Assembly (NCBI GenBank): GCA_041649555.1
Contig: JBAZMS010000002.1
Coordinates: 67,898 to 131,897, forward strand
Origin: Candidatus Micrarchaeia archaeon
GTDB taxonomy: Archaea; Micrarchaeota; Micrarchaeia; Anstonellales; Bilamarchaeaceae
Length of the DNA stretch: 64,000 nt
Direction of reading: 5' to 3'
Positions 1 through 64,000 of the stretch are shown here, in pieces. The position numbers and the translations under genes are program-made. Positions within the stretch are counted from its first letter, which is position 1. Every line of letters begins with the position of its first letter. The notes beneath the pieces were generated by a model. That model ran no database searches and was not told the origin of the DNA. It saw nothing but the letters and a program-made list of their open reading frames with translations.

Positions 1-3
1 CAA

Positions 4-339
4 TCACTTAAAAGACATAATAAAATTTAGTTTTTCTCCCCCTTCTCCGCTTATCCTGTTATCAGAATTCTCAAAAACATGGGCGCAGATTGAAAGAAAG
101 TTTTGATCGCATCTTCGTATATCCTTATTATTCTTAAATTGCTCTGGAACCTGAATCTCCACATAATCAAATTTTGTATTTTTTGTTTCCTTTTTTATCT
201 CAACCAGTTTATTATAGATCTTTTTTATGTATTTTGGTGAATCCGGAATTTCTCCGTTTTCAAGTTTTGAATATAGCCACATATCAGATTTATCTGTTTC
301 AGACCACTCTTCTTTTGACAAACTAAATTCTATTTTCAT
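4..339 (-). CDS. hypothetical protein (111 aa)
   Basis: Intact ORF in a coding-dense context; no recognisable motif. Confidence 0.3.
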   Translation of the reverse strand: MKIEFSLSKEEWSETDKSDMWLYSKLENGEIPDSPKYIKKIYNKLVEIKKETKNTKFDYVEIQVPEQFKNNKDIRRCDQNFLSICAHVFENSDNRISGEGGEKLNFIMSFK

Positions 340-489
340 TTAATCCCTCCTTTTATTTTCTTTAAAGAAAAGTACAATTGTTCTTTTTCTTATAATCTAT
401 ATATACTAGTGGATGATTGTTTTTATATAACAGGCGGTTTGGCAATAATGCGGTAATTTCTTCATTTTTCCTTTCAAGATTATCCATAA

Positions 490-786
490 CTACCAGTTAT
501 TTTCAATTTCTTTTAACTTTTTTTTGCAGTTTGGGCAAAATATGTCTATTCCGGAACCCAAGGAGGTTTCCAAAACCCTGATTCCAAAGAATTTACTGAA
601 TTTGCAGTTTTTACACTTCTTTGGAAATACTTTTATAATCTCTTTTTTATCTTCTTTGCTTAAAACCATGTTCATGTATTTTGGCCTGTTTTGTTTTATT
701 TTTCCTTCAAGTGATTCTATATTTTCGTATAATATGATTTCTCCATACTCAGTTATTGCCTCTCCTTTCACTTTCCAATCTTCCAT
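490..786 (-). CDS. hypothetical Cys-rich (CxxC...CPNC) zinc-finger-like protein
   Basis: 98-aa ORF with the Cys pairs CKNCK and CPNCKKK near the C-terminus; otherwise unassigned. Confidence 0.3.
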   Translation of the reverse strand: MEDWKVKGEAITEYGEIILYENIESLEGKIKQNRPKYMNMVLSKEDKKEIIKVFPKKCKNCKFSKFFGIRVLETSLGSGIDIFCPNCKKKLKEIENNW

Positions 787-1467
787 TCAGACCACCTTTA
801 ATAAATCTTCAAATTTTTCAATTTCATAATCTGCCTTAAAATCTGATGACCTGTCCCATAATCCGTATTTTGCAAGACAGGTTTTCATTCCTAAAGCATT
901 AGCCCCCTTAATATCTCTTCCGGGGTTATCTCCAACAAATAAGACTTCATTTGGCTCTAATTTTAATTCTTCCAATGCTTTTTTGAATGGAAAATTAGAT
1001 GGTTTATGCTCATTAGTATCATCAAAGGTTACAATCACATCAAATAAATCATCTAAACCTGATAAGACTAATCTCATCCATGCCTTATTTCTTGGAGCAT
1101 CACTTACAACTCCTAGCTTATAATTTTCTTTTAATTTTCTTAAAGTTTCAATTACTTCCGGGTATGGTTTTAGGATTTCAAATTTTCTTTTTAAATATGC
1201 AACAATTGCTGCCTGCTGTATTCTTTCTGCCTTATTTATTTCTAAATTATACTGTTTTATTACCTGATAGAATGTCTTATTATATTCCACTCCATATAAA
1301 TCATAGGTTTCGAATATTTTTTTGTAAATATTTTCTTCTGTATCATTTAGGCCGTATTTTCTCATTTCCTTTGCTGCTGTCTTTGCTGTTTCTCTTTTAA
1401 AGGTTAGAAAGTCTAAAAGAGTATTATCCAAATCAAAAAGAATTGCCTTAAATTTCATTTTTTTCAC
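787..1467 (-). CDS. HAD-superfamily hydrolase (phosphatase-like)
   Basis: N-terminal DxDxT motif 'ILFDLDNTLLDF' and a C-terminal 'VGDNPGRDIKGANALGM' motif IV-like region typical of HAD phosphatases. Confidence 0.65.
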   Translation of the reverse strand: MKKMKFKAILFDLDNTLLDFLTFKRETAKTAAKEMRKYGLNDTEENIYKKIFETYDLYGVEYNKTFYQVIKQYNLEINKAERIQQAAIVAYLKRKFEILKPYPEVIETLRKLKENYKLGVVSDAPRNKAWMRLVLSGLDDLFDVIVTFDDTNEHKPSNFPFKKALEELKLEPNEVLFVGDNPGRDIKGANALGMKTCLAKYGLWDRSSDFKADYEIEKFEDLLKVV

Positions 1468-1829
1468 TTATTTTTTTTATTTGTACTGACATATTCATTA
1501 ATGAATTCTTCGATTGCCTGTACTCTTTCGTCTTTTTCCTGTTTTACTATTTGTTTCTTTTCTGTCTTATATTTTTTCTTATCTTCAAGATATACTGCAT
1601 ATCCTTTTGGGTCAAGCTCTTTTAGCATTTGAAGATATTCTTTTTCATATTCACTTTTTAAGGAGTGCAATCTCATTGAATGTGCAAATCCTGTTATTTT
1701 TTCCTCATTTACTATTAGTTTTTCCAAAGTTAATAAATCCATCAAGTATTCCGCATTTTTTTTATTTGCTTTTTTTAACTTTTCTTTAAGAAATTCACTT
1801 CTTGGTTGGTATTCTTTCATTATGTTCAC
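1464..1829 (-). CDS. hypothetical K/E-rich coiled-coil protein
   Basis: 121-aa ORF with charged/helical composition; no motif recognised. Confidence 0.3.
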   Translation of the reverse strand: MNIMKEYQPRSEFLKEKLKKANKKNAEYLMDLLTLEKLIVNEEKITGFAHSMRLHSLKSEYEKEYLQMLKELDPKGYAVYLEDKKKYKTEKKQIVKQEKDERVQAIEEFINEYVSTNKKNK

Positions 1830-1941
1830 CTTTTGTATAGCTTTTAATTATACAATACTATTTATAAACTTAACATTTCTTATACTATTTATGGTTACTC
1901 TAATCTCAACTTTCTATTCGTTTGAGCCATTCTTACCTGCA

Positions 1942-2469
1942 ATGCATAAATACTCAGCAAATAAGGTAATTCTAATGATAGATAAAGAGCCAAAAGAAAT
2001 AGTTACAAAAGCAATAGAAAAGGTAAAAGATACCTTTGGAACTGTTGCAAAAATAGAAATAGTAAAAGTTAATGGAACAGATTTATATGAAATAGCAAAA
2101 ACAACAGTAGATTTACTTGAAAAAGAGAAAGAAGTAATAGTTAATGTTTCAGGGGGATGGAAATTACTAGCTCAGGGCGTATTATACGGATGTTATGCCC
2201 GAGCTGATTTAGTTTCTAAAATAGTGTGTAATAAAATTGAGGATAATTCCATTGTAGAACTTCCCAAATTAACCTATAATTTAAGTGAGCCTAAAAGAAT
2301 ATTACTTGAAGAAATCTCCAATAGAAATGGTCGAAGTATTTCAGATATTGCAGATAAACTTTCCAAAACCCGTGGAATGCTATATCAACATTTAAAGGAA
2401 TTAAAAGATAGTGGATATGTAGATGAGAAATTTGAGATAACTGATGCTGGGAGGATGGCGTTACTATGA
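1942..2469 (+). CDS. CARF-domain (Csa3-like) + C-terminal winged-HTH regulator
   Basis: N-terminal Rossmann-like part contains 'NVSGGWK', which fits the CARF signature [DN]x[ST]xxx[RK]. The C-terminus 'ISDIADKLSKTRGMLYQHLKELKDSGYV' is a typical wHTH. The ORF track starts at 1822, but that N-terminal extension is a hydrophobic, low-complexity read-through of the promoter region; ATG 1942 (MHKYSANKVILMID) is the likely start. Confidence 0.45.
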   Translation: MHKYSANKVILMIDKEPKEIVTKAIEKVKDTFGTVAKIEIVKVNGTDLYEIAKTTVDLLEKEKEVIVNVSGGWKLLAQGVLYGCYARADLVSKIVCNKIEDNSIVELPKLTYNLSEPKRILLEEISNRNGRSISDIADKLSKTRGMLYQHLKELKDSGYVDEKFEITDAGRMALL

Positions 2470-2716
2470 GTTTATCTCGTATTTTCAAAGATGTATCATC
2501 ATGTTTATATAAAAATATAGTAAAACATACTAACATAATAGTACAAAAACATACTAAAACATGCTATTATGTTAGTACAAAAGTATGCTATGATATGTTA
2601 TTATAATGTAAGATCTTTATTTTAGGTCGGAGTACACCTCCCTGGTTTCCTTTATAAATATAATATCACTTATTCTATTGAGAAAGTGATAAAAAGCTTG
2701 TTGAAGAGGCATTATT
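2470..2716. promoter_or_regulatory. intergenic control region with a 13-bp-arm inverted repeat upstream of the R-M operon
   Basis: 'ACTAACATAATAG' ... ~22 nt ... 'CTATTATGTTAGT' are perfect reverse complements; repeated 'AAACATACTAA' half-sites; 'TTTATAAATATAAT' TATA-like element ~60 nt upstream of ATG 2717. Confidence 0.35.
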
Positions 2717-3577
2717 ATGAAAAAAGATCGCAACGATCCAAAACCCTTTGTTAAATGGGCAGGTGGAAAAAGACAATTAATAGATACCCTGTTTAACAAT
2801 ATTCCAGAGTCTTTTAACAATTATCATGAATCCTTTTTGGGTGGCGGAGCATTATATTTTAAACTATGGTCTGAAGGTCTTATAAAAAAAGCATTTCTTA
2901 ATGATTTTAATCACGATTTGATTAATGTTTATCAAATAATCAAAAGCAGGCCTAAAGAACTTATAGAGGAATTAAAATCTGGAAAATACAAAAATGAAAA
3001 AGATACTTTTTATAATATAAGAAAAAGTAAACCTCATGACTTGGTGGAAACAGCAGCAATTTTTATATATCTTAATAAAACCGCTTTTAATGGACTTTAC
3101 AGGGTAAATTCTAAAGGAGAATTTAATGTTCCTTTTGGAAAATATTCCAACCCAAAAATATGTGATGAGGAAAATATAATGATCGTTTCAGAATCTCTTA
3201 AAAGAGCTGCATTATCTTATGGCGACTTTTCACAAGTATTAAAAAATGTTAAAAAAGGGGATTTTGTATATCTTGATCCTCCCTATCATCCAATATCAAA
3301 AACCTCAAATTTTACTAATTATACTAAATTAGAGTTTAAAGAGGAAGACCAAATAAGGCTTAACGATACCTATAATAGATTAGATAACTCGGGTGCATTT
3401 GTTATGCTTAGCAATAGTACAGCGCCGTTTATTGTAGATCTTTATTCTAATTATAATACTCTAAGAGTTGATGCCAGAAGGGCCATAAATTGCAAAGCAG
3501 ATAAAAGAGGTCTGGTATCTGAACTAGTAGCTTTAAATTATGAGGTAGAATCCCATGCGCCATTTAGAAATTTATAA
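2717..3577 (+). CDS. Dam-family N6-adenine DNA methyltransferase (DpnM/MboA-like, alpha class)
   Basis: Motifs 'FVKWAGGKRQL', 'ESFLGGGALYF' (FxGxG) and 'DPPY' in the Dam (D12 class) order. Confidence 0.8.
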   Translation: MKKDRNDPKPFVKWAGGKRQLIDTLFNNIPESFNNYHESFLGGGALYFKLWSEGLIKKAFLNDFNHDLINVYQIIKSRPKELIEELKSGKYKNEKDTFYNIRKSKPHDLVETAAIFIYLNKTAFNGLYRVNSKGEFNVPFGKYSNPKICDEENIMIVSESLKRAALSYGDFSQVLKNVKKGDFVYLDPPYHPISKTSNFTNYTKLEFKEEDQIRLNDTYNRLDNSGAFVMLSNSTAPFIVDLYSNYNTLRVDARRAINCKADKRGLVSELVALNYEVESHAPFRNL

Positions 3578-4475
3578 TAAAAAAGATCTCAATAATGAAG
3601 AAAAAGTGTTCGATTTTTTAATAAATACTTTAATTCCTTCTGTTACCTCTTGGGATTATTTTGTTAATTGGGATAAAGTAAATAAGAATTTAAATGGAAT
3701 AAAAGTTGAATTAAATCTTCTAAATTCTCTTTTGGATTCCCAAAATTTGGAAAATGATTTTATTTCTCTTGTAAAAAAATACCCAAATATAATAAAAGCT
3801 ATTCCAGTTTTGCTTGCAGTAAGAGAAAAGAATTTAAAAATTCTTAAAGATTATCAAGAGAAAGATTTAGCCTATTTAAGTTTTGACTTTAATAAAACCG
3901 CTGTAAGTGATTCTGAAGCCAAAAACTATTTCATTTTTCTTAAAGAAACTCAATTAACTGAACTTTTCAAAAATAAAAAAATTAAAAATTTTGTTGATTA
4001 TGTTTTTGGTGTGGAAGTTGGGCTTGATTCCAATGGAAGAAAAAACAGAGGAGGAAAATTAATGGAAAAGATAACCGAGGTATTTGTTAAGGATGCTATT
4101 TCCAATAATTTTGAATATTTAGCCCAAGCAACACCTAAAAAAATAAAATTAAAATGGGGTTTTGAAGTGAAGTTTGAGAAATCCCAAAGAAGTTTTGATT
4201 TTGCTATTTTTAATGTTGAAAATAAGAAATTATATCTTATTGAATCTAATTTTTACAATGGCGGTGGCTCAAAACTTAAATCAGTTTGTGGAGAATTCAA
4301 AACTTTGTTTAATGAATTAGGTAAACAGGGAATAGAGTTAATATGGATAACCGATGGAAAAGGCTGGCTTACTGCAAGAAATCCTTTAAGAGAAACCTTT
4401 GATAATAATCATTTTGTATTTAATTTAGAGCTTTTAAAATTAGGTGCATTAAAAGAGGTAATTACAGGAGTGTAA
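3555..4475 (+). CDS. Type II restriction endonuclease, DpnII/MboI family (GATC-type)
   Basis: Blocks 'GVEVGLDSNGRKNR', 'NFYNGGGSKL', 'WITDGKGW' and 'LRETFD' recalled as conserved in R.DpnII/R.MboI; overlaps the upstream MTase stop by 23 nt (operon). Confidence 0.7.
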   Translation: MRHLEIYNKKDLNNEEKVFDFLINTLIPSVTSWDYFVNWDKVNKNLNGIKVELNLLNSLLDSQNLENDFISLVKKYPNIIKAIPVLLAVREKNLKILKDYQEKDLAYLSFDFNKTAVSDSEAKNYFIFLKETQLTELFKNKKIKNFVDYVFGVEVGLDSNGRKNRGGKLMEKITEVFVKDAISNNFEYLAQATPKKIKLKWGFEVKFEKSQRSFDFAIFNVENKKLYLIESNFYNGGGSKLKSVCGEFKTLFNELGKQGIELIWITDGKGWLTARNPLRETFDNNHFVFNLELLKLGALKEVITGV

Positions 4476-4478
4476 TCT

Positions 4479-5210
4479 GTGAAAATTAAGCCTGAAAATT
4501 TTGAATTAGAAAATACTAGTGTTTGGTCTTTTCCTGATAGGGGGGACTGGGCAACACATAAAGGAGATTATAGGGGCAATTTTTCACCATACATTCCAAG
4601 AAATGTAATTCTAAGATATTCAAAAGAAAATGATTTAATTTTAGATCCAATGTGTGGAAGTGGCACAACTCTTGTTGAGGCAAAACTTTTGAATAGGAAT
4701 GGTATTGGTTTTGATATAAATTCAAATGCAATTGAGTTTACTAAAAGTAGATTAAAATTTGACTATCACACCAGGACAAAACAAAGTATATTTTTAGGAG
4801 ATGCTAGAAAATTGAATTTAAAGAATGAATCTATCGATCTTATTGTTTGCCATCCGCCCTATTTGGATATTATAAAGTATAATCCTGAAAATGAAAAAGA
4901 TATTTCAAATATTCATAATCTTGATCAGTTTTTGGGTGAAATTAATTTAATTTCAAAGGAATTCTATAGAGTCTTAAAACCAAATAAATACTGCGCTATT
5001 CTTATTGGAGATACAAGAAGAAAAGGAATGTATATTCCACTTTCTTCTAAGGTTATGGATGTTTTTTTAAGGGCTGGATTTAAGTTAAAAGAGGATATCG
5101 TTAAAATTCAATGGAACTGCAAAACAACTCCTTACTGGAAGAGTTTATCTAGTAAATATAATTTTTTACTAATAATGCATGAGCATTTGTTTATCTTTAA
5201 GAAAAGTTAA
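4479..5210 (+). CDS. second DNA methyltransferase of the R-M system (N6-A/N4-C type; 'DPMCGSGTT' precedes 'CHPPY')
   Basis: AdoMet motif I 'LDPMCGSGTTLVEA' at residue ~56 and catalytic 'SIDLIVCHPPY' at ~125; GTG start at 4479 preceded by an 'AGGAG' Shine-Dalgarno ~10 nt upstream. Confidence 0.65.
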   Translation: MKIKPENFELENTSVWSFPDRGDWATHKGDYRGNFSPYIPRNVILRYSKENDLILDPMCGSGTTLVEAKLLNRNGIGFDINSNAIEFTKSRLKFDYHTRTKQSIFLGDARKLNLKNESIDLIVCHPPYLDIIKYNPENEKDISNIHNLDQFLGEINLISKEFYRVLKPNKYCAILIGDTRRKGMYIPLSSKVMDVFLRAGFKLKEDIVKIQWNCKTTPYWKSLSSKYNFLLIMHEHLFIFKKS

Positions 5211-5222
5211 TTGTTTTTCTGT

Positions 5223-6098
5223 TTAATCACTCAGTTTTTTTAACCATTTTATGAGTTTATCTAATTTTTCTGAATTTTTTCTATATTCTGAGATATACTT
5301 CATTATTTCATACATTGAGGTAATTATGATATTTTTTCCACTACGAAATTTTTTTATGTCTATTGCAGTCATTATATTATTTAACATAGTTTTAATCTCG
5401 TCATTTTCGTTTAATCTAATTGCTAATTCGTTTAATTCATATAATTCACCAATATTTTTTGAGTTTATACTCTCTTTAATGCTTTGTTTAACTATAGAAT
5501 CATCCATAAAATCTTTTTTTGAGTTATCATTAAGTTCATTTCCCCAAATATACTGATATCTTTTACAAAATAATTCCCAAAATTTTGCACTATTTTTAAT
5601 CGAATTTATACTCATTCTTTTCTTCATAATTTCTTTTAAAACTTCGACATCTGCATCATTAAATTTTATCTGTTTTGTATGAGCGCCAATACGTAATGGA
5701 ACTAATCCATCATATTTAATAAATTCAAATGGGTCATTTGATTTTTTAACTTCTAATATAAAATAATCATCTTTATCAATTGAATATTTTTCATGAGATT
5801 CTATGTTACTATCTAACTTTTCTAATTTATTTTTTTTGTATTTTTCAATTGACGCCCATTTTCGTTCCTTTATCCATTCGTTAGTTTTATTTTTATCACC
5901 ACTTTTTATTATGAAATATCCACCGAGACTGTTGTAAAAAGATATAATCCCTTTAAAAAAATCTTCATTATCTGGTAGTCCATTTTCACATTCTTTAAGC
6001 TCATAAAATTGATTTTCTTCTTCCCCTTTTATACCTCCTTCATTTATTTTTGTTTTTATTTCTTCTAAACTAGGTTTAATATCTATTAAATTTATCAT
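5223..6098 (-). CDS. AlbA_2 / Schlafen-like divergent-AAA domain protein
   Basis: N-terminus 'EENQFYELKE...FFKGIISFYNSLGGYFIIKSGD' matches the AlbA_2 pattern (E..E.K ... AFANxxGGyliiGv.D); the C-terminal ~200 aa are unassigned. Confidence 0.45.
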   Translation of the reverse strand: MINLIDIKPSLEEIKTKINEGGIKGEEENQFYELKECENGLPDNEDFFKGIISFYNSLGGYFIIKSGDKNKTNEWIKERKWASIEKYKKNKLEKLDSNIESHEKYSIDKDDYFILEVKKSNDPFEFIKYDGLVPLRIGAHTKQIKFNDADVEVLKEIMKKRMSINSIKNSAKFWELFCKRYQYIWGNELNDNSKKDFMDDSIVKQSIKESINSKNIGELYELNELAIRLNENDEIKTMLNNIMTAIDIKKFRSGKNIIITSMYEIMKYISEYRKNSEKLDKLIKWLKKLSD

Positions 6099-6257
6099 AT
6101 ATACACTTATTTAGATAAAGTTTTAGAATTTTTTGATTTTTATTTTCTTTTGATGTTCCTCTAAATCTTCTTTCTAAAAGAAAACTCCTCAAACAATCCC
6201 TTACTATCATTTAGCCTAAGACTAGCCCCAGTATAAAATTAAACAGAAAATAAAATC

Positions 6258-6818
6258 CTATCCTTTGCAAACCCGAACAAAGTTTTCCAAAACCTTTTTT
6301 CCTATTTCAAAAGAAACCTCTGGATGAAATTGAACACCATAAATATCCTTTTCCTTATGCTTCATTGCCTCATTATTACAGCTTTTTGATTTTGCAAGTA
6401 AAATAAAATCCAAAGGTAAATCAATATACTCGCTATGCTCTTCTCTAAAAAGGGATTTATCTAAAATCCCTTCAAATATTTGATCCTTTTCTATAATTTC
6501 AATTGTTTCCATTTTATTAATATTATTTCCTAAATAAACCTTAGCCCCATACAACAAACCAATCAGTTGATGGCCAAGACAAATTCCTAGGATTGGAATT
6601 TTAACTTTTTTAACAAATTGGAAAAGCTCCAAATACTTCCCCAAATCACTCTTGGTTAAAAGGGTTGGCGCGCCAGAAATAATAATTCCAGAAAAAGAAC
6701 TAAAATCAAACCCTTTGATCTCATCTAACCCAATAACCCTGCTTAAACAATTAAAACTTTTTAAATGATTTTTAATATCCTCAAGATGATTTGTTCCGCA
6801 GTTAATAATTAATATCAT
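6258..6818 (-). CDS. guaA: GMP synthase [glutamine-hydrolysing] subunit A (class I glutamine amidotransferase)
   Basis: 186 aa; 'GICLGHQLIG' catalytic Cys, 'YGVQFHPEV' His/Glu of the triad; collinear with archaeal GuaAA. Confidence 0.7.
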   Translation of the reverse strand: MILIINCGTNHLEDIKNHLKSFNCLSRVIGLDEIKGFDFSSFSGIIISGAPTLLTKSDLGKYLELFQFVKKVKIPILGICLGHQLIGLLYGAKVYLGNNINKMETIEIIEKDQIFEGILDKSLFREEHSEYIDLPLDFILLAKSKSCNNEAMKHKEKDIYGVQFHPEVSFEIGKKVLENFVRVCKG

Positions 6819-6854
6819 ATATAAAAATTGTATTAATATAATAAAAAACTTTCT

Positions 6855-7901
6855 TTAAATCCCCCTAATAAACTCCCCAAACAACTCCCTGCTATCATTT
6901 GGCCCAGGACAGCTTTCAGGATGAAACTGAACAGAAAATATAGGTTTAGAAATATGCCTCATCCCTTCATTACTATTATCCAATAGATTATAATGAGTAA
7001 CTTCAAAACAAGAAGGAACCTTGGAAACAGCAAACCCGTGATTTTGCGTAGTGATTAGAACCTTTTTCCTAAAACAATCATAAACAGGATGATTACTTCC
7101 CCTATGCCCAAACTTCAATTTATAAGTAGAACCTCCAAATGCATGGGCAATACACTGATGTCCAAGACAAATTCCAAACATAGGCAAATCACAAAGTTCT
7201 CTAATAACCTTATGGACATTTTTCAAAAGAGCAGGATCCCCCGGGCCATTTGAAATTACAACTCCGGAAGGATTAAACTTTCTAATCTCCTCGCTTGTAA
7301 AATTATATGGAACAGAAATAACTTCAATTCCTCTTTTATTCAATTCACGGATTATTCCCATCTTTACCCCTAAATCAATCAATACGACCTTCTTATTTCC
7401 ACTTCCAAACCTTTCAACTTTTGAAGTGCCAACCTTTGATACAAAATCAGTCAAAGAATATTCAAATTTCAAATTTTTAATTATCTTTTCAATATCAGGT
7501 TTTTCATTCTCATATACTGCAAGGCAGGATGAAACTACCCCAAATTCTCTTATTTTTTTGGTAATTTCACGGGTATCCACTCCAAAAATTCCTCCAACCC
7601 CAAAATCTTCCAAATACTTATCAAGGCCAGAAGAAAAATCCAACTCCCTTACAACAAACCCTGATACCCAAACCTTGGAACTCTCGCAATTCTTTATATC
7701 CAACCCATAATTTCCAATCAAAGGATAGGTTAAAGTTAAAATCTGCCCAGCATAGCTTGGATCAGTTAACGCTTCCTGATAGCCCTGCATTGAAGTATTA
7801 AACACTAATTCTCCAGTTCTAAAGCCAATTGCCCCAAATCCAGCCCCAAAAAATACACTTCCATCTGATAATATGAGAACCGCATTTTTATTCATAATCA
7901 T
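6855..7901 (-). CDS. carA: carbamoyl-phosphate synthase small (glutaminase) subunit
   Basis: CarA N-domain 'QGYQEALTDPSYAGQILTLTYPLIGNYG' and GATase 'GICLGHQ'. Start moved from the ORF-track value (8033) to ATG 7901 (MIMNKNAVL), which sits 4 nt downstream of a GGAGGT Shine-Dalgarno; 14-nt overlap with the carB stop. Confidence 0.8.
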   Translation of the reverse strand: MIMNKNAVLILSDGSVFFGAGFGAIGFRTGELVFNTSMQGYQEALTDPSYAGQILTLTYPLIGNYGLDIKNCESSKVWVSGFVVRELDFSSGLDKYLEDFGVGGIFGVDTREITKKIREFGVVSSCLAVYENEKPDIEKIIKNLKFEYSLTDFVSKVGTSKVERFGSGNKKVVLIDLGVKMGIIRELNKRGIEVISVPYNFTSEEIRKFNPSGVVISNGPGDPALLKNVHKVIRELCDLPMFGICLGHQCIAHAFGGSTYKLKFGHRGSNHPVYDCFRKKVLITTQNHGFAVSKVPSCFEVTHYNLLDNSNEGMRHISKPIFSVQFHPESCPGPNDSRELFGEFIRGI

Positions 7902-10900
7902 AAAACCTCCGTATCTCATATTCCTCTTTTGAATACTTTTCAATAGCTTCAACAAACTCAACAGCAGTGCGGATATTTGTAATGCATGGAATTCCAAATT
8001 CAATGCTTTTTCTTCGGATAATAAATCCGTCAATATAGCTTTCCTCTTCCTGCGAGGGAATATTAATCACCAGATCTATTTTTCCAAGGTCAATCAATTC
8101 AATTATATCATAGCTTTCTTTTTCATTTCCAAGCTTATTTACAATTCTGATCTCTCCAATTTCACGAAGTTCAAATGCAGTTCCAGGAGTTGCATATAAA
8201 ATAAATCCAAGGGAATGCAGTTTTCTTGCAATCTCCAAAACTTCTTTTCTGTCTTCTTTGCGGACAGTCAAAAGGACACAACCTTTGGAAGCAACACAAA
8301 TCCCACTTGATTTTAATGCCTTATAATACGCTGATTCAAAATCAGAGCCAATTCCCATGCTCTCTCCGGTGCTTTTCATTTCAGGGCCAAGTAAGATATC
8401 CTCTCCGGGAAGTTTAAGAAAAGGAAAAACAACCCCCTTTACTGCATAATGGGTTATTTTCCTTTCTTTTTCTAAAAGTTTTTCACCAAGCATTGATTCA
8501 ACAGCCAGTTTAACCAGGGAAATATCAATTGATTTGGAAAGAAAAGGAACAGTCCTGCTTGCCCGCGGGTTTGCCTCCAAAATATAAATTTCATTGTCCT
8601 TGACTGCAAACTGGATATTCAAAAATCCGGTTATTCCAAGGGAAAGTGAAATCTCCCGGGTATATTTTTTTATTTTCTCAACTATCTTATAGGATAAATT
8701 GAGGGAAGGAATTACAATATTTGCATCCCCTGAATGCACTCCTGCAAACTCAATGTGCTCCATTACTCCTCCAATGAATACATTAGAGCCGTCACATACT
8801 GCATCAACCTCGCATTCAATTGCATTATCAAGGTATTTATCAATTAATACAGGCTTATCTTCGCTTAGTTCAATTGCACTGTCAATATATTTTTCCAATT
8901 CCACTAAAGAAAACACAATCTGCATTCCGCGCCCTGCAATCACATAAGAAGGGCGCACAATTATTGGATAGCCAAGTTTTTGTGCAGCATCAAATGCCTC
9001 TTCTTTTTTTCTTACAGTAAGGCTTGGGGGCTGTTTTATTTTAAGCCTGTCCATCAAATCCTTGAATTTCTCCCTGTCCTCTGCAATGTCTATACTTTCA
9101 AAAGATGTTCCAAGTATTTTAACCCTGTCTTTTAATTTTTCAGCCAATTTAATTGAAGTCTGTCCTCCAAGCTGCACTATGACCCCTAATAAATTCTCAT
9201 CCAATTCATTCTCAATTATATTCAATACGCTCTCATAATCCAAAGGCTCAAAATATAATCTTGAACTCGAATCAAAATCAGTGCTTACTGTTTCAGGGTT
9301 ATTATTAATCATTACAGATTCAATTCCCATCTTCTTTAAGGCAAAGGAGGCCTGAGAGCAGCAATAGTCAAATTCTATTCCCTGTCCAATCCTTATAGGC
9401 CCTGATCCGATAATTATTACTTTTTTCTTTTTCAAAGAAACTGCCTCGTTTTCAGATTCATAAGTGGAATAAAAATAAGGGGTTATTGCCTCAAATTCTC
9501 CAGAACAGCTGTCAACCATTTTATATACCGGAATTATTCCAAAAGATTTCCTGAGATTTCTTATATTCTCTTCTGTTTTTCCCTTCAGGCTTGCAATTTT
9601 AAGATCACTAATCCCAAGTTTTTTATATTCAGATAGGTTTTCTTTTGTAAGAGTTTCATTTTCAATTTTTTTCTCGGTTAAAATCAGTTTTTCAATTCTT
9701 TTCAAAAACCATCTGTTTATTTTTGTAATAGAATAAATCTCCTCGATTGTTTTTCCATCCCTGAAGGCATCAAAGAGTGCAAATAAGCGGAGATTGGTTG
9801 CAGGCTCAAGATGTTTGATATAATCAAATTTAACAGGAATTTTAATCTCAAGCCCTGCCACTGCCTTTAAGAGAGCCTCTTCAAAACTTCTTCCAATTGC
9901 CATAACCTCTCCGGTACTTTTCATCTGTGTTCCAAGGGTTCTTTTTGCAGAAGAAAACTTGTCAAAAGGCCAGCGGGGAATTTTAACCGTTATATAATCA
10001 AGAGATGGTTCAAGCGAGGAGGTTTTTCCAATTATCGGATTTATGATCTCATTTAGGGTTTTTCCAATGGCAATTTTTGCTGCAATGCGCGCAATAGGAT
10101 ATCCAGTAGCTTTTGATGCAAGGGCAGAAGAACGGGAAAGGCGGGGATTTACTTCAATTACGCTGTATTCTCTAGTTTTCCTGTTATATGCAAACTGGAC
10201 ATTGCATGAACCTTGTATTTCAAGAGCCCGCACTATTTTAATTGAAGCATCACGAAATCTTTGGTGCTCTTTATCAGAAAGGGTTTGTGAAGGCGCAACA
10301 ACAATGCTTTCTCCTGTGTGTATTCCCATTGGGTCAAAATTTTCCATATTGCATATGACAATACAATTATCACCCGAATCCCTGACAATCTCATATTCAA
10401 ATTCCTCCCATCCTTTCACGCTTCTCTCAATTAAAACCTCATGATTCATACTAAGCTTGAATGCAACATCCAGCAGGTTTTTAAGTTCGGTTTCATTATT
10501 TGCAAATCCCCCTCCGCTTCCACCAAGGGTAAATGCAGGGCGCACAATTACAGGGTAATTTATTTTCTCGGCATAAGAATAAGCAGAAGAGTGGTCCTTA
10601 ACACTATAGCTTTCAAGTATTGGAATTCCGATTTCTTTCATCAGGGAATTAAATAATTCCCGGCTCTCGGCTTTTTCAATTGAGTTAAAATCAGTTCCAA
10701 TGAGCTTAACATTATATTTTTCAAGTATTCCCTTTTTTTCAAGCTCAACTGCAAGATTGAGTGCAGTCTGCCCTCCGCAGGTTGCAAGAATTGAATCTAT
10801 TCCCTCGTTTATGATTATTTTTTCAATTGTTTTAATATCCAGGGGCTCAATATAAACTGCATCAGCTGTTTGCCTGTCTGTTTGAATTGTTGCAGGGTTA

Positions 10901-11046
10901 GAATTCACCAAAACAACAAATACTTTTTCTTCCTTTAGTGCCCTGCATGCCTGTGTTCCTGAATAATCAAATTCTGCGCTTTGTCCGATTATAATCGGTC
11001 CGGAACCTATTACAAGAACTTTTTTTACATCAGGCATCAAAAACAC
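7888..11046 (-). CDS. carB: carbamoyl-phosphate synthase large subunit
   Basis: 1052 aa; duplicated ATP-grasp halves (VIGSGPIIIGQSAEFDYSG ... IIGSGPIRIGQGIEFDYC) and a C-terminal MGS-like domain. Confidence 0.9.
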   Translation of the reverse strand: MFLMPDVKKVLVIGSGPIIIGQSAEFDYSGTQACRALKEEKVFVVLVNSNPATIQTDRQTADAVYIEPLDIKTIEKIIINEGIDSILATCGGQTALNLAVELEKKGILEKYNVKLIGTDFNSIEKAESRELFNSLMKEIGIPILESYSVKDHSSAYSYAEKINYPVIVRPAFTLGGSGGGFANNETELKNLLDVAFKLSMNHEVLIERSVKGWEEFEYEIVRDSGDNCIVICNMENFDPMGIHTGESIVVAPSQTLSDKEHQRFRDASIKIVRALEIQGSCNVQFAYNRKTREYSVIEVNPRLSRSSALASKATGYPIARIAAKIAIGKTLNEIINPIIGKTSSLEPSLDYITVKIPRWPFDKFSSAKRTLGTQMKSTGEVMAIGRSFEEALLKAVAGLEIKIPVKFDYIKHLEPATNLRLFALFDAFRDGKTIEEIYSITKINRWFLKRIEKLILTEKKIENETLTKENLSEYKKLGISDLKIASLKGKTEENIRNLRKSFGIIPVYKMVDSCSGEFEAITPYFYSTYESENEAVSLKKKKVIIIGSGPIRIGQGIEFDYCCSQASFALKKMGIESVMINNNPETVSTDFDSSSRLYFEPLDYESVLNIIENELDENLLGVIVQLGGQTSIKLAEKLKDRVKILGTSFESIDIAEDREKFKDLMDRLKIKQPPSLTVRKKEEAFDAAQKLGYPIIVRPSYVIAGRGMQIVFSLVELEKYIDSAIELSEDKPVLIDKYLDNAIECEVDAVCDGSNVFIGGVMEHIEFAGVHSGDANIVIPSLNLSYKIVEKIKKYTREISLSLGITGFLNIQFAVKDNEIYILEANPRASRTVPFLSKSIDISLVKLAVESMLGEKLLEKERKITHYAVKGVVFPFLKLPGEDILLGPEMKSTGESMGIGSDFESAYYKALKSSGICVASKGCVLLTVRKEDRKEVLEIARKLHSLGFILYATPGTAFELREIGEIRIVNKLGNEKESYDIIELIDLGKIDLVINIPSQEEESYIDGFIIRRKSIEFGIPCITNIRTAVEFVEAIEKYSKEEYEIRRFYDYE

Positions 11047-11081
11047 TTTCGAGAATTAGAATTTTATATCAACTGAACTTA

Positions 11082-11128
11082 TTTATATATCTTTTGTTTC
11101 AATTAGAACAATAAAGTTGCAGGGGATA
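11082..11128. repeat. 47-bp direct repeat copy 1 (contains TTTATATA box)
   Basis: 'TTTATATATCTTTTGTTTCAATTAGAACAATAAAGTTGCAGGgGATA' identical (42/42 core) to 12647-12693. Confidence 0.8.
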
Positions 11129-11152
11129 TTATTTTATAATTTAAAAACTGAT

Positions 11153-11260
11153 AAAAAAGGTTATGAAAATAAAGGTTATAAAAATAACCTAAAATATTAA
11201 GAATATAAATATAATACCTAATAAAATAATAGATACCTTTAAAAAAGGTTATGAAAATAA
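11153..11260. promoter_or_regulatory. upstream region of the Arch_ATPase gene with two exact 20-nt direct repeats and a 7-bp-arm inverted repeat
   Basis: 'AAAAAAGGTTATGAAAATAA' at 11153-11172 and 11241-11260; 'AGGTTAT-AAAA-ATAACCT' at 11173-11190. Confidence 0.5.
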
Positions 11261-11267
11261 TCTTATT

Positions 11268-12641
11268 ATGAAATTCTACAACAGGGAAGCTGAAAAAAAG
11301 GCATTGGAAGATGCAATAAAAAAATCCCCGGCCCTAATTCTAATTAAAGGCAGAAGGAGAGTTGGAAAAACCGCCCTGATACTTAATTCAATAAAAGAAA
11401 ATGCAATCTATTTTTTTATAGACAATAAAAAAACTGAAAAAAATCTTTTATTTGAATTCGAAGAAATATTAAAAAAGGAGTTGAATCTTCCAAATTACAT
11501 AAAAATTGAAAAATGGGAGCATTTCTTTCAAATTATTTTTGAAAGCAAAAAAACAATTATACTAGACGAATTCCAGAGAATTCTGGGCATCTCCCCTTCT
11601 GCAATAAACCAACTGCAAAAATTCTGGGATTTGAATCCTCCAAAAAATGCCCTGATACTCTCCGGCTCAAATATAGGAATGATAAAAAAAATATTCATAA
11701 ATGAGGGTTCCCCACTATTTAAAAGAGCGACAATGGACATGACCTTAAAATCATTGGATTTTTCGGTATGCAAAAAAATACTAAAAGATCTTGGAATAAA
11801 AGATTTTGAAAACCAGTTTAAAATCTATTCAATTATAGGCGGGATTCCTTATTACTATAGTCTTTTGCAGAATGAAACTATAGAATCATGGAAGGATGTT
11901 GTAAAAATCATATTTCTCAATCCGTTTTCTCCGCTAAAAAATGAGGTAAATGATACATTAATAGAAGGTTTTGGAAAAGAGCATTTAAGTTATTATGCAG
12001 TATTAAATGCAATTGCCCTTGGAAAAACCACAAAAAAAGAAATCTCTGATTTTTCAGGAATATTGCCTTCTTCCATTTCCCCTTATTTATATGATTTGGG
12101 AAATCTTTTGGATATAATAGAATATGAAATTCCGATAACTGAAAAAAAACCGTGGAAAACAAAGCTTGGAAGATTTATTCTAAAGGATAATTTCTTCAGA
12201 TTTTGGTTTAAATTTATATTTAGGCATCAAAGTATTTATGAAAAAGCGAATTATTCATATTTATTTGAATTAATAGAAAAGGATTTTGATTCATTTTCAG
12301 GATTTTCATTTGAAAATGTTGCAAGGGAATTTATACTAAAATTAAACAATAAAAATAATCTTCCGGTTAAATTTGACAAAATCGGCAGATGGTGGGATAG
12401 AAAAGGTCAGGAAATAGACATGGTTCTAATTTCTGATAGGGATGATGCAATAATGCTTATTGAATGCAAATGGAAGGAAGATGCAAACCCGGAAATGATA
12501 TTGTCCTCTCTAATGGAAAAGGAAAAATTCCTAAACCATAAAAAGAAAAATGTTTTCTATGGAATTATTGCAAAAAGTTTTAAAAATAAAACAAAAAATG
12601 CAATAGTTTTTGATATTAATGATCTGGAAAAAAATTTATAA
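11268..12641 (+). CDS. archaeal ATPase (Arch_ATPase/AAA + DUF234-type C-terminus)
   Basis: Walker A 'GRRRVGKTAL', Walker B-like 'IILDEFQ', and a C-terminal 'IGRWWDRKGQEIDMVLI...LIECKWKE' DUF234 signature. Confidence 0.7.
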   Translation: MKFYNREAEKKALEDAIKKSPALILIKGRRRVGKTALILNSIKENAIYFFIDNKKTEKNLLFEFEEILKKELNLPNYIKIEKWEHFFQIIFESKKTIILDEFQRILGISPSAINQLQKFWDLNPPKNALILSGSNIGMIKKIFINEGSPLFKRATMDMTLKSLDFSVCKKILKDLGIKDFENQFKIYSIIGGIPYYYSLLQNETIESWKDVVKIIFLNPFSPLKNEVNDTLIEGFGKEHLSYYAVLNAIALGKTTKKEISDFSGILPSSISPYLYDLGNLLDIIEYEIPITEKKPWKTKLGRFILKDNFFRFWFKFIFRHQSIYEKANYSYLFELIEKDFDSFSGFSFENVAREFILKLNNKNNLPVKFDKIGRWWDRKGQEIDMVLISDRDDAIMLIECKWKEDANPEMILSSLMEKEKFLNHKKKNVFYGIIAKSFKNKTKNAIVFDINDLEKNL

Positions 12642-12646
12642 TTTCT

Positions 12647-12693
12647 TTATATATCTTTTGTTTCAATTAGAACAATAAAGTTGCAGGAGATAC
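12647..12693. repeat. 47-bp direct repeat copy 2 = promoter of the downstream ACT-domain gene
   Basis: Same sequence as 11082-11128; its TTTATATA box is ~25 nt upstream of the inferred transcription start and the gene starts at 12697. Confidence 0.8.
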
Positions 12694-12696
12694 AAA

Positions 12697-13299
12697 ATGA
12701 AAAAGGAAAATATTTCAAATCTAATTTCTTTATATGTGAAAAGAAGGCCATTCATAAAAGAATCACTAAGAGATGGAATAATAAACTACAGCTCACTTGC
12801 ACGAAAAATTTCCTATGAGCTATATGGCAATCATTCAAAAACAGGAGCAATAAAAGTTGCACTTCAAAGATTATCAAAAAAACTAATCGAAAAGGAAGAG
12901 GATTTAGAGCAAAAGATTTTAGCAGTTCTAAAAAACAGCTCATTGGATATAAAAAATAAGATTGCAGTGGTCATTTCTTCATCAGAGTTAAATATAAAAC
13001 CCATTTCGTATGCAAAAAGCGATTTATCAGTAACTTATATATTAAAAGAAGAGCAGCTTTTGGATCTTAAAAAAGAAAGAAAAATAAAAGCAGTGGAAAA
13101 AAATCTGAATCTGATAACAATTAAAAGCAGGGAGGAATTGGAAAATACCCCGGGGGTTTTATCAATGATTCTTGGAGCATTGGCAATTGAAGGAATAAAT
13201 ATACAAGAAATCATCTCCTGCTACACTGATACATTAATAGTTGTAAAAGAATCAGATACTTCAAGGGCTTATGATATCCTTAATGCACTGCTAAAGTAA
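12697..13299 (+). CDS. ACT-domain-containing protein
   Basis: C-terminal ~70 aa 'LITIKSREELENTPGVLSMILGALAIEGINIQEI...LIVVKESDTSRAYDILNALL' has the ACT beta-alpha-beta-beta-alpha-beta pattern. Confidence 0.5.
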   Translation: MKKENISNLISLYVKRRPFIKESLRDGIINYSSLARKISYELYGNHSKTGAIKVALQRLSKKLIEKEEDLEQKILAVLKNSSLDIKNKIAVVISSSELNIKPISYAKSDLSVTYILKEEQLLDLKKERKIKAVEKNLNLITIKSREELENTPGVLSMILGALAIEGINIQEIISCYTDTLIVVKESDTSRAYDILNALLK

Positions 13300-13923
13300 T
13301 TGTCCAACAGATACAAGTATGAGCATCAGGAAAAACAATATCTGAATAAAAACTAAAACAATTACTCCTATTTTTATATTTGATATTATTCCTTTTATAT
13401 TCTCCTTTTGAGAGAAAAGGTCAGTTCGCTGGGCCTTTATGCTATCTTGAAGTTCTCCAACATTTTTGCCAATATCTTCAATGGTTTCGGTGTGATTTGA
13501 AATCGATTCTCCGGCATCCCCAAGGTTTTCTGCGCTTTCTATTAGATCTTCTCCGGTTTCTTTTAAATCAGAGCCAAGCCCGAATGCACTTCCCGCGCTT
13601 CCAAGATTTTTTATGGTGTTTCCGAGGGTTTCAATAGAATTTGAAAATCCACCAAGCGATTCTTTCATTATCGAAAGGGTCGAGTTAATATTTGAAACTT
13701 CAATTTCAAGGCCTTCAAGGCCTTCTTCCAATTCAATAATGCTATTAATTACCTGATCCAATTGAACTTCTATTATTTTTTCAGTATTGTCTAATGCTCC
13801 GTAAATTAAGAATCCGAAAACAAGGCTGAATAAAATTCCGATAACTCCAATTAACACTGCAACATAATAGATTCCTTTTTTTAGAAATTCCATTTCGGTT
13901 TTTGATTCCTTTTCTTCACCCAT
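13291..13923 (-). CDS. hypothetical membrane protein (N- and C-terminal TM helices flanking a coiled-coil/Gly-rich region)
   Basis: Hydrophobic segments at both ends; central heptad-like repeats. Confidence 0.3.
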   Translation of the reverse strand: MGEEKESKTEMEFLKKGIYYVAVLIGVIGILFSLVFGFLIYGALDNTEKIIEVQLDQVINSIIELEEGLEGLEIEVSNINSTLSIMKESLGGFSNSIETLGNTIKNLGSAGSAFGLGSDLKETGEDLIESAENLGDAGESISNHTETIEDIGKNVGELQDSIKAQRTDLFSQKENIKGIISNIKIGVIVLVFIQILFFLMLILVSVGQLL

Positions 13924-13958
13924 AATAATTAGTTTTTACGAAATGTTTTATAAATAAA

Positions 13959-14582
13959 ATGGTATTACACTTATTTATGATTTCATTAATTTTAATTGGA
14001 ATATTTGTAATAGTATATCTTCTTGAAATTTTTCTCGGAATGCCCTTTACCTCTGCATTATGGTTTGATCCTGCAACTTTTCCAACCCATCCGTGGACTG
14101 CAATTACAAGCGTATTTTTACATTCTCCTGCAGATCCGATGCATCTGCTCTTTAATGCCTTCGTACTTTTCATGTTCGGGCCAATTTTAGAACGCAAGAT
14201 AAAAAGAAATAATTTTATAATTCTTTTTCTTGGAGCAGGAATTGCAGGAAGTATCACCTATTATTTAAGCTCTTATCTGAATGTAATGCTCGGGTTTTCA
14301 GATTCACTTGTTCCAGCTTTGGGGGCATCAGGAGCAATATACGGAGTTTTGGGTGCATTGGCAGTTTTGCTTCCGGGCATGATGATTTATGTCTGGTTTA
14401 TTCCAATGAGAATGAGGACTGCTGCAATGCTTTTTGTTGCAATAGAACTTTTTGGAAGTTTTAATGCTGCATCAGGTATAGCCTCTGCAGGACATCTTGG
14501 AGGACTGCTTTTCGGATTCATTTTTGCGTATTATCTTAAAAACAAGGAAAAAAAACAGGATAATTTTTATTCAACATACTGA
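13959..14582 (+). CDS. rhomboid-family intramembrane serine protease
   Basis: 'GASGAIYGVLGA' (GxSG catalytic Ser) and 'SAGHLGGLLFGF' (catalytic His) within ~6 TM segments. Confidence 0.7.
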   Translation: MVLHLFMISLILIGIFVIVYLLEIFLGMPFTSALWFDPATFPTHPWTAITSVFLHSPADPMHLLFNAFVLFMFGPILERKIKRNNFIILFLGAGIAGSITYYLSSYLNVMLGFSDSLVPALGASGAIYGVLGALAVLLPGMMIYVWFIPMRMRTAAMLFVAIELFGSFNAASGIASAGHLGGLLFGFIFAYYLKNKEKKQDNFYSTY

Positions 14583-15542
14583 TTTTTCCTCCTTTTTCCA
14601 AAGCTCAAAAAACAGTATTGAAAATAAAATCAGCATTATTGCAAGATAGAGCGAACTGAAATGAATCCGGGTATCTACTGCATATCTTGAGATTCCATCT
14701 ATTATTGAGAGATAATTAAATATAGAATGAATCAGGACTGCCCCGACAAAACCAAAAATCGTCCATTTTATTTCTTTTCTTTCTTTTGCAATTGCAATTC
14801 CTGCCCCTGCAATTGCAGTAAATATTCCATGCCCTGCCCCTGCAAGAATGCTTCTGGCAAAAATAAAGCTTACCCATTCATAGATTCCAATTCCAATTGG
14901 AGAATTTTGGGTATAATATACCCAGTCTTCAATGAAAGCAAATCCGGTTCCAATTATAAAACCAAAAACAAGCCCGTCAAAAATACCATTAAATTTCCTG
15001 CTTTTTGAAAGAATTAAAAGTCCGATAATTTTTAGTCCCTCTTCAACAAAAGGTGAAACAATTACCGAGTTTATCTGGGAATATCCAAATCCGTATATAA
15101 TGGAGGTATTTATAAAAAAGGAAAGAACTGCTGCAGTGCAGCCCCATAAAAAAAGAGTCGGAAACATGGCCAGCGGCTCTTTATGTTTGTAATCTGTTAT
15201 CCATATAATTGTAGCATACATTATTGCAATAGAAAAAGATATGAGTCCGGAAGCAAGAAAAACTGCCAAAGCCTGTTCTTCTGAATAATTAAAATACTGG
15301 ATCATTAAAGATAGCAATATCAAACAAAAGCTGGCAATTATTCCTATTTGAACTATCCAGTAAACAGGAGAAAACAAAATATTGAAAAGAAGGTCTTTCA
15401 TCTTTCTTTTTTTGTTTTTTATTGTAAATACATTCACAATTTCCTTTTTATTGTGGAATTTTTTGATCAGATTGTAGGTTATAAAAATGGATATTGCAAA
15501 TATTATGAAAAAGAATATTCCGATCTCAGCTAGTATCTCCAT
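14571..15542 (-). CDS. PrsW-like intramembrane metalloprotease
   Basis: Polytopic membrane protein with 'VEEGLK' (EExxK), 'FAFIED' (FxxxE) and 'HGIFTAI'/'HSIFN' motifs recalled for the PrsW family. Confidence 0.45.
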   Translation of the reverse strand: MEILAEIGIFFFIIFAISIFITYNLIKKFHNKKEIVNVFTIKNKKRKMKDLLFNILFSPVYWIVQIGIIASFCLILLSLMIQYFNYSEEQALAVFLASGLISFSIAIMYATIIWITDYKHKEPLAMFPTLFLWGCTAAVLSFFINTSIIYGFGYSQINSVIVSPFVEEGLKIIGLLILSKSRKFNGIFDGLVFGFIIGTGFAFIEDWVYYTQNSPIGIGIYEWVSFIFARSILAGAGHGIFTAIAGAGIAIAKERKEIKWTIFGFVGAVLIHSIFNYLSIIDGISRYAVDTRIHFSSLYLAIMLILFSILFFELWKKEEKSVC

Positions 15543-15589
15543 TATCAGAAATAAAAGAATGAGGTTTTTATAACTTACGATGAAATCTT

Positions 15590-15985
15590 TTATTCATCCT
15601 GCTTTTTTAGAAGCATAACTAATTTTTCCTCATTTTCGCAGCTTTTATCCAAAACAATAAAATCTATTCCGCTTATTTTAACTGTTTTTCCAATAAGTAT
15701 CTTTTGTGGATTGGACATTGCATCAGTTTGGACTATCGTATATCTGTTTTCTCCTCCAAACCCGCAATAAAGTGCATCAACCTGAATGTAGCCTTTTTCA
15801 TAATATATTTTATCTCCAACACCTATACTTATTTCGTCTCCAAATGTATAGGTATAATCAAAAGGATTGAGTGCATTATATTTTTCCATCAAATCAGTTC
15901 TTCCAGAAAACTGCATTAATAACATAACAAAAAATGCCGACACTAAAACAAGAGCAAATATATTTCTCATTTTTAATTTTTCCAT
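15590..15985 (-). CDS. hypothetical secreted/membrane-anchored protein
   Basis: N-terminal signal/TM helix 'IFALVLVSAFFVMLLM'; no motif. Confidence 0.3.
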   Translation of the reverse strand: MEKLKMRNIFALVLVSAFFVMLLMQFSGRTDLMEKYNALNPFDYTYTFGDEISIGVGDKIYYEKGYIQVDALYCGFGGENRYTIVQTDAMSNPQKILIGKTVKISGIDFIVLDKSCENEEKLVMLLKKQDE

Positions 15986-16016
15986 AGTATTATTTAGAGA
16001 TTAAATATTATTAAAC

Positions 16017-16595
16017 CTATCTGATTAATTCTCCAAGAATTTTTGAGGATTTTAATCTGATTTCTTCATGAAGGCTGTTTTTGTGGCAGTCCATAGTTAC
16101 TATTGCAGGAAAATTTTCGACCCTAATTTTCCACATTGCCTCAGGAATTCCAAATTCTTCAAGCATATATACATTCTCGACCTTTTTTATGCAATTTGAT
16201 AAATATGCTCCGGCCCCTCCGATTGCACTTAGATAAACTGCCTTAAAATCTCGTAGTGCTTCAAGGGTTTTTCCCCCCATTCCGCCCTTTCCAATTATTA
16301 TCCGTATTCCATAATTTTTTATTAAATCATGTTCATAAGGTTCTTCACGCATGCTTGTTGTCGGGCCGGCAGAAATTATCTTCCATTCATTCTTTTCTTT
16401 TTTTACAATCGGGCCCAAGTGATAAATAACGCCCCCCTCAAGCGAAAAAGGAAGATCTCTTTTTTCTTGTGTTAAATATAAATGAGCCCTGTCTCTTGCA
16501 CTTACAATTTCTCCATTCAAGAATATGAAATCCCCTATCTTTAGTTTTTTGATTTCATTTTCACTAATAGGGGTATTCAAGTTTATAATCTTCAT
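16017..16595 (-). CDS. fumB: class I (Fe-S) fumarate hydratase, beta subunit
   Basis: C-terminal Fe-S hydro-lyase beta-type domain ('IIIGKGGMGGKT', 'AVYLSAIGGAGAYL'); overlaps and is co-oriented with the alpha subunit. Confidence 0.7.
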   Translation of the reverse strand: MKIINLNTPISENEIKKLKIGDFIFLNGEIVSARDRAHLYLTQEKRDLPFSLEGGVIYHLGPIVKKEKNEWKIISAGPTTSMREEPYEHDLIKNYGIRIIIGKGGMGGKTLEALRDFKAVYLSAIGGAGAYLSNCIKKVENVYMLEEFGIPEAMWKIRVENFPAIVTMDCHKNSLHEEIRLKSSKILGELIR

Positions 16596-17463
16596 ATTTT
16601 ATCTCTCCCATTTCATTTATTCTAATTGTATTTCTTCTAAGAGCCCAGCAGGAAAATAATACTTCAACAAAATATGATGCAGGATGCCTGTGCAAGGCGA
16701 GTATCTTTACATCCAAAAGGGTATTTTCCCCTCCAAGCCCCATTGGTCCAATTCCAAGAGAATTGCCTTCTTTCAATATTCTTTTTTCAAGCCCGTCCAA
16801 TTCTGTATTTTCATTTTCTCTTCCAATATTTTCAAGAAGTTGTTTTTTTGCATAAAAGGAAATAAGGTCTTTTGAGCCACCAATACAAACACTTGCAATT
16901 TCAGGAGGGCATCCTTTTCCCTGAGCCTGAAATATTGCATCCAAAACGCATTTTCTAACTCCGTTTAGATTTCTTTGTGCGTTTAGCAAGGCATCCGGAA
17001 GCGAATACCGCTTGCCTATATTTTCACTTCCCCCTCCTTTCAAAAGAAGAGAAATTTTAAGGTCTTTTCCTTTTTTTTGGGTAAAATAAATCTGGGGTAT
17101 TCCATTTCCGGTATTATCATTGGAATTTTTGCCATTCAAAGAATCAACTGAATTTGGCCGTAATGGAACAGATTTTGTCGCAATACAGGTTGCCTCAATT
17201 ATTATTTTTTTTAGCTCATCTTGTGAAAAATTATCTCCGTATTCTATATAAAATATTGGTATCCCTGTATCCTGGCATATCGGAAGTTTTTTTTCTTTTG
17301 CAATGGAACAATTTTTGATTATATCTAAAAGTATCCCATTTGCATTTTGGTTTGTTTCCCTGGATTTTGCATTTTTAAGCGCCTCAAGCACATCTTCTGG
17401 AATATTCGTTGCAGTTTTTTCATACAATTTCAAAACTGCCTCAATCATCTTCTTTTTTTCCAT
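16564..17463 (-). CDS. fumA: class I (Fe-S) fumarate hydratase, alpha subunit
   Basis: 'CQDTGIPIFYIEYG' signature of the Fe-S hydro-lyase alpha domain; Cys ligands present. Confidence 0.7.
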   Translation of the reverse strand: MEKKKMIEAVLKLYEKTATNIPEDVLEALKNAKSRETNQNANGILLDIIKNCSIAKEKKLPICQDTGIPIFYIEYGDNFSQDELKKIIIEATCIATKSVPLRPNSVDSLNGKNSNDNTGNGIPQIYFTQKKGKDLKISLLLKGGGSENIGKRYSLPDALLNAQRNLNGVRKCVLDAIFQAQGKGCPPEIASVCIGGSKDLISFYAKKQLLENIGRENENTELDGLEKRILKEGNSLGIGPMGLGGENTLLDVKILALHRHPASYFVEVLFSCWALRRNTIRINEMGEIKYEDYKLEYPY

Positions 17464-17467
17464 TCAT

Positions 17468-18607
17468 TCAACCCAGGCATTTTTCCATTTCTTTTTTAAT
17501 ATTTATAATAACTTTTTTTTCAAAAGGATTTGGGATTATTTTTTCTCTTGTTGGGTTTTCAACTGTTTTTGCGATTCCTTTAGCAGCCAGAACATACATT
17601 TCATATTTTATTTTTCTTATATTTAGATCCAAAAGAGATTTGATAAAACCTGGAAAACAAACAGCATTGTTTATCTGATTTGGAGAATTTGATCTTCCGC
17701 TCCCAAATATGTCTATTTTTAGTTCTTTTGCCTGCTCAAGCGTTATCTCTGAATCAGGGTTTGAAAGGGCAAAGACAATGTTTGGCTTTTTCATATTTTG
17801 TATTGTTTTAATTGGAATAGAGCCTGGTTTTGAGGCAGCAATTATTATCTGGGCATTGACCAATGCTTCAGGTTTTCCGTTAAAGTTATTTTTGTTTGTT
17901 ATTTTTGCAAGTTTTTCCTTATGGTATTCAAGATCATTTCGTTTGCCATGGATTGCTCCTTTTGAGTCAAAACAGATAAGATTTTCAAATCCGTAATATA
18001 AGAGAAGATTTGCAATTGCATATCCTGCAGAGCCAGTTCCGATTATTCCAACCAATGCATCTTTTTTCAGGCCCAAAACTTTCATTGCATTAATTAACCC
18101 TGCCAAAACAACCATTGCAGTTCCATGCTGGTCATCATGAAATACAGGAATATTCATTTCTTCTGTCAGTCTTTCATGTATTTTGAATACTTTTGGGGTT
18201 TCAATATCTTCTAAATTGATTAATCCAAATACCGGCTCTAGATATTTTACTGTTTTTATTATTTCTTCTTCATCCCTGCAGTTTAAACAGATTGGAAAGG
18301 CATCAAGGTTTGCAAACTGGCTCATAATCATTGCCTTTCCTTCCATTACCGGAAGAGAAGCTTCAGGCCCAATGTTTCCAAGCCCCAAAACCCTTGTTCC
18401 ATCCGTAACAATTGCAACTGAATTTTTTTTCATGGTTAGTTCATAGACCAATTCCCGTTTCTTTGCAATCTCCAAACAGGGCTTTGCAACACCCGGAGTA
18501 TATAGTAATGCAAGGTCTTCAATTCCCGTTATTTCTTTTTTTGGGATTATTTTTATTTTACCCCCTAATTGTTTGTGTACTCTGGTTGCCTCATCCATAA
18601 AGACCAA
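17468..18607 (-). CDS. NAD(P)-dependent malic enzyme (short archaeal form)
   Basis: 'YTPGVAKPC', 'VAIVTDGTRVLGLGNIGPEASLPVMEGKA' and the Rossmann 'GIIGTGSAGYAIA' match malic enzyme blocks. Confidence 0.75.
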   Translation of the reverse strand: MVFMDEATRVHKQLGGKIKIIPKKEITGIEDLALLYTPGVAKPCLEIAKKRELVYELTMKKNSVAIVTDGTRVLGLGNIGPEASLPVMEGKAMIMSQFANLDAFPICLNCRDEEEIIKTVKYLEPVFGLINLEDIETPKVFKIHERLTEEMNIPVFHDDQHGTAMVVLAGLINAMKVLGLKKDALVGIIGTGSAGYAIANLLLYYGFENLICFDSKGAIHGKRNDLEYHKEKLAKITNKNNFNGKPEALVNAQIIIAASKPGSIPIKTIQNMKKPNIVFALSNPDSEITLEQAKELKIDIFGSGRSNSPNQINNAVCFPGFIKSLLDLNIRKIKYEMYVLAAKGIAKTVENPTREKIIPNPFEKKVIINIKKEMEKCLG

Positions 18608-18640
18608 TCCTATTTATTTACCAATTATTATAAATGTGAT

Positions 18641-19420
18641 TCATGCAAGATAAGTGATTACACCAAGAATGATTACAATTATTCCAAGTATTAATGTTGC
18701 TTTTGAAAAGTTTGCTTTTCTTGCAAAATTAATTAAGATTCCAATTGTTAAAAATCCAATCACTGCTGAAACCCCTGCTCCAATAATCATTGAAAGGCTG
18801 ATTGAAAATCCTTCTTTTATTAGAGGAAGAGATATCTGAGCTAAAAATACGATCGGAATGCTTGCAAGAAAACTTAATTTGAATGCATTTTCCAAGTCAT
18901 ATTTTCTAAATAAGAGTGCTGCAATAGTAATTCCTGACCTGCTTATCCCGGGAAGAGCTGAAAAGCCCTGAAAAATCCCGAGTATAATCCCATTTTTAAT
19001 TGTTAATCTCTTTTCAATTCCTTCTTTTTGCATTTTCTGTGCAAAAGAGATGATTATTAAAAATAATCCAACAAAAATTGTAAAAATCCAATCAGGAAAT
19101 GGGAAATTAAATGCAAAATAAAGTAATGGAAGCGCAACAATCCCGCTAAAAAAAGTTGCAGTAATCAAAAAAATAAGAAGTTCTTTTTTATCATTCTTGT
19201 TAAATATGCTTTTTACTATTTTTATCAATTCAGCTCTAAAATAAACTATTGCTGAAATTAATGTTCCAATATGGAGCCATATCGCATAGGATATTGCATC
19301 GGAATAATCAAATCCAAAAAAATATTTTCCAGCCAATGTTACTATTGCTTCAGAGCTTACAGGAATCCATTCAAATATCCCCTGCAATGTCCCAAGTATT
19401 ACTGCCTGAAATATATCCAT
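18641..19420 (-). CDS. uppP: undecaprenyl-diphosphatase (UppP/BacA)
   Basis: 'LGTLQGIFEWIPVSSEA' and 'LPGISRSGITIAALL' signature motifs; 8 TM segments. Confidence 0.75.
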   Translation of the reverse strand: MDIFQAVILGTLQGIFEWIPVSSEAIVTLAGKYFFGFDYSDAISYAIWLHIGTLISAIVYFRAELIKIVKSIFNKNDKKELLIFLITATFFSGIVALPLLYFAFNFPFPDWIFTIFVGLFLIIISFAQKMQKEGIEKRLTIKNGIILGIFQGFSALPGISRSGITIAALLFRKYDLENAFKLSFLASIPIVFLAQISLPLIKEGFSISLSMIIGAGVSAVIGFLTIGILINFARKANFSKATLILGIIVIILGVITYLA

Positions 19421-19531
19421 ATTATTAATTTAGGGGGTTTATTTATATATTAATCTCTTCGTCAAATGCCAAAGTCGGATAAGACAAGGTTTATAAATAT
19501 TGTCCAAGAGGTATTTTTAAGGTGATTTTAA

Positions 19532-19729
19532 ATGGAGAAAAATCCATTGAGTTTGCTTGCATTGGTCCTTGTAATAGTTGGAGGACTAAATTGGGGTCTG
19601 GTAGGACTTTTTAACCTTGATTTGGTTGCAACTATTTTTGGAGCAGGTTCACTGCTTGCTAATGCAGTATATGTATTAGTTGGACTTGCAGCATTGTATA
19701 CTATATACTATGTAGTGCAGAAGAAATAA
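19532..19729 (+). CDS. DUF378-family small membrane protein
   Basis: 'GGLNWGLVGLF' motif followed by a second TM helix. Confidence 0.55.
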   Translation: MEKNPLSLLALVLVIVGGLNWGLVGLFNLDLVATIFGAGSLLANAVYVLVGLAALYTIYYVVQKK

Positions 19730-19875
19730 TTTTTTTCTAATTTTTTCTTTTTTTTCTTTTATCTGATTTGTTTAATACTTAATTTTTCACTCAGAACTCA
19801 AGATCTTCATCACAAATCAGAAATATTGAGATCATCATTAAATAAAATTATTATAAAAAAGATTTAATATCCCTA

Positions 19876-21474
19876 TTACAACTGCGAATACTCTTCAGCC
19901 AATTTTCTAATTTCCCGATTCTTGGAATTAATATTTTCATTTATAGATATTATCTCTAAAAATATGCTGTCCAAATCATCCCCCTCTTTTCTAATCATAG
20001 CTATATGCATAGAATACCCCTTATTTATCCGGTTTCTTATTTCAATGTCATTTTCCCGTATCATTTTTACTTCCCTTTTAGATATTTTTGGAATTATTTT
20101 TGAAAGAATGATAAAATTTTCCTCTATTTTTTGCTGAATCTCTTTCTGGCTTATAATTATTTCAGGTGACAGTAATTTTTTAGCTGTAAAATATTTTTTG
20201 GAGATTTCACTAATGTCCCTGCAGGAATCCCCGATTCGTTCTATTTCATTAGACATACGGACAAGCAATGAAATTTTTTCTGCCTGTTCTTTGGTTAATT
20301 TTCTTTTGGAAAGTTCAAGTATTGCCCCCTCTATTCTTTTATTCAAATAATCATTTAAGGATTCCATTTTTTCAACTTTCTGGAACAATAAATCATCATT
20401 TTTTTCAAGAAGATTAACTGCCTCCTTATATAACTCATGGGTTATTTCAAATGAGTTAACAATTTCTTTTTCGATTAATTCTATTGCTTTCGGATTGGAT
20501 AAAGGGAATTTATCATTCAGGTATTTTGTTTCAAACACAATCTCCTTTTCAGTTCCAGGAACCAAATGTTCCACTAATTTTCTATACGGAGTAATAATAA
20601 TCAAAAATATTACTGCGATAATTAAATTAAACAATAAATGGGCATTTGCTATCTGCTGGGCAATGCTCCCCCCTATATTAATTACAGCTCCTTCAAAAAC
20701 CCCTAAAAAAGGCAAAATTATCAATGCTCCCCCAAAATTGAAAATAAAATGGGCAATAGCTGCCCGCCTAGCATACAAATCCATTTTAAGTGAAGTTAAA
20801 ACCGGGGTAAATGTTGTTCCGATATTTGCCCCAATCAAAATAGGAACTGCAATGGTTATTCCCATAAGTCCATCCTGTGCAAGAACAATTACTATTCCTG
20901 TTGCAACAGAGCTTGATTGAAATGAAAATGCAAGTATCGCTCCAACAATGATTGCAAGATAAATATTTGATAATTTGGAAATAATGTCTATTATTTGAGG
21001 GTCATCTTTATACGGAGTAATTCCAAGAGAAATTAAATTTAAACTGAAAAATACAAGCCCGAAATAGAATATCGGTTTTCCAAGAAACTTATATCGTTTC
21101 CCAAAAATGTCTATTACAAATCCTAAAAGAAGAATTACAGGAGCAAAAGAAGTTAATTGCAGTGCAACAAGCTGGGAAGTAACTGTTGTTCCGATATTTG
21201 CCCCGATTATTACTCCAAGGCTTTGAGAAAAAGGAATAACTCCTGCATTAACCAGGCTTATTGTAATGACTGTTATTGCAGTACTGGACTGGGCAATTCC
21301 AGTTGCCACTGCCCCAAAAATTGTTCCTTTGATTGGATTTTTGGTCATTTTTGATAAAATAGACCTAAAATTATTTCCAACAGTATGAAGTATTTCCTTG
21401 CTGAAATTTTCAATTCCATAAATAAACAATATAAGTCCCGGAACAATTGCAAATATTAATTCCCATGAAATCAT
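19876..21474 (-). CDS. Na+/phosphate cotransporter (NptA family) with C-terminal PhoU-like domain
   Basis: Two Na_Pi_cotrans repeats ('TGIAQSSTAITVITISL' and 'ANIGTTFTPVL') followed by a helical PhoU-like ~200-aa tail. Confidence 0.65.
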   Translation of the reverse strand: MISWELIFAIVPGLILFIYGIENFSKEILHTVGNNFRSILSKMTKNPIKGTIFGAVATGIAQSSTAITVITISLVNAGVIPFSQSLGVIIGANIGTTVTSQLVALQLTSFAPVILLLGFVIDIFGKRYKFLGKPIFYFGLVFFSLNLISLGITPYKDDPQIIDIISKLSNIYLAIIVGAILAFSFQSSSVATGIVIVLAQDGLMGITIAVPILIGANIGTTFTPVLTSLKMDLYARRAAIAHFIFNFGGALIILPFLGVFEGAVINIGGSIAQQIANAHLLFNLIIAVIFLIIITPYRKLVEHLVPGTEKEIVFETKYLNDKFPLSNPKAIELIEKEIVNSFEITHELYKEAVNLLEKNDDLLFQKVEKMESLNDYLNKRIEGAILELSKRKLTKEQAEKISLLVRMSNEIERIGDSCRDISEISKKYFTAKKLLSPEIIISQKEIQQKIEENFIILSKIIPKISKREVKMIRENDIEIRNRINKGYSMHIAMIRKEGDDLDSIFLEIISINENINSKNREIRKLAEEYSQL

Positions 21475-21540
21475 TTTATCTTTTTAAAATTGATAAAATA
21501 AACTTTATAAACCTAATAGTAATAATATTATTGTGATTTT

Positions 21541-22743
21541 ATGATGGATTCAACAATAAAGTTTAGCAAGATTCCAGTAATGAATACAGCCAAACTGGCA
21601 GCCTATATGTTTTTTGCAATAGGGCTTGTCATGGGTCTTATTATTGGACTACCAATGCTGCTTATTAATCTTGGACTGGCACTAGCGTATATAATTCTGT
21701 TCCCGATTGCAATGGTGATTGTTGGAGCAGTTTTTGGAGCTCTATATGCATTTGGAACAAATTATGGATTTAAATATGCAAATGGACTTCCAGTAGATGT
21801 TTCATATCAATCAGGTCAGCAGGTTGTAATAAAAAAATTGTATGCCATAAAATATGGAATAGTTACAGCATTTCAATGGTTATCAATAATAATTATTCCA
21901 TTGGTGCTAATAAGCCTAATTACAATGATTGCAAATATTGGAGCAGGAATTATGCTTCTGGTCATTGGTTTAATTGGGACAGTAGTAGTTGGATTTATAT
22001 TTGGAATAATTAATGCATTTGGAATAAATGTAGGTTTAGGATTTGCAAAAGGATATCCTGTAAATCTTGAGACAACCCAAAATAAAAGTGTTTTAAAATC
22101 AGTTGATGTTACAAAAACAGGGATAGTTCTTGCAGCAAGCTATCTAATATTTGGGATTCTGCTTGCATTAATCATGCTTTTATTCTATGGAATGTTTGCA
22201 GGTATGATCGATACATTTCTTGGTGCAGCAATGTCAACCTCGTCTCTATCTTCAGATGCAACAACTGCCATAGCAATTATTGGCATAGTTGAAATGTTAA
22301 AATCAGTTCTTCTTATAGGCGCAATAATCTTGCCAATAGCCCTTGCAATCCTTGGATTTATCTCAGGTCTTTTAATTGCCTATGGGGTTAATCTTGGATT
22401 TGGAAAAGAGGGTTATCCAATTGGGCTAACTGTTTCATCTGCGAAATTAACCGTCAATTCAGTTGAAACAAAATCAACAGCAAAACTTTTTGCATTCTAT
22501 TATTTGTTTGCAGGATTGTTTGGAGCTGTTTTAGCCTCAATTGTGGTAATGATGGCAAATGCAGGAGCAGGAATATTAAATCTTTTGATTACTCTAGTTC
22601 TTGATGTTATTATCGGTCTTGTAATGGGTTTTGCACTCAAAAAAGGACTTGATGCAATACAAGGCGGATATGTAATCGAAGGAGAAAACCTCAATTTCTT
22701 GCTTGCAGCAGGCACAGAAAAAAAGGCAAAATCAAAAGCATAA
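21541..22743 (+). CDS. hypothetical polytopic membrane protein with a triplicated internal module
   Basis: Three copies of a [TM-TM]-'G(F/L)xxAxG(Y/L)PV(D/N)L...' unit. Confidence 0.3.
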   Translation: MMDSTIKFSKIPVMNTAKLAAYMFFAIGLVMGLIIGLPMLLINLGLALAYIILFPIAMVIVGAVFGALYAFGTNYGFKYANGLPVDVSYQSGQQVVIKKLYAIKYGIVTAFQWLSIIIIPLVLISLITMIANIGAGIMLLVIGLIGTVVVGFIFGIINAFGINVGLGFAKGYPVNLETTQNKSVLKSVDVTKTGIVLAASYLIFGILLALIMLLFYGMFAGMIDTFLGAAMSTSSLSSDATTAIAIIGIVEMLKSVLLIGAIILPIALAILGFISGLLIAYGVNLGFGKEGYPIGLTVSSAKLTVNSVETKSTAKLFAFYYLFAGLFGAVLASIVVMMANAGAGILNLLITLVLDVIIGLVMGFALKKGLDAIQGGYVIEGENLNFLLAAGTEKKAKSKA

Positions 22744-22858
22744 TCTCTTTTTTCTTTTTCTTATTTTTTTGTTCTTTCATTCTATAATGAATAATCTATT
22801 TAATATTATTTCTATCATTTTAAATAAAAGTTATTAAGAAAAGGTTTAAAAATTAATA

Positions 22859-23818
22859 ATGCCAAATAATGTCAGTGGTAATATGAAATTTGGTTTTTGG
22901 ATTTTATTATTCGTATCAATAGTTCTGTTTTTTGGCTGTATTTCAAATGAACAAAAAGAACAGGATAAACTACAAGTAGTTGTAAGCTTTTATCCTTTAT
23001 ATGATTTTACAGAAAATATCGCAAAAGATAAAATTGAATTGTCCCTTTTAATTCCTGCAGGTTCAGAGCCGCATTCATATGAACCCAAACCATCAGATAT
23101 AAAAAAATTAAATGAGGCCGATATTTTTATATACAATGGCGCAGGGCTTGAGCCCTGGATTGATAATTTACTTGCAGGAGTTGAAAATCCAAATTTATTG
23201 ATAGTTGATACAAGCAATGGAATCGAATTAATCGAAGGCCACCATCATGAAAAAGAACATGAACTTGGGGAAATTGAAGAGGAACATATGGGTATGGACC
23301 CTCACATATGGCTTGATCCAAAAAACGCGATAACTCAAGTTGAGAACATAAAAGAGTCATTGATAGAAAAAGATCCGGAAAATAAAGAAATTTACCAAAA
23401 GAATGCATATGAATATGCAAATCAATTAGAAGAACTGGATATGGAAATAAAAGAGGCATTCAAAACATGCAGAAAAAAAGAGATATTAATAACCCATGAA
23501 ACCCTAGGTTATTTCTGCAAATCTTATGGGTGTATCCAAATCCCGATTACAGGAATAAGCCATGACGAGGAGCCATCTGCAAAAGATCTAATGGACATAA
23601 TAGACCAGGCGAATGAAAAAAATATCACTTATATCTTTTTTGAGAGCTTAATTGACCCAAAATCAGCAGATACAATCGCAACAGAGATAAACGGAAAAAT
23701 AATGGTTTTTAATACCATCCACGGGCTTTCAAAAGAAGAGCAGGAAAAAAATGAGGATTATATCTCCCTGATGAGAAAAAACATTATAAATATAAAGGAA
23801 GCATTAGATTGCAATTAG
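22859..23818 (+). CDS. znuA: Zn/Mn ABC transporter substrate-binding protein (ZnuA/TroA family)
   Basis: Signal peptide, His-rich loop 'HHHEKEHELGEIEEEH' and 'DPHIWLDP' motif. Confidence 0.7.
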   Translation: MPNNVSGNMKFGFWILLFVSIVLFFGCISNEQKEQDKLQVVVSFYPLYDFTENIAKDKIELSLLIPAGSEPHSYEPKPSDIKKLNEADIFIYNGAGLEPWIDNLLAGVENPNLLIVDTSNGIELIEGHHHEKEHELGEIEEEHMGMDPHIWLDPKNAITQVENIKESLIEKDPENKEIYQKNAYEYANQLEELDMEIKEAFKTCRKKEILITHETLGYFCKSYGCIQIPITGISHDEEPSAKDLMDIIDQANEKNITYIFFESLIDPKSADTIATEINGKIMVFNTIHGLSKEEQEKNEDYISLMRKNIINIKEALDCN

Positions 23819-24585
23819 GTGCAAAGGATTTGAAAAACACAATCGCTGAAATGGAGAATGTTTCATTTAAATATGGAGATACATTGGTACTGGATAGTGT
23901 TTTCCTAAAAATAGAAAAAGGGGATTTTCTTGGAATAATCGGGCCAAACGGCTCAGGAAAAACTACCCTTTTAAAATTATTTCTTGGAATTTTAAAACCA
24001 GACAAAGGAAAAGTAAAATTATTTGGAAAAAATATCGAAAAATTTAAGGAATGGGACAAAATTGCATATATCCCCCAAAAAGCAACTAATTTCGACCAGA
24101 ATTTTCCTGCAACTGTTTTTGAGATTGTTTCCATGGGAAGATTTCCAAAACTCGGGGCTTTTAAGAATTTAGATAAGCATGATTTAAAAAAAATTGAACA
24201 TTCATTAAATCTAGTCGGACTTTTGGAAAAAAAAGATGAGTTTATAGGTTCATTATCCGGAGGCCAGCAACAGAGAGTATTTATTGCAAAAGCATTATGC
24301 CAGGAACCAGAATTGATATTTTTGGATGAGCCTACCACAGGAGTTGATTCAAATTCACAGAAAAATTTTTATGAGATATTAAAAAAATTAAATAAAGAGC
24401 TAAAAATAACATTGGTATTGGTATCCCATGATGTGAGTGCTGCATCAGAGCAGATAAATAAGCTTGCCTGCGTGAATCAGAAAGTAATTTTCCATGATTT
24501 AAAAAAGGATAAGAAACACCATTTACTGTGCAATTATGCCAAAGGAACAAAATCCATCCTGCATGATAGTGAGTTATATGCTTGA
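23809..24585 (+). CDS. znuC: Zn/Mn ABC transporter ATP-binding protein
   Basis: Walker A 'GPNGSGKTT', signature 'LSGGQQQRV', Walker B 'IFLDEP'. Confidence 0.75.
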   Translation: MQLGAKDLKNTIAEMENVSFKYGDTLVLDSVFLKIEKGDFLGIIGPNGSGKTTLLKLFLGILKPDKGKVKLFGKNIEKFKEWDKIAYIPQKATNFDQNFPATVFEIVSMGRFPKLGAFKNLDKHDLKKIEHSLNLVGLLEKKDEFIGSLSGGQQQRVFIAKALCQEPELIFLDEPTTGVDSNSQKNFYEILKKLNKELKITLVLVSHDVSAASEQINKLACVNQKVIFHDLKKDKKHHLLCNYAKGTKSILHDSELYA

Positions 24586-25381
24586 ATTTTTGGAATACGG
24601 ATTTATGCAAAGGGCATTTATTTCAGGAATATTAATTGCCATGGTATGTTCGATAATTGGATTATATTTGGTTTTAAGAAGAATGGCCCTAATCGGAGAC
24701 GGACTGGCGCATATTTCTTTTGGAGGAATTGCAGCAGGAATGTTTTTTGGAATTTATCCTTTAATTTCAGCATTGATATTTTCAATTCTTAGCGTAATTG
24801 GAATACAAAAATTAAAAAAAATGAAGGTTTATGGAGATGCTGCAATTGCAATAATGTTTTCATTTGGCCTTTCTTTGGGTGTGATACTTCTTAGTTACTC
24901 TGGAGGATTTAATGCAGATTTGTTTTCTTATTTATTTGGAAGCATTCTTTCTGTCAGCCAAAATGATTTATACCTTATATCCATTCTTGCAATAGGAGTT
25001 TTATCATTTGTTTTCCTTTTCTATAAAGAATTATTTTATATTACTTTTGATGAAGAAGGAGCAAAGGTTTCAGGAATAAATGTTGAAAGGTTTAATACTG
25101 CCCTTTTAATTTTATGTGCAATTGCAATAGTTATTTCCCTAAGAGTTGTCGGGGTACTTCTTGTTGCATCGTTTATTGCAATTCCTGCATCCACTGCCCT
25201 TTTATTCAGGTCAAGCTTTAAGAATTCAATAATTTTTTCTGCAGTTATTGCAATTTCCTCTATAATTATAGGTCTTAGCGCTTCATACTATCTTGACTTG
25301 GCAGCAGGAGGGGCAGTTGTATTTACACTTGTTCTGGTTTTTGCATTATCCCTAATTTATAAAAATTTATTAAAAAAGTAA
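24536..25381 (+). CDS. znuB: Zn/Mn ABC transporter permease
   Basis: ~8 TM ABC-3 type permease placed after the ATPase. Confidence 0.7.
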   Translation: MPKEQNPSCMIVSYMLEFLEYGFMQRAFISGILIAMVCSIIGLYLVLRRMALIGDGLAHISFGGIAAGMFFGIYPLISALIFSILSVIGIQKLKKMKVYGDAAIAIMFSFGLSLGVILLSYSGGFNADLFSYLFGSILSVSQNDLYLISILAIGVLSFVFLFYKELFYITFDEEGAKVSGINVERFNTALLILCAIAIVISLRVVGVLLVASFIAIPASTALLFRSSFKNSIIFSAVIAISSIIIGLSASYYLDLAAGGAVVFTLVLVFALSLIYKNLLKK

Positions 25382-25414
25382 TAACTTTTAATATTTATTC
25401 CTCCTCTTTTTATT

Positions 25415-25798
25415 ATGCCAATAGTAAGTCTTTCTGTAAATAATAAATTATTAGAGGAAATAAGCCTTCTTATAAAAGAAAAGGGGTATTCAGGGAAATC
25501 CGAAGTATTTCGGGCAGGAATTAGAAAATTAATTGAAGATAAAAAAGAAAAGGAAAAATTATCAGGAAATGTACGGGCTATTCTTATAATTACCCTAAAA
25601 GAGCATGCAGGAGAATTTATTACAGAATTAAAGCATAGGTTTTCAGATATTACTGATACTCAAATCCATACTGGGCTTGGAAAGGAAAAATGCGCAGAAA
25701 TATTTGTTTTAAACGGAGATGCAAACAAAATAAAAAAACTTTTAAATGAACTTGAAACCAGTAAAAAAATAGAAAATGCAAGATTAATCGTTCCATAA
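25415..25798 (+). CDS. NikR-like ribbon-helix-helix metalloregulator
   Basis: N-terminal RHH 'IVSLSVNNKLLEEISLLIKEKGYSGKSEVFRAGIRKLIE'; C-terminal ACT-like domain with a His/Cys cluster. Confidence 0.5.
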   Translation: MPIVSLSVNNKLLEEISLLIKEKGYSGKSEVFRAGIRKLIEDKKEKEKLSGNVRAILIITLKEHAGEFITELKHRFSDITDTQIHTGLGKEKCAEIFVLNGDANKIKKLLNELETSKKIENARLIVP

Positions 25799-25806
25799 TT
25801 TTTGTT

Positions 25807-27366
25807 TTACTTGCTCAAATCTCTTTCATTTGGAGGATTATAACTAGGAAAGTTTGTATCAAGGTCTGGTTTTAATCTTATTATTTCTTTATCATACCAT
25901 CTAAGCATTTTAATTATATATTCTTCATTAAAATTGGAATCCTCTTTTGGAGCATCCAATTCATTAATTTGCATTTGAACTGCATCCGCCATTTCACTAT
26001 CCCCTGCACCTTTTAAATAAGTTAATTCATCCAATAATTCTGATCTTCTTTTTTCTTTTTCTTTTTTGGATGCAGAACTTTCAGGGATTTTTGGTTTGGA
26101 TTTTTTATCATTAAAATCCTTAAGTTTTTGTTCAAACTCTTGTTTGCCTTCCATAATTGCAGCATATTGTTCAAATGCCATATTATTTTTTATTATTGCC
26201 TTTACTCTGGGGTCAATAACTTCCGAAGCATCAGAATAAATTTGATTGCCAATAACAGTAATTTTTCCAGGCACAACAAAATCCCTGCTTGCAGCTTTTG
26301 GAAGTATTACACTTGCCATTTTTCCGCTGTTTTTATTTTTTACAGAATTCATAGTTCCAAATATTACGATAGAGTTATCTTTGCAAAGTTCAATAAATGT
26401 TGATATTTCATCGCATATTTTTGATGATCTGGCTTTGGACACTTTAGCATTGTATATCGCAGCAACATTGGGGGCCATTTTTGCCATTGTTTTATCAATA
26501 ATATTTTCAATTGTTTTTGAAGAGTGTAAAAATTCAATTTCTGGGCATTCTGAAGGCAATTTTAGGATTCTGTTTGCATTTTTATTTTTATCCAATATAT
26601 TAATTTTAAATATTCCTTCATTTAATAGGAAATTATTTATTTTATATTCTATTAGTGTTCTTGAAGAATTTTTCTTTATTATTTCGGGAACTTTTGAAGG
26701 ATCCATAAATGCTGGAGCAGGATGGGTTTCTTGTTTATTCAAATTTAAGACGACCTCTGAATTAGGATAAATGAATATTTCCCGACGATAATCTTCATTT
26801 GAAATAAAATCGTTAATGCGGACATATGAATCATTTTCTGTTCCGATAATATCTCCATCCTCCAATATAAAACCAGAATTTTTTGGATCTAGCACCCTAC
26901 TTCCCATTCCAAATTCTTTAACACAGGGAGGAATAGAACTCTCTGGAAGAAGTATTTTTCTTCCCATACGTTTAACATATGCTTTTCCAGATGCTTTAAA
27001 GTTTGATGAAAATATTGAGGTATCTTTTGTGGCACTAATAAAACTTATGCAATGTTTTTTTAACAATTTTATCTTATCTTTAAATTTTTCATCGTATTCA
27101 TACTTAATAGAAATGCCGTTAATGTGTTTTGTAATCACTATCGGAGGATTTATCTTAAACTCTGCGGAAATTTTTTCGCATTCTTCTAATTCCTCATATA
27201 TTTTTCCGATTTCCTTTCCCTTTTCTTTGTATTCTTCTATTTCTTTTGGATCTAGTTCCATCTCTTTTTTTATTTTTTTTTGAGCATCCTTGTTAATCTT
27301 TGAAATTCTTGCAAGAAATTCTTCATTGCTTTCAATTTTTTTTTCTGCTTTATTTTTTTTAGTCAT
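25807..27366 (-). CDS. hypothetical protein (519 aa), K/E-rich termini
   Basis: Long ORF co-oriented and tightly spaced with the next two genes; no motif recognised. Confidence 0.3.
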   Translation of the reverse strand: MTKKNKAEKKIESNEEFLARISKINKDAQKKIKKEMELDPKEIEEYKEKGKEIGKIYEELEECEKISAEFKINPPIVITKHINGISIKYEYDEKFKDKIKLLKKHCISFISATKDTSIFSSNFKASGKAYVKRMGRKILLPESSIPPCVKEFGMGSRVLDPKNSGFILEDGDIIGTENDSYVRINDFISNEDYRREIFIYPNSEVVLNLNKQETHPAPAFMDPSKVPEIIKKNSSRTLIEYKINNFLLNEGIFKINILDKNKNANRILKLPSECPEIEFLHSSKTIENIIDKTMAKMAPNVAAIYNAKVSKARSSKICDEISTFIELCKDNSIVIFGTMNSVKNKNSGKMASVILPKAASRDFVVPGKITVIGNQIYSDASEVIDPRVKAIIKNNMAFEQYAAIMEGKQEFEQKLKDFNDKKSKPKIPESSASKKEKEKRRSELLDELTYLKGAGDSEMADAVQMQINELDAPKEDSNFNEEYIIKMLRWYDKEIIRLKPDLDTNFPSYNPPNERDLSK

Positions 27367-27372
27367 TAAAAT

Positions 27373-28593
27373 TTACCCTACCTTTACTGCGCCAAATTCT
27401 TTTGTTAGCGGCTTATACTTTCTTGGTTTTTCTAAAATTTCATCTATAGCAACGCCATTTATTTTAGTAGTTTCATTTCTTTTTTTCTTCAATTCTTCCA
27501 TACTTTTTGAAGACATTTTTGCCATTCGCTCTATATTTGCGTTTCCCATTCCCTGCGCATAACCTTTCATCATTCCAAATGATTTTTTTATATCTTTCAT
27601 GTGGCCCTTTTCTTCCATCATTTTAAGCATTTCAGGCAATTCTTTCATTTTTTGCATAATTTCCGGAGTAACCTTGGCTCCGTTTGCCTCGCTTATTTTC
27701 ATAAGTCTTTCCAAATCTTCTGCAGACATTTGTTTTAATGTTTCTAAACCTGCAAGGTTCTGCTCTGCAGTACTCCCCATATCTTTCATTTGGTTTGCCA
27801 TGTCGTTTGGGTCAATTGAAGGCATTGCCCGGGTCATTACTTCTTGAAGAGACATAATTAACTGAATATTATTTTGAAAAATATCATCCATTTGAAGTAA
27901 ACCCCTTCGGTATATTGCATCCTTTGTTATAATTATCTCTTCAGGCATGTTTGATTTTGCAAGAAATGATTTTTTTGTCAATAAATTTGTGTACTCCATT
28001 CCGATTGCCCCAATAGATGTGGATTTCATAGGACAGCTGTATATTACATCTTCATAAATATCAAAAAAACCAGAACCATCCCCGTTCTTAACTGTCATTG
28101 ATGCAATAGGAGTTGTAAATGGATCCTCAGTATGGGAATAAGAGACATGAAAAAATCCTTTTTTTAAAAATACATTTTTTACCAATTCACCATAATGCCT
28201 TTCTTTTGTTTTAGGATTAGTTACATCCCATTTTTCAAATCCAGATAATTGTAATTCGCTATTAGGTCCTGCAAAAATTGTTTTTGAAACCCTATATTTA
28301 AAATCATTATTTGGTTTATCCTTTCCTTTATTATAGGATATATTAATTTGTATTCTGGTTCTTTTTCCAGAATTAATAGTATCCCCGTCCATAAGTTTTG
28401 GATATTCGCTTTTAAATTTATCCAATTTGCTGTGATCTTTGGTCTTTTGAAATTCTTCTATTAATTTAGCCTCAGTTTCTACCGAGGGAATACCTATTTT
28501 TTTTCCATTTTTTCTTTTTATAAATCCATTTGGACCTAATACATATAAATTAATTCTCCCGGTTTCAATATCAAATGTCATCATTTGCGCCAT
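27373..28593 (-). CDS. hypothetical protein with Met-rich SRP54-M-like C-terminal region
   Basis: C-terminus 'EIMQKMKELPEMLKMMEEKGHMKDIKKSFGMMKGYAQGMGNANIERMAKMSS'. No GTPase motifs. Start placed at the internal Met (MAQMMTF) just after the upstream gene's stop; the ORF track extends to 28659. Confidence 0.3.
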   Translation of the reverse strand: MAQMMTFDIETGRINLYVLGPNGFIKRKNGKKIGIPSVETEAKLIEEFQKTKDHSKLDKFKSEYPKLMDGDTINSGKRTRIQINISYNKGKDKPNNDFKYRVSKTIFAGPNSELQLSGFEKWDVTNPKTKERHYGELVKNVFLKKGFFHVSYSHTEDPFTTPIASMTVKNGDGSGFFDIYEDVIYSCPMKSTSIGAIGMEYTNLLTKKSFLAKSNMPEEIIITKDAIYRRGLLQMDDIFQNNIQLIMSLQEVMTRAMPSIDPNDMANQMKDMGSTAEQNLAGLETLKQMSAEDLERLMKISEANGAKVTPEIMQKMKELPEMLKMMEEKGHMKDIKKSFGMMKGYAQGMGNANIERMAKMSSKSMEELKKKRNETTKINGVAIDEILEKPRKYKPLTKEFGAVKVG

Positions 28594-28595
28594 CT

Positions 28596-28913
28596 TTATT
28601 TCAATGCTTCTCCGCATTGCTTGCAGAATTTTGTTCCTATAACATATTCTATATTGCATTTTTCACATTTTACAATTAGACGGAATCCACATTCTGGGCA
28701 GAATTTTGCATCTGGTTCCAGTTTAGCCTTGCATTTTGGACATTTTTCCAAAGGTTTTTTTGATCCTTTTTCATTTTTTAGCGCATCTAAACCTTTTGTT
28801 GCCCCTGCAACAACACTTCCGGTTGCAATATCTCCGGCCTTATAAGTTAAATTATCCTTTGTCCGTTTGAGTACTGTATCCATTACACCATCCAGTATGC
28901 CCATATCTTTCAC
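28596..28913 (-). CDS. double zinc-ribbon protein
   Basis: 'CPKCKAKLEPDAKFCPECG' and 'CEKCNIEYVIGTKFCKQCG'. Confidence 0.45.
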   Translation of the reverse strand: MKDMGILDGVMDTVLKRTKDNLTYKAGDIATGSVVAGATKGLDALKNEKGSKKPLEKCPKCKAKLEPDAKFCPECGFRLIVKCEKCNIEYVIGTKFCKQCGEALK

Positions 28914-29058
28914 CCCATTATCTCAAAATTTTTTGTATATATAACTTAGGGATATTTAAAATTGTTTTTGTTTTGAAAAATCGGTCTTTAAAACAATTTT
29001 TCCAACTTTATAAGATACAAAAGTATTTAAACATATTCTATTATTGTAATATGTTAAT

Positions 29059-29352
29059 ATGAACAAAAAAGAATTATATAAACTGCGCTCCCAAATGTGC
29101 AAATCATTTTCAAATCCGGCAAGACTTGAAATACTAGATAAATTGCGATATAAGGAATTATCTGTTTGTCAAATAATTGAAAAAACAGGGCTTTTGCAGG
29201 CAAATGTATCCCAGCAGCTATCATTTATGAAAAATCAAAAAATTTTAAATTCCCGAAGGGATGGAAAAAACATCTATTATTCAATTTCAGATGAAAGAAT
29301 AATCAAGGCATTTGATTTATTGTTTGAATTTTTAAAATCAAGAAAATATTAG
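29059..29352 (+). CDS. ArsR/SmtB-family HTH transcriptional regulator
   Basis: 'FSNPARLEILDKL...ELSVCQIIEKTGLLQANVSQQLSFMKNQKIL' helix-turn-helix layout. Confidence 0.65.
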   Translation: MNKKELYKLRSQMCKSFSNPARLEILDKLRYKELSVCQIIEKTGLLQANVSQQLSFMKNQKILNSRRDGKNIYYSISDERIIKAFDLLFEFLKSRKY

Positions 29353-29365
29353 AGGTGAAGAAAAA

Positions 29366-29605
29366 ATGGAAAAACCAAAAATAAAAGTGTATTCGACATC
29401 GGCCTGTCCTTATTGCGTCTATGCAAAAGACTTCATAAAGGGGCTTGGTTATGAATTTGAAGATATAAATGTTGGCATCGACCAGAAGGCTGCAATGGAA
29501 ATGGTTCAAAAATCAGGGCAGATGGGCGTTCCGGTAATTGAAATCAATGGACAGATAATAATCGGTTTTGATAAGGCAGGTATAATGAGGGCGCTTGGAA
29601 AATAA
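29366..29605 (+). CDS. glutaredoxin-like protein (CPYC active site)
   Basis: 'YSTSACPYCVYAK' thioredoxin-fold active site; 79 aa. Confidence 0.7.
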   Translation: MEKPKIKVYSTSACPYCVYAKDFIKGLGYEFEDINVGIDQKAAMEMVQKSGQMGVPVIEINGQIIIGFDKAGIMRALGK

Positions 29606-29629
29606 CCTTTATATATAAATATGTTTTAA

Positions 29630-30661
29630 TTGATTATTATGAACTTATCCAAAAAAGAAGAAAAAATCTTAAAATCAATAATTGTTGCTTCAGAAAATGA
29701 TCCAAACAAACCGGAATTTCCAGCAGATAATCCAAAATTTCCAGCCACCCCCACATATAAAATCAAAGTTTTAGGGTTTTCAAATGTTTGGCTAAAAGAT
29801 GAAAGTTATAATCCTACAGGAACTCACAAGGATAGAATGGCATGGGAAATAATTGTAACTTACAGAAATTTCCTGATTGCCAAAAAAAGAGGACAAATTA
29901 AAACTGCCCTCCCAACAATGTCATTAATTTCATCAGGTTCAGCAGCAATTGCAATCCAGACGCAACTTAGAAAGTATAATCTGCCAAATCTTAGGGTTTT
30001 GATTGATAAAAATATTGATAACTTTATTTTAAATGCAATGAAAAAAATCGGTTGCAAAATATATACGATTGATTTGAAAAAAAAATCTTTAGGGTGGAAG
30101 GAGATTTTAGGTATAACTAAAAATCCCAATGGTTTTGATATTACTTCAAGCGAAGCCTTGGACCCTACAACCAGATTTTATGACTGGCTTAGTTATGAAA
30201 TAATAAATTCTTCTCCGGATTATTGTTTCATACCTTTTGGAACAGGCAACCTATTTGAAAATATCCTAAATATTAATAAAAAAGAAGTTTCAACTAAAAA
30301 TCACGACCCCCGTTTCAAAGGCAGACTAGAGATATTGAGAAAATGTAATTTTTTAGGAGCTACCTCTAATAATCCAAAAACAAAAGCAGATAAGTTATAT
30401 GCTCCGCATCTTCCATTCATTCATTTTGATGAACAATGGATTAGATTATACCGCAATGCCGGTTTTTGCGGATCAGAATCAGAGGTATATCCAATAAAAG
30501 AGAAGTTTTTAAATGATGCATTAGAAATTGCAAAAGCCCAAAAAATAAAGTGTGAACCTTCAGGAATTGCAGGTTTGGCATTGCTTCTCCAGATAAGAAA
30601 TAAAATTCCAAAAAACAAAAAAATTCTCATCGTTAATACTGGAAAAACTAAATATCCTTAG
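29630..30661 (+). CDS. PLP-dependent enzyme of the Trp-synthase-beta/Thr-synthase (fold type II) family, atypical
   Basis: 'ESYNPTGTHKDRMAWE' (PLP-Lys in 'THKDR' rather than the usual 'SFKDR') and a glycine loop 'PFGTGNLFENI'. Confidence 0.5.
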   Translation: MIIMNLSKKEEKILKSIIVASENDPNKPEFPADNPKFPATPTYKIKVLGFSNVWLKDESYNPTGTHKDRMAWEIIVTYRNFLIAKKRGQIKTALPTMSLISSGSAAIAIQTQLRKYNLPNLRVLIDKNIDNFILNAMKKIGCKIYTIDLKKKSLGWKEILGITKNPNGFDITSSEALDPTTRFYDWLSYEIINSSPDYCFIPFGTGNLFENILNINKKEVSTKNHDPRFKGRLEILRKCNFLGATSNNPKTKADKLYAPHLPFIHFDEQWIRLYRNAGFCGSESEVYPIKEKFLNDALEIAKAQKIKCEPSGIAGLALLLQIRNKIPKNKKILIVNTGKTKYP

Positions 30662-30715
30662 TTTTGGAAAATAAACATATCCTTTAAATCCTATTTCTTT
30701 TTTATCTATATTTAT

Positions 30716-31561
30716 ATGTCGGAAAAACTAAAATCAACAAAAATAGGCCTTATTGCCAATTTTCTTTTGTTAATCATTAAATTATATTTTGGTTTAATAT
30801 CAGGAAGTCTGGCACTTTTATCTGATGCCCTGAATTCATTTACTGATATTTTGGCATCAATTGGAATATATTTGGCAGTAAAAGAGGGGCAAAAGAAAAA
30901 TGATTCAGATCACCAATTTGGTCATTATGCAGCAGAACCATTATCTGCATTTGTTGTTTCAATTTTGGCGGCAATTCTTGCATTTGAAATTTTAAAAAGT
31001 GCAGTAGAAAAAATAATCTCACCTTCTATATTAAATGTAGGGTTAGTCACTATAGGGGTTGTTTTGCTTGTTTTGGTTACAAAATCTGTTCTTTATTTTT
31101 ATTTTAGAAGCATAAACAAAAAAGAGCCAAGCCAGGCAATGCAGGCATATATGATGGATAGCAAAAACGATGTCGGAGTTTCAGTAATTGTTTTATTTGG
31201 GGTTGCAGGCGCATTTTTGGGTTATCCAATGTTGGATAGCGTATCTGCAATTCTTGTTTCCCTATACATCTTCAAAAACGCATTTGACCTTGGAAAAAAG
31301 AATGTAAATTTTTTAATGGGAAGTTCTCCTGAAAGAGAGGTAATCTATAATTTCGAAAAATTAATCTTAAAAAATAAAAAAGTAAAAAATACAAAAGTAA
31401 TTGCCCATTATTTTGGGGATACATTTCATTTGGATATTACTATAAAAGTTGATAAAGAATTAAATGTTGCAAAAGCCCATTTAATTGCAGAAGAGGTTAA
31501 AAAAGAAATACTAAAACAAGATGATATTTCTCATGTTCAGGTTCATGTGGAGCCGTATTAA
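30716..31561 (+). CDS. cation diffusion facilitator (CDF) family metal efflux transporter
   Basis: TM2 'LLSDALNSFTD' and TM5 'DSKNDVGVS' metal-site motifs; a C-terminal cytoplasmic domain. Confidence 0.7.
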   Translation: MSEKLKSTKIGLIANFLLLIIKLYFGLISGSLALLSDALNSFTDILASIGIYLAVKEGQKKNDSDHQFGHYAAEPLSAFVVSILAAILAFEILKSAVEKIISPSILNVGLVTIGVVLLVLVTKSVLYFYFRSINKKEPSQAMQAYMMDSKNDVGVSVIVLFGVAGAFLGYPMLDSVSAILVSLYIFKNAFDLGKKNVNFLMGSSPEREVIYNFEKLILKNKKVKNTKVIAHYFGDTFHLDITIKVDKELNVAKAHLIAEEVKKEILKQDDISHVQVHVEPY

Positions 31562-33074
31562 CCTAGATAGGTTACTAATCCTCTTCCTTTAGATTCACTT
31601 GCAATTACTTCGAGTTGACAGTTAAATTCAATTGGGTATTTTCTTTCGTCTTTAGGTATTGCAAGCCCCATTTTTTCCATCAGATTTTTTATAAAAAACA
31701 GAGCCTCTAATTTATTATCATGTATTGCAATTTTTTTTACTTCCCTTAAAAGTCCTTCCATATGGCCCCTTAAAGTTCCCCCATAAGGTATTTTTCCAAG
31801 TATTATCATTGCACTCATATTGTTATAATTTTCATATCCCATATCCACAAAATTAAATGCTGTACTTACATTGTGTGCGCTTAAAACTAATGCGTAATTT
31901 TTATGAGTTTTATTATACTCTGCCAATCTATCTAAACTTCCCCTATCACAAACCCAAAATGCTCCGTTACACATTACTTTTCCGCTTCCATATATTTCAT
32001 CCCCGCATAAAAGAAGAACATTTTTTGGATTTTGGGGAAATTCCATATAATCTATTTGTGTATTAATTTCTGAAAGTTGGGTTAGGTAATTGAGTTCTGT
32101 TGGGGCATTCTCAATCAAATCCATTACGCTTGCAAATTCAAGATATAATCTTTCTCCAGTTAACTTTTCTAATTGTATCATGGATTCTTTTAATTTTAAA
32201 AGAGTAAATTTATTGGCCAATGTATCTGCTTTATTAAATATATCTGGAGTTTCACTTTCCTCAAAGATATATCTTCCGGTATCAAACTCATTATTTTCAT
32301 TAATTACATGGGCCATGCAGGCAAGTTCCCGATATCTTCTATTTCTTGAAAAATAATAATCATCTAGGTTTCTTCCATTAATATTTTTTAAATTGAACAG
32401 TTCTCCAAATCCTCCAACTGCCAAACTTGCAAGACCAAAAACAAATTTAATATATCCCTCATTATATGCAGTTGAAGTATATCCAAATCCTGAAATTGCC
32501 GGCGCAAAAACATCAATGAATTGCCCGTTGATTATTTTTGTTTCATCAATGTTTCTCCCCATCTGTTTTAGTTTGTTAATAAAGCGGGATCCAAAAAGCA
32601 GTTATATTCTCTTCCAATCATAGGTTCGATAATTATTGCCATTCCAGAATTAAATCCCGCATCTTTTCTAAATGCAATTGCAGAAGGAGTATTTTCACTA
32701 TCAAGCACTTCATTTATTGCAGTTATTAATTCGTTTAAATTATTTTTACAAAATACGCTTTTATAAGCTCCAAACCCCCGTGAATCCCCATTTGCAGAAG
32801 ACCTTACAACCAAAAAAGGGCTACTGTTTAATATTTTAAGAATGAGTTTTAGATCATCAATTTCTTTATCAGTATATCTTTTTTCATTACTTTTTAATTT
32901 CTCAGTCCACTCCATTGAAAGTACTGCCCTTGGGTTTATGCTAAAACCAGCTTCTTCTATAGCCATGCTTTTGTCATATAACTGCCAGGCCTTTTCACCA
33001 AGCAATCTTCCACCTATCAAATGCCAGTTATTTTGATAATGAGTTTTTGCTTTTTTTCCAATAAGTTTCCCCAT
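31558..33074 (-). pseudogene. PPDK_N (PEP/pyruvate-binding, PEP-synthase/rifampin-phosphotransferase-like) domain gene split by a frameshift
   Basis: Upstream ORF (33074-32568) carries 'LVVRSSANGDSRGFGAYKSVF', the PPDK_N hallmark (VRSSA...SFAG). It stops 5 nt before the ATG of the 334-aa ORF (32562-31558), which is in another frame, and that second frame is closed only 5 codons upstream. Confidence 0.5.
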
Positions 33075-33115
33075 ATTAAACTATTATACTGTGTGTGGTA
33101 ATGTTTAAATATATA

Positions 33116-34105
33116 TTAGTTTTTCATTTTTTCTTTTATCTGTTCAATCCTATAATTCTGGTCTGCATCCAAAACTTCAACTTTTCGATCTCCAAATTGT
33201 TTATGCATTAAATACCCTGCATATGCAATCATTGCTCCATTGTCTCTGTTGAACTCATCTGGTGCAACACCAAATTCAATTCCGTCTTCATCGCACATAG
33301 TTTTGAGCATTTGCTGTATGCGCTTATTCTGGGCAACTCCCCCGCAAACAATTATCCCTTTTCTTTTGGTAAGATATAAGGCTCTTTCTGTTGCCTCGCA
33401 TAACTCTGAAAAGGCAGTTTCCATTAGGGAATAGCATAAGTCTTCTTTGGATTCTTTTCCAATTAAATTTTCTGCATAAGTTAAAAGCCCTGAAAATGTT
33501 AAATTCATCCCTTTAACAGTATATGGAAACTCGATATATCTTCCAGTTTTTGCAAGCCTTTCAATTTCTGCACCTGATGCATATTCGATTCCAAGTTTTC
33601 TTGCAAAATTATCAAATAGGTTTCCAACTCCGATATCAAAAGTTTCACCCAGAATTTGAAATTCAAAAGGTTTTTTTTCAATTAAAATCTGGGTATTTCC
33701 ACCGCTGATATACAGAATCAATGGCTTTTCAATTTTGGAATACAGCTCGCTTATTTTTATATGGGCATATGGATGATTTACTCCGATTATTTTTTTAGAA
33801 TATTTTAAAGCAAGATATTTTGCCCCAATAACCCCAACTTTTAAAGGAGCTCCAATTCCAGGGCCTTGGGCAAAAGAAATCAAATCAACATCTTCAATTT
33901 TCACACCAGCCTTGCATAGTGCCTGATTTAATATTTTAAGAAAAACTTCGCTGTGATGGTCTGCTGCTTTTCTAGGGATTATTCCTTCATTTTTAGGTTT
34001 GTATGTATCCATCTCATTTGATAATATTTCTTTATTTCTGCAAATTCCAATTCCAAGCGTATGTGCAGTGCTCTCAATTCCAAGAACTATCAATACAACC
34101 ACCAA
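33116..34105 (-). CDS. kae1: tRNA N6-threonylcarbamoyladenosine synthase Kae1/TsaD
   Basis: 329 aa; N-terminal 'LGIESTAHTLGIGI', metal-binding 'HPYAHI', ASKHA fold pattern. Confidence 0.75.
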   Translation of the reverse strand: MVVVLIVLGIESTAHTLGIGICRNKEILSNEMDTYKPKNEGIIPRKAADHHSEVFLKILNQALCKAGVKIEDVDLISFAQGPGIGAPLKVGVIGAKYLALKYSKKIIGVNHPYAHIKISELYSKIEKPLILYISGGNTQILIEKKPFEFQILGETFDIGVGNLFDNFARKLGIEYASGAEIERLAKTGRYIEFPYTVKGMNLTFSGLLTYAENLIGKESKEDLCYSLMETAFSELCEATERALYLTKRKGIIVCGGVAQNKRIQQMLKTMCDEDGIEFGVAPDEFNRDNGAMIAYAGYLMHKQFGDRKVEVLDADQNYRIEQIKEKMKN

Positions 34106-34722
34106 AATGCAAGTATAGCAGATAGATTATAAAGAAAATGAATTAAAATGCAGGGCAAAATGCTTTTTGAATCCTTATAAATATATGCAAGAATCAATCC
34201 CATTCCAAAAGTTCCAATTATCTGGGTATATGAACCGTATGCAAAATGTGCAAGTGAAAAAATAATCGAAGATGGCAGTATTCCAAACTTTTGGGTTAAA
34301 AACCCCCTGAAAAACAATTCCTCGCTTACAGGCCCTATAAAAACTGCAGCAAATATTACCAAGGGGGTGAACATTTCTATTTTTTCAATAGTTTTATACT
34401 GATCAGATATTCCAAAGAAATTAAGGACAATTCCTAAAAAAAGAAGATATACTATTATTCCAAAAAATCCGAAGAAGACATATTTTGCTGTTTTTTCCCA
34501 GTTATAGTTTATTTTAAGTTTTATGAAAGTTTCTTTGATATTTTTTTCATATAAGAAAGCCAATGCAAAAAAAATCAAAAATGAATGCAGCAACAATACT
34601 CCGGTTTCAATATTTAAAATTCCAAAAAAAGAACCAATAATATAAAAAATAAGAAGCAAAATTGAAATAATTAAAAATCTAACTTCTTTTATCTCTTTTC
34701 GTAATATCCGCATCGCCCACAT
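34090..34722 (-). CDS. CPBP-family (CAAX/Abi) intramembrane metalloprotease
   Basis: 'SEELFFRGF' (EExxxR) and 'FSLAHFAYG' (FxxxH) motifs. The ORF-track start (34767) overlaps the S27ae gene, so the internal Met at 34722 is preferred. Confidence 0.6.
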
Positions 34723-34853
34723 GAAACCCTGTTTTTGTGTTCTGCAAGCTTTACTCCGTCTCCGCATTTAGGACAGGATCTTCCGGATTTATACTTGTAC
34801 GGTTTTTTTTCTTTTTTTGCCTTTGGTTTTTTCTCAACTTTTTTTTCAGCCAT
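34689..34853 (-). CDS. rps27ae: 30S ribosomal protein S27ae (zinc ribbon)
   Basis: Not in the ORF track (54 aa). Translation '[54 protein letters not shown]' has the C4 zinc ribbon and sits immediately downstream of S24e, as in many archaea. Confidence 0.7.
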
Positions 34854-34863
34854 CAGTGTTCAC

Positions 34864-35187
34864 CTATTTCTTTTTTGCCTTTTCTTTTTTTGGTTTTTTC
34901 TCAGCAATTTTATCCCGGACTAACAAGTGATAAGGTTCTGTTTTTTTCATTTTTTCTTCATTTTCATAAACATGAAGTTTCACATTAATTTTTGTAGATC
35001 CGTATTGAGTCTCAACTTTTGAAAGAACGCTCAATTGTGGGTTTGCCCCGATTTTTGAGCAAATTTCTTTTTTGATTTCCTCTCTTTTTGGAGTAGGCCC
35101 GCTAAAAGAAATTAGTGCATTTGCTTCTTTTCTGTCAAATAGTGCGTTTTTTGTTTCTTCCATTTTTTCAAATTTCATTTCATTCAC
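34864..35187 (-). CDS. rps24e: 30S ribosomal protein S24e
   Basis: 'EANALISFSGPTPKREEIKKEI' matches the S24e core. Confidence 0.75.
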   Translation of the reverse strand: MNEMKFEKMEETKNALFDRKEANALISFSGPTPKREEIKKEICSKIGANPQLSVLSKVETQYGSTKINVKLHVYENEEKMKKTEPYHLLVRDKIAEKKPKKEKAKKK

Positions 35188-35564
35188 CTTATTCTTTCAA
35201 ATTTTCGTTTTCCCATACACTGCATTACTTCTGCCTCTTTTCCTGCCTCTGCGGTTGCAAGAGATTCTGGAGGCATTTCTATATCATATGTTTCATATGT
35301 TTGTGCATCCATTACATTTGCAATACTTCCACTCACCGAAAGGATCTGGACAGTTCTTCTCTCTATTACTGGAACTTCAACATCCCCATCGCTTGGAGTC
35401 AGGGTAATCTTTTTTTGCCCGTCAAATACTCCAATTCCGGTAATTCTCATTTTTGTAGAGCCGTGTTTTCCAGGTTTTGATATTTCTATTTGAACTACCT
35501 TGCATGGCACGCCGTCTATTAGCATGTGCCTTCCTTCTTTTATATCTTTTGCTGAACCAAACAT
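35184..35564 (-). CDS. eif5a: translation initiation factor 5A (aIF-5A)
   Basis: Hypusine loop 'SKPGKHGSTK' and the OB-fold pattern that follows. Start placed at MFGSAKD (35564) rather than the ORF-track 35588. Confidence 0.8.
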   Translation of the reverse strand: MFGSAKDIKEGRHMLIDGVPCKVVQIEISKPGKHGSTKMRITGIGVFDGQKKITLTPSDGDVEVPVIERRTVQILSVSGSIANVMDAQTYETYDIEMPPESLATAEAGKEAEVMQCMGKRKFERIR

Positions 35565-35702
35565 CTTCTCTACCATTAAAAACACCAATAATATATCTAG
35601 TTTAAGATAATTATAAGGATAGGTTTTATAAAGATTAACCCTTTAGAAGATTTTCTGTTTTTAATACAAATATTTTTAATTATCAATCAATAATTAAAAT
35701 TA

Positions 35703-36419
35703 ATGATAATTGACACCCATTTTCATATTGATTCATTTGAATCATTTTCCATTCCGGAAAATATCTTTCCGGTTTTAGTCGGGTATTCCCACAAATCAAA
35801 TTTGAAAACAGCAGAGATGGGAGAAAAATTAAATCTTCCATATGTTCTTGGAATCGCGCCGCAAACTGCAATAATCGAGGGAATTGAAAAGTTGGATAAT
35901 TGGATCGATTTTATAAAATCCAAAAATCCGGTTGCAATAGGGGAAGTTGGATTGGATTTTTACTGGGCAAAAACAGAAAAGCACTTAAAAGATGAATATT
36001 TTCTTTTTGATAAAATGCTCGATCTTTCAAATACGCTAAATCTTCCACTTGTGATACATTCAAGAAAATCCGAAAAGCAGGTGTTTGAAATATTAAAAAG
36101 GAGGGAAAAAAGAGATTTTCTCATGCATTATTTTTCCGGGGATTATCTTCTTGCAAAAGAAATTATCGATTTTGGAGGATTAATTTCGATATCCCCCATG
36201 CATTCTAAGAATAGAAAAGAGGTAATTCAAAAAATACCTCTTGAGTTTTTGGTTGTGGAAACTGATGCTCCTTATGTTGTGAGGGACATACAAGATATTA
36301 AAAAAGCAATACAATATATATCTGATGTGAAGAGTATTAGTTTTCAGGATGTTGAGGACGAGACATTTAAAACTTCCTCAAAATTTTTCAATTTAGGTGA
36401 AAGGTATGGATTTTTTTAA
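35703..36419 (+). CDS. TatD-family metal-dependent hydrolase
   Basis: N-terminal 'IDTHFHID' metal-binding motif; TIM-barrel-sized (238 aa); later 'HSR' and 'ETDAPY' motifs. Confidence 0.55.
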   Translation: MIIDTHFHIDSFESFSIPENIFPVLVGYSHKSNLKTAEMGEKLNLPYVLGIAPQTAIIEGIEKLDNWIDFIKSKNPVAIGEVGLDFYWAKTEKHLKDEYFLFDKMLDLSNTLNLPLVIHSRKSEKQVFEILKRREKRDFLMHYFSGDYLLAKEIIDFGGLISISPMHSKNRKEVIQKIPLEFLVVETDAPYVVRDIQDIKKAIQYISDVKSISFQDVEDETFKTSSKFFNLGERYGFF

Positions 36420-36882
36420 GAACATTTTCAATAAAAAACCAAGAATCGCATTTCTTATAGACGGGCCGAATACAATAAGAAAAAAATTTAACATCGATCT
36501 TAAGGTTGTTTTAAATGAAATAAAAAAATATGGCGAAATCAGAATTGCAAAAATATACCTAGACCAATATGCCTCTGAAAAATTAATTGAAGCAATGATT
36601 AATCAGGGGTTTGATACTGAAACAACAACAGGGGATGTTGATGTTACAATGGCAATTGAGGCAATGGAATATGTTCTTGACCCGAATATTGATTTATTGG
36701 CATTTATGACGCGGGACACTGATTTCAGGCCAGTTCTGGTAAAGGCACGGGCAAAAGGAAAAAAAACAATAATTGCTGCAACAGATGTTGCATTCTCTGT
36801 AGCGCTTAGAAATACTGCGGATGTAATAATTATAATTGATGAAAATGGAAAAGCCGAACATTTAAAAAATAATCCAATGTGA
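36397..36882 (+). CDS. NYN/LabA-like domain protein (putative RNase)
   Basis: 'LIDGPN', 'GDVDVTMAIEAME', 'TRDTDFRPV' match the NYN catalytic Asp pattern. Confidence 0.6.
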   Translation: MKGMDFFKNIFNKKPRIAFLIDGPNTIRKKFNIDLKVVLNEIKKYGEIRIAKIYLDQYASEKLIEAMINQGFDTETTTGDVDVTMAIEAMEYVLDPNIDLLAFMTRDTDFRPVLVKARAKGKKTIIAATDVAFSVALRNTADVIIIIDENGKAEHLKNNPM

Positions 36883-36909
36883 ATAAGTTAATTTTATTTT
36901 TTGAGGTGA

Positions 36910-37140
<231 letters not shown>

Positions 37141-37151
37141 TTAAAATTACT

Positions 37152-37308
37152 GGGCTTGTAGTTCACCGGTAGAACGCTCCCTTGGCATGGGAGAGGCAGG
37201 GGGTTCAATATACTGTTTTGGGTTTAGGGTTTAGAAGTTTTGGGTTAATTATGCACAAAACTCAAAACTGAAAACAATCAGATTATTATGAAATTCCCCC
37301 CAAGTCCA
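37152..37308 (+). tRNA. tRNA-Ala (anticodon GGC) with an ~85-nt intron inside the T-loop
   Basis: Acceptor GGGCTTG/CAAGTCC with a G3:U70 wobble (alanine identity element). D-arm GTTC-ACCGGTA-GAAC. Anticodon arm CTCCC-TTGGCAT-GGGAG. T-stem GGGGG (37199-37203) pairs with CCCCC (37296-37300). T-loop TTCAA|..intron (~37209-37293)..|TT. Discriminator A37308; CCA not encoded. Confidence 0.7.
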
Positions 37309-37700
37309 TTTCTTTGTTTTGGGTTAATCTGCTTATAGGTTAGTTTTGAGAGTATATTAGGCAATTATATTACTAATTTATTCCACATTTTACCACAATT
37401 CATTTAAACCTTTCCAATCTATATATTATGCTCGCGCCTTTGGATTTTCCGGGTGCCTTGGAAAAAGGTATATTGCAGAACTCTCTGTTTGGCTATAACC
37501 AGCAATGTGATGTCTGGGCTTTATCTCATCGCATGAAGCTTGTGCCATTTAAGTAATTCTGTATTATGAAGAACGCAGTAATAACCAATGAGCTAGGTTT
37601 ATGTTGGCTCTTTCCTGCAGGTTCTTCGACCGAGTCCAGAAAGGTGCGGGCTGTTTTTTTCTTAATTTTGTTGTAATATATTTTTAAAAATTAATTAATT
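37309..37700. other. ~390-nt gene-free segment, candidate structured ncRNA (unassigned)
   Basis: No ORF >60 aa on either strand in a genome that is otherwise >90% coding. Contains GC-richer patches ('GCGCCTTTGGATTTTCCGGGTGCC', 'GAGTCCAGAAAGGTGCGGGCTG') and ends in a T7 run at ~37656-37662. Confidence 0.2.
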
Positions 37701-38225
37701 TTAAAGACCTTTGAGTTTATTCAAAATTTCTTGTTTTTTTCTTTCATTTTCCATTTCCCGCCTTTCTATAGCAGCTGTATAAAGTTCTTTTCCTTTTTCA
37801 CTTGTTATAAGCCAGAGATTAAGGCCGTTTATTATGCTACTTAGAATATTTTTTGGAAATTCCCCTTCATATTCCTTTATTCTTTTTATTAATTCATCAG
37901 CTGCCAGAGTTTTTGTTTCATCGGTTGTATTATCGAATATAACTTCTTTAAGAGTTCGCAAATTCATATCTACAATATTATCATGAGTGTATTCTTTTTT
38001 TGGTTTATCTTTATTTTTGGGTTTTTTTTTATCTGATTTCTTTAGTAATTCATCGCGAGCCTCGTATAATTCCCCCATGCGTACTTCTGCACTTGCATGC
38101 CCGGGATTTTTATCCGGATGATATCTTTTTGCAAGTCTTTTAAATGCTTTTTTTATCTCTTCTTTATTTGCATCCTGCCTAACCCCAAGAACTGTGTAAG
38201 GATTTCTTTTTTGTTTTCCGGTCAC
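37701..38225 (-). CDS. J-domain (DnaJ-like) protein
   Basis: 'NPYTVLGVRQDANKEEIKKAFKRLAKRYHPDKNP' with the HPD motif; the C-terminal ~100 aa are unassigned. Confidence 0.6.
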   Translation of the reverse strand: MTGKQKRNPYTVLGVRQDANKEEIKKAFKRLAKRYHPDKNPGHASAEVRMGELYEARDELLKKSDKKKPKNKDKPKKEYTHDNIVDMNLRTLKEVIFDNTTDETKTLAADELIKRIKEYEGEFPKNILSSIINGLNLWLITSEKGKELYTAAIERREMENERKKQEILNKLKGL

Positions 38226-38354
38226 AATATGATTTTGAATAATAGTGTTTTTAAATGTTACTTTTTATGTTTTATATTGTTTTAATGAAATCACATATGC
38301 AAAGAGTTTTATATTTACACCCCTAATATTACTTTCTTTAAAAAGGTAATTTTT

Positions 38355-41162
38355 ATGTCTGAATTAAAAAAAGTAAGCGATGCAATATGGAAAATTGAAA
38401 AAGAGGAAAGTATGAATGTCCCTGCATATGTTTTTGGAACAGAAAGAATAGTCCAGAAAATGAAGGGAGATAAGACATTTATCCAATTAAAAAATGCAGC
38501 GTCCCTTCCAGGAATAATTGATCGGGCCTGCGTTATGCCCGATGGCCATGAAGGATATGGTTTTCCAATTGGAGGAGTTGCAGCCTTTGATGCAAATGAG
38601 GGAATTGTTTCCCCCGGAGGCATAGGGTATGATATTAACTGCCTTCATCCAGATTCAAAAATTTTAACTTCCCTTGGCTATACAAAAAAAATAAAAGAGT
38701 TTGAAAATGATTTTTCCTTTATGGTCCAGACAAATGGAACAATTCTAATGCATGGAAAATCTTCCCTATGCACTGGAAATTTAAATCGAAATGCAATTTC
38801 ATTTATGTATAAACAATATGAAGGAATTCTTTACTCTGTTTCAACTCTTTCAAATGCAGTTTCTCTAACTCCTGACCATCCAATATTTACTATAAATGGA
38901 AAAAAACTTCCAGATCAATTAAAAGAGGGCGATTTAATCCTGGTATATCCTTTCGAAGGAGTTCAATATTCCCCACTTGATGGAAATGAAGAAGAAATTG
39001 CAAGATATGCAAAATTACTTGGATATTTGACTGGAGACGGAACCCTGACTTATTGTGGAAAAAAGTTGAGAGTAACTTTTTTTGGAAAGGAAAAAGATCT
39101 TGAAAAAATAAAAGAGGATGTAACTTTTTTAGGTTATCATTCCCATTTGCGTACAAGAACAAGAAAACATAAAATAAATGAAAAAGAATTTATTTCAACT
39201 AATTCAGAGCTTCATGTGTATTCTGATGAATTTGCAAAAAAACTGCTCGAACTTGAAGCTCCACTCGGAAATAAGACAAAAACCATTTTTAGAATTCCAA
39301 ACTGGATAAGGCAATCTCCATTATGGATAAAAAGATTATATCTTGCATCTCTTTTTGGAGCAGAGCTTTCTAGTCCAAAAACCTCTTCAAAAACCGGATT
39401 TTATATGCCTATTTTAAGTATGAACAAGGAAGAAAAATTAGAAGAAAATTTAAGGGGGTTTTTTCTTGATTTAACAGAGCTTCTCAAGGAATTTTCAGTA
39501 GAGGTTTCAAAAATTGCCTTTGTTGAAAAAATAAAAGATAAGATAAGATTAAGATTGGAAATTGATGGAACTGAAGAAAATATTGAAAATTTATATTCAA
39601 AAATAGGTTTTGAGTATAATGAAGATAGGCTGTTTCTTGGGCTTTGCACGATTTTATATATAAGATATAAGAGGCAATATCGAGATAAAAGAGAAGAAAT
39701 AAGGGCAAAGGTAGTTGAATATAAATCAAAAGGGTTTTCCTTAAAGGAACTTCAAAAAAGATTCTCTGGAAAATGGGCAAACAATAGATTTATCGAAAGA
39801 GCATATTATGAAAATAAAAGTGCTAGAGCTCCATTGTCAATTAAAAGTTTTAATGATTTTGCAGCCAAACAAAAAGAATATTATTCTTCCTTTGGTGCAT
39901 TAGCCTCGCCTATTTTAGATATTTCAAAAACTAATTATTCTGGAAAGGTTTTTGATTTTACTATAGAAGGAGTTCATAAATTTATTGCACAGCAAATAGT
40001 AGTTTCAAATTGCGGCGTCAGGCTGTTAACAACTAATTTAACCGAAGACCAAGTCCGCCCAAAAATAAAAGAATTATGCGATAAATTATTCAAAAATGTT
40101 CCTTCAGGAGTTGGTTCAGAAAGCAAACTAAAAATCTCTCATGAAGAACTAGACAGTGCAGTAGAGCTTGGAATTGATTGGGCAATAGAAAAAGGATATG
40201 GCAGGAAAGAAGATAAACAGAGAACAGAAGAATATGGAAGAATGATTGGAGCTGATGCAACAGCAGTATCTCCTACTGCAAAAAAAAGAGGAAAAACACA
40301 ATTTGGAACGCTTGGTGCGGGAAATCATTTTTTAGAAATTCAAAAAATAGAAAAAATACATGATGAAAATTCTGCAAAATCATTTGGTCTTGAAGAAGGA
40401 AAAATTGCAGTAATGATTCATTGCGGTTCTAGAGGCTATGGCCATCAAATCTGTTCTGATGCCCTTCCAATACTTTTAACTTATGCAAGGAAAAATAATA
40501 TTTCACTTCCTGATCCAGAATTAGTTTATGCTCCAATACAAAGTGAGGAAGGACAAAAATACCTAAAAGGAATGCAATGCGGTGTAAATTATGCATTCAT
40601 AAACAGGCATGTAATTATGCACTGGGTAAGAGAAACCTTTGATGAGGTATTTGGAAAAGGAACTTCTGATTCAATGAATCTTGTATACGATGTTGCGCAT
40701 AATATCGCAAAATTTGAAAAACACCTTGTTAATGGAAAAACCCAAGAATTATTGGTGCATAGAAAAGGAGCAACAAGGGCATTTCCAAAAGGAAGGGAAG
40801 AATTGCCCATTGAATATCGCTCAATCGGACAGCCGGTTTTAATTCCAGGTTCAATGGGAACTGCAAGCTATGTTTTAGTTGGAGAGGAAAAAGGCCTTGA
40901 GGTTTCCTGGGGTTCAACCTGCCATGGTGCAGGAAGAGTGATGAGCAGGGGGGAGGCAATAAGGTCTTTTAGGGGAGATAAATTAAGAGATGAACTCTGG
41001 AACCAAAATAAAATATATGTTCGCGCAACTAACCCCAAAGTAATTGCAGAAGAGGCTCCAAATGCTTATAAGGATGTTGATGAAGTAGTTGAGAGCGTTG
41101 TAAAGGCAGGGATAAGCAAAATTACTGCAAGAATGAAACCTATAGGGGTAGTTAAAGGATAA
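38355..41162 (+). CDS. rtcB: tRNA-splicing ligase RtcB, interrupted by an intein
   Basis: Exteins: 'MPDGHEGYGFPIGGVAAF', 'GGIGYDIN|C...N|CGVRLLTT', 'GAGNHFLEIQ', 'HCGSRGYGHQ', 'HNIA', 'HRKGATRA' (metal/GMP site residues). 935 aa minus a 457-aa intein = 478 aa, the usual RtcB size. Confidence 0.85.
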   Translation: MSELKKVSDAIWKIEKEESMNVPAYVFGTERIVQKMKGDKTFIQLKNAASLPGIIDRACVMPDGHEGYGFPIGGVAAFDANEGIVSPGGIGYDINCLHPDSKILTSLGYTKKIKEFENDFSFMVQTNGTILMHGKSSLCTGNLNRNAISFMYKQYEGILYSVSTLSNAVSLTPDHPIFTINGKKLPDQLKEGDLILVYPFEGVQYSPLDGNEEEIARYAKLLGYLTGDGTLTYCGKKLRVTFFGKEKDLEKIKEDVTFLGYHSHLRTRTRKHKINEKEFISTNSELHVYSDEFAKKLLELEAPLGNKTKTIFRIPNWIRQSPLWIKRLYLASLFGAELSSPKTSSKTGFYMPILSMNKEEKLEENLRGFFLDLTELLKEFSVEVSKIAFVEKIKDKIRLRLEIDGTEENIENLYSKIGFEYNEDRLFLGLCTILYIRYKRQYRDKREEIRAKVVEYKSKGFSLKELQKRFSGKWANNRFIERAYYENKSARAPLSIKSFNDFAAKQKEYYSSFGALASPILDISKTNYSGKVFDFTIEGVHKFIAQQIVVSNCGVRLLTTNLTEDQVRPKIKELCDKLFKNVPSGVGSESKLKISHEELDSAVELGIDWAIEKGYGRKEDKQRTEEYGRMIGADATAVSPTAKKRGKTQFGTLGAGNHFLEIQKIEKIHDENSAKSFGLEEGKIAVMIHCGSRGYGHQICSDALPILLTYARKNNISLPDPELVYAPIQSEEGQKYLKGMQCGVNYAFINRHVIMHWVRETFDEVFGKGTSDSMNLVYDVAHNIAKFEKHLVNGKTQELLVHRKGATRAFPKGREELPIEYRSIGQPVLIPGSMGTASYVLVGEEKGLEVSWGSTCHGAGRVMSRGEAIRSFRGDKLRDELWNQNKIYVRATNPKVIAEEAPNAYKDVDEVVESVVKAGISKITARMKPIGVVKG
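38640..40010 (+). mobile_element. intein with LAGLIDADG homing-endonuclease domain inside rtcB
   Basis: Begins with Cys (CLHPDSKILTSLGY) right after the extein 'GYDIN'. Two LAGLIDADG-type motifs ('LLGYLTGDGTL', 'LYLASLFGAELS'). Ends '...VVSN' followed by extein 'CGVRL'. Confidence 0.75.
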
Positions 41163-41175
41163 TGTAATTCCTGTT

Positions 41176-42141
41176 TTATTTTTTAATTAAATAATTATAT
41201 CCAGGTGTCCATTCATCAGTTCTAAGAATTACTGAATCTATCGTATTTATTACATTTGGAAATTTTTCCTTTAATTTTTTAATTATTCCATAGTATTCAT
41301 CATAATTTTTAATCACGAATTCAAGTTCTATTCTCCAAATATTTCTTATAAAATATTGGATTTGAGGTATTTGGCTGCAATATTCCAATAACATCTTTTC
41401 CTCCTCTTTGGTATAACTGTCAATTTTGATCATTGCCTTATAATGTTCAAGATTTAGTTTTATCAAATCAATTTGGACTCTATATTGGAGTATTATCTCT
41501 AATTTTTCCATCCTTTTTATTTTTGAAATTACAGTTGTAGGGTTTGTTGAGGCATATCTTGCTATCTCCACTGTAGAACTTCTTGCATTGGAAATGAGAT
41601 ACTCTAATATTTTTTGATCTGTTTTATCTAATTTATTCTGGATAATTTTACCTGCAAATTCTACAGGTTTACATAGCTCATTATTAAAATACATTTTTGG
41701 ATATTGCTTAACATCTAAAAGCCAGTCTCCATAAAAATCAATAATTATGTCTTTAAATTCAGAAATAATCTTATTTTTTAAATCATAAAAAACATAAATA
41801 TCATCTGAATATGCTGCAAATATAAGATCCCATGAGCCGTCGCATTCTCCCATCCAGTATATATTTATAAATTTTCTAAGAGAATCGATAAGAACTTCTT
41901 TTCTGTTTGGAATATTTTTTAATTTAATATATACTTTAAATAACTGAAAACCCATTTTATTTGGATTTATTGAGGTTGTAAATCCAGTGAGTATCCCATT
42001 TTTTATGAGCTGATTTATTCTATATGCAACTGTTTGTCTTGAACGGCGTATTTTTTTGCCAAGTTCACTATCTGAAATTCTGCAATTTTTATCTAATTCA
42101 CTTAAGATTTGTTTGTCGATTTTATCGAGTTTATATTCCAT
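41176..42141 (-). CDS. tandem Lrp/AsnC-type transcriptional regulator (two HTH + RAM modules)
   Basis: 'DKIDKQILSELDKNCRISDSELGKKIRRSRQTVAYRINQLIKNGIL' and a second copy 'DKTDQKILEYLISNARSSTVEIARYASTNPTTVISKIKRMEKL'. ATG at 42141 (MEYKL) preferred over the GTG at 42150. Confidence 0.6.
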   Translation of the reverse strand: MEYKLDKIDKQILSELDKNCRISDSELGKKIRRSRQTVAYRINQLIKNGILTGFTTSINPNKMGFQLFKVYIKLKNIPNRKEVLIDSLRKFINIYWMGECDGSWDLIFAAYSDDIYVFYDLKNKIISEFKDIIIDFYGDWLLDVKQYPKMYFNNELCKPVEFAGKIIQNKLDKTDQKILEYLISNARSSTVEIARYASTNPTTVISKIKRMEKLEIILQYRVQIDLIKLNLEHYKAMIKIDSYTKEEEKMLLEYCSQIPQIQYFIRNIWRIELEFVIKNYDEYYGIIKKLKEKFPNVINTIDSVILRTDEWTPGYNYLIKK

Positions 42142-42250
42142 AAATATCACTTATATTTAGCATTTTAAAAGAAAAAGTATTAAAATAGTATGTTTTTGCA
42201 AAAAATTGAAAGATATATTTAATATATTTCTAATGTTCTAATAGATGTGG
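42114..42250. repeat. bidirectional promoter region, copy A (Lrp <-> radical SAM)
   Basis: ~130-nt segment ~90% identical to 43513-43650, including the first 9 codons of the Lrp gene on the minus strand. Confidence 0.75.
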
Positions 42251-42257
42251 TGATAAT

Positions 42258-43433
42258 ATGAAAAGGATGGTATTACCTCAAAATGTTGAAAAGGTGTTTT
42301 CGGGAAAAATGCCTAACGGTTTTATTAACAATGTAAATGGCTGGTTTTTTACCAAAAGGGAGGTAAAACAAGCAGCAAAGAAAGGTAAATTGCTAACCTT
42401 AGATGTGGATATGAGTGGTAAAGGAATATGTTCACTCAAATGCCCTCATTGCTTTAGAAGATCAAATGAATTTTTAAAAATGAAAGTGCGTGATTTTGTA
42501 AGTTATGATGAGTTACTTGTAAGAATTGATGAAGCAAGAAAACTTGGTCTTAAATCTGTAAAATTAATTGGCCCAGGAGAGCCTTTAGAGGATCCAAACT
42601 TCATAAAACTTTTAATTGCCTTAAGAAAAAGGAATATAACCCCCATAGTGTTTACTAAATCATATATTCTTGGAGATGATTCTCTTTGCCAAAAACTTCA
42701 TGGAATGGATGGAAAGACAATGATTAAACTTTTAAAAGAATTGGATGTGAGTATTTTATTTGGCGTAACTTCTTTTAATTCTGAATATGAAGATGGGGTA
42801 GTCGGCAGAATTGGATTTCATAAAGCAAGAGAAGAAGCAATAAGAAGACTTTGTGAGGCAGGATTTAATGAATTTGTTCCAGGACAGGCAACAAGACTTG
42901 CAATGGTATTTAATCCAATAACCCCTTATAATATAAACGAAATTTATGATGCTTATGTGTGGGCAAGAGAGAGAAATATACATCCAATATCATCCCCAAC
43001 AATGGTTGCAGGAAAAGGACTTGATACAATATCTTCCATACTTCCAGATAAAGATAAGTTGATTGACCTTTATGTTAAAATAAACCTTTGGGCAATAGAA
43101 CATGAAGTTTATACCCTTAGTGATATTAAAAAATATGGAGTAGCATCCTATGTTGGGGGCCACTGGTGCAATCAGATCTCAGTTGGAATGTTTATGAGAG
43201 GAGATGGAATAGTTCTTAGATGCCCTGGTGATGATATAACCATCCAAGGAGATATTAATGAACAATCTTTGACTCAAATATGGAACAATAGTGAAAACAA
43301 AAGAAAATACGCAGGCCAGTTTAACAATGGGTGTCCTCCAAAAGATGGACAGAATAGTACTGGTGCAAGATCTTTTCCGGAAGGGTTTTTTGTCGAAGTT
43401 AAAAGACGCATATTGGATTATTTTAAAAGGTAA
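42258..43433 (+). CDS. radical SAM enzyme with C-terminal Cys-rich (SPASM/twitch-like) region
   Basis: 'CSLKCPHC' (Cx3Cx2C), 'LIGPGEPLEDPNF' (GGEPL-like), C-terminal Cys in 'GHWCNQ', 'LRCPGDD', 'NNGCPP'. Confidence 0.7.
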   Translation: MKRMVLPQNVEKVFSGKMPNGFINNVNGWFFTKREVKQAAKKGKLLTLDVDMSGKGICSLKCPHCFRRSNEFLKMKVRDFVSYDELLVRIDEARKLGLKSVKLIGPGEPLEDPNFIKLLIALRKRNITPIVFTKSYILGDDSLCQKLHGMDGKTMIKLLKELDVSILFGVTSFNSEYEDGVVGRIGFHKAREEAIRRLCEAGFNEFVPGQATRLAMVFNPITPYNINEIYDAYVWARERNIHPISSPTMVAGKGLDTISSILPDKDKLIDLYVKINLWAIEHEVYTLSDIKKYGVASYVGGHWCNQISVGMFMRGDGIVLRCPGDDITIQGDINEQSLTQIWNNSENKRKYAGQFNNGCPPKDGQNSTGARSFPEGFFVEVKRRILDYFKR

Positions 43434-43512
43434 ATCCTTTTATCACCAAAATAGCTAAACCCCCTTTCTTTAGAAGGGGGATTGCTATTATATTTTATGT
43501 CTACTTATTATC

Positions 43513-43650
43513 TGTCGATTTTATCGAGTTTGTATTCCATAAATATCACATATATTTGGCATTTTAAAAGAAAAAGTATTAAAATATTATGTTTTTGCAA
43601 AAAATTAAAGAGAATATTTAATATATAAGTTCTGTTCTAATGTTATATAA
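43513..43650. repeat. bidirectional promoter region, copy B (upstream of the 439-aa gene), carrying a truncated Lrp 5' fragment
   Basis: Minus strand reads ATG GAA TAC AAA CTC GAT AAA ATC GAC AGA TAA (MEYKLDKIDR*), a truncated duplicate of the Lrp start. 'AAGGTGGTAAA' Shine-Dalgarno before ATG 43660. Confidence 0.75.
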
Positions 43651-43659
43651 GGTGGTAAA

Positions 43660-44979
43660 ATGTCAAATTTAGAAGGTTATTTAAATAATGTGGATGGTGT
43701 TACTAAACAAGCGATCCAGAAAAAAGTATTAACAAGAATGGATCTTAAAGGAGAGAATAGATTCTATAATTCTATAGAAGCGAAAACTAAGATTAGATTG
43801 TTTGATACATTAGTTTATCTCTTACATTACTATTCAGGGTCTGATGAGGAAACAGTTAAACAGAACACATTACAAAAGTTAATTGAATTTTGTGTGAATC
43901 ATGGAGCATTTTTCAATTTGTTAGAACTATCTGATGATAAAGAGTTACCTCCTATTGTAAGAGAAGCATTTAAGAATAATATGGCAAATGCAATTTTACA
44001 TTTTATTAAAAACCACCATTTTTCTCTTTATGAAATAGTATATATATCCAAAAGTGAGAACTTTCATCCATTAATAAGACAAGTTGCTATGGATAACTTA
44101 AATGATTCAGCCCTATATCATATTGAAAATGGAGCTAGCGTGATTGATCTAATAAGCATAGCTAATGATACCAAAATGTTTTCTCCATCTGTTAGAAATA
44201 TTGCTTCTGATGATATAAAAATTAGGACAAAGTATTATATAGAACATACAGTAAAAGAAAAAAACTGGCCTGGTGCTGACTCCTTTATCAAAAGCTTTAA
44301 TACTCTTTCGAAAAATCAAATTTCTTTATCTGTGTTGCAAGACGATCAATATCATAAGTTGATTGAAGAATTAATATGTGGGGTTTTTTCTATTGAGTAT
44401 AACGAATATAGAAAGGATAGTTCTAATGGGAATTTTGCTATTATATTTGTAAATATAGTAATTTTGTTATTCCAAGCAATACCTGAAAATTTCTATGAAT
44501 CTGTTTCACAGAAATTTTTTGAAGTAATGAAACGGAATCCTACGATCGTATATATGTTAACAAATGATGAGGCTCTCCCACTATCTTTACGCGAATTTTT
44601 TGGATCTAAATACTTAGATTTGATCGAAAATAATTCGCATGATAAAATAAAATTCTGTAATAAAATGGTTAAAATATGTAATAGTGAAAATTCCCCTTCA
44701 TCAATGAGAATATATGCTGGAAAACAATATGTGTGTGCCCTTTTAGATACTTATATGCACCCGGAGGATCTTTTACTTAAATTAATTAAAAATGAAAAAA
44801 CTTTAGGAGAGGTAAGAGTGTTTGCCCAAATAAAATTGAATCAGATCTTTAAAAAAGTAATTGATGAATTAAAATTAAATGAAAGAAATCCTCTTGAAAG
44901 GGACGGAATTATAAGTAAACCTAAATTTAGATTTATAAAAAAACTAGTCAAACCTTTTAGGCGTCTAGTTAAAACATAA
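43660..44979 (+). CDS. hypothetical alpha-helical protein (439 aa)
   Basis: No motif recognised; driven by the duplicated promoter. Confidence 0.3.
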   Translation: MSNLEGYLNNVDGVTKQAIQKKVLTRMDLKGENRFYNSIEAKTKIRLFDTLVYLLHYYSGSDEETVKQNTLQKLIEFCVNHGAFFNLLELSDDKELPPIVREAFKNNMANAILHFIKNHHFSLYEIVYISKSENFHPLIRQVAMDNLNDSALYHIENGASVIDLISIANDTKMFSPSVRNIASDDIKIRTKYYIEHTVKEKNWPGADSFIKSFNTLSKNQISLSVLQDDQYHKLIEELICGVFSIEYNEYRKDSSNGNFAIIFVNIVILLFQAIPENFYESVSQKFFEVMKRNPTIVYMLTNDEALPLSLREFFGSKYLDLIENNSHDKIKFCNKMVKICNSENSPSSMRIYAGKQYVCALLDTYMHPEDLLLKLIKNEKTLGEVRVFAQIKLNQIFKKVIDELKLNERNPLERDGIISKPKFRFIKKLVKPFRRLVKT

Positions 44980-45076
44980 TCCTCTCCCTTCTTTTTTATT
45001 TAAGTATCGAATAGGATATTTATCACATAAAGATATATTTATAAACACTTCTATCCATATACTATCATAGATATAT

Positions 45077-46744
45077 ATGAACTCACACGCAATGATTCCA
45101 ACCCAGATCTATACAAAAGGAGTTGCAGGAATGGGCAGTAGCAATGACAATGCAGCAATAATATTTGGAAATAAGAGATGGGTTGGCTCCAGAAAAGATA
45201 TGGATGAAAAACTAAAAACTCTAATTTCTCCAACACAAGATCTAAATATGAAGTCTAGTTTTCCAAACCCTAATCAGGATGGAAGATATAACAGCATTTA
45301 CCATCAGGATGGAATTCTTATTCCAGGATTAAAAGATAGCCATGCCCACCCGGTTTTATATTCAATAATTGGATCGTTAGATCCAATTTATATTTTTGGT
45401 TTGAAAAATAAACATGAAATCCTAGATAAAATTAGAAAAGAAATTGATACAAGAAAGGAAAAAGGCATAATCTTTGCTTATGATTTAAATACCACCTTAA
45501 TAAAAGATTTGAATAGCCAGGATCTTAATTTGATAGAATCCGAACTCCCAGTGATTATTTTTGATCCATCTTATCATGGGGCAATTGCAAATTCAAAAGC
45601 ATTATCTGTTATCAATCAATTGGCAATTAAAAAGAAAAAAGAGTTAGGGCGAGAGCTTGCAGGACAAATGCTTCCAAATGGAAAATTAAGCGAGGAATAT
45701 GTATTTTTAGCATTTGAGCTAATGGATTCTGTTTTTGGAAAAGATATTAGCGAGGCGGCAAAAAACGAATCCAAACACATAATTTCATATCTTGAAAATA
45801 TGTTAAAAAGGGGAGTTACAAGCTGCAATGACATGCTTATTTCAACACCGACTCAGGTTTATGCACTCCTTTTAGCAAATCTTGAATGGAAAGATTTGAA
45901 AAATTCTAAATTTCCAGTCGATAAAATTTATTTAAGGCCGGATTTATTCCTGCTTTTCTCAAAAAATAAACAAACATATGGGGAAATAATTTCCAAATTG
46001 AATCCATGGATTAATGAAAATAAGGTAGGATTAAAACTTTTTTCTGATGGTTCTTTTGGAAGTTATACTGCAAATCTTTCAGAAAATTATTCCAATGCAA
46101 ATACAAATGGAATCGCATTTGATTCCAGAGCGCTGTACACTGATGCATTTAATCTTATTAAACAATTAGGCATAAAGGATGTGAGAATACATGCAATAGG
46201 AGATAGGGGAATACTCCATGCATTAAATATGATTCGAATTGCCCGTTCGGTAATTGGCAGGGATTTAAATGCAGGAATAGAACATTTTGAACTTTCAGGA
46301 TATTCCAATATAATTCAAATTGCAAAACAGATGGGAATTAAGGTTTGTATACAACCAAACTTTAATTCAGACATATATGATTATAGGGATAGATTGGGTG
46401 AGAGAATATCCCAGATTAATCCCTTAAAAAGTATCTCTAATTTAGAGATACCTATGACTTTTGGAACAGATGGAATGCCGGATAGCATGTTATTTGCATT
46501 ATTTTCAGCAATAAATCATCCAAACCCCAAGCAGGCACTCTCTTTTGAAGAATCATTGATATTTTCTTCTGATCCGGATCCATCCAATTTAATTATAATT
46601 TCTAACAATGCTTTTAAGAGTTTACAAAGAATGCCCGACCAAGAGCAAATTAAGATTGCATTTAAAAGATCAGATGAAATTGCAGCTGCCCTAAATCAAT
46701 CAGTTTTGAAAACCATTATCGGCGGAATTCTAGCATCCTCTTAA
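45077..46744 (+). CDS. amidohydrolase-family (Amidohydro_3-like) metal-dependent hydrolase
   Basis: 'IPGLKDSHAHP' (HxH metal site), 'RIHAIGDRGILHALN', C-terminal 'FGTDGMPDS' typical of the amidohydrolase TIM barrel. Confidence 0.5.
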   Translation: MNSHAMIPTQIYTKGVAGMGSSNDNAAIIFGNKRWVGSRKDMDEKLKTLISPTQDLNMKSSFPNPNQDGRYNSIYHQDGILIPGLKDSHAHPVLYSIIGSLDPIYIFGLKNKHEILDKIRKEIDTRKEKGIIFAYDLNTTLIKDLNSQDLNLIESELPVIIFDPSYHGAIANSKALSVINQLAIKKKKELGRELAGQMLPNGKLSEEYVFLAFELMDSVFGKDISEAAKNESKHIISYLENMLKRGVTSCNDMLISTPTQVYALLLANLEWKDLKNSKFPVDKIYLRPDLFLLFSKNKQTYGEIISKLNPWINENKVGLKLFSDGSFGSYTANLSENYSNANTNGIAFDSRALYTDAFNLIKQLGIKDVRIHAIGDRGILHALNMIRIARSVIGRDLNAGIEHFELSGYSNIIQIAKQMGIKVCIQPNFNSDIYDYRDRLGERISQINPLKSISNLEIPMTFGTDGMPDSMLFALFSAINHPNPKQALSFEESLIFSSDPDPSNLIIISNNAFKSLQRMPDQEQIKIAFKRSDEIAAALNQSVLKTIIGGILASS

Positions 46745-47668
46745 TTATATTTTTCCGTTAAGTTGAAGCAACTTATAAAACATCCCTATATTCACATATA
46801 CACTTTCTCTCATAAATTCAGGTAATATGTTTTTTGGGTGGTTATCCAAACTTTCAGAAGTAGTCAGTCTTCCGTCCGTAGTCATTCTTGGCATTATATA
46901 TTCCCAGCATGCATTGGAATTTAAATTTTCCATAAATTTCTCATCAATGGTTTTGAATTTGGAATTAAATTCATTTACAATTACTGTATCTGCGCCTTTT
47001 TGAGGAAGCGCTTCTGCAACTATGAACAAATCAACTTCTTTCATAATCTCTTCCAATGGTTTTTTTTCTAAAACCGAACCATTCTTTTTTATCTCTTCAA
47101 TTACTTCTTTTTGGCTTGAAGCCCCGTCTATAATGCTGTTTTCATAAAATTTCATTCCAAATTTCGACCAGATTCTATAAAATGATTTAATTGGCCTTGA
47201 ATATCTTATCAATCCGTATGCCCCTATTTTCAATCCTTCCAGTTTTCCAAACCTTTTCCATAAATTATACAAATTCCATAATGCTGCAATAGTGTGGTCA
47301 TCACCCATCATTGCATTTAATACCGGAATTTTAACATTTCTAAACATTTCCGGATTATACGGGCCCCTTATTGCCATTATATCGGATACATCAGATAATG
47401 AATTAACTGTGTCCATCACTCCTTCTTCTCCGGATTCAAGATAAGTTCCTTTAATACCTTCAATTCCAATCCAGCCTCCTCCTCCTTTAATTATTCCTGA
47501 TTTTAGAGAAGCAGTTGTTCTTGTGCTTTCTGCTGCAAATAACAATCCCAGTACTTTGTTTTTTAGGATATCTGGCCTTTTTCCATCTTCAAACTCTTTT
47601 GCGATTTTGAAAATATCCAATATCATCTCTTTATCCAAATCCTTTGGAACTAGAATGTGTTTTGTCAT
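46745..47668 (-). CDS. divergent aspartate/ornithine carbamoyltransferase-fold protein
   Basis: 'FAAESTRTTASL' (STRTR with the second Arg replaced), 'GEEGVMDT', 'DIMAIRG', 'IPVLNAMMGDDHTIAALWN' (HPxQ position degenerate), 'LKIGAYG'. Start moved to MTKHILVP (47668), which follows a GGTGAGAGG Shine-Dalgarno. Confidence 0.5.
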   Translation of the reverse strand: MTKHILVPKDLDKEMILDIFKIAKEFEDGKRPDILKNKVLGLLFAAESTRTTASLKSGIIKGGGGWIGIEGIKGTYLESGEEGVMDTVNSLSDVSDIMAIRGPYNPEMFRNVKIPVLNAMMGDDHTIAALWNLYNLWKRFGKLEGLKIGAYGLIRYSRPIKSFYRIWSKFGMKFYENSIIDGASSQKEVIEEIKKNGSVLEKKPLEEIMKEVDLFIVAEALPQKGADTVIVNEFNSKFKTIDEKFMENLNSNACWEYIMPRMTTDGRLTTSESLDNHPKNILPEFMRESVYVNIGMFYKLLQLNGKI

Positions 47669-47850
47669 ACCTCTCACCAAATATATTAGAAAAAGAAATT
47701 TTTTAAAGTGTGGCCAACCTTTTCTTACTATAATTTCGAGTGAAAATTCAGAATAAAATGCAGGTATTGTCCTATGGGTTTTTAACCTGTTCAATAAATA
47801 AATTTTTAGAAATACAAAAATTATTTAAATAACCTAATCTATATCTTATC

Positions 47851-48843
47851 ATGAAACAAACAAACAAAATATTATTCGTCTTGATTTTATTTTTGGGATT
47901 AGCCAATTTATCATATTCTGTTTCGTTAAATGAAATAATACTTTCTATTTTCGGGGATAGATCAGCAATAATTTTATTAGAGCCAACACTCAATCAGGGA
48001 CTCTATTCTGATTCAGTTTGGCCTACAGTTAGCACAGATGTTTCCTCTCCGTTTGGCCCAAGGCTAAAAGCATCAGATAATTTTAGGTATGATTTTCACA
48101 AAGGTATCGACATAGCAGGAAATTTAAATGATCCAGTCTATTCAATAGATGAAGGAGTTGTGTATAATATCTATCCTGATGGAAGCTCAACTTATCCTAA
48201 TGGGGGAAATGTTATTGTAATAAGGCACACTCCCAAAGAACCGATTTTATTTCATGGAAATTATTATACCCGGTATTATTCGGTTTATATGCACTTAAAT
48301 GAAATTTTAATCCAGCCGAATCAATTTGTAAACAAGGGCCAGGTAATCGGGAAAATGGGCCATTCGGGAACAACTGATTTTAATCATTTGCACTTTGAAA
48401 TAAGAGTTCAAACTACCTGTTCACAAGAATATCAAATTGCAAATCCAAAAGCATCATGTTCTCAGGTTTTTCTGGTTCCAACAGATCCGCATGTAAATCC
48501 ATTTTTATTTTTGAATTATAAAAATAGAGGTAACATGGATGTGCAGGTTTTAAGGTCAAACCCTTTAAAAATAAAAATATCTTCTGATAATAAAGAACTT
48601 GATTTTAATTCGGTATATGTTGTGTACGGAAAAAAAGAGAAAAAAATAGACCTTAATTTAAGAGAAGGAATCGATCCTTTAAACATGGACAACAATTTAT
48701 ATGATGGAGTTCTAATTAGCCCCTTAAAATTTAACAAGGATTCTTCAAAATATGAAATCGAGATAACTTTCAATAATTTTAAAAACTATGATTTTATCGA
48801 GGTAAGGGATATATTCGGAAAAGGAGTAAAACTTTCAAAATAA
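47851..48843 (+). CDS. secreted M23-family (LytM-like) metallopeptidase
   Basis: Signal peptide; 'HKGIDIAG', 'YMHLN', 'GHSGTTDFNHLHFEIR' (HxxxD ... HxH). Confidence 0.7.
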   Translation: MKQTNKILFVLILFLGLANLSYSVSLNEIILSIFGDRSAIILLEPTLNQGLYSDSVWPTVSTDVSSPFGPRLKASDNFRYDFHKGIDIAGNLNDPVYSIDEGVVYNIYPDGSSTYPNGGNVIVIRHTPKEPILFHGNYYTRYYSVYMHLNEILIQPNQFVNKGQVIGKMGHSGTTDFNHLHFEIRVQTTCSQEYQIANPKASCSQVFLVPTDPHVNPFLFLNYKNRGNMDVQVLRSNPLKIKISSDNKELDFNSVYVVYGKKEKKIDLNLREGIDPLNMDNNLYDGVLISPLKFNKDSSKYEIEITFNNFKNYDFIEVRDIFGKGVKLSK

Positions 48844-48845
48844 TT

Positions 48846-49058
48846 TTATTTTTTTCCAAGCTCTTTTTCTGCAAATTTAATATCCTCATAAGTTACTGTT
48901 TTTCTTCCAGCATGCCTTGCAACTGTTATTGCAAGCCTTGAAGATCTTGTTGCAATATCTTCCAAATATTCAACTAATGCTTCCACTGCCTCATTGCTTA
49001 CTCTTTCAGCACCAGATTTTCTGATTATTCTCTCTATAGGAGCCTTAGGTATGTCCAT
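48846..49058 (-). CDS. archaeal histone (HMf-like histone fold)
   Basis: 70 aa; 'APIERIIRKSGAERVSNEAVEALVEYLEDIA...AGRKTVTYEDIKFA' matches the archaeal histone consensus. Confidence 0.75.
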   Translation of the reverse strand: MDIPKAPIERIIRKSGAERVSNEAVEALVEYLEDIATRSSRLAITVARHAGRKTVTYEDIKFAEKELGKK

Positions 49059-49074
49059 ATCATCACAAATAAGC

Positions 49075-49176
49075 TATAATCAGTTCATTTTAAAAGATTT
49101 GCGTTCAAATCTGTTTATTTTTGGTTTAATCAGTTCTAATCTGCTAGATTTTGCCTTAATCAGTTCTAATCTGTCT
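49075..49176. repeat. three direct copies of a 'TAATCAGTTC(T/A)AATCTG' element in the histone/speH divergent promoter
   Basis: Copies at ~49077, ~49128 and ~49157; the last two are 17/17 identical and 29 nt apart. Confidence 0.6.
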
Positions 49177-49243
49177 TTTTTTGAAAAAAACCTTGGAAAA
49201 CTAAGGGAATAGCTTTTTAAACATTTTGTAAATTAAATAAAAT

Positions 49244-49621
49244 ATGCAAAATATAACAGTAAGAAACTTCAAACCCAAGGAACAATTGGGTATGCATTTG
49301 GTTGCTGAAATTTATTTTTCAGACCCAGCTGTTCTAAATGATGAAGAAAAGATAAGGGAAGCATTGATAGATGCTTCTATTGCAGGAAACATGACAGTTA
49401 TTAATACTTCTTCACATAAATTTTCTCCGCACGGAGTTACTGCGTTAGTTTTGTTGGCAGAATCACACATTTCAATTCATACCTGGCCAGAGCATGGTTA
49501 TGCAGCAATAGATATATTTGCCTGCGGCAGGGGAGAACCTGAAAAATCACTTGAAAGGCTAAAAGAATTACTGCCTGTAAAAGAATTAAAAGTTTTAAAA
49601 ATTAACAGAGGGCTGTTCTAA
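49244..49621 (+). CDS. speH: S-adenosylmethionine decarboxylase proenzyme (pyruvoyl-dependent, SpeH type)
   Basis: 'LVLLAESHISIHTWPE' self-cleavage Ser motif; 125 aa. Confidence 0.8.
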   Translation: MQNITVRNFKPKEQLGMHLVAEIYFSDPAVLNDEEKIREALIDASIAGNMTVINTSSHKFSPHGVTALVLLAESHISIHTWPEHGYAAIDIFACGRGEPEKSLERLKELLPVKELKVLKINRGLF

Positions 49622-49762
49622 TTATTTGTTTTTTTTTATTTTCTGCTTAGCTTTCGCTAATATTTTTTAAAATAAATTAAGATCTGCTGAATTCTTCAAG
49701 ATAAATTTTGAAAGCAATGGTTATTCTTGCACTCCACTTGTTCCAATTTAATTTAATTAAAT

Positions 49763-51335
49763 TTGGAGGTGATCTATCCGCAGGTTCCCCTACGGATACC
49801 TTGTTACGACTTAGCCCTCCTCACACTTCCCCGATTCGAACCTGACTATGATCAGGGCCTCATCGAAAAAATATTCGGATGACTTGACGGGCGGTGTGTG
49901 CAAGAAGCAGGGACACATTCACCGCGAGATAGTGACTCGCGATTACTAGCCATTCCAGCTTCATGAGGGTGAGTTGCAACCCTCAATTCGAACTATGGTT
50001 GGATTTAGGGGATTTGCTTCTCCTCTCGGAGTTGCGGCCCATTGTTCCAATCACTGTATGCCGCGTGTAGCCCAAGGCATTCGGGCCATACTGACCTACC
50101 GTCGCCCACTTCTTCCTCCCATTTAACACGGGCAGTCCTCTTAAAGTGCTCCATATCCGCAGATATAGATAGCAACTAAGAGCATGGGTCTCGCTCGTTT
50201 CAGGACTTAACCTGACAGTTCACACCACGAGCTGACGATGGCCATGCAACACCTCTCGGCTTGTCAGGCAAGATCTTTAGTCTGACCTTCATACTGCCGT
50301 CGGCCTTGGTGATATTTCTGGCGTTGTATCCAATTAAACCGTAGCATCCACGGCTTGTGGTGCTTCCCCGCCAATTCCTTTAAGTTTCAATCTTGCGATC
50401 GTACTCCCCAGGCGGCAGACTTAACACTTACATACCTAAAACTTAAAAATTTAAGTTATAAGGTTCTACGCTACAGCACTTCCCTAACTTACGTTAGAGA
50501 AACACCAGAGTCTGCATCATTTACTGCTAGGACTACCGGGGTCTCTAATCCCGTTCGCTCCCCTAGCCTTCGTCCCTCACCGTCAGAAACGTTTTGATTG
50601 GGCGCCTTCGCCACTGATAGTCCACCTAGGATCAACGGATCGTAATCTTTAAATTGCAAATTTTAGACGCAGTTTAAAGATTTTTACCCCTACCCCAGGT
50701 GTACTCCCAATCTCCCCCGTTCTCTAGCCTAACAGTATCTACTGCACGCCTTAGAGTTAAGCCCTAAGATTTCACAGTAGACTTAATAAGCCGGCTACGG
50801 ACGCTTTAGGCCCAGTATACGTGGGTACCACTCGAGGCGCTGGTATTACCGCGGCGGCTGCCACCAGTCTTTCCCACACCCTTATTCTCCAAGTTATTTA
50901 CACTTGGCAAAAGACATTGGCAAAGCCAATGCCACTCAGAATCCCCCTATCACGCTTTCGCGCATTGTAAAGTTTTCGTCCCTGCTGCATCCCGTAGGAC
51001 TAGGGCCCTTGTCTCAGTGCCCTTCTGGGGGCCACCACTCTCATGGCCCCTAGAGATTATAGGTTTGGTGAGCCGTTACCACACCAACAGCCTAATCCCC
51101 CGCAGTCCCGTCCTATGGCGGTCTGGCTACAATTTGCCAGCCTTTTGAATGATTAAGCATTCCAGCATAAATCATCTATCGTGGATTATCCTCAGTTTCC
51201 CGAGGTTATACACGTCCTTAGGGTAGGTTGACTACGTGTTACTCAGCCTTGTGCCACTTTTGGAAGCCCAAAAGTAGACTTGCATGGTTTATTCGGATTC
51301 TGATAGCAGTACCCTCCAGTAGGATCAACTGGAAT
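49763..51335 (-). rRNA. rrs: 16S ribosomal RNA (stand-alone, no linked 23S or spacer tRNA)
   Basis: Minus-strand reading gives 5' 'ATTCCAGTTGATCCTACTGGAGGGTACTGCTATCA...' and 3' '...AAGTCGTAACAAGGTATCCGTAGGGGAACCTGCGGATAGATCACCTCC'. Universal blocks are present (the 515 region 'GTGGCAGCCGCCGCGGTAATAC', the 806 region 'GGATTAGAGACCCCGGTAGTCC'). Confidence 0.9.
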
Positions 51336-51606
51336 TTGGAGTACCTAAAGAATTGTTGTTGTTACACCATTACTTTCATTTAAACTCTTGAAGACTCAGT
51401 CAAATCTATAAGTAAATAGATTTCCATTTTCTCTATTCACCAAGTTATTTTTGATATACTTGGTGATAACCTTTATTGAATATAAGAAAGGTAAGCAATA
51501 TATATGATAGTGAGACTTTATAAAGGTTTCTTTTTCAAATCCCTCAAATTCTCGACTAAAAATATTTTTTTCAAATCTCTGGCTATCTAATTATCGATCA
51601 TCCACT

Positions 51607-52665
51607 TTATAATGATATTTCCAGTTCATCATGAGCCATAATTACCTCTAATTCTCTTTCTCTATATTTAGGCTCCTTTTCTATAATCTCTTTTTTAAAG
51701 ACCTTTGCCCTTTCAAATACCTCTTCAATCCCAAAATCATCCCTTGTTGGTTCATGATGTCCAAGAACAACTCTTTTTACATTTGCTGCCAATGCAGTTA
51801 AAATTGCCCATTCATAAGTGCTGTGGCCCCAATCTATTTTACTAGGGTATTCTTCAGGAGTGTATTGTGCGTCATAATATAATATGTCTGCTTCTCCTGC
51901 AAGTTTTACCAATCTTGGATCAACTATATCCCTATGTTCAGTATCAGTTGCAATTACAATTGATTTTCCTGCATTATTTAATCTATAGGCAAATATTCCA
52001 TCAGGATGGGATAATTCTACAGGTATAACCTCGACAGTTCCAATTTTCACTTTTGGAGGTGCAGTTCTTTTTAATTCGTTGCTACAATCTATCATAGCCG
52101 GAAGATCATCAAATTCCACTGGAAAATTTGGAAATTCTTGCTGTCCTCTTAATGTTTCCTCCATCGATTTTCTTTGGTTATGTCTTGAAACTAAATTTAT
52201 TATACTATCACTAAAAAATATCGGAACAAAAAAAGGAAGACCCTGAATGTGGTCCCAATGAACATGAGTGCAGAGAATATAAATGAGATTTCCATATAAT
52301 GTAGTGAGTGGATTATAACCTGTTTTGTCCACAAATTTTCTTTTTGCAAGTTCTCCTCCTAAATCTGCAGCGCCATTTCCTACATCAATTACTATTAAAG
52401 GACTATCTGGTGCTTGTATCTCGATACAGGTAGTATTTCCTTTGTATGTTCCAATAATTGATTGTGGCTGGGATGATAAAAATTTCTCAACCTTGCCATT
52501 ATCAAGTTTTCCATATGTATCTAAAAGGTTATCAATTCCAAATTCTCCCAATCTTTCAAAGATTTTCGTTATTTTTTTGCGTACATCCCCTGATTTTAAT
52601 GGCGCACACCTGCTACCTGTTGCTCCCCACACCCTCATTTTTAAAGAAATTGAATTACTGTTCAT
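51607..52665 (-). CDS. metallo-beta-lactamase-fold hydrolase
   Basis: 'YILCTHVHWDHIQGLPFF' (HxHxDH) followed by downstream His/Asp ligands. Confidence 0.6.
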   Translation of the reverse strand: MNSNSISLKMRVWGATGSRCAPLKSGDVRKKITKIFERLGEFGIDNLLDTYGKLDNGKVEKFLSSQPQSIIGTYKGNTTCIEIQAPDSPLIVIDVGNGAADLGGELAKRKFVDKTGYNPLTTLYGNLIYILCTHVHWDHIQGLPFFVPIFFSDSIINLVSRHNQRKSMEETLRGQQEFPNFPVEFDDLPAMIDCSNELKRTAPPKVKIGTVEVIPVELSHPDGIFAYRLNNAGKSIVIATDTEHRDIVDPRLVKLAGEADILYYDAQYTPEEYPSKIDWGHSTYEWAILTALAANVKRVVLGHHEPTRDDFGIEEVFERAKVFKKEIIEKEPKYRERELEVIMAHDELEISL

Positions 52666-52713
52666 AAGTACCTATTAAAACAAAAAATATAAAAATGGAT
52701 ATCTTAAAAAAAA

Positions 52714-53571
52714 TCAATAAATTTTCTTTTTTAAAAAATTAGGGATTCCAAAGCTTCCGATATGTATCTCTTTATTATAGTATTTTAAACCTTCAATACT
52801 TCCAATTTTCTTAGAATCAAAATTATTTATCGGATCATACTTTTTTGAACAGAATGAAAACCCGATCACTCCGCTTGGGTATGTCGGAACAAGGGCAAAA
52901 TAATATTTATAAATTGGAAATAAATCCTGCAATTCCTTTCCAGTCCTCTCAATTATATCCTGATGGTAATACATTGATTCTGATTGCGTTACTAAAATTC
53001 CATCTTCGTTTAGTGCATCATTTATATCAGAATAAAATTGCCTTTGAAATAAAATTTCAGCAGGGCCCACAGGATCGCTCGAATCAACAATTATAATATC
53101 ATAATTTTTATTTTCTTTTATAAATTTAGCCCCATCCTCTGTATAAATCTTAACTCTTTTATCATTTAATCCTTGTGAAACTTCCGGGAAATGTCTTTTG
53201 CCAACCTCAATTACTTCCTCATCAATTTCACATAAATGTATCTCCTCAATTTTTTTATGTTTTACTATTTCACTTATTGTTCCCCCATCCCCGCCTCCAA
53301 TAACCAAAACTTTTTTTGGATTAGGATGGGCAAATATCGGAACATGGGCAATCATTTCGTGATATGCAAAATTATCAAATTCAGTCAGCATTACCGCATC
53401 ATCCAAGACAAGCATTTTTCCAAATCCTTTTGTCTGCATAATTCGTACCCGCTGAAATTTTGAATTGTAATCCTCTATTACTTTTTCTATTTCTATTCTC
53501 ATTCCCCTTCCTTTTTTTGCCTCATCGCCTTCCTGAAAAAAATATTTTTCCATTTTTTTTCCACACCTCAT
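52714..53571 (-). CDS. speE: spermidine synthase / polyamine aminopropyltransferase
   Basis: 'KVLVIGGGDGGTISEIVKH', 'DIIIVDSSDPVGPA' and the proton-relay region match SpeE. Confidence 0.8.
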   Translation of the reverse strand: MRCGKKMEKYFFQEGDEAKKGRGMRIEIEKVIEDYNSKFQRVRIMQTKGFGKMLVLDDAVMLTEFDNFAYHEMIAHVPIFAHPNPKKVLVIGGGDGGTISEIVKHKKIEEIHLCEIDEEVIEVGKRHFPEVSQGLNDKRVKIYTEDGAKFIKENKNYDIIIVDSSDPVGPAEILFQRQFYSDINDALNEDGILVTQSESMYYHQDIIERTGKELQDLFPIYKYYFALVPTYPSGVIGFSFCSKKYDPINNFDSKKIGSIEGLKYYNKEIHIGSFGIPNFLKKKIY

Positions 53572-53942
53572 TTTCTTTTTAATATTTTCATTCTTGATTT
53601 TTTAGCCCCAAAATAATTAATTGAAAACCTTTTCATTTTTTCAAAGTCATATTCTTTGCAACTAAATAAATCTATATATCCATATCCTATGTTCCCGTTT
53701 TTTGAAATCCCGAAATGACAACATATTGAGGATGTTTCTATCAATTGTATTGCAGTATATCCGCAATACCCCTGTTTCTTTCCAAAATATTTTATGATTG
53801 TTTTTCCAAATTTTTTCATTTTTATTATTTTGCACAATTGCGCGATATACTCTATTATTACTTTTTTATTTTCAACTCTTGTTATATCACATCCACATAT
53901 ATCCAAATGAGTTGATGTCCCCCAATATTTAATGTCCATCAA
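53568..53942 (-). CDS. AdoMetDC-like pyruvoyl-enzyme paralog (possibly an arginine decarboxylase-type derivative)
   Basis: 'GYTAIQLIETSSICCHF...GYIDLFSC' parallels speH 'GVTALVLLAESHISIHTW...AAIDIFAC'; overlaps speE by 4 nt. Confidence 0.5.
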   Translation of the reverse strand: MMDIKYWGTSTHLDICGCDITRVENKKVIIEYIAQLCKIIKMKKFGKTIIKYFGKKQGYCGYTAIQLIETSSICCHFGISKNGNIGYGYIDLFSCKEYDFEKMKRFSINYFGAKKSRMKILKRK

Positions 53943-54109
53943 AAAACCTTTTTAGTTTTATTTGCCCTAATAATACTTATAAATCTATTTGCAAAATATA
54001 TTAAATTGGTTCATTATTTCATTTCTTTTTTTGAAATAAGATATCTTTTTAAATACTCTCTATATAAGTATTACAATTAAAACCGATGAGTTTATTATGA
54101 GGTGTCTAT

Positions 54110-54577
54110 ATGCCAAGTTATATAAAATTTGAAACGCCAGTTGAATTAGTCCCGAAAATTTTGGATGTAATCTCTCATGCAAAGGAAAGCGGAAAAGTAA
54201 GAAAAGGAGTAAATGAAACAACAAAGTCAATAGAGAGAAAAAATGCAAAGCTTGTTGTGATTGCAGAAGATGTGGACCCAGAGGAAATAGTAATCCATAT
54301 TCCAATGCTGTGTGAAGAAAAAGGAATTCAGTTTGCATATGTTAAAACAAAAGTTGATCTTGGAAAATCAGTTGGAATGTCTGTTGGAACATCCTGCATT
54401 GCAGTTGATGATGCAGGTTCGTCATCAGAAGCCCTTTTGGATATCTTAAAAAGGCTTCCAAAGCCAGAAAGCAAGGTTGAAGAAAAAAAAGCAGAGCTTC
54501 ATTCTGAAAAACCAAAAGAGGAAAAAATTGCAAAACCAAAAACTGAAAAAAAACCAAAACAAGAAAAGAAAAAATAA
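54110..54577 (+). CDS. rpl7ae: 50S ribosomal protein L7Ae (with K/E-rich C-terminal extension)
   Basis: 'VRKGVNETTKSIERKNAKLVVIAEDVDPEEIVIHIPMLCEEKGIQFAYVKTKVDLG' matches L7Ae almost block-for-block. Confidence 0.8.
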   Translation: MPSYIKFETPVELVPKILDVISHAKESGKVRKGVNETTKSIERKNAKLVVIAEDVDPEEIVIHIPMLCEEKGIQFAYVKTKVDLGKSVGMSVGTSCIAVDDAGSSSEALLDILKRLPKPESKVEEKKAELHSEKPKEEKIAKPKTEKKPKQEKKK

Positions 54578-54594
54578 TTTATAGGTGAAATTAA

Positions 54595-54804
54595 ATGGCA
54601 AATGAAGCATATCCGGCAAAAATTGTCGAAATAAAAACCAAAACAGGTTCCTGTGGTGAGATATACCAGGTTTTATGCAAGGTTTTAGAAGGTCCGGATA
54701 CCGGAAAAATTCTTACAAGAAATGTAAAAGGTCCTGTCAAGGAAGATATGATAATCATGCTCCTTGATACTGAAAGGGAAGCAAGAGAAATTAAGAGCAG
54801 GTGA
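54595..54804 (+). CDS. rps28e: 30S ribosomal protein S28e
   Basis: 'AKIVEIKTKTGSCGEIYQVLCKVLEGPDTGKILTRNVKGP' matches the S28e core. Confidence 0.75.
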   Translation: MANEAYPAKIVEIKTKTGSCGEIYQVLCKVLEGPDTGKILTRNVKGPVKEDMIIMLLDTEREAREIKSR

Positions 54805-54809
54805 TTTAA

Positions 54810-55010
54810 ATGCCCGATTGCACATTCTGTCAGGAACCTTTGGCAAAAGGAAGGGGAATTCTATTCATAAAAAGAGATGGAAAAGCATTTTATTATTGCT
54901 CAAGCAAATGCAGAAAAAACTCACTCAATCTTAAAAGAGAGGGAAGAAAAAAGAAATGGACAAAAAGCTATAGAACCTTTAAGGCATCTCAGGGCAAAAA
55001 CAAAAAGTGA
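54810..55010 (+). CDS. rpl24e: 50S ribosomal protein L24e
   Basis: 'CTFCQEPLAKGRGILFIKRDGKAFYYCSSKC' is the L24e zinc-binding fold. Confidence 0.75.
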   Translation: MPDCTFCQEPLAKGRGILFIKRDGKAFYYCSSKCRKNSLNLKREGRKKKWTKSYRTFKASQGKNKK

Positions 55011-55471
55011 ATTTTATGGAAATGACAGTAGTTTTAATAAAGCCTGATGCAGTTCAGAGAGATTTGATCGGAGAAATAATTGCAAGATTTGAAAAAAAAG
55101 GACTTAAAATTGCAGGATTAAAAATGATGCAGTTCACTCCTGAAATTTCAAAACAACATTATTCTCATTTAGTTGAAAAATCATTTTATTCTGGCCTTGA
55201 AACTTTTATGACTTCATGCCCCATAGTTGCAATTGCAGTTGAAGGAAAAGATGCAGTTGAGGTTGTAAGAAATATTGTCGGGGTTACAAATGCAAGAGAG
55301 GCACTTCCCGGAACAATTCGGGGGGATTTCTCAATGAGTGTTTCAAAAAATACAATTCATGCAAGTGATTCAAAAGAAAATGCCCGAAAAGAATTGGAAA
55401 GATTTTTCAAAAAGGAAGAATTGTTTTCTTATTCGAAACCAGATAATTACTATTCGCATGATGAACTCTAA
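55007..55471 (+). CDS. ndk: nucleoside diphosphate kinase
   Basis: 'VVLIKPDAVQRDLIGEIIARFE', 'GDFSMSVSKNTIHASDS' (active-site His). Confidence 0.8.
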   Translation: MNFMEMTVVLIKPDAVQRDLIGEIIARFEKKGLKIAGLKMMQFTPEISKQHYSHLVEKSFYSGLETFMTSCPIVAIAVEGKDAVEVVRNIVGVTNAREALPGTIRGDFSMSVSKNTIHASDSKENARKELERFFKKEELFSYSKPDNYYSHDEL

Positions 55472-55472
55472 T

Positions 55473-56489
55473 TTAAATTTGATTTTTTTCTTTTGGAAAA
55501 CCATACAACTCTCTAAATTTTACTATTCCGCCATATTTTCTTACCACTGAATCAGGAATATGGGTATTAAGGCCAATAACCACATTTAGTTGTTCAAGGG
55601 ATGGAACCTCCATAAACATTTGTATGTATTCTCTCATTAGTGTTGCTATAAATTCCGGATTTTTTAATTTTTCAAGTTTTTCTTTTTCTGAAATATTAGA
55701 AAATTTATACTGTTCAAGAACCTTTTCAAATCTTTTCTTCATTTCTTCATTTCTTTTTCTTATTTTTAATGATACTGGGCATCCCCTTTTTTCTTTGGTA
55801 TAATACCCCCACATTCCATCATTATCTTGGGGGACCAAATACTTGTCCCTATTAACCAATGTGCTTATTTCCTCATCTGTTATATCCCTGATTTTATAAT
55901 AGTCGGATTTCTTGTTTAATTTTGCATTTTTAAAAATTTCTTTAAATCTTCTGCTTCCGATATCTACATTGCAAAAAATGCTTGTTTTTTTATCCTCGGA
56001 TACAAAATCCACAACAAAATATTCCCTGATCATAAATAATCCTGCAATTTCCCAGTCTGCTTTAAATCTGGATTTTTTTAAAAAATCATATATTTGTGTT
56101 TCTGCTTCTTGTTTATATCCTTCTATTTTTTCATTTTGCAAATAATAAAGGGAAATCCAGAGAATAAATAATTCTTTGTCATGTTCGTTGAAATCCAGTT
56201 TGCCTTCATTTTCCATTAAAGGCAGGGTGATTTCAAGCAAATTGCACCATGTTTCAAGAAGAAACCCCTGCCTATGCTTTGTGCGCATTTTTATTTCATT
56301 CATTTTTTCTAAGATCTGTCCACCCTTAGGGATATTATTTAAAAAATTTAAGATTTGTCTGAAATCCATATTCCTTATTCTTGTTAAAAGATTAGTTTTA
56401 TTTTCTATATCCTCACAAATAGGTGGAACAAGTTTAATTCTTTTTTTTGGAACGTAATTATCTGTGAGAATAGTTGATAAAGAACCCAT
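55473..56489 (-). CDS. hypothetical protein (338 aa)
   Basis: Intact ORF, no motif recognised. Confidence 0.3.
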   Translation of the reverse strand: MGSLSTILTDNYVPKKRIKLVPPICEDIENKTNLLTRIRNMDFRQILNFLNNIPKGGQILEKMNEIKMRTKHRQGFLLETWCNLLEITLPLMENEGKLDFNEHDKELFILWISLYYLQNEKIEGYKQEAETQIYDFLKKSRFKADWEIAGLFMIREYFVVDFVSEDKKTSIFCNVDIGSRRFKEIFKNAKLNKKSDYYKIRDITDEEISTLVNRDKYLVPQDNDGMWGYYTKEKRGCPVSLKIRKRNEEMKKRFEKVLEQYKFSNISEKEKLEKLKNPEFIATLMREYIQMFMEVPSLEQLNVVIGLNTHIPDSVVRKYGGIVKFRELYGFPKEKNQI

Positions 56490-56653
56490 GTGATTATCTA
56501 TATCCTATTGTGTTTTTAAACCTATTTTTGTAAAGATTGTGGTAGATTGTTACAACTCTTTTTATACTTTTCGTAGCATAATTATTTTACACACGATAAG
56601 GTGAACTAAAATGAATTTAGAAAATAAGATGAATAAAAATTTGGATTTTTTCA

Positions 56654-56845
56654 ATGCCCTGCAGTCTAATTTGTCTTATCGCTGGCACGAGTTCAACTAA
56701 TTCTAAAATAAGTTCAGAGATACTTGAGAAAATACTTTATCTCTATTTTGTAGAGCGCCTGAATATAAGAAGAATTGCAAAAGAGCTCAATCTTTCACAT
56801 ATGAGTATATACCGGGCATTGAATAGGTGTCATTATGATTTTTAA
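56654..56845 (+). CDS. small HTH-containing ORF (possible gene remnant)
   Basis: 'VERLNIRRIAKELNLSHMSIYRALNR' is a classic helix-turn-helix; the N-terminus is low-quality and an overlapping second frame (from ATG ~56607) is also open. Confidence 0.25.
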   Translation: MPCSLICLIAGTSSTNSKISSEILEKILYLYFVERLNIRRIAKELNLSHMSIYRALNRCHYDF

Positions 56846-56866
56846 AAATAATTGAGGTGCGTTAAT

Positions 56867-58150
56867 ATGAAATATAATAAAATAATTTTAGATGAAAACG
56901 AACTCCCAAAATATTATTATAATATTTTGCCAGACCTTCCCGAAGCCCTGCCTCCACCAATAAATCCGCAAACAAAAGAACCAATTTCTCCAAAAGATTT
57001 GGAAATTATTTTTCCAAAAGAATTAATAAGACAGGAAATGTCCAAGGAACCAAGGATAAAAATCCCAGATGAAATAAAGGAAGTATTATTGAAAATGGGC
57101 AGACCATCCCCTCTAATCAGGGCCAAATATCTTGAAAAATATCTTAAAACCCCTGCAAAAATTTATTTTAAGCATGAAGGATTAAACCCCTGCGGCTCTC
57201 ACAAGCCAAATACAGCAATTGCCCAGGCATATTATAACCAAAAAGAAGGAACAGAAACTTTATCAACTGAAACCGGGGCAGGCCAATGGGGAACAGCACT
57301 TTCATATTCGTGTAATTTTTTCGGCCTTAAATGCGAGGTATTTATGGTAAGAATTAGTTTTGACCGAAAACCACACAGAAAAATTATGATGCAAACTTAT
57401 GGTGCAGATGTTTATCCCTCCCCTAGCAGTAAAACAGAATTTGGAAAAGCATATCTTAAGAAAAATCCGAATACTCCAGGAAGCTTGGGCATTGCAATAA
57501 GCGAGGCAATAGAGGTTGCAATAAAAAATGAAAATACAAAATATTCTCTTGGAAGCGTTTTAAATCATGTAATGCTACATCAAACAGTTATTGGGCTTGA
57601 AGTAAAAAAACAATTAGAAATTGCCCAGGAAACTCCTGATATTTTGATTGGTTGCGTTGGAGGGGGTTCAAATTTTGCAGGATTTTCATTCCCATTTATG
57701 AAAGATAAATTAAAAGGAAATTCAAATGCAAGATTTATTGCAGTAGAGCCTTCAACCTGTCCAACTCTTACAAAAGGGGATTATAGATATGATCATGGGG
57801 ATACGGCAGGTCTGACTCCTCTTTTGAAAATGTATACACTTGGAAAAGATTTTATTCCTCCTCCAATATATGCAGGAGGTCTTAGATACCATGGGATGAG
57901 TCCGATTATTTCACTTCTTGCAAAATATAATTTTGTTGAACCTGAAGCCTATCCACAAAAAGAGGTATTTGATTCTGCCAGAATATTTGTAAGAACAGAA
58001 GGGATTATTCCTGCGCCAGAATCCGCCCATGCAATACATTCTGCAATAAAACATGCGATTATATGTAAAGAAAAGAATGAGAAAAAAACAATTGTTTTCA
58101 ATCTCAGCGGCCATGGACTTTTGGATTTGGGGGCATACGAAAGTATTTAA
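56867..58150 (+). CDS. trpB2: tryptophan synthase beta-like PLP enzyme, TrpB2 subfamily
   Basis: '[25 protein letters not shown]' (PLP-Lys), N-terminal '[15 protein letters not shown]' TrpB2-type extension, ~428 aa; GAGGTG Shine-Dalgarno before ATG 56867. Confidence 0.7.
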
Positions 58151-58187
58151 TATTTTTCTTACCTAATTAGTTATAAAAGGGATTAAG

Positions 58188-58673
58188 ATGAGGTATAAAG
58201 GAAAATATCCAGAACCAAAAAAAAGTAAGAGTATTCCACTTAGAAAACTTTTTATGGCCGAAGAAAGAGTTGCCGATGAAATTGCCAATAGTATTCGTTT
58301 GGATAAGGATTTAGAAAGAAAAGAATCGTTGCTGTTAGCGCAAAGAAATATTGCGATTGGAATCATCTCAAGAAAAAATTTCATTTTAGAAAGCATTAAA
58401 TATGCAGTATTACTTGCAAAAACTCTTCGGGTTGAAAAACTTGAAGCATTTGCATCAGATTATAAGGAAATGGCAGAGGATTTAAAATATTTTCATCAAT
58501 CTCATTTGGAATTTTCCTATGATTCTCACATTGCTGTATTATATCATGCAGCATCAATTGCCTACCAAAGATTGGGGGATTCAAATAATGCGCAGGATTG
58601 TTTACAAAACGCCAAGTTCTTTTTTACAGAGTCTGTTGCTGCATCAGGGCCTGAAAAGGCAATGTTTCATTAG
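58188..58673 (+). CDS. hypothetical alpha-helical protein (161 aa)
   Basis: No motif recognised. Confidence 0.3.
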   Translation: MRYKGKYPEPKKSKSIPLRKLFMAEERVADEIANSIRLDKDLERKESLLLAQRNIAIGIISRKNFILESIKYAVLLAKTLRVEKLEAFASDYKEMAEDLKYFHQSHLEFSYDSHIAVLYHAASIAYQRLGDSNNAQDCLQNAKFFFTESVAASGPEKAMFH

Positions 58674-59800
58674 ATAATTTCCATTTTTTCAATTGCCTCA
58701 TTAATTATCCTATCGAGATTTACTTCATTTGCAAACCCATCTATTCTCTCTTTTTTTGCTTTTGTTGCAGGATGTTTTATTGAGCTCAAAGAACAGCAAT
58801 CCCTATATTCCTCATTGGATAATTCGTATGTTCCAATTTCTTTTGCAATTTTAATTGTTTTTAATTTATTAAATCCGACAAGGGGTCGGTAAATTGGAAT
58901 CTTTATTCCATATGTTGCAGAATAAATATTCTCAATTGTCTGGGATGCAACCTGCCCAATGGAATCTCCGCTGACCATTCCAAGTATATCTTCTTTTTCG
59001 CAGATTTTTTCTCCAATCCGATATAAAAATCTCCGGAACAAAACCAACTCATATTTTGGATTTGTTTCAAAAACATATTTATAAAATACTGAATAGGGAA
59101 TTAGATATAATCTTCCTCTATTTCCATATTCTCCGAGTTTTTTTATTAATTTAATTATTTTGCTCTCTGCTACTCTTTCTTTTGAAAGAGAATAAATATG
59201 CAAAAAATCAATATTGCAACCTCTTCCCATCATCAAATATGATGCTACAACTGAATCTATCCCTCCGGATAAAAGGCACAGCAATCTTCCTGATGATCCG
59301 ATGGGGAGGCCTTCAAGTCCGCTTTCTCTTCTTAAAAAAACCAGAAAACAATTCTCAAGAACCTCTATATTTATTTTTATTTGTGGATTTTTCAAATCTA
59401 TCTTCAGCTTCAGTTTCTCATACAGGTGTTCTCCTATCTCCTTATTTATCTCCATTGAATTTTCAGGATATTTTTTATCTGATCTTTTTGTTTCAACCTT
59501 GATAGTTTTATCTTTGATTAATTCTATATTTTCATTTAGATACTCTATGATCCCGTTTTTATCCCTTTTTAGTTTTTTTCCGATTCCAAAATATGAAATT
59601 CCGAATATTTTTTTCAGGTTTTCAATTATTTTTTCTTCGTTTTCGCAGTATTCAATCAATATTCTTGATTCTTGTTTGTATATCCTTTTAATTAGGCCTT
59701 CCAATTTTTCCAGAATATTCTCTATCAGGATGTTTTCAAATTCAGGCCGGTTTTTTCCTTTTAGTGCAATTTCATTATAATGTATAATGGCAATTTTCAT
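58670..59800 (-). CDS. thiI: tRNA 4-thiouridine synthase ThiI (THUMP + PP-loop)
   Basis: PP-loop 'LLSGGIDSVVASYLM' preceded by a THUMP-like N-domain. Confidence 0.75.
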   Translation of the reverse strand: MKIAIIHYNEIALKGKNRPEFENILIENILEKLEGLIKRIYKQESRILIEYCENEEKIIENLKKIFGISYFGIGKKLKRDKNGIIEYLNENIELIKDKTIKVETKRSDKKYPENSMEINKEIGEHLYEKLKLKIDLKNPQIKINIEVLENCFLVFLRRESGLEGLPIGSSGRLLCLLSGGIDSVVASYLMMGRGCNIDFLHIYSLSKERVAESKIIKLIKKLGEYGNRGRLYLIPYSVFYKYVFETNPKYELVLFRRFLYRIGEKICEKEDILGMVSGDSIGQVASQTIENIYSATYGIKIPIYRPLVGFNKLKTIKIAKEIGTYELSNEEYRDCCSLSSIKHPATKAKKERIDGFANEVNLDRIINEAIEKMEII

Positions 59801-59805
59801 AGATA

Positions 59806-60702
59806 TTACCTTGTAATTATAGTTCCGGCTTCTCCGGCAATCGCATCCAATACCTTATCAAGAGAAGTGATTATTGCCTTGTTTCCCCCATTTTTTATAA
59901 AAGTTATGCATGCTTCAATTTTCGGGCCCATGCTTCCTTTTGCAAAATGCCCGTCTTTTAAATATTCCTCTGCCTTATTTATAGTTATTTTATATAATGC
60001 TTTTTGGTTTGGAGAATGAAAATTCAAATATACATTGCTTACTGCAGTCAAAATCATCAAAACATCTACGCCGAGTTCGTTTGCAAGGACCTGCGAGGCC
60101 CGGTCCTTATCGATTACAGCTTCAATTCCCTCTATTTTTTTATTTTTTATGACTGGAATTCCGCCCCCTCCTGTGCAAATAACTATCACTCCGGTTTCCA
60201 CTAATTTTTTTATTGAATTTATCTCTAATATTTTTATTGGTTTGGGTGAGGCGACAACCCTCCGGTACCCTTTTTTGAGCTCATAGGCCATGTTCTCTGA
60301 TTTTTTTTCATCATAATACGGTCCGACTGGTTTTGTTGGATTTTTGAATGCCAAATCCCCCTTTTTAACAAGTGTCTGCGTAACGATTGTAACCACTTCT
60401 TTTTTGGTTAAATTCCGTATAAATTGTTCTATCCAGTATCCTATTTGCCCCTGGCTCATTGCTCCGCAAACATCAAGGGGCATTGGTTCAACTTCCCGGC
60501 GGGCCTGTTCCTGCTGAATTAAAATATTTCCAACCTGCGGTCCGTTTCCATGCGTGATTATTATTTTATGTTTTTTTTCTATCAGTTTTGAGATATATCT
60601 GCAGCTTTTTTCTATATTTTTTTTCTGCTCTTTTTCAGTTCCTGCCTCACCTTTCTGCAGAATTGCGTTTCCCCCGAGTGCTATTACAATTTTCATAAAC
60701 AA
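59806..60702 (-). CDS. arcC: carbamate kinase
   Basis: 'MKIVIALGGNAI', 'ITHGNGPQVG', C-terminal 'GGGGIPV' match the carbamate kinase family. Confidence 0.75.
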   Translation of the reverse strand: MFMKIVIALGGNAILQKGEAGTEKEQKKNIEKSCRYISKLIEKKHKIIITHGNGPQVGNILIQQEQARREVEPMPLDVCGAMSQGQIGYWIEQFIRNLTKKEVVTIVTQTLVKKGDLAFKNPTKPVGPYYDEKKSENMAYELKKGYRRVVASPKPIKILEINSIKKLVETGVIVICTGGGGIPVIKNKKIEGIEAVIDKDRASQVLANELGVDVLMILTAVSNVYLNFHSPNQKALYKITINKAEEYLKDGHFAKGSMGPKIEACITFIKNGGNKAIITSLDKVLDAIAGEAGTIITR

Positions 60703-60712
60703 AAACCAGTTG

Positions 60713-61189
60713 TTATTCTTTTGGAGCAGAAGAAAAATATTTTCTGAATTTTTCAGTTAAAATCAGTCTTTTCGTTCTTCCCGCACTCTTTTGCTCTATA
60801 AATTTCAAATCAACAAGTTCTTTTATATATGGATAAACCGAAGGCCCCAATTTTTTTGCAACAACTGATTTTAGTATATTCCCGTCGTTCATATTTATGA
60901 AACTTAATACCCTTATTGCTCCCCGCCCAAGTTCAACATCCTGTGCAAGTCCCCGTACTGATTCTGCGTATTCGTTTTTTATTTTCATTATATATTTTCC
61001 TTCATTTTCGCAGATTTCTATTGCGCTGTTTCGCGATAGGTATTCATTTTGAATCTCTTTTAAAAGTTCTATTATTTTCTGCTCATTTTTTATTCCGCAT
61101 ATCTTTTTTATCTCATCAACTTTTAATTCTCTCGCGCTTATAAAAAGAGATGCCTCGATTATTCCTTTTGGATTTTGCATAACTATCAT
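60713..61189 (-). CDS. scpB: segregation and condensation protein B (ScpB-like, tandem wHTH)
   Basis: 'GIIEASLFISARELKVDEI' N-terminal signature; ~155 aa. Confidence 0.55.
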   Translation of the reverse strand: MIVMQNPKGIIEASLFISARELKVDEIKKICGIKNEQKIIELLKEIQNEYLSRNSAIEICENEGKYIMKIKNEYAESVRGLAQDVELGRGAIRVLSFINMNDGNILKSVVAKKLGPSVYPYIKELVDLKFIEQKSAGRTKRLILTEKFRKYFSSAPKE

Positions 61190-61722
61190 CTTACCACAAA
61201 ATTAATTAATTCTTTGCTGTAATCTGTTTCATCAATACTTTTTCTTTTGCCGGAAATTGCAGATATAATATCCTTTATGCACCTTAAAACGCTTTTTTGT
61301 GAAGTATCAACTTCAAAAAGTTTGCCGCGAAGATTTTTTCTGGATTTTAAATAGCAATAATCCAATAATTCGACCATTAGGTTGTCATTTATCTTTTTTG
61401 CGGCATATTTTCTTTTTATCAGTCTTTTTTCAAGTGTTTTTTTATTGCACCTTAAAATGAATATAAAATCCGAATCAAGTTTTATCTCGCATAATAGATG
61501 CGATTCTATTATCCAGCTTTTTCTTTTTCGAAGCTCTTTTTTAAGTGCATTTCTAAATTTTGGCATTAAAACCTCCATTTCATTATTTTTATCCAATTTG
61601 AATGCCTTTATTTTTTCTATCAGTTTTTTGCAGTCATAAAGTTCTATTCCGGTTTTTTTTGAAAGTTTTTTGGCAATTGTGGTTTTTCCACACCCGGGCG
61701 TTCCGGTTATGATTATTTTCAT
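61186..61722 (-). CDS. Fap7/adenylate-kinase-6-like P-loop kinase
   Basis: 'IIITGTPGCGKTT' P-loop; the layout resembles Fap7/AK6 more than Cmk or Adk. Confidence 0.5.
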   Translation of the reverse strand: MKIIITGTPGCGKTTIAKKLSKKTGIELYDCKKLIEKIKAFKLDKNNEMEVLMPKFRNALKKELRKRKSWIIESHLLCEIKLDSDFIFILRCNKKTLEKRLIKRKYAAKKINDNLMVELLDYCYLKSRKNLRGKLFEVDTSQKSVLRCIKDIISAISGKRKSIDETDYSKELINFVVR

Positions 61723-62049
61723 TTAAAGCACTTTTGAAAGATTACTCAAATATTTTTTTCCAATTTCAAGAATTTCAATTCCTTTTTTAGTCAATGTGTA
61801 GTATTTTCTTCTATTTTCAAATTTTGATTGGATAAGCCCTTCTGATTCTAATCTATACAACACCAAATAAATCATAACTTTGCTTGTTTCAAATCCGAAT
61901 TTTTTTTTAATTGCGCTATCCAATGCGTATGCATATAATTTTTTCTCTCTTTTGATCAATGATAATATATATAGCCACAAATTTCCAGAAGTTAAATGTT
62001 TTTTTAATCTTCTTGTAGGGGAATATGCATCTATTTTATTTTTTTCCAT
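61723..62049 (-). CDS. PadR-family transcriptional regulator
   Basis: 'YAYALDSAIKKKFGFETSKVMIYLVLYRLESEGLIQS' wHTH typical of PadR. Confidence 0.6.
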   Translation of the reverse strand: MEKNKIDAYSPTRRLKKHLTSGNLWLYILSLIKREKKLYAYALDSAIKKKFGFETSKVMIYLVLYRLESEGLIQSKFENRRKYYTLTKKGIEILEIGKKYLSNLSKVL

Positions 62050-62099
62050 AATTTAAACAATCAGGTAATCTTTATAAACATTATATCCCTATCCAAATT

Positions 62100-63320
62100 A
62101 TGAGTTATAAATTTCTGCTGATATTTTTATTTGTTATATCAGTATTTTTATCAGCAGATTCTTTTTTTAGTATAAATGACCTTCAAAAATTTATTCTTCC
62201 TGCAACAATTCTTCTTGTAAGTGCTATTTTTGCCCTTTCCTGGGCCCTTTCAGACCTTTTCAATTCTCCAGAATTGAAAGCATGGGTAAAAATAGAGCTT
62301 AGAAGCTTTATTTCAGGGGCAATTTTAATGATTCTTGTGCTGGCATTATTTTTTGGAACAAATTCCGTAACATATATTTTAACTGGGCAACCCGATGTTT
62401 CAGGGGCTGCAATAAACACATTAGAAGGATTTACAAAACCGCTTGAAGCTGCATATTCGGAATTAGTTACTGCCTCGCATTATATAGGAATGGCTGCGGG
62501 TTTTGGATATTCCGCGCCTGCATGGATGTATTATTTTTCATATAGTTTTATGAACAGCCCCCACTCCGGTGTTTCCGCCCTAAATAGCATGGTTATGCAG
62601 GGCGCAACAAGCATAAGCCAGGGAATTTTCATTTATTACACCCTGATAGTTCTTCTTGATTACTTTTCCAAGGTTATCCCCCCGGTAATTCTTCCAATTG
62701 CCCTTTCGTTAAGATTTATCCCATTTACAAAAAAGATAGGAAACACTTTGATAGCGCTTTGCATAGGTGCTGCGATAATCTTTCCTGTTTCTGTTCTTTT
62801 AGTTTCAGAATTTCATAACATTGCAATGAAAAATATCGGCACTCCGACACTGGATATGGAACCGTTCAAAAGTTTTTCATATCCTGCAATCGGCTGGCTT
62901 TGCGGAGGAGGGGATGCTGTAATAGGAACTGCAAAAGCATTTATCCAAGTTGGCGAGTTTGTATGGGGAATCATTGAAGGAGTTGCATGTTGCGCTGCAT
63001 TTCCTCCAAGCTGCCCTATTAATTTTGTACTTTGCTTTACTGCTGCAAGTTCAGTTGTTTATCCTATAACCGTTGGAGCTTACCAGGCATTGTTTTGGAC
63101 AATTGTTGCAATGGATTATAATTCATTTTTTGGAGAAGTTGATGTAATAGGGATATATTACTCCCTTTCAGCATTTCTTGAAACAGTAATAAAATACCTG
63201 CTAATAAGTGTAATTGACGCCCTGTTAATAATTATAATCACTGTAGTTGGCACAAAAAGTATTTCAATGGCAATTGGCGGAGAAGGATATTTCTATGGAA
63301 TACAAAGGTTGATCGGATGA
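62100..63320 (+). CDS. hypothetical polytopic membrane protein (406 aa)
   Basis: ~10 predicted TM segments; Cys-rich loop 'GVACCAAFPPSCPINF'. Confidence 0.3.
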   Translation: MSYKFLLIFLFVISVFLSADSFFSINDLQKFILPATILLVSAIFALSWALSDLFNSPELKAWVKIELRSFISGAILMILVLALFFGTNSVTYILTGQPDVSGAAINTLEGFTKPLEAAYSELVTASHYIGMAAGFGYSAPAWMYYFSYSFMNSPHSGVSALNSMVMQGATSISQGIFIYYTLIVLLDYFSKVIPPVILPIALSLRFIPFTKKIGNTLIALCIGAAIIFPVSVLLVSEFHNIAMKNIGTPTLDMEPFKSFSYPAIGWLCGGGDAVIGTAKAFIQVGEFVWGIIEGVACCAAFPPSCPINFVLCFTAASSVVYPITVGAYQALFWTIVAMDYNSFFGEVDVIGIYYSLSAFLETVIKYLLISVIDALLIIIITVVGTKSISMAIGGEGYFYGIQRLIG

Positions 63321-64000
63321 GGGCCATATTCTTTTTTTTAATTTTAATTTCAATTTTTTTTCCTGCAAACGGCATTGAAATCACCCTTGACCAGATAATG
63401 CAGACTGATGCCGGGCTTTTAATAGGCGCAGTAATTCTATTCAATATTTCTATAATAACCCTTGCATTTATATACGGAAAATCTGCAAATGATGCGCACG
63501 CCCTTGTGTTTTCAAAAGACGAATCATATCACCTGCTATTCTCCATAATTCTTTTGCTTTTTGTAGTGGGGATTTTAGCATCTTTTTGCAGCATTTTTTC
63601 AGCATTTTTTGGTTTTGCATTTGATTCTGCAGGAATTAGCGATGCCTGCTCTGATAAACTGGATAGCGGCCCTGTTGAAGTATCAACCTGTTATGTATCA
63701 AAAATGGAAAATGATGCAAAAAATCTTGTCTCCAATTCAATAGATTTATCTGTGGATTATGAAATGAGCTCAATGTGGATTTATTCTTTCAATATCCCTA
63801 TGTTTGGAACAACAATGACCCCTACAAAAGCATACAAAAAGGCATATGGAATGACTTTTGATATGATGAATACTTTATTTGCAACTCCTGCACTAATAAG
63901 CCTTTCAATGCAAAAAATCTTTTTGAAATATGCAGAAACAATTTCAATTGCCATTCTTCTTCCTGCAGCACTTTTACTAAGAATATTCTTTCCAACAAGG
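63317..64000 (+). CDS. hypothetical membrane/secreted protein (partial, runs off the window end)
   Basis: ATG at 63317 overlapping the previous stop; signal-like 'IFFFLILISIFFPANG'. Confidence 0.25.
   Translation, partial: MRAIFFFLILISIFFPANGIEITLDQIMQTDAGLLIGAVILFNISIITLAFIYGKSANDAHALVFSKDESYHLLFSIILLLFVVGILASFCSIFSAFFGFAFDSAGISDACSDKLDSGPVEVSTCYVSKMENDAKNLVSNSIDLSVDYEMSSMWIYSFNIPMFGTTMTPTKAYKKAYGMTFDMMNTLFATPALISLSMQKIFLKYAETISIAILLPAALLLRIFFPTR

Follow-up and report, generated by a model that had tools for sequence, protein, structure and literature searches.

Three adjacent genes of a Candidatus Micrarchaeia genome, here called D, B and C, encode two large proteins, B and C, and a small zinc-ribbon partner, D. 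It is well supported that B and C are paralogues, each combining a divergent beta domain of FecR type with helical bundles. It is equally well supported that the module is chromosomal and cellular, belonging neither to a virus nor to a defence system, and that it consists of three soluble cytoplasmic proteins without an enzyme domain. The window analysed, that is the whole stretch of 64,000 nucleotides, comes from a DPANN archaeon and is archaeal by the 16S rRNA that it contains; the three genes and the features given below with coordinates lie on its minus strand.

The D, B and C genes and the zinc-ribbon protein D

D, B and C are genuine genes and not chance open reading frames, because they have homologues at 33-85% identity (46 for B, 35 for C and 27 for D) and because their adjacency is kept in other genomes. 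Longest-ORF calls place the three co-oriented frames at 28596-28913, 27373-28659 and 25807-27366, and the initial annotation, made from the sequence of the window, was right in describing an uncharacterised, tightly packed and co-oriented operon. The length of 428 amino acids that it gave for the middle protein is however an artefact of taking the longest ORF, and the same is true of the overlap it reported between the first gene and the region just before the second. In the alignment every B homologue begins with M-x-FDIETG, and a database protein 100% identical to B (P0001, a hypothetical protein of Candidatus Micrarchaeia archaeon) has 403 amino acids; the start of B was therefore placed at 28584 (or 28593), 2-11 nt beyond the stop of D at 28596-28598. 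From the stop of B to the start of C there are 6 nt. Putative expression signals upstream of D, read directly from the sequence, occupy positions 28911..28960 and comprise a TATA-like element, TTTAAATA, at 28953-28960, which may act as a promoter element, and a Shine-Dalgarno-like GGGGTG at 28911-28916. The start of D is most likely the ATG at 28904, 6 nt past this putative site, and not the GTG at 28913.

Gene D (28596..28904) encodes a soluble protein of 102 amino acids. As the initial annotation had recognised, it is a double zinc ribbon: it scores 42.7 bits against PF12773 (DZR), where the cut-off is 27.3, and 42.6 bits against PF13240. A conserved N-terminal peptide, MG[ILF][LF]D...[LV][TS][YW][KR][AV]G, is followed by a variable linker and then by the ribbon with its eight cysteines, in the pattern CPKC...CPxCG...CxxC...CxQCG; both peptide and cysteine pattern are kept in 19 orthologues. 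The 27 homologues of D are about 100 amino acids long, and several of them are found on contigs also bearing B and C. D is thus similar to other PF12773 proteins in exceeding the gathering score and in possessing four CxxC-type knuckles, two pairs per ribbon, but it differs from them in the family-specific N-terminal peptide and in its strict linkage to the B and C genes. We know of no defined function for the DZR domain itself. The first residues of D, MG[IL]FD, are in our reading reminiscent of the N-terminus of PspA/Vipp1; an amphipathic membrane-binding helix was considered for this region and rejected, since its hydrophobic moment does not rise above that of shuffled controls (mean 0.31, z 0.6).

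FecR-type beta domains and helical bundles of B and C

Gene B (27373..28584) encodes a soluble protein of 403 amino acids, in which a beta domain of FecR fold is followed by a methionine-rich helical bundle and then by a C-terminal tail; its AlphaFold2 model has a mean pLDDT of 91.2 and a pTM of 0.82. In the model the beta domain starts at residue 1 and extends to residue 230 (27895..28584), with a helical hairpin at about residues 35-60 that is variable and is absent from some homologues. The bundle covers residues 234-385 (27430..27885), according to the secondary structure of the model, and its main helices, at residues 259-285, 288-300, 307-325 and 328-372, are modelled with a pLDDT of about 80-90. 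Residues 386-403 (27376..27429) form a conserved tail, PRKYKPLT..FGAVKV[GA], delimited from the alignment and the model. In it V402 is invariant and P387, R388, Y390, P392 and L393 nearly so; the tail, which has short strands (pLDDT 95-96) in the AlphaFold2 model, may dock on the beta domain.

Gene C (25807..27366) encodes a soluble protein of 519 amino acids which, in agreement with the initial annotation, is rich in charged residues, above all K and E (K+R 17.3%, D+E 16.0%). Its AlphaFold2 model has a mean pLDDT of 82.8 and a pTM of 0.69. An N-terminal helical hairpin at residues 14-72 (27151..27327), with helices 14-35 and 40-72 in the model, ends in an alignment motif, EELEECxKIxxEFKxNPP, with invariant E59, C63, F70 and P74. 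Residues 76-380 (26227..27141) form the FecR-like beta domain, here with insertions, and residues 386-502 (25861..26211) form long C-terminal helices (386-423, 431-454, 457-471 and 481-502 in the AlphaFold2 model), after which comes a conserved FP.YN.P tail where, in the alignment, Y509 is invariant and P507 nearly so. Unlike the bundle of B, the C-terminal helical region of C is not methionine-rich. All the 35 homologues of C are unnamed or "hypothetical".

The kinship between the two large proteins emerges from the comparison of their alignments with hhalign (A1 against A2), which gave a probability of 97.4% and an E-value of 1.4e-11; the motifs KR, DGD, PNSE and G[FI]F are common to both beta domains. 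The likeness of B and C to the FecR fold is at fold level only, with 5-13% identity, and PF04773 (FecR) was found neither in B or C at E <= 1 nor among the families listed for 41 members of the B family. Among the closest known systems are the FecR/PupR-type anti-sigma factors, with their C-terminal periplasmic cell-surface signalling domain (PF04773; PDB 6ovm, 4m0h). B and C differ from them in lacking a transmembrane helix and an N-terminal anti-sigma domain as well as any ECF sigma factor or TonB-dependent partner, and we do not claim an STN subdomain for them; they are instead cytoplasmic paralogues, encoded together in an archaeon, fused to helical bundles and accompanied by a zinc-ribbon protein. 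An ECF sigma factor or a TonB-dependent transducer was not found beside the operon, where the neighbours are metal transporters and regulators. B, C and D are considered soluble because no 19-residue window exceeds 1.0 on the Kyte-Doolittle scale in any of them, the maxima being 0.55 for B, 0.96 for C and 0.68 for D, which has no transmembrane helix by this measure. The FoxR/FecR domain carries a conserved Gly-Thr self-cleavage site. At the position of the B alignment that we judged equivalent, in a register set without structural alignment, the pattern is G-[FGST]-F-D-V, with GT or GS in some members only.

Concerning enzymatic activity, B and C gave no family or catalytic-domain match in Pfam, NCBIfam, PHROG or PADLOC. 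The initial remark that none of the three proteins has a recognisable catalytic motif holds. Pfam scans of the ten most distant family members gave nothing meaningful, and concerning domain fusions an exhaustive profile search returned only proteins of about 350-410 amino acids, fragments and a few weak matches.

The abundance of methionine in the C-terminal part of B is a conserved feature and not noise. Methionine makes up 11% of this domain (8-14% over 41 members) versus 2.1% of the N-terminal domain and 2.4% in the ORFs of the window, and it accounts for 37% of the large hydrophobic residues (M+L+I+V+F) of the bundle, versus 8% in the N-terminal domain. Sixteen methionine columns are conserved within residues 232-338. 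The methionine-rich string quoted in the initial annotation is present in B word for word, and its description as a tail similar to the M domain of SRP54 without the GTPase domain stands as far as the methionine-rich helical composition and the lack of any matched GTPase family are concerned; homology to SRP54 M does not. A profile of the methionine-rich domain, searched against the PDB to E <= 10, matched no chain of SRP54/Ffh; the Pfam families listed for 41 scanned members of the B family include no SRP_SPB or other SRP54-type match, and no GTPase family that would indicate an NG-type fusion was matched in B (Pfam, NCBIfam), its N-terminal part being the FecR-like beta domain. Homology of the bundle to SRP54 M, Sti1 or Sgt2 was thus rejected, both the PDB profile search and the Pfam scans of individual members being empty, and the likeness is compositional only: the M domain of SRP54/Ffh, the DP domain of Sti1/Hop and the C-terminal domain of Sgt2 are helical, methionine-rich domains that bind clients, and B has a helical domain in which methionine is the main large hydrophobic residue, throughout the family. 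A helical composition dominated by methionine is typical of domains gripping varied hydrophobic segments. It should be noted, however, that the bundle is modelled as closed and confident, and the methionines may merely form its core.

Distribution and genomic neighbourhood of the module

The family is rare and patchy: it amounts to 34 clusters (50% identity) in a set of 1.84 billion protein representatives, a distribution more in keeping with an accessory role than with a core one. In GTDB genomes the three genes lie side by side at each of the 17 loci long enough to show them all, a variant at 25% identity among these, and the same linkage is seen across 43 dereplicated loci. B always precedes C, with a gap usually between -8 and +14 nt. 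When flanking ORFs were clustered, no other family recurred in more than 5 of the 43 dereplicated loci; the module is therefore self-contained, and conserved neighbours gave no function for it. The two families that recur most often are a protein which we take to be UvrA-like from its representative sequence and a small cupin. In many lineages the module is accompanied by a small NifU-like gene, S, which is absent from this window. The profile of S matches both Nfu-type domains of the chloroplast NifU-like protein 2 (2z51_A, E 6.8e-4), but S differs from the NifU C-terminal (Nfu-type) domain in that it does not possess the CxxC cluster-binding motif.

The initial annotation had considered a lineage-specific module. 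The distribution is indeed narrow, but the module is not an ORFan, occurring in several DPANN groups and apparently in CPR bacteria. Besides the window, archaeal carriers include one locus with S27e, S24e, Spt4 and Rpb7 (L025) and one with a PINA ATPase (L016). Some other carriers resemble CPR bacteria, to judge from TypA/BipA (816 bits, cut-off 757, together with TruB; L023) and RsgA (L003) on their contigs; the loci with such bacterial-type contexts are labelled Paceibacterota, Minisyncoccia and Saccharibacteria. In neighbour-joining trees the putative bacterial clade is nested within archaeal diversity, and this nesting suggests that the module may have been transferred between the two domains. 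In the literature on DPANN hypothetical families and on FecR-like cytoplasmic proteins no description of the D-B-C module was found.

Possible roles of the module

The D-B-C module may have a chaperone or targeting role, as the initial annotation had already suggested. Our preferred reading, held tentatively, is that B, C and D form a soluble, non-enzymatic complex that holds hydrophobic partners, as a holder or adaptor for hydrophobic cargo; complex formation, the docking of tails and peptides and the cargo role are what we infer from the features above. B and C, whose genes keep one order and would be translationally coupled, would assemble into a hetero-oligomer, and their FecR-fold domains would dock other proteins, a task that such domains have in anti-sigma factors; by strand addition they would hold the conserved C-terminal tails and, possibly, also the peptide at the N-terminus of D. 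The methionine-lined bundle of B would offer a pliable hydrophobic surface on which hydrophobic peptide segments, lipids or similar non-polar partners could bind, while D would act as an adaptor. Independence from domain-specific machinery would explain how such a complex works in both archaea and bacteria.

A module that is self-contained and functions in archaea and bacteria alike would also suit a self-assembling, cytoskeleton-like scaffold, in which B and C polymerise (for example head-to-tail, the C-terminal tails docking in trans on beta domains) and D anchors or nucleates the polymer. The tightly coupled paralogous pair, the long helices and conserved terminal peptides of both B and C and the lack of an enzyme domain all agree with such a scaffold, and the layout of beta domain, helical region and terminal peptide is loosely reminiscent of CdvA; we regard it as unlikely all the same. 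A cytoplasmic sensor or regulator, in which a ligand or partner would be perceived by the FecR-fold domains and the zinc-ribbon protein would pass the signal on to nucleic acid or to the machinery of transcription or translation, seems to us quite improbable. The protein names that point this way are automatic labels derived from the zinc ribbon alone, the module contains neither a transmembrane segment nor an anti-sigma domain, a sigma factor or a helix-turn-helix, none of the genes beside it is a conserved regulated target, and the same module is present in archaea and bacteria despite their differing transcription machineries.

The neighbourhood in this genome could also suggest metal handling, with the methionine-rich bundle and the eight-cysteine protein buffering or chaperoning Zn, Cu or Ni, since the operon is flanked by ZnuA/ZnuC/ZnuB and a NikR-like gene and, on the other side, by ArsR, a glutaredoxin and a cation-efflux (CDF) gene; moreover, some known proteins bind Cu(I) through clusters of methionine. 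This local context is however not conserved at other loci, and a metal link drawn from it was rejected. Methionine-only copper sites are typically periplasmic or extracellular whereas B is cytoplasmic, and the cysteines of D are standard structural zinc-ribbon knuckles, which leaves metal handling very improbable. The patchy and rare distribution, and a putative bacterial clade inside archaeal diversity that suggests inter-domain transfer, would fit a mobile-element, viral or anti-viral cargo module spreading laterally between ultra-small archaea and bacteria, and the initial annotation had indeed considered a virus-derived structural cluster. The viral reading found no support: PHROGs gave no match for B or C, the only significant match in BFVD is a phage protein itself annotated as FecR, with none to virion proteins, and no relatives were found on 2.9 million IMG/VR contigs, so that a viral origin was rejected. 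A defence system was rejected as well, the PADLOC search being negative (best E 0.0041, 14 bits, for B and 0.11 for D, with no match for C). The neighbours are ordinary housekeeping genes, no integrase or transposase was seen, and the base composition does not shift (GC of 0.31 at the locus versus 0.27-0.36 elsewhere, the rRNA region aside). We therefore consider mobile, viral or anti-viral cargo highly improbable.

In DPANN archaea and CPR bacteria, genomes are dominated by genes for hypothetical proteins, on which the symbiotic way of life of these organisms is presumed to rest. In a family survey, few DPANN families of unknown function were also detected in bacteria (PMC8204110). The D-B-C module is rare and apparently common to both of these radiations of ultra-small cells. 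The analysis defines a compact, always-linked gene set of D, B and C, frequently accompanied by a small NifU-like gene, in which both large proteins are confidently modelled and which is small enough for direct expression and testing. It also brings the FecR fold, familiar from bacterial periplasmic signalling, into a soluble, cytoplasmic and archaeal setting. More speculatively, and we hold this to be rather a long shot, the module could be a self-contained cytoplasmic machine that moved between DPANN and CPR and serves a need of ultra-small, host-dependent cells, for example in dealing with hydrophobic cargo. If this were true, scavenged cargo such as host lipids or membrane-protein segments would be held or handed over by a methionine-lined bundle on a repurposed FecR fold.

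Gene structure and genomic setting

The interval 25807-28913 is taken up by three ORFs, all on the minus strand and in the same orientation, here called D, B and C (together, the module); this confirms the initial annotation, with the gene starts corrected. Alignments with homologues place the start of B at the motif M-x-FDIETG, at 28584 (giving a protein of 403 aa that matches database protein P0001) or 28593, and not at 28659. Therefore the supposed overlap between the stop of D and the region before B was an artefact, and the real gap is 2-11 nt. B and C are spaced by 6 nt, and a convergent NikR-like gene lies 8 nt from the end of C. The alignments also revise the start of D, most likely the ATG at 28904. 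A GGGGTG site precedes this codon, and further upstream, at 28953-28960, is a TATA-like element, TTTAAATA. Homologues of B (n = 46, identity 40-64%), C (n = 35, 33-68%) and D (n = 27, 47-85%) are all annotated as unnamed, 'hypothetical' or generic zinc-ribbon proteins, and D, B and C are real genes.

The window, of approximately 31% GC, carries a complete archaeal 16S rRNA gene (49764-51335, minus strand), and B shares 100% identity with a protein annotated as hypothetical in a Candidatus Micrarchaeia MAG, indicating that the host is a DPANN archaeon. The 16S gene stands alone: within the 64 kb, neither a 23S nor a 5S gene scored above the Rfam threshold, and ARAGORN detected not a single tRNA gene in the window as a whole. 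Unlinked rRNA genes and tRNAs of atypical or split form, as often reported for DPANN archaea, could account for this. On one side of the operon, genes for ZnuA, an ABC ATPase, an ABC-3 permease and the NikR-like regulator occupy 22859-25798 (plus strand); on the other, at 29059-31561 (plus strand), are those for ArsR, a glutaredoxin, a PLP-dependent enzyme and a cation-efflux (CDF) transporter. Two further nearby ORFs, 21541-22743 (plus strand, 400 aa) and 31558-32562 (minus strand, 334 aa), had no Pfam match at E <= 1e-5.

Predicted folds of the encoded proteins

B and C had no matches in Pfam, NCBIfam, PHROGs or PADLOC, and profile searches against PDB sequences also returned nothing. AlphaFold2 models built from the family alignments were confident, reaching pLDDT 91.2 and pTM 0.82 for B, and 82.8 and 0.69 for C. 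The model of B comprises a beta domain (residues 1-230), a helical bundle (234-385) and a short C-terminal tail of high model confidence, and that of C a helical hairpin, a larger beta domain and long helices. The two beta domains are homologous according to hhalign (B 3-180 versus C 113-293, probability 97.4%, E 1.4e-11), and B and C are therefore paralogues. The Foldseek search of viral models gave one significant match, annotated 'FecR protein', and the assignment of the predicted structures to the FecR fold is solid. With an identity as low as 5-13% and no match to PF04773, B and C represent either a very divergent FecR branch or fold-level relatives. Unlike FecR systems, B and C have no transmembrane helix (maximum hydropathy <1.0), and the module is found without an anti-sigma domain, sigma factor or TonB-dependent partner and in an archaeal host. 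In the module the known FecR fold takes a new form, soluble and paired, in archaea and apparently in CPR bacteria.

The methionine-rich string reported for B was found in the sequence. Methionine accounts for 11% of the C-terminal domain (range 8-14%), versus 2.1% of the N-terminal domain and 2.4% of the window ORFs, and for 37% of its large hydrophobic residues, versus 8% in the N-terminal domain; 16 of the 20 columns with methionine in at least half of the sequences fall at residues 232-338. This richness is conserved across the family. Homology to SRP54 M, Sti1 or Sgt2 domains was unsupported, so that of the SRP54-M-like tail initially described the methionine-rich feature holds, while the link to SRP54 is one of composition only. 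Such a composition would suit a pliable, hydrophobic surface for binding, and is not proof of one.

D comprises a strongly conserved N-terminal peptide (28850-28904, minus strand), a variable linker and a double zinc ribbon (PF12773, 42.7 bits). The start of the peptide, MG[ILF][LF]D, resembles the N-termini of proteins of the PspA/Vipp1 type. The idea that this peptide is a membrane-binding amphipathic helix gained no support from its hydrophobic moment.

Linkage of the genes and proposed role

Across 17 species-representative genomes, D, B and C are neighbours in all those with a contig of sufficient length, even in a variant only 25% identical. With metagenome loci added (43 dereplicated loci), C always directly follows B, and D may be upstream, downstream or divergent. 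The most divergent variants (L022 7694-9157, L062 and L063; approximately 25-29% identity) carry, immediately after C, a third paralogue of the B/C type, and their D is divergently transcribed. In many lineages outside the clade of the window, B, C and D are joined by another small gene, S, of about 78-95 aa, arranged as S-B-C-D or B-C-S-D (for example L003 7761-7997, L005 5699-5986 and L025 11482-11766, minus strand); it is absent from the window. The S profile matches Nfu-type domains of NifU-like protein 2 (2z51_A, E 6.8e-4), but no CxxC motif is present in S. Besides S, every neighbour is limited to at most 5 of the 43 loci, and the module is thus self-contained.

B, C and D are a conserved, strictly linked, soluble and non-enzymatic set of two FecR-fold paralogues and a zinc-ribbon partner. 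We tentatively propose that B-C-D as a whole might work as an adaptor or holder. B and C would form a hetero-oligomer, given their fixed order and tiny or negative intergenic gaps; the FecR-fold domains could be docking modules for conserved tails, perhaps also for the N-terminal peptide of D, and the bundle of B may bind hydrophobic partners. That the same proteins instead self-assemble into a scaffold seems unlikely to us, and a sensor or regulator somewhat more so. A function in metal handling, suggested by the local Znu, NikR, ArsR and CDF neighbours only, is improbable, because these metal-homeostasis flanks are not kept around the module in other genomes. Slightly less probable still is a mobile or defence cargo: PHROGs (for B and C), PADLOC, viral structure models and viral contigs revealed no viral or defence signature for the module, and with this the virus-derived structural cluster considered initially fails. 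Among these readings, the adaptor or holder is the one we favour.

Distribution across archaea and bacteria

The family is rare: when 1.84 billion representatives were searched exhaustively by profile, only 34 clusters were retrieved, all of approximately 350-410 aa or fragments and none with a fused domain. Together with the lack of family matches for B and C, this bears out the early view of an uncharacterised, narrowly distributed module, of which the literature searched holds no account. Archaeal carriers include Micrarchaeota, with Candidatus Fermentimicrarchaeum limneticum represented by a complete genome, as well as a Candidatus ainarchaeum MAG and other MAGs that carry the labels Woesearchaeota, Pacearchaeota and Nanoarchaeota; L025 (ribosomal S27e and S24e, Spt4, Rpb7) and L016 (PINA-type ATPase) are archaeal by their neighbours. 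Several loci come from contigs with the label Paceibacterota, Minisyncoccia or Saccharibacteria (L023, 10001-11626 plus flanks, L003, L015, L017, L018, L020 and L021). Bacterial-type neighbours are present in L023 (TypA/BipA, over the equivalog cut-off, and TruB), L003 (RsgA), L017 (family-1 uracil-DNA glycosylase, Ung) and L015 (UvrC and the D-Ala-D-Ala ligase Ddl), and in neighbour-joining trees the putative bacterial sequences form a clade nested within archaeal diversity. From labels, neighbours and nesting, a transfer of the module between DPANN archaea and CPR bacteria is probable but not proven, since bacterial genes are known to occur in DPANN genomes (PMC8204110) and about 20 kb was examined around each gene. 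The same paper reports bacterial members for few of the DPANN families whose function is unknown (PMC8204110), and if it is shared with bacteria the module would be an uncommon case among them.

Follow-up and report, generated by a model that had tools for sequence, protein, structure and literature searches.

A tRNA-Ala(GGC) gene interrupted by a bulge-helix-bulge intron at position 59/60 in an uncultured member of the Micrarchaeia

A tRNA gene whose T-loop is split by a long insert may be a functional gene carrying an intron or the remains of one. This question was raised by the locus at 37152-37308 (+) of the window, i.e. the whole stretch of 64,000 nucleotides (64 kb) that was analysed. 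The sequence reads GGGCTTG-TA-GTTC-ACCGGTA-GAAC-G-CTCCC-TTGGCAT-GGGAG-AGGCA-GGGGG-TTCAAT, followed by 85 AT-rich nucleotides and by T-CCCCC-CAAGTCC-A, and corresponds to a tRNA-Ala(GGC) gene split by an 85-nt intron. The initial annotation had proposed an interrupted T-loop and its coordinates, which were exact: GGGGGTTCAA begins at 37199 and TTCCCCCCAAGTCCA at 37294. The insert was AT-rich as announced (28.2 % GC), compared with 59.7 % GC in the exons and 32 % in the 64-kb window. The gene consists of the following parts:

37152..37209, +, exon 1 of tRNA-Ala(GGC), standard positions 1-59 with position 17 absent; acceptor 5' strand, D-arm, anticodon arm, variable loop, T-stem 5' strand and T-loop nucleotides 54-59
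37185-37187, +, anticodon GGC of tRNA-Ala
37210..37294, +, BHB intron of 85 nt at position 59/60
37295..37308, +, exon 2 of tRNA-Ala; U60, T-stem CCCCC, acceptor CAAGUCC and discriminator A73

Removal of the 85 nt in silico yielded a 72-nt RNA that ARAGORN called as tRNA-Ala(GGC). The complete cloverleaf with G3:U70 claimed previously was thus borne out, all stems being intact: the acceptor displayed seven bps including G3:U70, the D-stem four, the anticodon stem five and the T-stem five, with A73 as discriminator. Exon 2 provides the U70 that faces G3 and does not encode CCA. The predicted spliced junction joins …GGGGGUUCAAU to UCCCCCCAAGUCCA and restores the T-loop UUCAAUU, which together with GG in the D-loop is the usual form. 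The tRNA region was found with 100 % identity in a Logan contig from SRR8542065.

Standard scanners had been said to miss such genes often, and this was the case here: ARAGORN in default mode reported no tRNA anywhere in the 64-kb window, and Rfam none in the window at the gathering threshold or at E<=1. The gene was recovered by a blind scan in which every strict-BHB candidate (~19,000 on both strands of the 64 kb) was spliced in silico and then submitted to ARAGORN. A single tRNA emerged, namely tRNA-Ala(GGC) with intron 37210-37294. Relaxed BHB criteria added variants of the same locus and one tRNA-Ser(UGA) candidate at 6609-6745 (-), with a 40-nt intron and located inside a GATase-domain ORF (6258-6818); it was rejected on quality because of its 37 % GC, its acceptor with three G·U pairs and a mismatch, and its 4-bp T-stem. 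Nine 'tRNAs' with introns of 200-2300 nt, proposed by the low-stringency intron mode of ARAGORN, were all implausible. Neither a second tRNA-Ala nor any other credible tRNA was found in the 64-kb window by ARAGORN and the BHB scans. Group I and group II introns have a catalytic core of hundreds of nucleotides, and a self-splicing intron of either group was rejected for this insert, which is 85 nt long and has no Rfam match.

The exact position of the intron had been left between 58/59 and 59/60. Four splice registers (56/57 to 59/60) yield one identical mature sequence, and the BHB geometry fits only one of them, so that the intron was placed at 59/60. The hallmark of an archaeal intron is a helix of 4 bp between two 3-nt bulges on opposite strands; at the canonical site, nucleotides 32-35 form the 5' strand of the helix and the cut falls after the second bulge nucleotide (PMC4090602). 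This canonical-site geometry was transposed to the T-arm to assign the splice sites. A bulge-helix-bulge fold at the exon-intron junctions, which the initial annotation had named as the thing to look for, formed in its strict version (hBHBh'):

37199..37210, +, 5' half of the motif; h GGGGG (37199-37203), H UUCA (37204-37207), bulge AU|A (37208-37210)
37289..37300, +, 3' half of the motif; H UGAA (37289-37292), bulge AU|U (37293-37295), h CCCCC (37296-37300)

The outer helix is the T-stem GGGGG/CCCCC and the central helix pairs U54-A57 (UUCA) with UGAA, 4/4 pairs being Watson-Crick. The bulges are A58 U59|A on the 5' side and A U|U60 on the 3' side, with predicted cuts after 37209 and after 37294, and the inner helix opens with UA/UA and runs into a long hairpin. 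The fold constrained to the strict motif amounted to -45.4 kcal/mol against -47.4 for the MFE, a difference of 2 kcal/mol; the unconstrained MFE paired the base of the intron hairpin in a slightly different way and lacked the central helix. Only 361 out of 100,000 composition-preserving shuffles of the intron gave a 4/4 central helix together with a 2-bp inner helix in the fixed canonical register.

Conservation of gene and junction was followed in 80 syntenic loci from GTDB species representatives, fetched via an alignment of NYN homologs and titled nearly all Micrarchaeota, Micrarchaeia, Bilamarchaeaceae or 'ainarchaeum'. The tRNA-Ala(GGC) gene was located just after the Sm gene in most of the 80 loci. 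About 49 orthologs were resolved by spliced alignment and inspection; ~18 were intronless and 15-16 carried an intron at 59/60. Since the gene is uninterrupted in ~18 relatives, the predicted spliced product is the normal gene of the lineage. Mature tRNA-Ala of the window and of locus L037 were alike at 65 of 72 positions.

Thirteen genes (the window and 12 loci; spliced alignment added two or three others) were analysed at 59/60. Their inserts were 19-98 nt long and unrelated in sequence, the 19-nt intron of L042 being the textbook minimal case. At the fixed 59/60 register, 44 out of 52 possible central-helix pairs formed; shifted registers gave 18-27, and 44 was reached in none of 20,000 shuffles. 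Counted as paired cells, pairing was 87 % at the register and 43-60 % when slid. The covariation score was 0.527 compared with <=0.166 in slid registers, and was attained by none of 500 shuffles. The motif UUCA/UGAA alternated with UGCG/CGCA, following the T-loop sequence of each species. The BHB at this junction is therefore conserved and covarying.

All three members of the window's clade kept the insert at the same T-loop site, and exon 1 was identical (100 %) in L001 and L002. The closest relative was L002, with a NYN protein 95 % identical and a Sm gene ~92 % identical at the DNA level. Its exons matched those of the window at 72/72 positions, while its intron (98 nt) and both flanks were unalignable with those of the window. 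As exons remained identical where intron and flanks had diverged beyond alignment, they are under purifying selection; in terms of sequence evolution, exons kept next to an intron whose interior is free to diverge are what a functional gene is expected to display. The tRNA-Ala(GGC) gene with its BHB intron at 59/60 is thus very probably functional, and its precursor would be cut by the splicing endonuclease (EndA) and joined by RtcB.

Many loci displayed a distinct version of tRNA-Ala(GGC), here called type A, with T-loop UGCGAGU (G55) and D-loop AGCAGCA without G18G19 (for example L021 3824-3895 and L049 3825-3896; Rfam score 62-66 bits). U55 is near-universal in tRNA. G55 together with the missing G18G19 suggests that the D-loop/T-loop interaction has co-varied.

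The immediate surroundings of the gene comprise the following features:

36916..37140, +, Sm-like (LSm) protein gene, stopping 11 nt before the tRNA
37119..37126, +, TATATATA, within the Sm gene near its 3' end, at -33 to -26 from the first tRNA position
37309..37328, +, T-rich 3' trailer TTTCTTTGTTTTGGGTTAAT, holding the third GTTTTGGGTTAAT copy (37316-37328)
38355..41162, +, RtcB RNA ligase gene with intein; PF01139 split by the intein, 935 aa in total

By its position, TATATATA is a possible archaeal TATA box for the tRNA, and the trailer TTTCTTTGTTTTGGGTTAAT is probably an oligo-T termination region. A NYN protein gene lies two genes upstream of the tRNA, and the order NYN-Sm-tRNA-Ala(GGC) was conserved across Micrarchaeota. 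Downstream, a DnaJ-domain gene precedes the intein-containing RtcB ligase gene. The RtcB family joins tRNA exons after BHB cleavage; its proximity to tRNA-Ala was seen only in the window's clade (L001-L003), and the linkage is therefore probably incidental. Pfam scans of the ~56 ORFs of the window detected no EndA or splicing endonuclease domain, so that the enzyme type was taken from the lineage, where a three-unit ε2 enzyme is expected.

As to the enzymes, the cleavage in vivo and what becomes of the intron, we infer the following pathway. Transcription may start at the TATA-like element near the end of the Sm gene, or both genes may be transcribed together; the runs of four T held by the intron could weaken read-through. 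In the precursor, the T-stem, the helix between 54-57 and the intron, and the intron hairpin would stack into hBHBh', the two 3-nt bulges presenting both splice sites and the remainder of the intron forming a long GU-rich hairpin that extends the inner helix. EndA would then cut after 37209 and after 37294, and RtcB, encoded 1 kb downstream, would ligate the 2',3'-cyclic phosphate and 5'-OH ends into the 72-nt tRNA. Maturation would involve RNase P, a 3' end-processing nuclease and the CCA-adding enzyme, CCA being added post-transcriptionally, and the excised intron is probably circularised.

Such a gene is in keeping with what is documented in the same phylum. The non-canonical sites on record include 59/60, and introns of 11 to 129 nt are known (PMC4090602). 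In ARMAN-2 (Candidatus Micrarchaeum acidiphilum), 56 % of tRNA genes are disrupted; pre-tRNA-Cys(GCA) carries a 13-nt intron at 59/60 with a relaxed hBH motif, pre-tRNA-Pro(GGG) carries introns at 53/54 and 59/60 with strict motifs, and the broad-specificity ε2 EndA cleaved a 59/60 intron in vitro (Fujishima et al. 2011, PMC3239211). The earlier suggestion of a lineage with a relaxed-specificity endonuclease agrees with the window being archaeal by its 16S rRNA gene and belonging to Micrarchaeota (DPANN), the public annotation of its NYN-domain protein being Candidatus Micrarchaeia/Micrarchaeota, a phylum for which the ε2 enzyme cleaving 59/60 introns is known from ARMAN-2 (PMC3239211). As 59/60 introns and the ε2 endonuclease were described for ARMAN-2 in 2011, the feature is expected rather than unusual in this organism; what is added here is a further tRNA, an intron of greater length and one more genome from the uncultured Micrarchaeia. 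The window shares with ARMAN-2 the phylum, the 59/60 site, the use of the T-stem as outer helix and, with its tRNA-Pro, the strict hBHBh'. It differs by its tRNA, Ala(GGC), by an intron of 85 nt instead of the 13 nt of tRNA-Cys, by a strict motif instead of the relaxed hBH of that tRNA, and by its host, a different uncultured low-GC Micrarchaeia MAG.

Non-canonical introns and their large-scale transposition have also been reported for Thermoproteales and other archaea with (alpha-beta)2 endonucleases (PMC4090602). Both groups display BHB introns at 59/60 and other non-canonical sites, several per gene, with similar sequences at different positions. Thermoproteales nevertheless belong to a different phylum and, by inference, differ in endonuclease architecture; they display the phenomenon in many tRNA genes per genome, whereas in Micrarchaeota related introns were found at varied positions of one orthologous gene and in its trailer. 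The euryarchaeal tRNA-Trp intron, located at the canonical 37/38 site, carries a box C/D sRNA with recognisable C/D boxes. The window intron resembles it in being a BHB intron of unusual length whose interior is structured, but lies at 59/60 and is devoid of C/D boxes. Split and permuted tRNA genes are known from Nanoarchaeum equitans, Caldivirga and Cyanidioschyzon; they share BHB-like junctions processed by the same endonuclease and ligase, while the exons of the window are adjacent, colinear and on one strand, and require neither trans-splicing nor a circular tRNA-body intermediate.

Intron states varied widely among the ~49 orthologs: ~18 were intact, 10 were interrupted at 59/60 only, eight in the D-loop only, five at 37/38 only, and ~8 carried two or three introns. 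Multi-intron loci included L015 (D-loop, 37/38 and 59/60), L014 (37/38 and 59/60) and L003 (variable region and 59/60). These states were found among close relatives, as the NYN protein of L039 (59/60 intron) was 92-93 % identical to those of the intronless L021, L033 and L049, and ~90 % identical to that of L038, which has a D-loop intron.

The fold of the window intron is a long, imperfect hairpin, GU-rich in its 5' arm and AC-rich in its 3' arm. The 5' arm carries repeats:

37214..37249, +, GU-rich heptad-like repeats of the intron 5' arm; TGTTTTGGGTT at 37214-37224 and GTTTTGGGTTAAT at 37237-37249

These repeats belong to a cargo that aligns with the 37/38 intron of L066; over both hairpin arms the alignment scored 31, a value reached by five of 16,634 background windows, and support for this match was modest. 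Other pairs were more distinct. The 59/60 intron of L039 (3849-3992) and the 37/38 intron of L014 (3879-4083) are homologous over 61 columns, with ~82 % identity and a score of 55, against a background maximum of 30 among 16,634 windows. Similarly, the 37/38 intron of L020 (3840-3963) and the D-loop intron of L041 (3977-4104) scored 40 for a background maximum of 30, and were homologous to the 59/60 intron of L056 (3577-3685). The motif GTTT[TC]C[AC]GT[TC]T occurred 13 times in ~530 kb (loci and window), always in tRNA-Ala introns or trailers. A search of metagenomes with the cargo pattern GAAACGGRAAACYGGAAAC returned >120 matches, mostly on high-GC unrelated contigs; as these had no partner arm and no tRNA context, they were uninformative. 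Scans of viral contigs gave one unrelated match to the cargo pattern and no matches to the type-A tRNA-Ala 3' end.

In ~10 loci with an intact or D-loop-interrupted gene, the 3' trailer carried one to three tandem units of ~90 nt each. A unit begins with an 11-bp stem that starts at the tRNA's own GTCCA and holds the T/G-rich motif in its loop, continues with a short GC hairpin and closes with CGAGTCCA, a copy of the acceptor 3' strand; the middle six pairs of the stem covary (nine versions). Such units were located at the following positions:

L021, 3891-4119
L049, 3892-4043
L033, 3906-4052
L066, 4050-4429
L037, 1759-1819
L048, 3930-3988
L036, 2415-2471
L061, 3934-3993
L020, 3959-4017

The trailer units matched no Rfam family, the tRNAs themselves being the sole matches. 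They might represent an array of processed sRNAs, minihelix punctuation resembling tRNA, or scars of insertion. Homology of the window intron to its own 3' trailer was considered and rejected: the shared part was the 13-mer GTTTTGGGTTAAT only, and the score of the local alignment was reached by 24 of 3000 shuffles and surpassed by unrelated genome windows. Partial duplications of the tRNA were encountered as well. In L058 (3842-3995) the last 23 nt of the tRNA (GGGTGCGAGTCCCCCAGAGTCCA) occur once more, 60 nt beyond an intact gene, and duplicated 5' fragments lie upstream of the gene in L031 (about 3880-3960, GGGCTCGTAGCTC…) and L066 (3825-3910, GGGCATGTAGCTCAG…). They are possibly intron-gain intermediates or integration scars.

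Other readings of the insert have to be set against this material. The locus might be a decayed pseudogene, broken by the 85-nt insertion and left unprocessed, with the isoacceptor supplied elsewhere; standard scanners indeed fail on it, and since the search for a second copy covered the 64-kb window, an intact one elsewhere in the genome is possible. Decay is nevertheless very improbable in view of exons identical to those of L002 at all 72 positions next to unalignable intron and flanks, of stems that are all intact, of a strict BHB covarying across 13 genes, of an insert shared at the same site by all three members of the clade, and of a sole tRNA-Ala at a conserved syntenic position in a window with no other tRNA. 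The initial annotation would have taken the absence of a BHB-like fold together with another intact tRNA-Ala as the mark of a pseudo-tRNA; a strict BHB was present, and no other tRNA-Ala was found in the window. A further reading concerns the origin of the insert and is compatible with its being spliced at present: a mobile-element scar, or a local duplication of 3' exon and trailer, at the T-loop, trimmed to 85 nt. The 3' part of tRNA genes is a typical target of integrative elements, such an origin being discussed in PMC3239211, and duplication is evoked by the extra 3' copy in L058, by the 5' fragments in L031 and L066, by the ~10 trailers with tandem units each ending in CGAGTCCA, and by the 13-mer of the window intron that recurs 7 nt after the tRNA. 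This origin is unlikely all the same: no tRNA segment is duplicated around 37210-37294, no integrase or mobile-element gene was found among the neighbouring ORFs of the window, similarity between intron and trailer was confined to the 13-mer and not above background, viral contigs held neither the 3' end of a type-A tRNA-Ala nor any relevant copy of the cargo motif and so lent no support to a viral att site, and the homologous cargo at 37/38 and in the D-loop is unexplained by either 3'-end integration or duplication.

A function of the intron itself was also weighed, in that it may carry a small RNA, as the euryarchaeal tRNA-Trp intron does. The GU-rich heptad hairpin would then be freed by splicing and act independently, for example as a U-rich ligand of the Sm protein encoded immediately upstream. 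With 85 nt the intron exceeds the usual 12-25 nt (PMC4090602), related cargo has persisted in the trailers and at several positions of the orthologous gene, the 13 occurrences of the GTTT[TC]C[AC]GT[TC]T motif in ~530 kb all fell into tRNA-Ala introns or trailers, and the Sm-tRNA-Ala linkage is conserved. Such a role appears quite improbable, as neither the intron (E<=1) nor the trailer units belonged to an Rfam family, the intron displayed no RUGAUGA C box, leaving a C/D box cargo unsupported, and its fold was unexceptional (z = -1.8); the cargo was moreover absent from many orthologs, among them L042 with its 19-nt intron and L002, the closest relative, which argues against an essential RNA. 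The homologous cargo at different positions and in trailers rather suggests relocation of introns within the tRNA-Ala gene. A conserved hairpin cargo of GU-rich and AC-rich heptads might thus move among the D-loop, 37/38, 59/60 and the 3' trailer of orthologous tRNA-Ala(GGC) genes, a proposal that is made tentatively and with some doubt. Such movement would occur on short evolutionary timescales, possibly via trailer capture or reverse splicing. Convergence of low-complexity hairpins, or capture of trailer sequence, are possible alternatives.

Several other features of the window were recorded. Its 16S rRNA gene (49764-51335, -) displayed a 42-nt insertion at 50640-50681 (-) relative to the archaeal SSU model. 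This segment can form a strict hBHBh' (H GUAA/UUAC, bulges AA|A and GA|U, inner helix running into a 10-bp stem), and the consensus GGGUAGGGGUAAAAUCCGUUGAUCC reappears once the segment is removed; the insertion may be a BHB mini-intron of the 16S rRNA or an expansion segment that is retained. Rfam detected no 23S or 5S gene within the window, and the 16S gene is flanked by polyamine genes, namely AdoMet decarboxylase (49244-49621), spermidine synthase (52714-53571) and a second AdoMetDC (53568-53942). A C/D box sRNA-like sequence (UGAUGA…CUGA…UGAUGA…CUGA) was located at 19790-19841 (-) between BacA-family and Na/Pi-cotransporter genes, with 33.6 bits to Rfam sR5 for a gathering score of 40. 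A type II restriction-modification cluster at 2717-5210 (+) comprised a D12-class adenine methyltransferase, a DpnII-family endonuclease and a second N6/N4 methyltransferase. Long ORFs (338-519 aa) without Pfam match at E<=0.05 were located at 21541-22743, 25807-28659, 43660-44979, 55473-56489 and 62100-63320.

The gene described here is the only credible tRNA in 64 kb and was overlooked by both ARAGORN and Rfam. Because scanners miss such genes, genomes of this lineage appear tRNA-poor unless BHB-aware tools are applied. In the comparison of 80 loci, a single orthologous gene took at least five structural forms in closely related organisms. Homology of introns across positions was statistically solid. 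How archaeal tRNA introns arise and move is a long-standing question, for which this locus offers a tractable system. If relocation is true, the locus would be a natural time series of archaeal tRNA intron gain, movement and loss.

What the first reader, a model, noticed from the sequence alone, without database searches (positions are those of the whole stretch)
42114..43650. Duplicated ~130-bp bidirectional promoter, including the first 9 codons of the Lrp gene, bracketing the radical-SAM gene
Copy A (42114-42250) is the real Lrp/radical-SAM divergent promoter. Copy B (43513-43650) sits between the radical-SAM stop and the 439-aa gene and still encodes 'MEYKLDKIDR*' on the minus strand. Either the radical-SAM gene (with promoter) was inserted into the Lrp leader, or a tandem duplication occurred. 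Both downstream genes now carry the same probable Lrp operator and core promoter. This is the same promoter-duplication style as at 11082/12647.
Basis: seen in the sequence. Interest (0 to 1): 0.6.

Follow-up and report, generated by a model that had tools for sequence, protein, structure and literature searches.

The report
Duplicated promoter brackets a radical-SAM gene
In a tiny uncultured archaeon, a ~130-base control region (with the first 9 codons of its regulator gene) is present twice, either side of a radical-SAM gene; the closest relative has one copy and no radical-SAM gene, so this is an ordinary but clean example of a gene gained or lost together with a copy of a promoter.

Summary
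Copy A (42114-42242) and copy B (43513-43641) are direct repeats 1,399 bp apart, 88% identical ungapped and 90.8% gapped (E=3e-46). No third copy lies in the 64-kb window. Copy B keeps a dead start of the regulator gene, MEYKLDKIDR**.

The repeat is the divergent control region of a fused double Lrp/AsnC gene and a radical-SAM/SPASM gene. That gene pair is found at 60 of 113 related DPANN loci. Four motif blocks, including the palindrome TTTTTGCAAAAA, are identical in A and B and are conserved in relatives.

The closest relative (Lrp 83% identical) has RtcB, Lrp, one control region, a homologue of the 439-aa gene, then the amidohydrolase gene. It lacks exactly the 1.4-kb unit of one repeat plus the radical-SAM gene.

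So the unit was gained or lost by recombination at the repeat. I favour gain, but the direction is unresolved. Each downstream gene now has its own copy of the same promoter.

The same kind of duplication recurs at this locus in at least six other DPANN genomes (7/100 loci against 1.4% of control windows).

This is a new member of a known kind (promoter propagation; an indel flanked by direct repeats). Regulation by Lrp is inferred, not shown. The genome-wide copy number could not be tested.

The parts
41176..42141 (-). Gene for a 321-aa fused double Lrp/AsnC-type protein (two HTH + ligand-domain modules)
   Evidence: Pfam finds HTH_AsnC-type twice. In a PDB profile search, each half matches full-length Lrp/AsnC regulators. 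The protein is widespread in DPANN archaea.
42114..42242 (.). Repeat copy A: Lrp codons 1-9 (42114-42141) plus about 100 nt of the Lrp/radical-SAM intergenic control region
42163..42226 (.). Four conserved motif blocks in copy A: TTTTAAAAG 42163-42171, GTATTAAAATA 42177-42187, palindrome TTTTTGCAAAAA 42193-42204, TATA-like TTTAATATA 42218-42226
   Evidence: Coordinates. The blocks are identical in copy B. The columns TTTT.GC..A and TTTA.TAT are invariant across 8 sequences from 7 genomes.
42258..43433 (+). Radical-SAM/SPASM gene (391 aa), preceded by GGTGAT at 42249-42254
   Evidence: Pfam Radical_SAM and SPASM. Homologues at 45-67% identity in Micrarchaeota.
43451..43488 (+). G+C-rich hairpin followed by a U-rich run, 18 nt after the radical-SAM stop codon; terminator-like
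   Evidence: Fold of 43425-43520: -24 kcal/mol, z=-3.35. Coordinates.
43513..43641 (.). Repeat copy B: dead Lrp start (43513-43540, reads MEYKLDKIDR** on the minus strand) plus the same control region, with motif blocks at 43562-43570, 43576-43586, 43592-43603 and 43617-43625
43660..44979 (+). Gene for a 439-aa lineage-specific all-helical protein, preceded by GGTGGT at 43651-43656
   Evidence: The protein is the only hit to itself among 5.8 billion proteins. The 402-aa protein of L002 is a distant homologue (24% identity, E=2.5e-15). The AF2 model is all-helical with pLDDT 57.

Best explanation
**What is shown**
- The repeat is a local, two-copy duplication of a compact divergent control region. 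That region normally sits between a fused double-Lrp gene and a radical-SAM gene in DPANN archaea.
- The duplicated piece R runs from Lrp codon 9 to about 15 nt before the radical-SAM start codon.
- R plus the radical-SAM gene plus its terminator hairpin form a 1,399-bp unit flanked by R copies.
- The closest sequenced relative carries the same neighbourhood with one R and without this unit.

**What is inferred**
- The unit was most likely added in this lineage by a single crossover (Campbell-type) between the resident R of an 'Lrp <-R-> 439-aa gene' site and a circularised fragment 'Lrp 5' end - R - radical-SAM'. The fragment would come from a related genome that has the usual Lrp<->radical-SAM arrangement. 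Such an event automatically leaves one R on each side of the insert and a dead Lrp stub on the downstream copy.
- The hairpin stops radical-SAM transcripts. The 439-aa gene is then transcribed from copy B, which keeps every conserved box and the T5GCA5 palindrome. The radical-SAM gene and the 439-aa gene would therefore be driven in parallel by identical promoters and probably respond to the same regulator, the neighbouring double-Lrp protein.
- The two repeats also make the radical-SAM unit excisable by recombination.
For: **The repeat and its stub.**

**R is a conserved control region, not junk.**
- Four blocks are shared with relatives whose Lrp is only 64-68% identical.
- All four blocks are identical in A and B.
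- The exact palindrome occurs only at these two places in the 64 kb.

**A terminator-like hairpin lies between the radical-SAM gene and copy B.**

**Empty site.**
- L002 (GCA_964559795.1; Lrp 83% and RtcB 93% identical) reads RtcB / Lrp / one R / 402-aa homologue of the 439-aa gene / amidohydrolase.
- Its R aligns to copy A on the left flank and to copy B on the right flank.

**Timing.**
- Among sites where A, B and L002 differ, A=B against L002 is the largest class (about 11, against about 5 and about 4-5).
- With five outgroups, the only clean shared-derived change unites A and B: Lrp codon 3, T instead of C.
- The non-coding stub in B differs from A at 1 of 28 positions, against 3-4 of 28 for L002.

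**Analogous loci.**
- In L053, only -17..+56 of the Lrp start is repeated around an inserted HEAT-repeat gene, and the two promoters proper are dissimilar.
- In L140, an Lrp stub of at least 75 nt accompanies the copy in front of the radical-SAM gene.
- These structures are what insertion with repeat formation leaves behind. A copy made for its promoter function would not look like this.
Against: - The Lrp<->radical-SAM pair is the common and probably ancestral arrangement: 36/61 and 24/52 loci, and 7 of 9 loci with Lrp at least 64% identical. By gene order alone, loss in L002 is the more parsimonious story.
- A-B identity (115/132) is only a little above A-L002 (109/130) and B-L002 (109/132). 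The region is constrained, so the dating is weak. Gene conversion between A and B would mimic a young duplication.
- No donor, circular form or closer relative is available. No radical-SAM protein above 67% identity exists in the protein collection.
- The radical-SAM gene shows no compositional oddity (GC3 0.23 against 0.21-0.28 for its neighbours).
- Promoter activity and Lrp binding are untested. A-B mismatches are only non-significantly depleted in columns conserved across relatives (p=0.12).
Confidence: 0.45

Rival explanations
1. The duplication is older than the split from the closest relative. The common ancestor already had Lrp <-R-> radical-SAM - R' -> 439-aa gene. The L002 lineage then lost the 1.4-kb unit by recombination between the two repeats (pop-out). 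A and B have stayed similar through constraint or gene conversion.
For: - Lrp<->radical-SAM is the prevailing arrangement in DPANN. Loss in L002 needs fewer changes of gene order.
- The L002 site is exactly what a repeat-by-repeat deletion leaves.
- Identity among A, B and L002 is nearly equal at 83-87%.
- No radical-SAM orthologue of L002's genome turns up in the protein collection.
Against: - L002 matches A and B at interleaved sites, with no single switch point.
- A=B against L002 is the largest class of sites. If the duplication predated the split, it should be the joint smallest (my rough binomial estimate is about p=0.04 on the counts).
- The one polarised shared change joins A with B.
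- The neutral stub in B is almost identical to A.
Confidence: 0.3
2. A tandem duplication of the whole unit (R plus the radical-SAM gene) occurred. Most of the second radical-SAM copy was then deleted, fusing its first codons to the 439-aa gene.
For: - The best BLASTP segment between the two proteins joins their N-termini: GFINNVNGW... against GYLNNVDG..., E=0.088.
- Restricted to the N-termini, only 4 of 5,000 shuffles reach that score. This restriction was chosen after seeing the hit.
- In L028, the second copy does include the first about 5 codons of the radical-SAM gene.
Against: - The similarity is not significant for the whole proteins and is absent at the nucleotide level.
- The L002 orthologue lacks the motif.
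- The model needs an extra in-frame deletion.
- It does not explain why L002 has R directly in front of the orthologous gene.
Confidence: 0.08
3. R is a multi-copy mobile promoter-bearing element (MITE-like or carried by a transposon or virus). It happens to have two copies here.
For: Promoter-bearing repeats of this kind are known (PMC3488235). A second bracketing repeat of different sequence lies in the same window.
Against: - No third copy in the 64 kb.
- No terminal inverted repeats at the edges.
- No transposase or integrase in the unit.
- No match in viral contigs or plasmids.
- Nothing in Rfam.
- R is orthologous to the single-copy Lrp control region of other genomes.
Confidence: 0.04
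4. Assembly artefact or chance similarity of AT-rich DNA.
For: The window is 32% G+C and comes from a metagenome-assembled genome.
Against: - E=3.5e-46.
- The copies differ at 12-17 positions.
- An independent Logan contig is identical across both copies.
Confidence: 0.02

Closest known systems
Putative mobile promoters / promoter propagation in prokaryotes (Matus-Garcia, Nijveen and van Passel 2012, PMC3488235)
   Same: Upstream regions that align over at least 50 nt at 80% identity or more, in front of non-homologous genes. 'Random duplications mediated by recombination' is one of the routes proposed.
   Different: - Only two copies, 1.4 kb apart.
- An archaeal bidirectional promoter.
- The copy drags a stub of the neighbouring gene.
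- An empty-site relative is available.
- The same orthologous promoter is duplicated repeatedly in different genomes.
Campbell-type single-crossover integration and its reversal (pop-in/pop-out); my own knowledge
   Same: The insert is flanked by direct repeats of the homologous segment. The alternative allele has one copy and no insert.
   Different: No integrase, att site, vector or donor is identified. The homologous segment is a promoter plus a gene start. The direction of the event is unresolved.
Autoregulated Lrp/AsnC genes transcribed divergently from their target (E. coli asnC-asnA; archaeal LrpA, Ss-LrpB, Ptr2); my own knowledge
   Same: An Lrp-type gene shares a short AT-rich control region with a divergent gene. 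That region contains a palindrome lying upstream of TATA-like boxes.
   Different: The protein is a fusion of two complete Lrp modules. No binding or expression data exist. The control region is present twice.
Siroheme decarboxylase NirDL/AhbAB with radical-SAM partners NirJ/AhbC/AhbD; my own knowledge
   Same: A doubled Lrp-fold protein is encoded next to a radical-SAM/SPASM enzyme.
   Different: The profile search of solved structures returns Lrp/AsnC regulators only. NCBIfam matches to NirJ models are far below their cut-offs.

Membership tests
Putative mobile promoter (PMP) pair | Upstream regions align over more than 50 nt at 80% identity or more | tested here: met
   134 nt at 88% identity, or 130 columns at 90.8%. 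Criterion taken from PMC3488235.
Putative mobile promoter (PMP) pair | The downstream coding sequences are not homologous | tested here: met
   Radical-SAM protein against the 439-aa protein: best BLASTP E=0.088.
Putative mobile promoter (PMP) pair | The sequence acts as a promoter | not testable with these tools
   Only conserved TATA-like boxes and their position are available.
Single-crossover (Campbell-type) insertion or deletion | The insert is flanked by direct repeats of the recombining segment | tested here: met
Single-crossover (Campbell-type) insertion or deletion | A related genome has one repeat copy and lacks exactly the insert | tested here: met
   L002: flanks collinear, single R, no radical-SAM gene.
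Single-crossover (Campbell-type) insertion or deletion | A donor or circular intermediate exists | not testable with these tools
   No reads are available. No closer radical-SAM homologue than 67% identity.
Transposon, IS or MITE with target-site duplication | A transposase gene or terminal inverted repeats, plus a short duplication of 2-15 bp | tested here: not met
   The unit encodes only the radical-SAM protein. No inverted repeats lie at the edges. The repeat is about 130 nt long.
Simple tandem duplication | The whole unit is repeated head to tail | tested here: not met
   Homology ends at or just before the start codons. The downstream genes are unrelated.
Lrp/AsnC (feast/famine) transcription regulator | An AsnC-type HTH followed by a ligand-binding domain | tested here: met
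   Pfam HTH_AsnC-type twice. Residues 5-149 and 175-310 each align to full-length Lrp/AsnC structures.
Lrp/AsnC (feast/famine) transcription regulator | Binds the shared control region | not testable with these tools
   The palindrome TTTTTGCAAAAA is conserved, but there are no binding data.
Known structured RNA (riboswitch or leader) | A match to an Rfam model | tested here: not met
   No match at E of 1 or below in 41800-44000.

The most novel reading that the evidence does not exclude
The highly conserved start of the double-Lrp gene and its control region may serve DPANN archaea as a recurrent homology anchor. Through it, genes would be added one after another by recombination without an integrase, each arriving with or receiving its own copy of the promoter. 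A cis-linked regulon under one regulator would grow and shrink in this way.
Probability: 0.15. Interest if true: 0.65.

Novelty: new member of a known kind. Interest (0 to 1): 0.4.

Why it matters
This is a clean natural example of how a gene and a ready-made promoter travel together. It has both the filled and the empty site, and it occurs in a group of archaea (DPANN) whose gene regulation and genome dynamics are almost unstudied.

It also exposes a widely conserved gene pair of unknown role: a double-Lrp gene and a radical-SAM gene. Their shared control region is duplicated about five times more often than other sequence at the same loci.

If that tendency reflects recombination anchored on the conserved regulator gene, it would be a simple route of gene gain in organisms with few mobile elements.

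Tried and rejected
- **Genome-wide copy count.** Exact-pattern scans for the repeat core found nothing in the genome collection or in metagenome contigs. This organism's contig is not held there, so the count could not be made. The viral scan and plasmid blastn were also empty.
- **Exact look-up of the radical-SAM protein.** It returned nothing, although the same contig was found through the 439-aa protein.
- **The 439-aa protein.** It has no Pfam or NCBIfam family. The single-sequence AF2 model is weak (pLDDT 57). Its Foldseek matches are HEAT/ARM solenoids, but at E above 0.001 and TM about 0.2. I therefore do not claim the fold. hhalign against the HEAT-repeat protein inserted in L053 was negative.
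- **Test for selection on copy B.** Mismatches against cross-species conservation gave p=0.12, not significant.
- **The palindrome as a wider regulon motif.** It shows no enrichment in the window (6 matches against 5.3 expected).
- **An RNA element.** The long hairpin predicted for the intergenic plus strand (z=-3.5 for A and -2.2 for B) pairs the two gene-proximal ends. I read it as mirror symmetry of a two-way promoter, not as an RNA element. This reading is untested.
- **Siroheme-decarboxylase-like enzyme pair.** Considered and not supported.
- **First recurrence control script.** It timed out and was rerun in faster form.

Full report
**1.

The window contains a two-copy direct repeat at 42109-42242 and 43508-43641. 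It is 134 nt long, 88% identical without gaps, and the copies are 1,399 bp apart. blastn aligns 42114-42242 with 43513-43641 at 90.8% identity over 130 columns, E=3.5e-46. The next best hit anywhere in the 64 kb is 36 nt at E=0.003.

The left edge is sharp: TGTCGATTTTATCGAG at 42114 and 43513. On the right, clear homology stops at 42242/43641. A weaker, gapped resemblance continues to the GGTG-type ribosome-binding sites and start codons of both downstream genes.

On the minus strand, copy B reads MEYKLDKIDR**. The intact gene reads MEYKLDKIDKQI....

A Logan assembly contig (L001) is 100% identical over 16.1 kb and includes both copies.

**2. The genes**

- 41176-42141 (minus strand) encodes a 321-aa protein with two AsnC-type HTH domains. 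Each half aligns to full-length Lrp/AsnC regulators of known structure. It is therefore a fusion of two complete Lrp modules.
- 42258-43433 encodes a radical-SAM/SPASM protein. It has no close solved relative.
- 43660-44979 encodes a 439-aa protein with no family assignment. It is the only hit to itself among 5.8 billion proteins. NCBI names it as a protein of a Candidatus Micrarchaeia MAG.
- RtcB lies to the left and an amidohydrolase gene to the right.

**3. The repeat is a conserved control region**

I compared the Lrp/divergent-gene spacers of relatives whose Lrp is 64-83% identical. They share four blocks: TTTTAAAAG, GTATT(T)AAA, TTTTTGC(A/C)AA and TTTAATATA. The columns TTTT.GC..A and TTTA.TAT are invariant in all eight sequences.

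All four blocks are identical in copies A and B. The exact palindrome TTTTTGCAAAAA occurs in the window only at 42193 and 43592.

TTTTAAAA is centred 26 nt before the Lrp ATG. TTTAATATA starts 40 nt (A) or 43 nt (B) before the downstream ATG. Which TATA-like box serves which gene cannot be decided from sequence.

A G+C-rich hairpin with a U-run (43451-43488, z=-3.35) follows the radical-SAM stop codon. The 439-aa gene therefore plausibly needs its own promoter, which copy B supplies. This step is inferred.

**4. An empty site exists**

The closest relative in all collections is contig CAZLIX010000058.1 of GCA_964559795.1 (L002). Its Lrp is 83% identical and its RtcB 93% identical.

Its gene order is RtcB / Lrp / one control region / a 402-aa gene / amidohydrolase, with no radical-SAM gene. 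The 402-aa protein is a distant homologue of the 439-aa protein (24% identity over nearly the full length, E=2.5e-15).

The DNA of L002 is collinear with the window up to 42229 (83.7% identity). It is collinear again from 43513 on (82% identity). Its single control region therefore aligns to both copies.

The difference between the two genomes is exactly one repeat plus the radical-SAM gene and its hairpin: 1,399 bp.

**5. Gain or loss**

The Lrp<->radical-SAM divergent pair is the usual arrangement:

| Set of loci | Loci with the pair |
|---|---|
| Genome loci | 36 of 61 |
| Metagenome loci | 24 of 52 |
| Loci with Lrp at least 64% identical | 7 of 9 |

By gene order, loss in L002 (pop-out between the repeats) is the simpler story. 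The sequence of the repeats points the other way, though weakly:

- L002 matches A and B at interleaved sites. A=B against L002 is the largest class.
- With five outgroups, the only clean shared-derived change unites A and B. This is T for C in Lrp codon 3.
- The stub in B, which has no coding role, differs from A at 1 of 28 positions. L002 differs at 3-4 of 28.
- Against this, overall identities are close (115/132, 109/130, 109/132). The region is constrained, and gene conversion would give the same picture.

I put gain by a single crossover at 0.45 and ancient duplication with loss in L002 at 0.30.

**6. The same thing happens elsewhere**

I searched each related locus for a second copy of its own Lrp-upstream region. 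Independent cases were found:

| Locus | Arrangement | Similarity of the copies |
|---|---|---|
| L118 | Lrp <-P-> radical-SAM - P' -> next gene (as in the window) | 86% over 74 nt |
| L028 | Lrp <-P-> radical-SAM - P' -> next gene; P' includes the first about 5 radical-SAM codons | 76% over 114 nt |
| L053 | A HEAT-repeat gene lies between the Lrp gene and a stub-bearing copy in front of the radical-SAM gene; only -17..+56 of the Lrp start is repeated | 81% over 74 nt |
| L140 | A 179-aa gene inserted; Lrp stub of at least 75 nt | 70% over 166 nt |
| L142/L145 | Two genes inserted | 78% over 109 nt |
| L104 | Three copies with paralogous genes | about 77% over 108-113 nt |

In 100 de-duplicated loci, the Lrp-upstream window has a second local copy in 7. 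The rate for control windows is 55 of 3,870 (odds ratio 5.2, p=8e-4).

The variable edges lie in either flanking gene. This argues for independent recombination events, not for one mobile element. L053 and L140 look like by-products of insertion, not like copies made for their promoter activity.

**7. Alternatives set aside**

- There is no transposase, integrase or terminal inverted repeat.
- There is no Rfam family.
- There is no match in viral contigs or plasmids.
- A plain tandem duplication does not fit, because only the control region is repeated.
- A faint N-terminal resemblance between the radical-SAM protein and the 439-aa protein (E=0.088) keeps alive a 'duplication then fusion' variant, at low probability.
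- The genome-wide copy number could not be checked.

**8. Comparison and verdict**

The pair meets the published operational definition of a propagated promoter: at least 50 nt at 80% identity or more, before non-homologous genes (PMC3488235). Structurally it is what a single-crossover insertion or its reversal leaves behind.

It is a new member of a known kind. Two things make it more than routine: the filled-site/empty-site pair, and the recurrence at one conserved DPANN locus.

Control by the double-Lrp protein, promoter activity of copy B and the direction of the event are all inferences.

Noticed in passing
window 11076-11128 and 12640-12692: A second bracketing repeat (53 nt, 94% identical, spacing 1,564). 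It encloses a single gene for an archaeal ATPase (ATPase_2 + DUF234, 11268-12641). That gene sits between carB (7888-11037, minus strand) and an ACT-domain gene (12697-13299). The right-hand copy carries the TATA-like box and the ribosome-binding site of the ACT-domain gene. This is the same signature of insertion plus repeat.
   Followed up: partly
window 11153-11172 and 11241-11260: AAAAAAGGTTATGAAAATAA occurs twice in the 140-nt AT-rich leader of the inserted ATPase gene (read).
   Followed up: no
window 41176-43433; loci L003-L158: The fused double-Lrp gene and a divergent radical-SAM/SPASM gene form a pair conserved across Micrarchaeota, Woesearchaeota, Pacearchaeota and Nanoarchaeota (60 of 113 loci). 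Its function is unknown. The layout recalls NirDL/AhbAB with NirJ/AhbC/AhbD, but sequence tests do not support that.
   Followed up: partly
window 43660-44979 and L002 2524-3732: The 439-aa protein evolves very fast. It is 24-29% identical to its positional orthologue, while the neighbouring Lrp is 83%, RtcB 93% and the amidohydrolase 54% identical. It is all-helical, with repeated xxVRxxA-like segments. The solenoid fold is only hinted at.
   Followed up: partly
window 42318-42407 and 43675-43746: N-terminal resemblance between the radical-SAM protein (GFINNVNGW...KQAAKKGKLLTLDV) and the 439-aa protein (GYLNNVDG...KQAIQKKVLTRMDL). E=0.088 for the whole proteins; 4 of 5,000 shuffles when restricted to the N-termini after the fact. 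It may be a remnant of a longer duplication, or chance.
   Followed up: partly
window 43513-43570, minus strand: Copy B keeps the Lrp-side TATA-like box, the start codon and 10 codons, ending in a double stop. The copy faces the hairpin at 43451-43488. It could give a short antisense RNA or a 10-aa peptide. This is untested.
   Followed up: no
window 42142-42260: The intergenic plus strand folds into one long imperfect hairpin (-23.1 kcal/mol, z=-3.5). Copy B folds less well (z=-2.2). The fold pairs the two gene-proximal ends (ATATCAC with GTGGTGAT). I interpret this as mirror symmetry of the two-way promoter.
   Followed up: partly
window 38355-41162: The RtcB RNA ligase gene is interrupted by an intein: 935 aa, with precomputed Pfam annotation RtcB / Intein_splicing / RtcB on the identical contig.
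   Followed up: no
L053 5028-5909: In a 1.57-Mb Micrarchaeota chromosome (OY970229.1), the gene inserted between the Lrp gene and the radical-SAM gene encodes a HEAT-repeat protein (HEAT_2, E=2e-31). It overlaps the decayed Lrp stub at its 3' end.
   Followed up: partly
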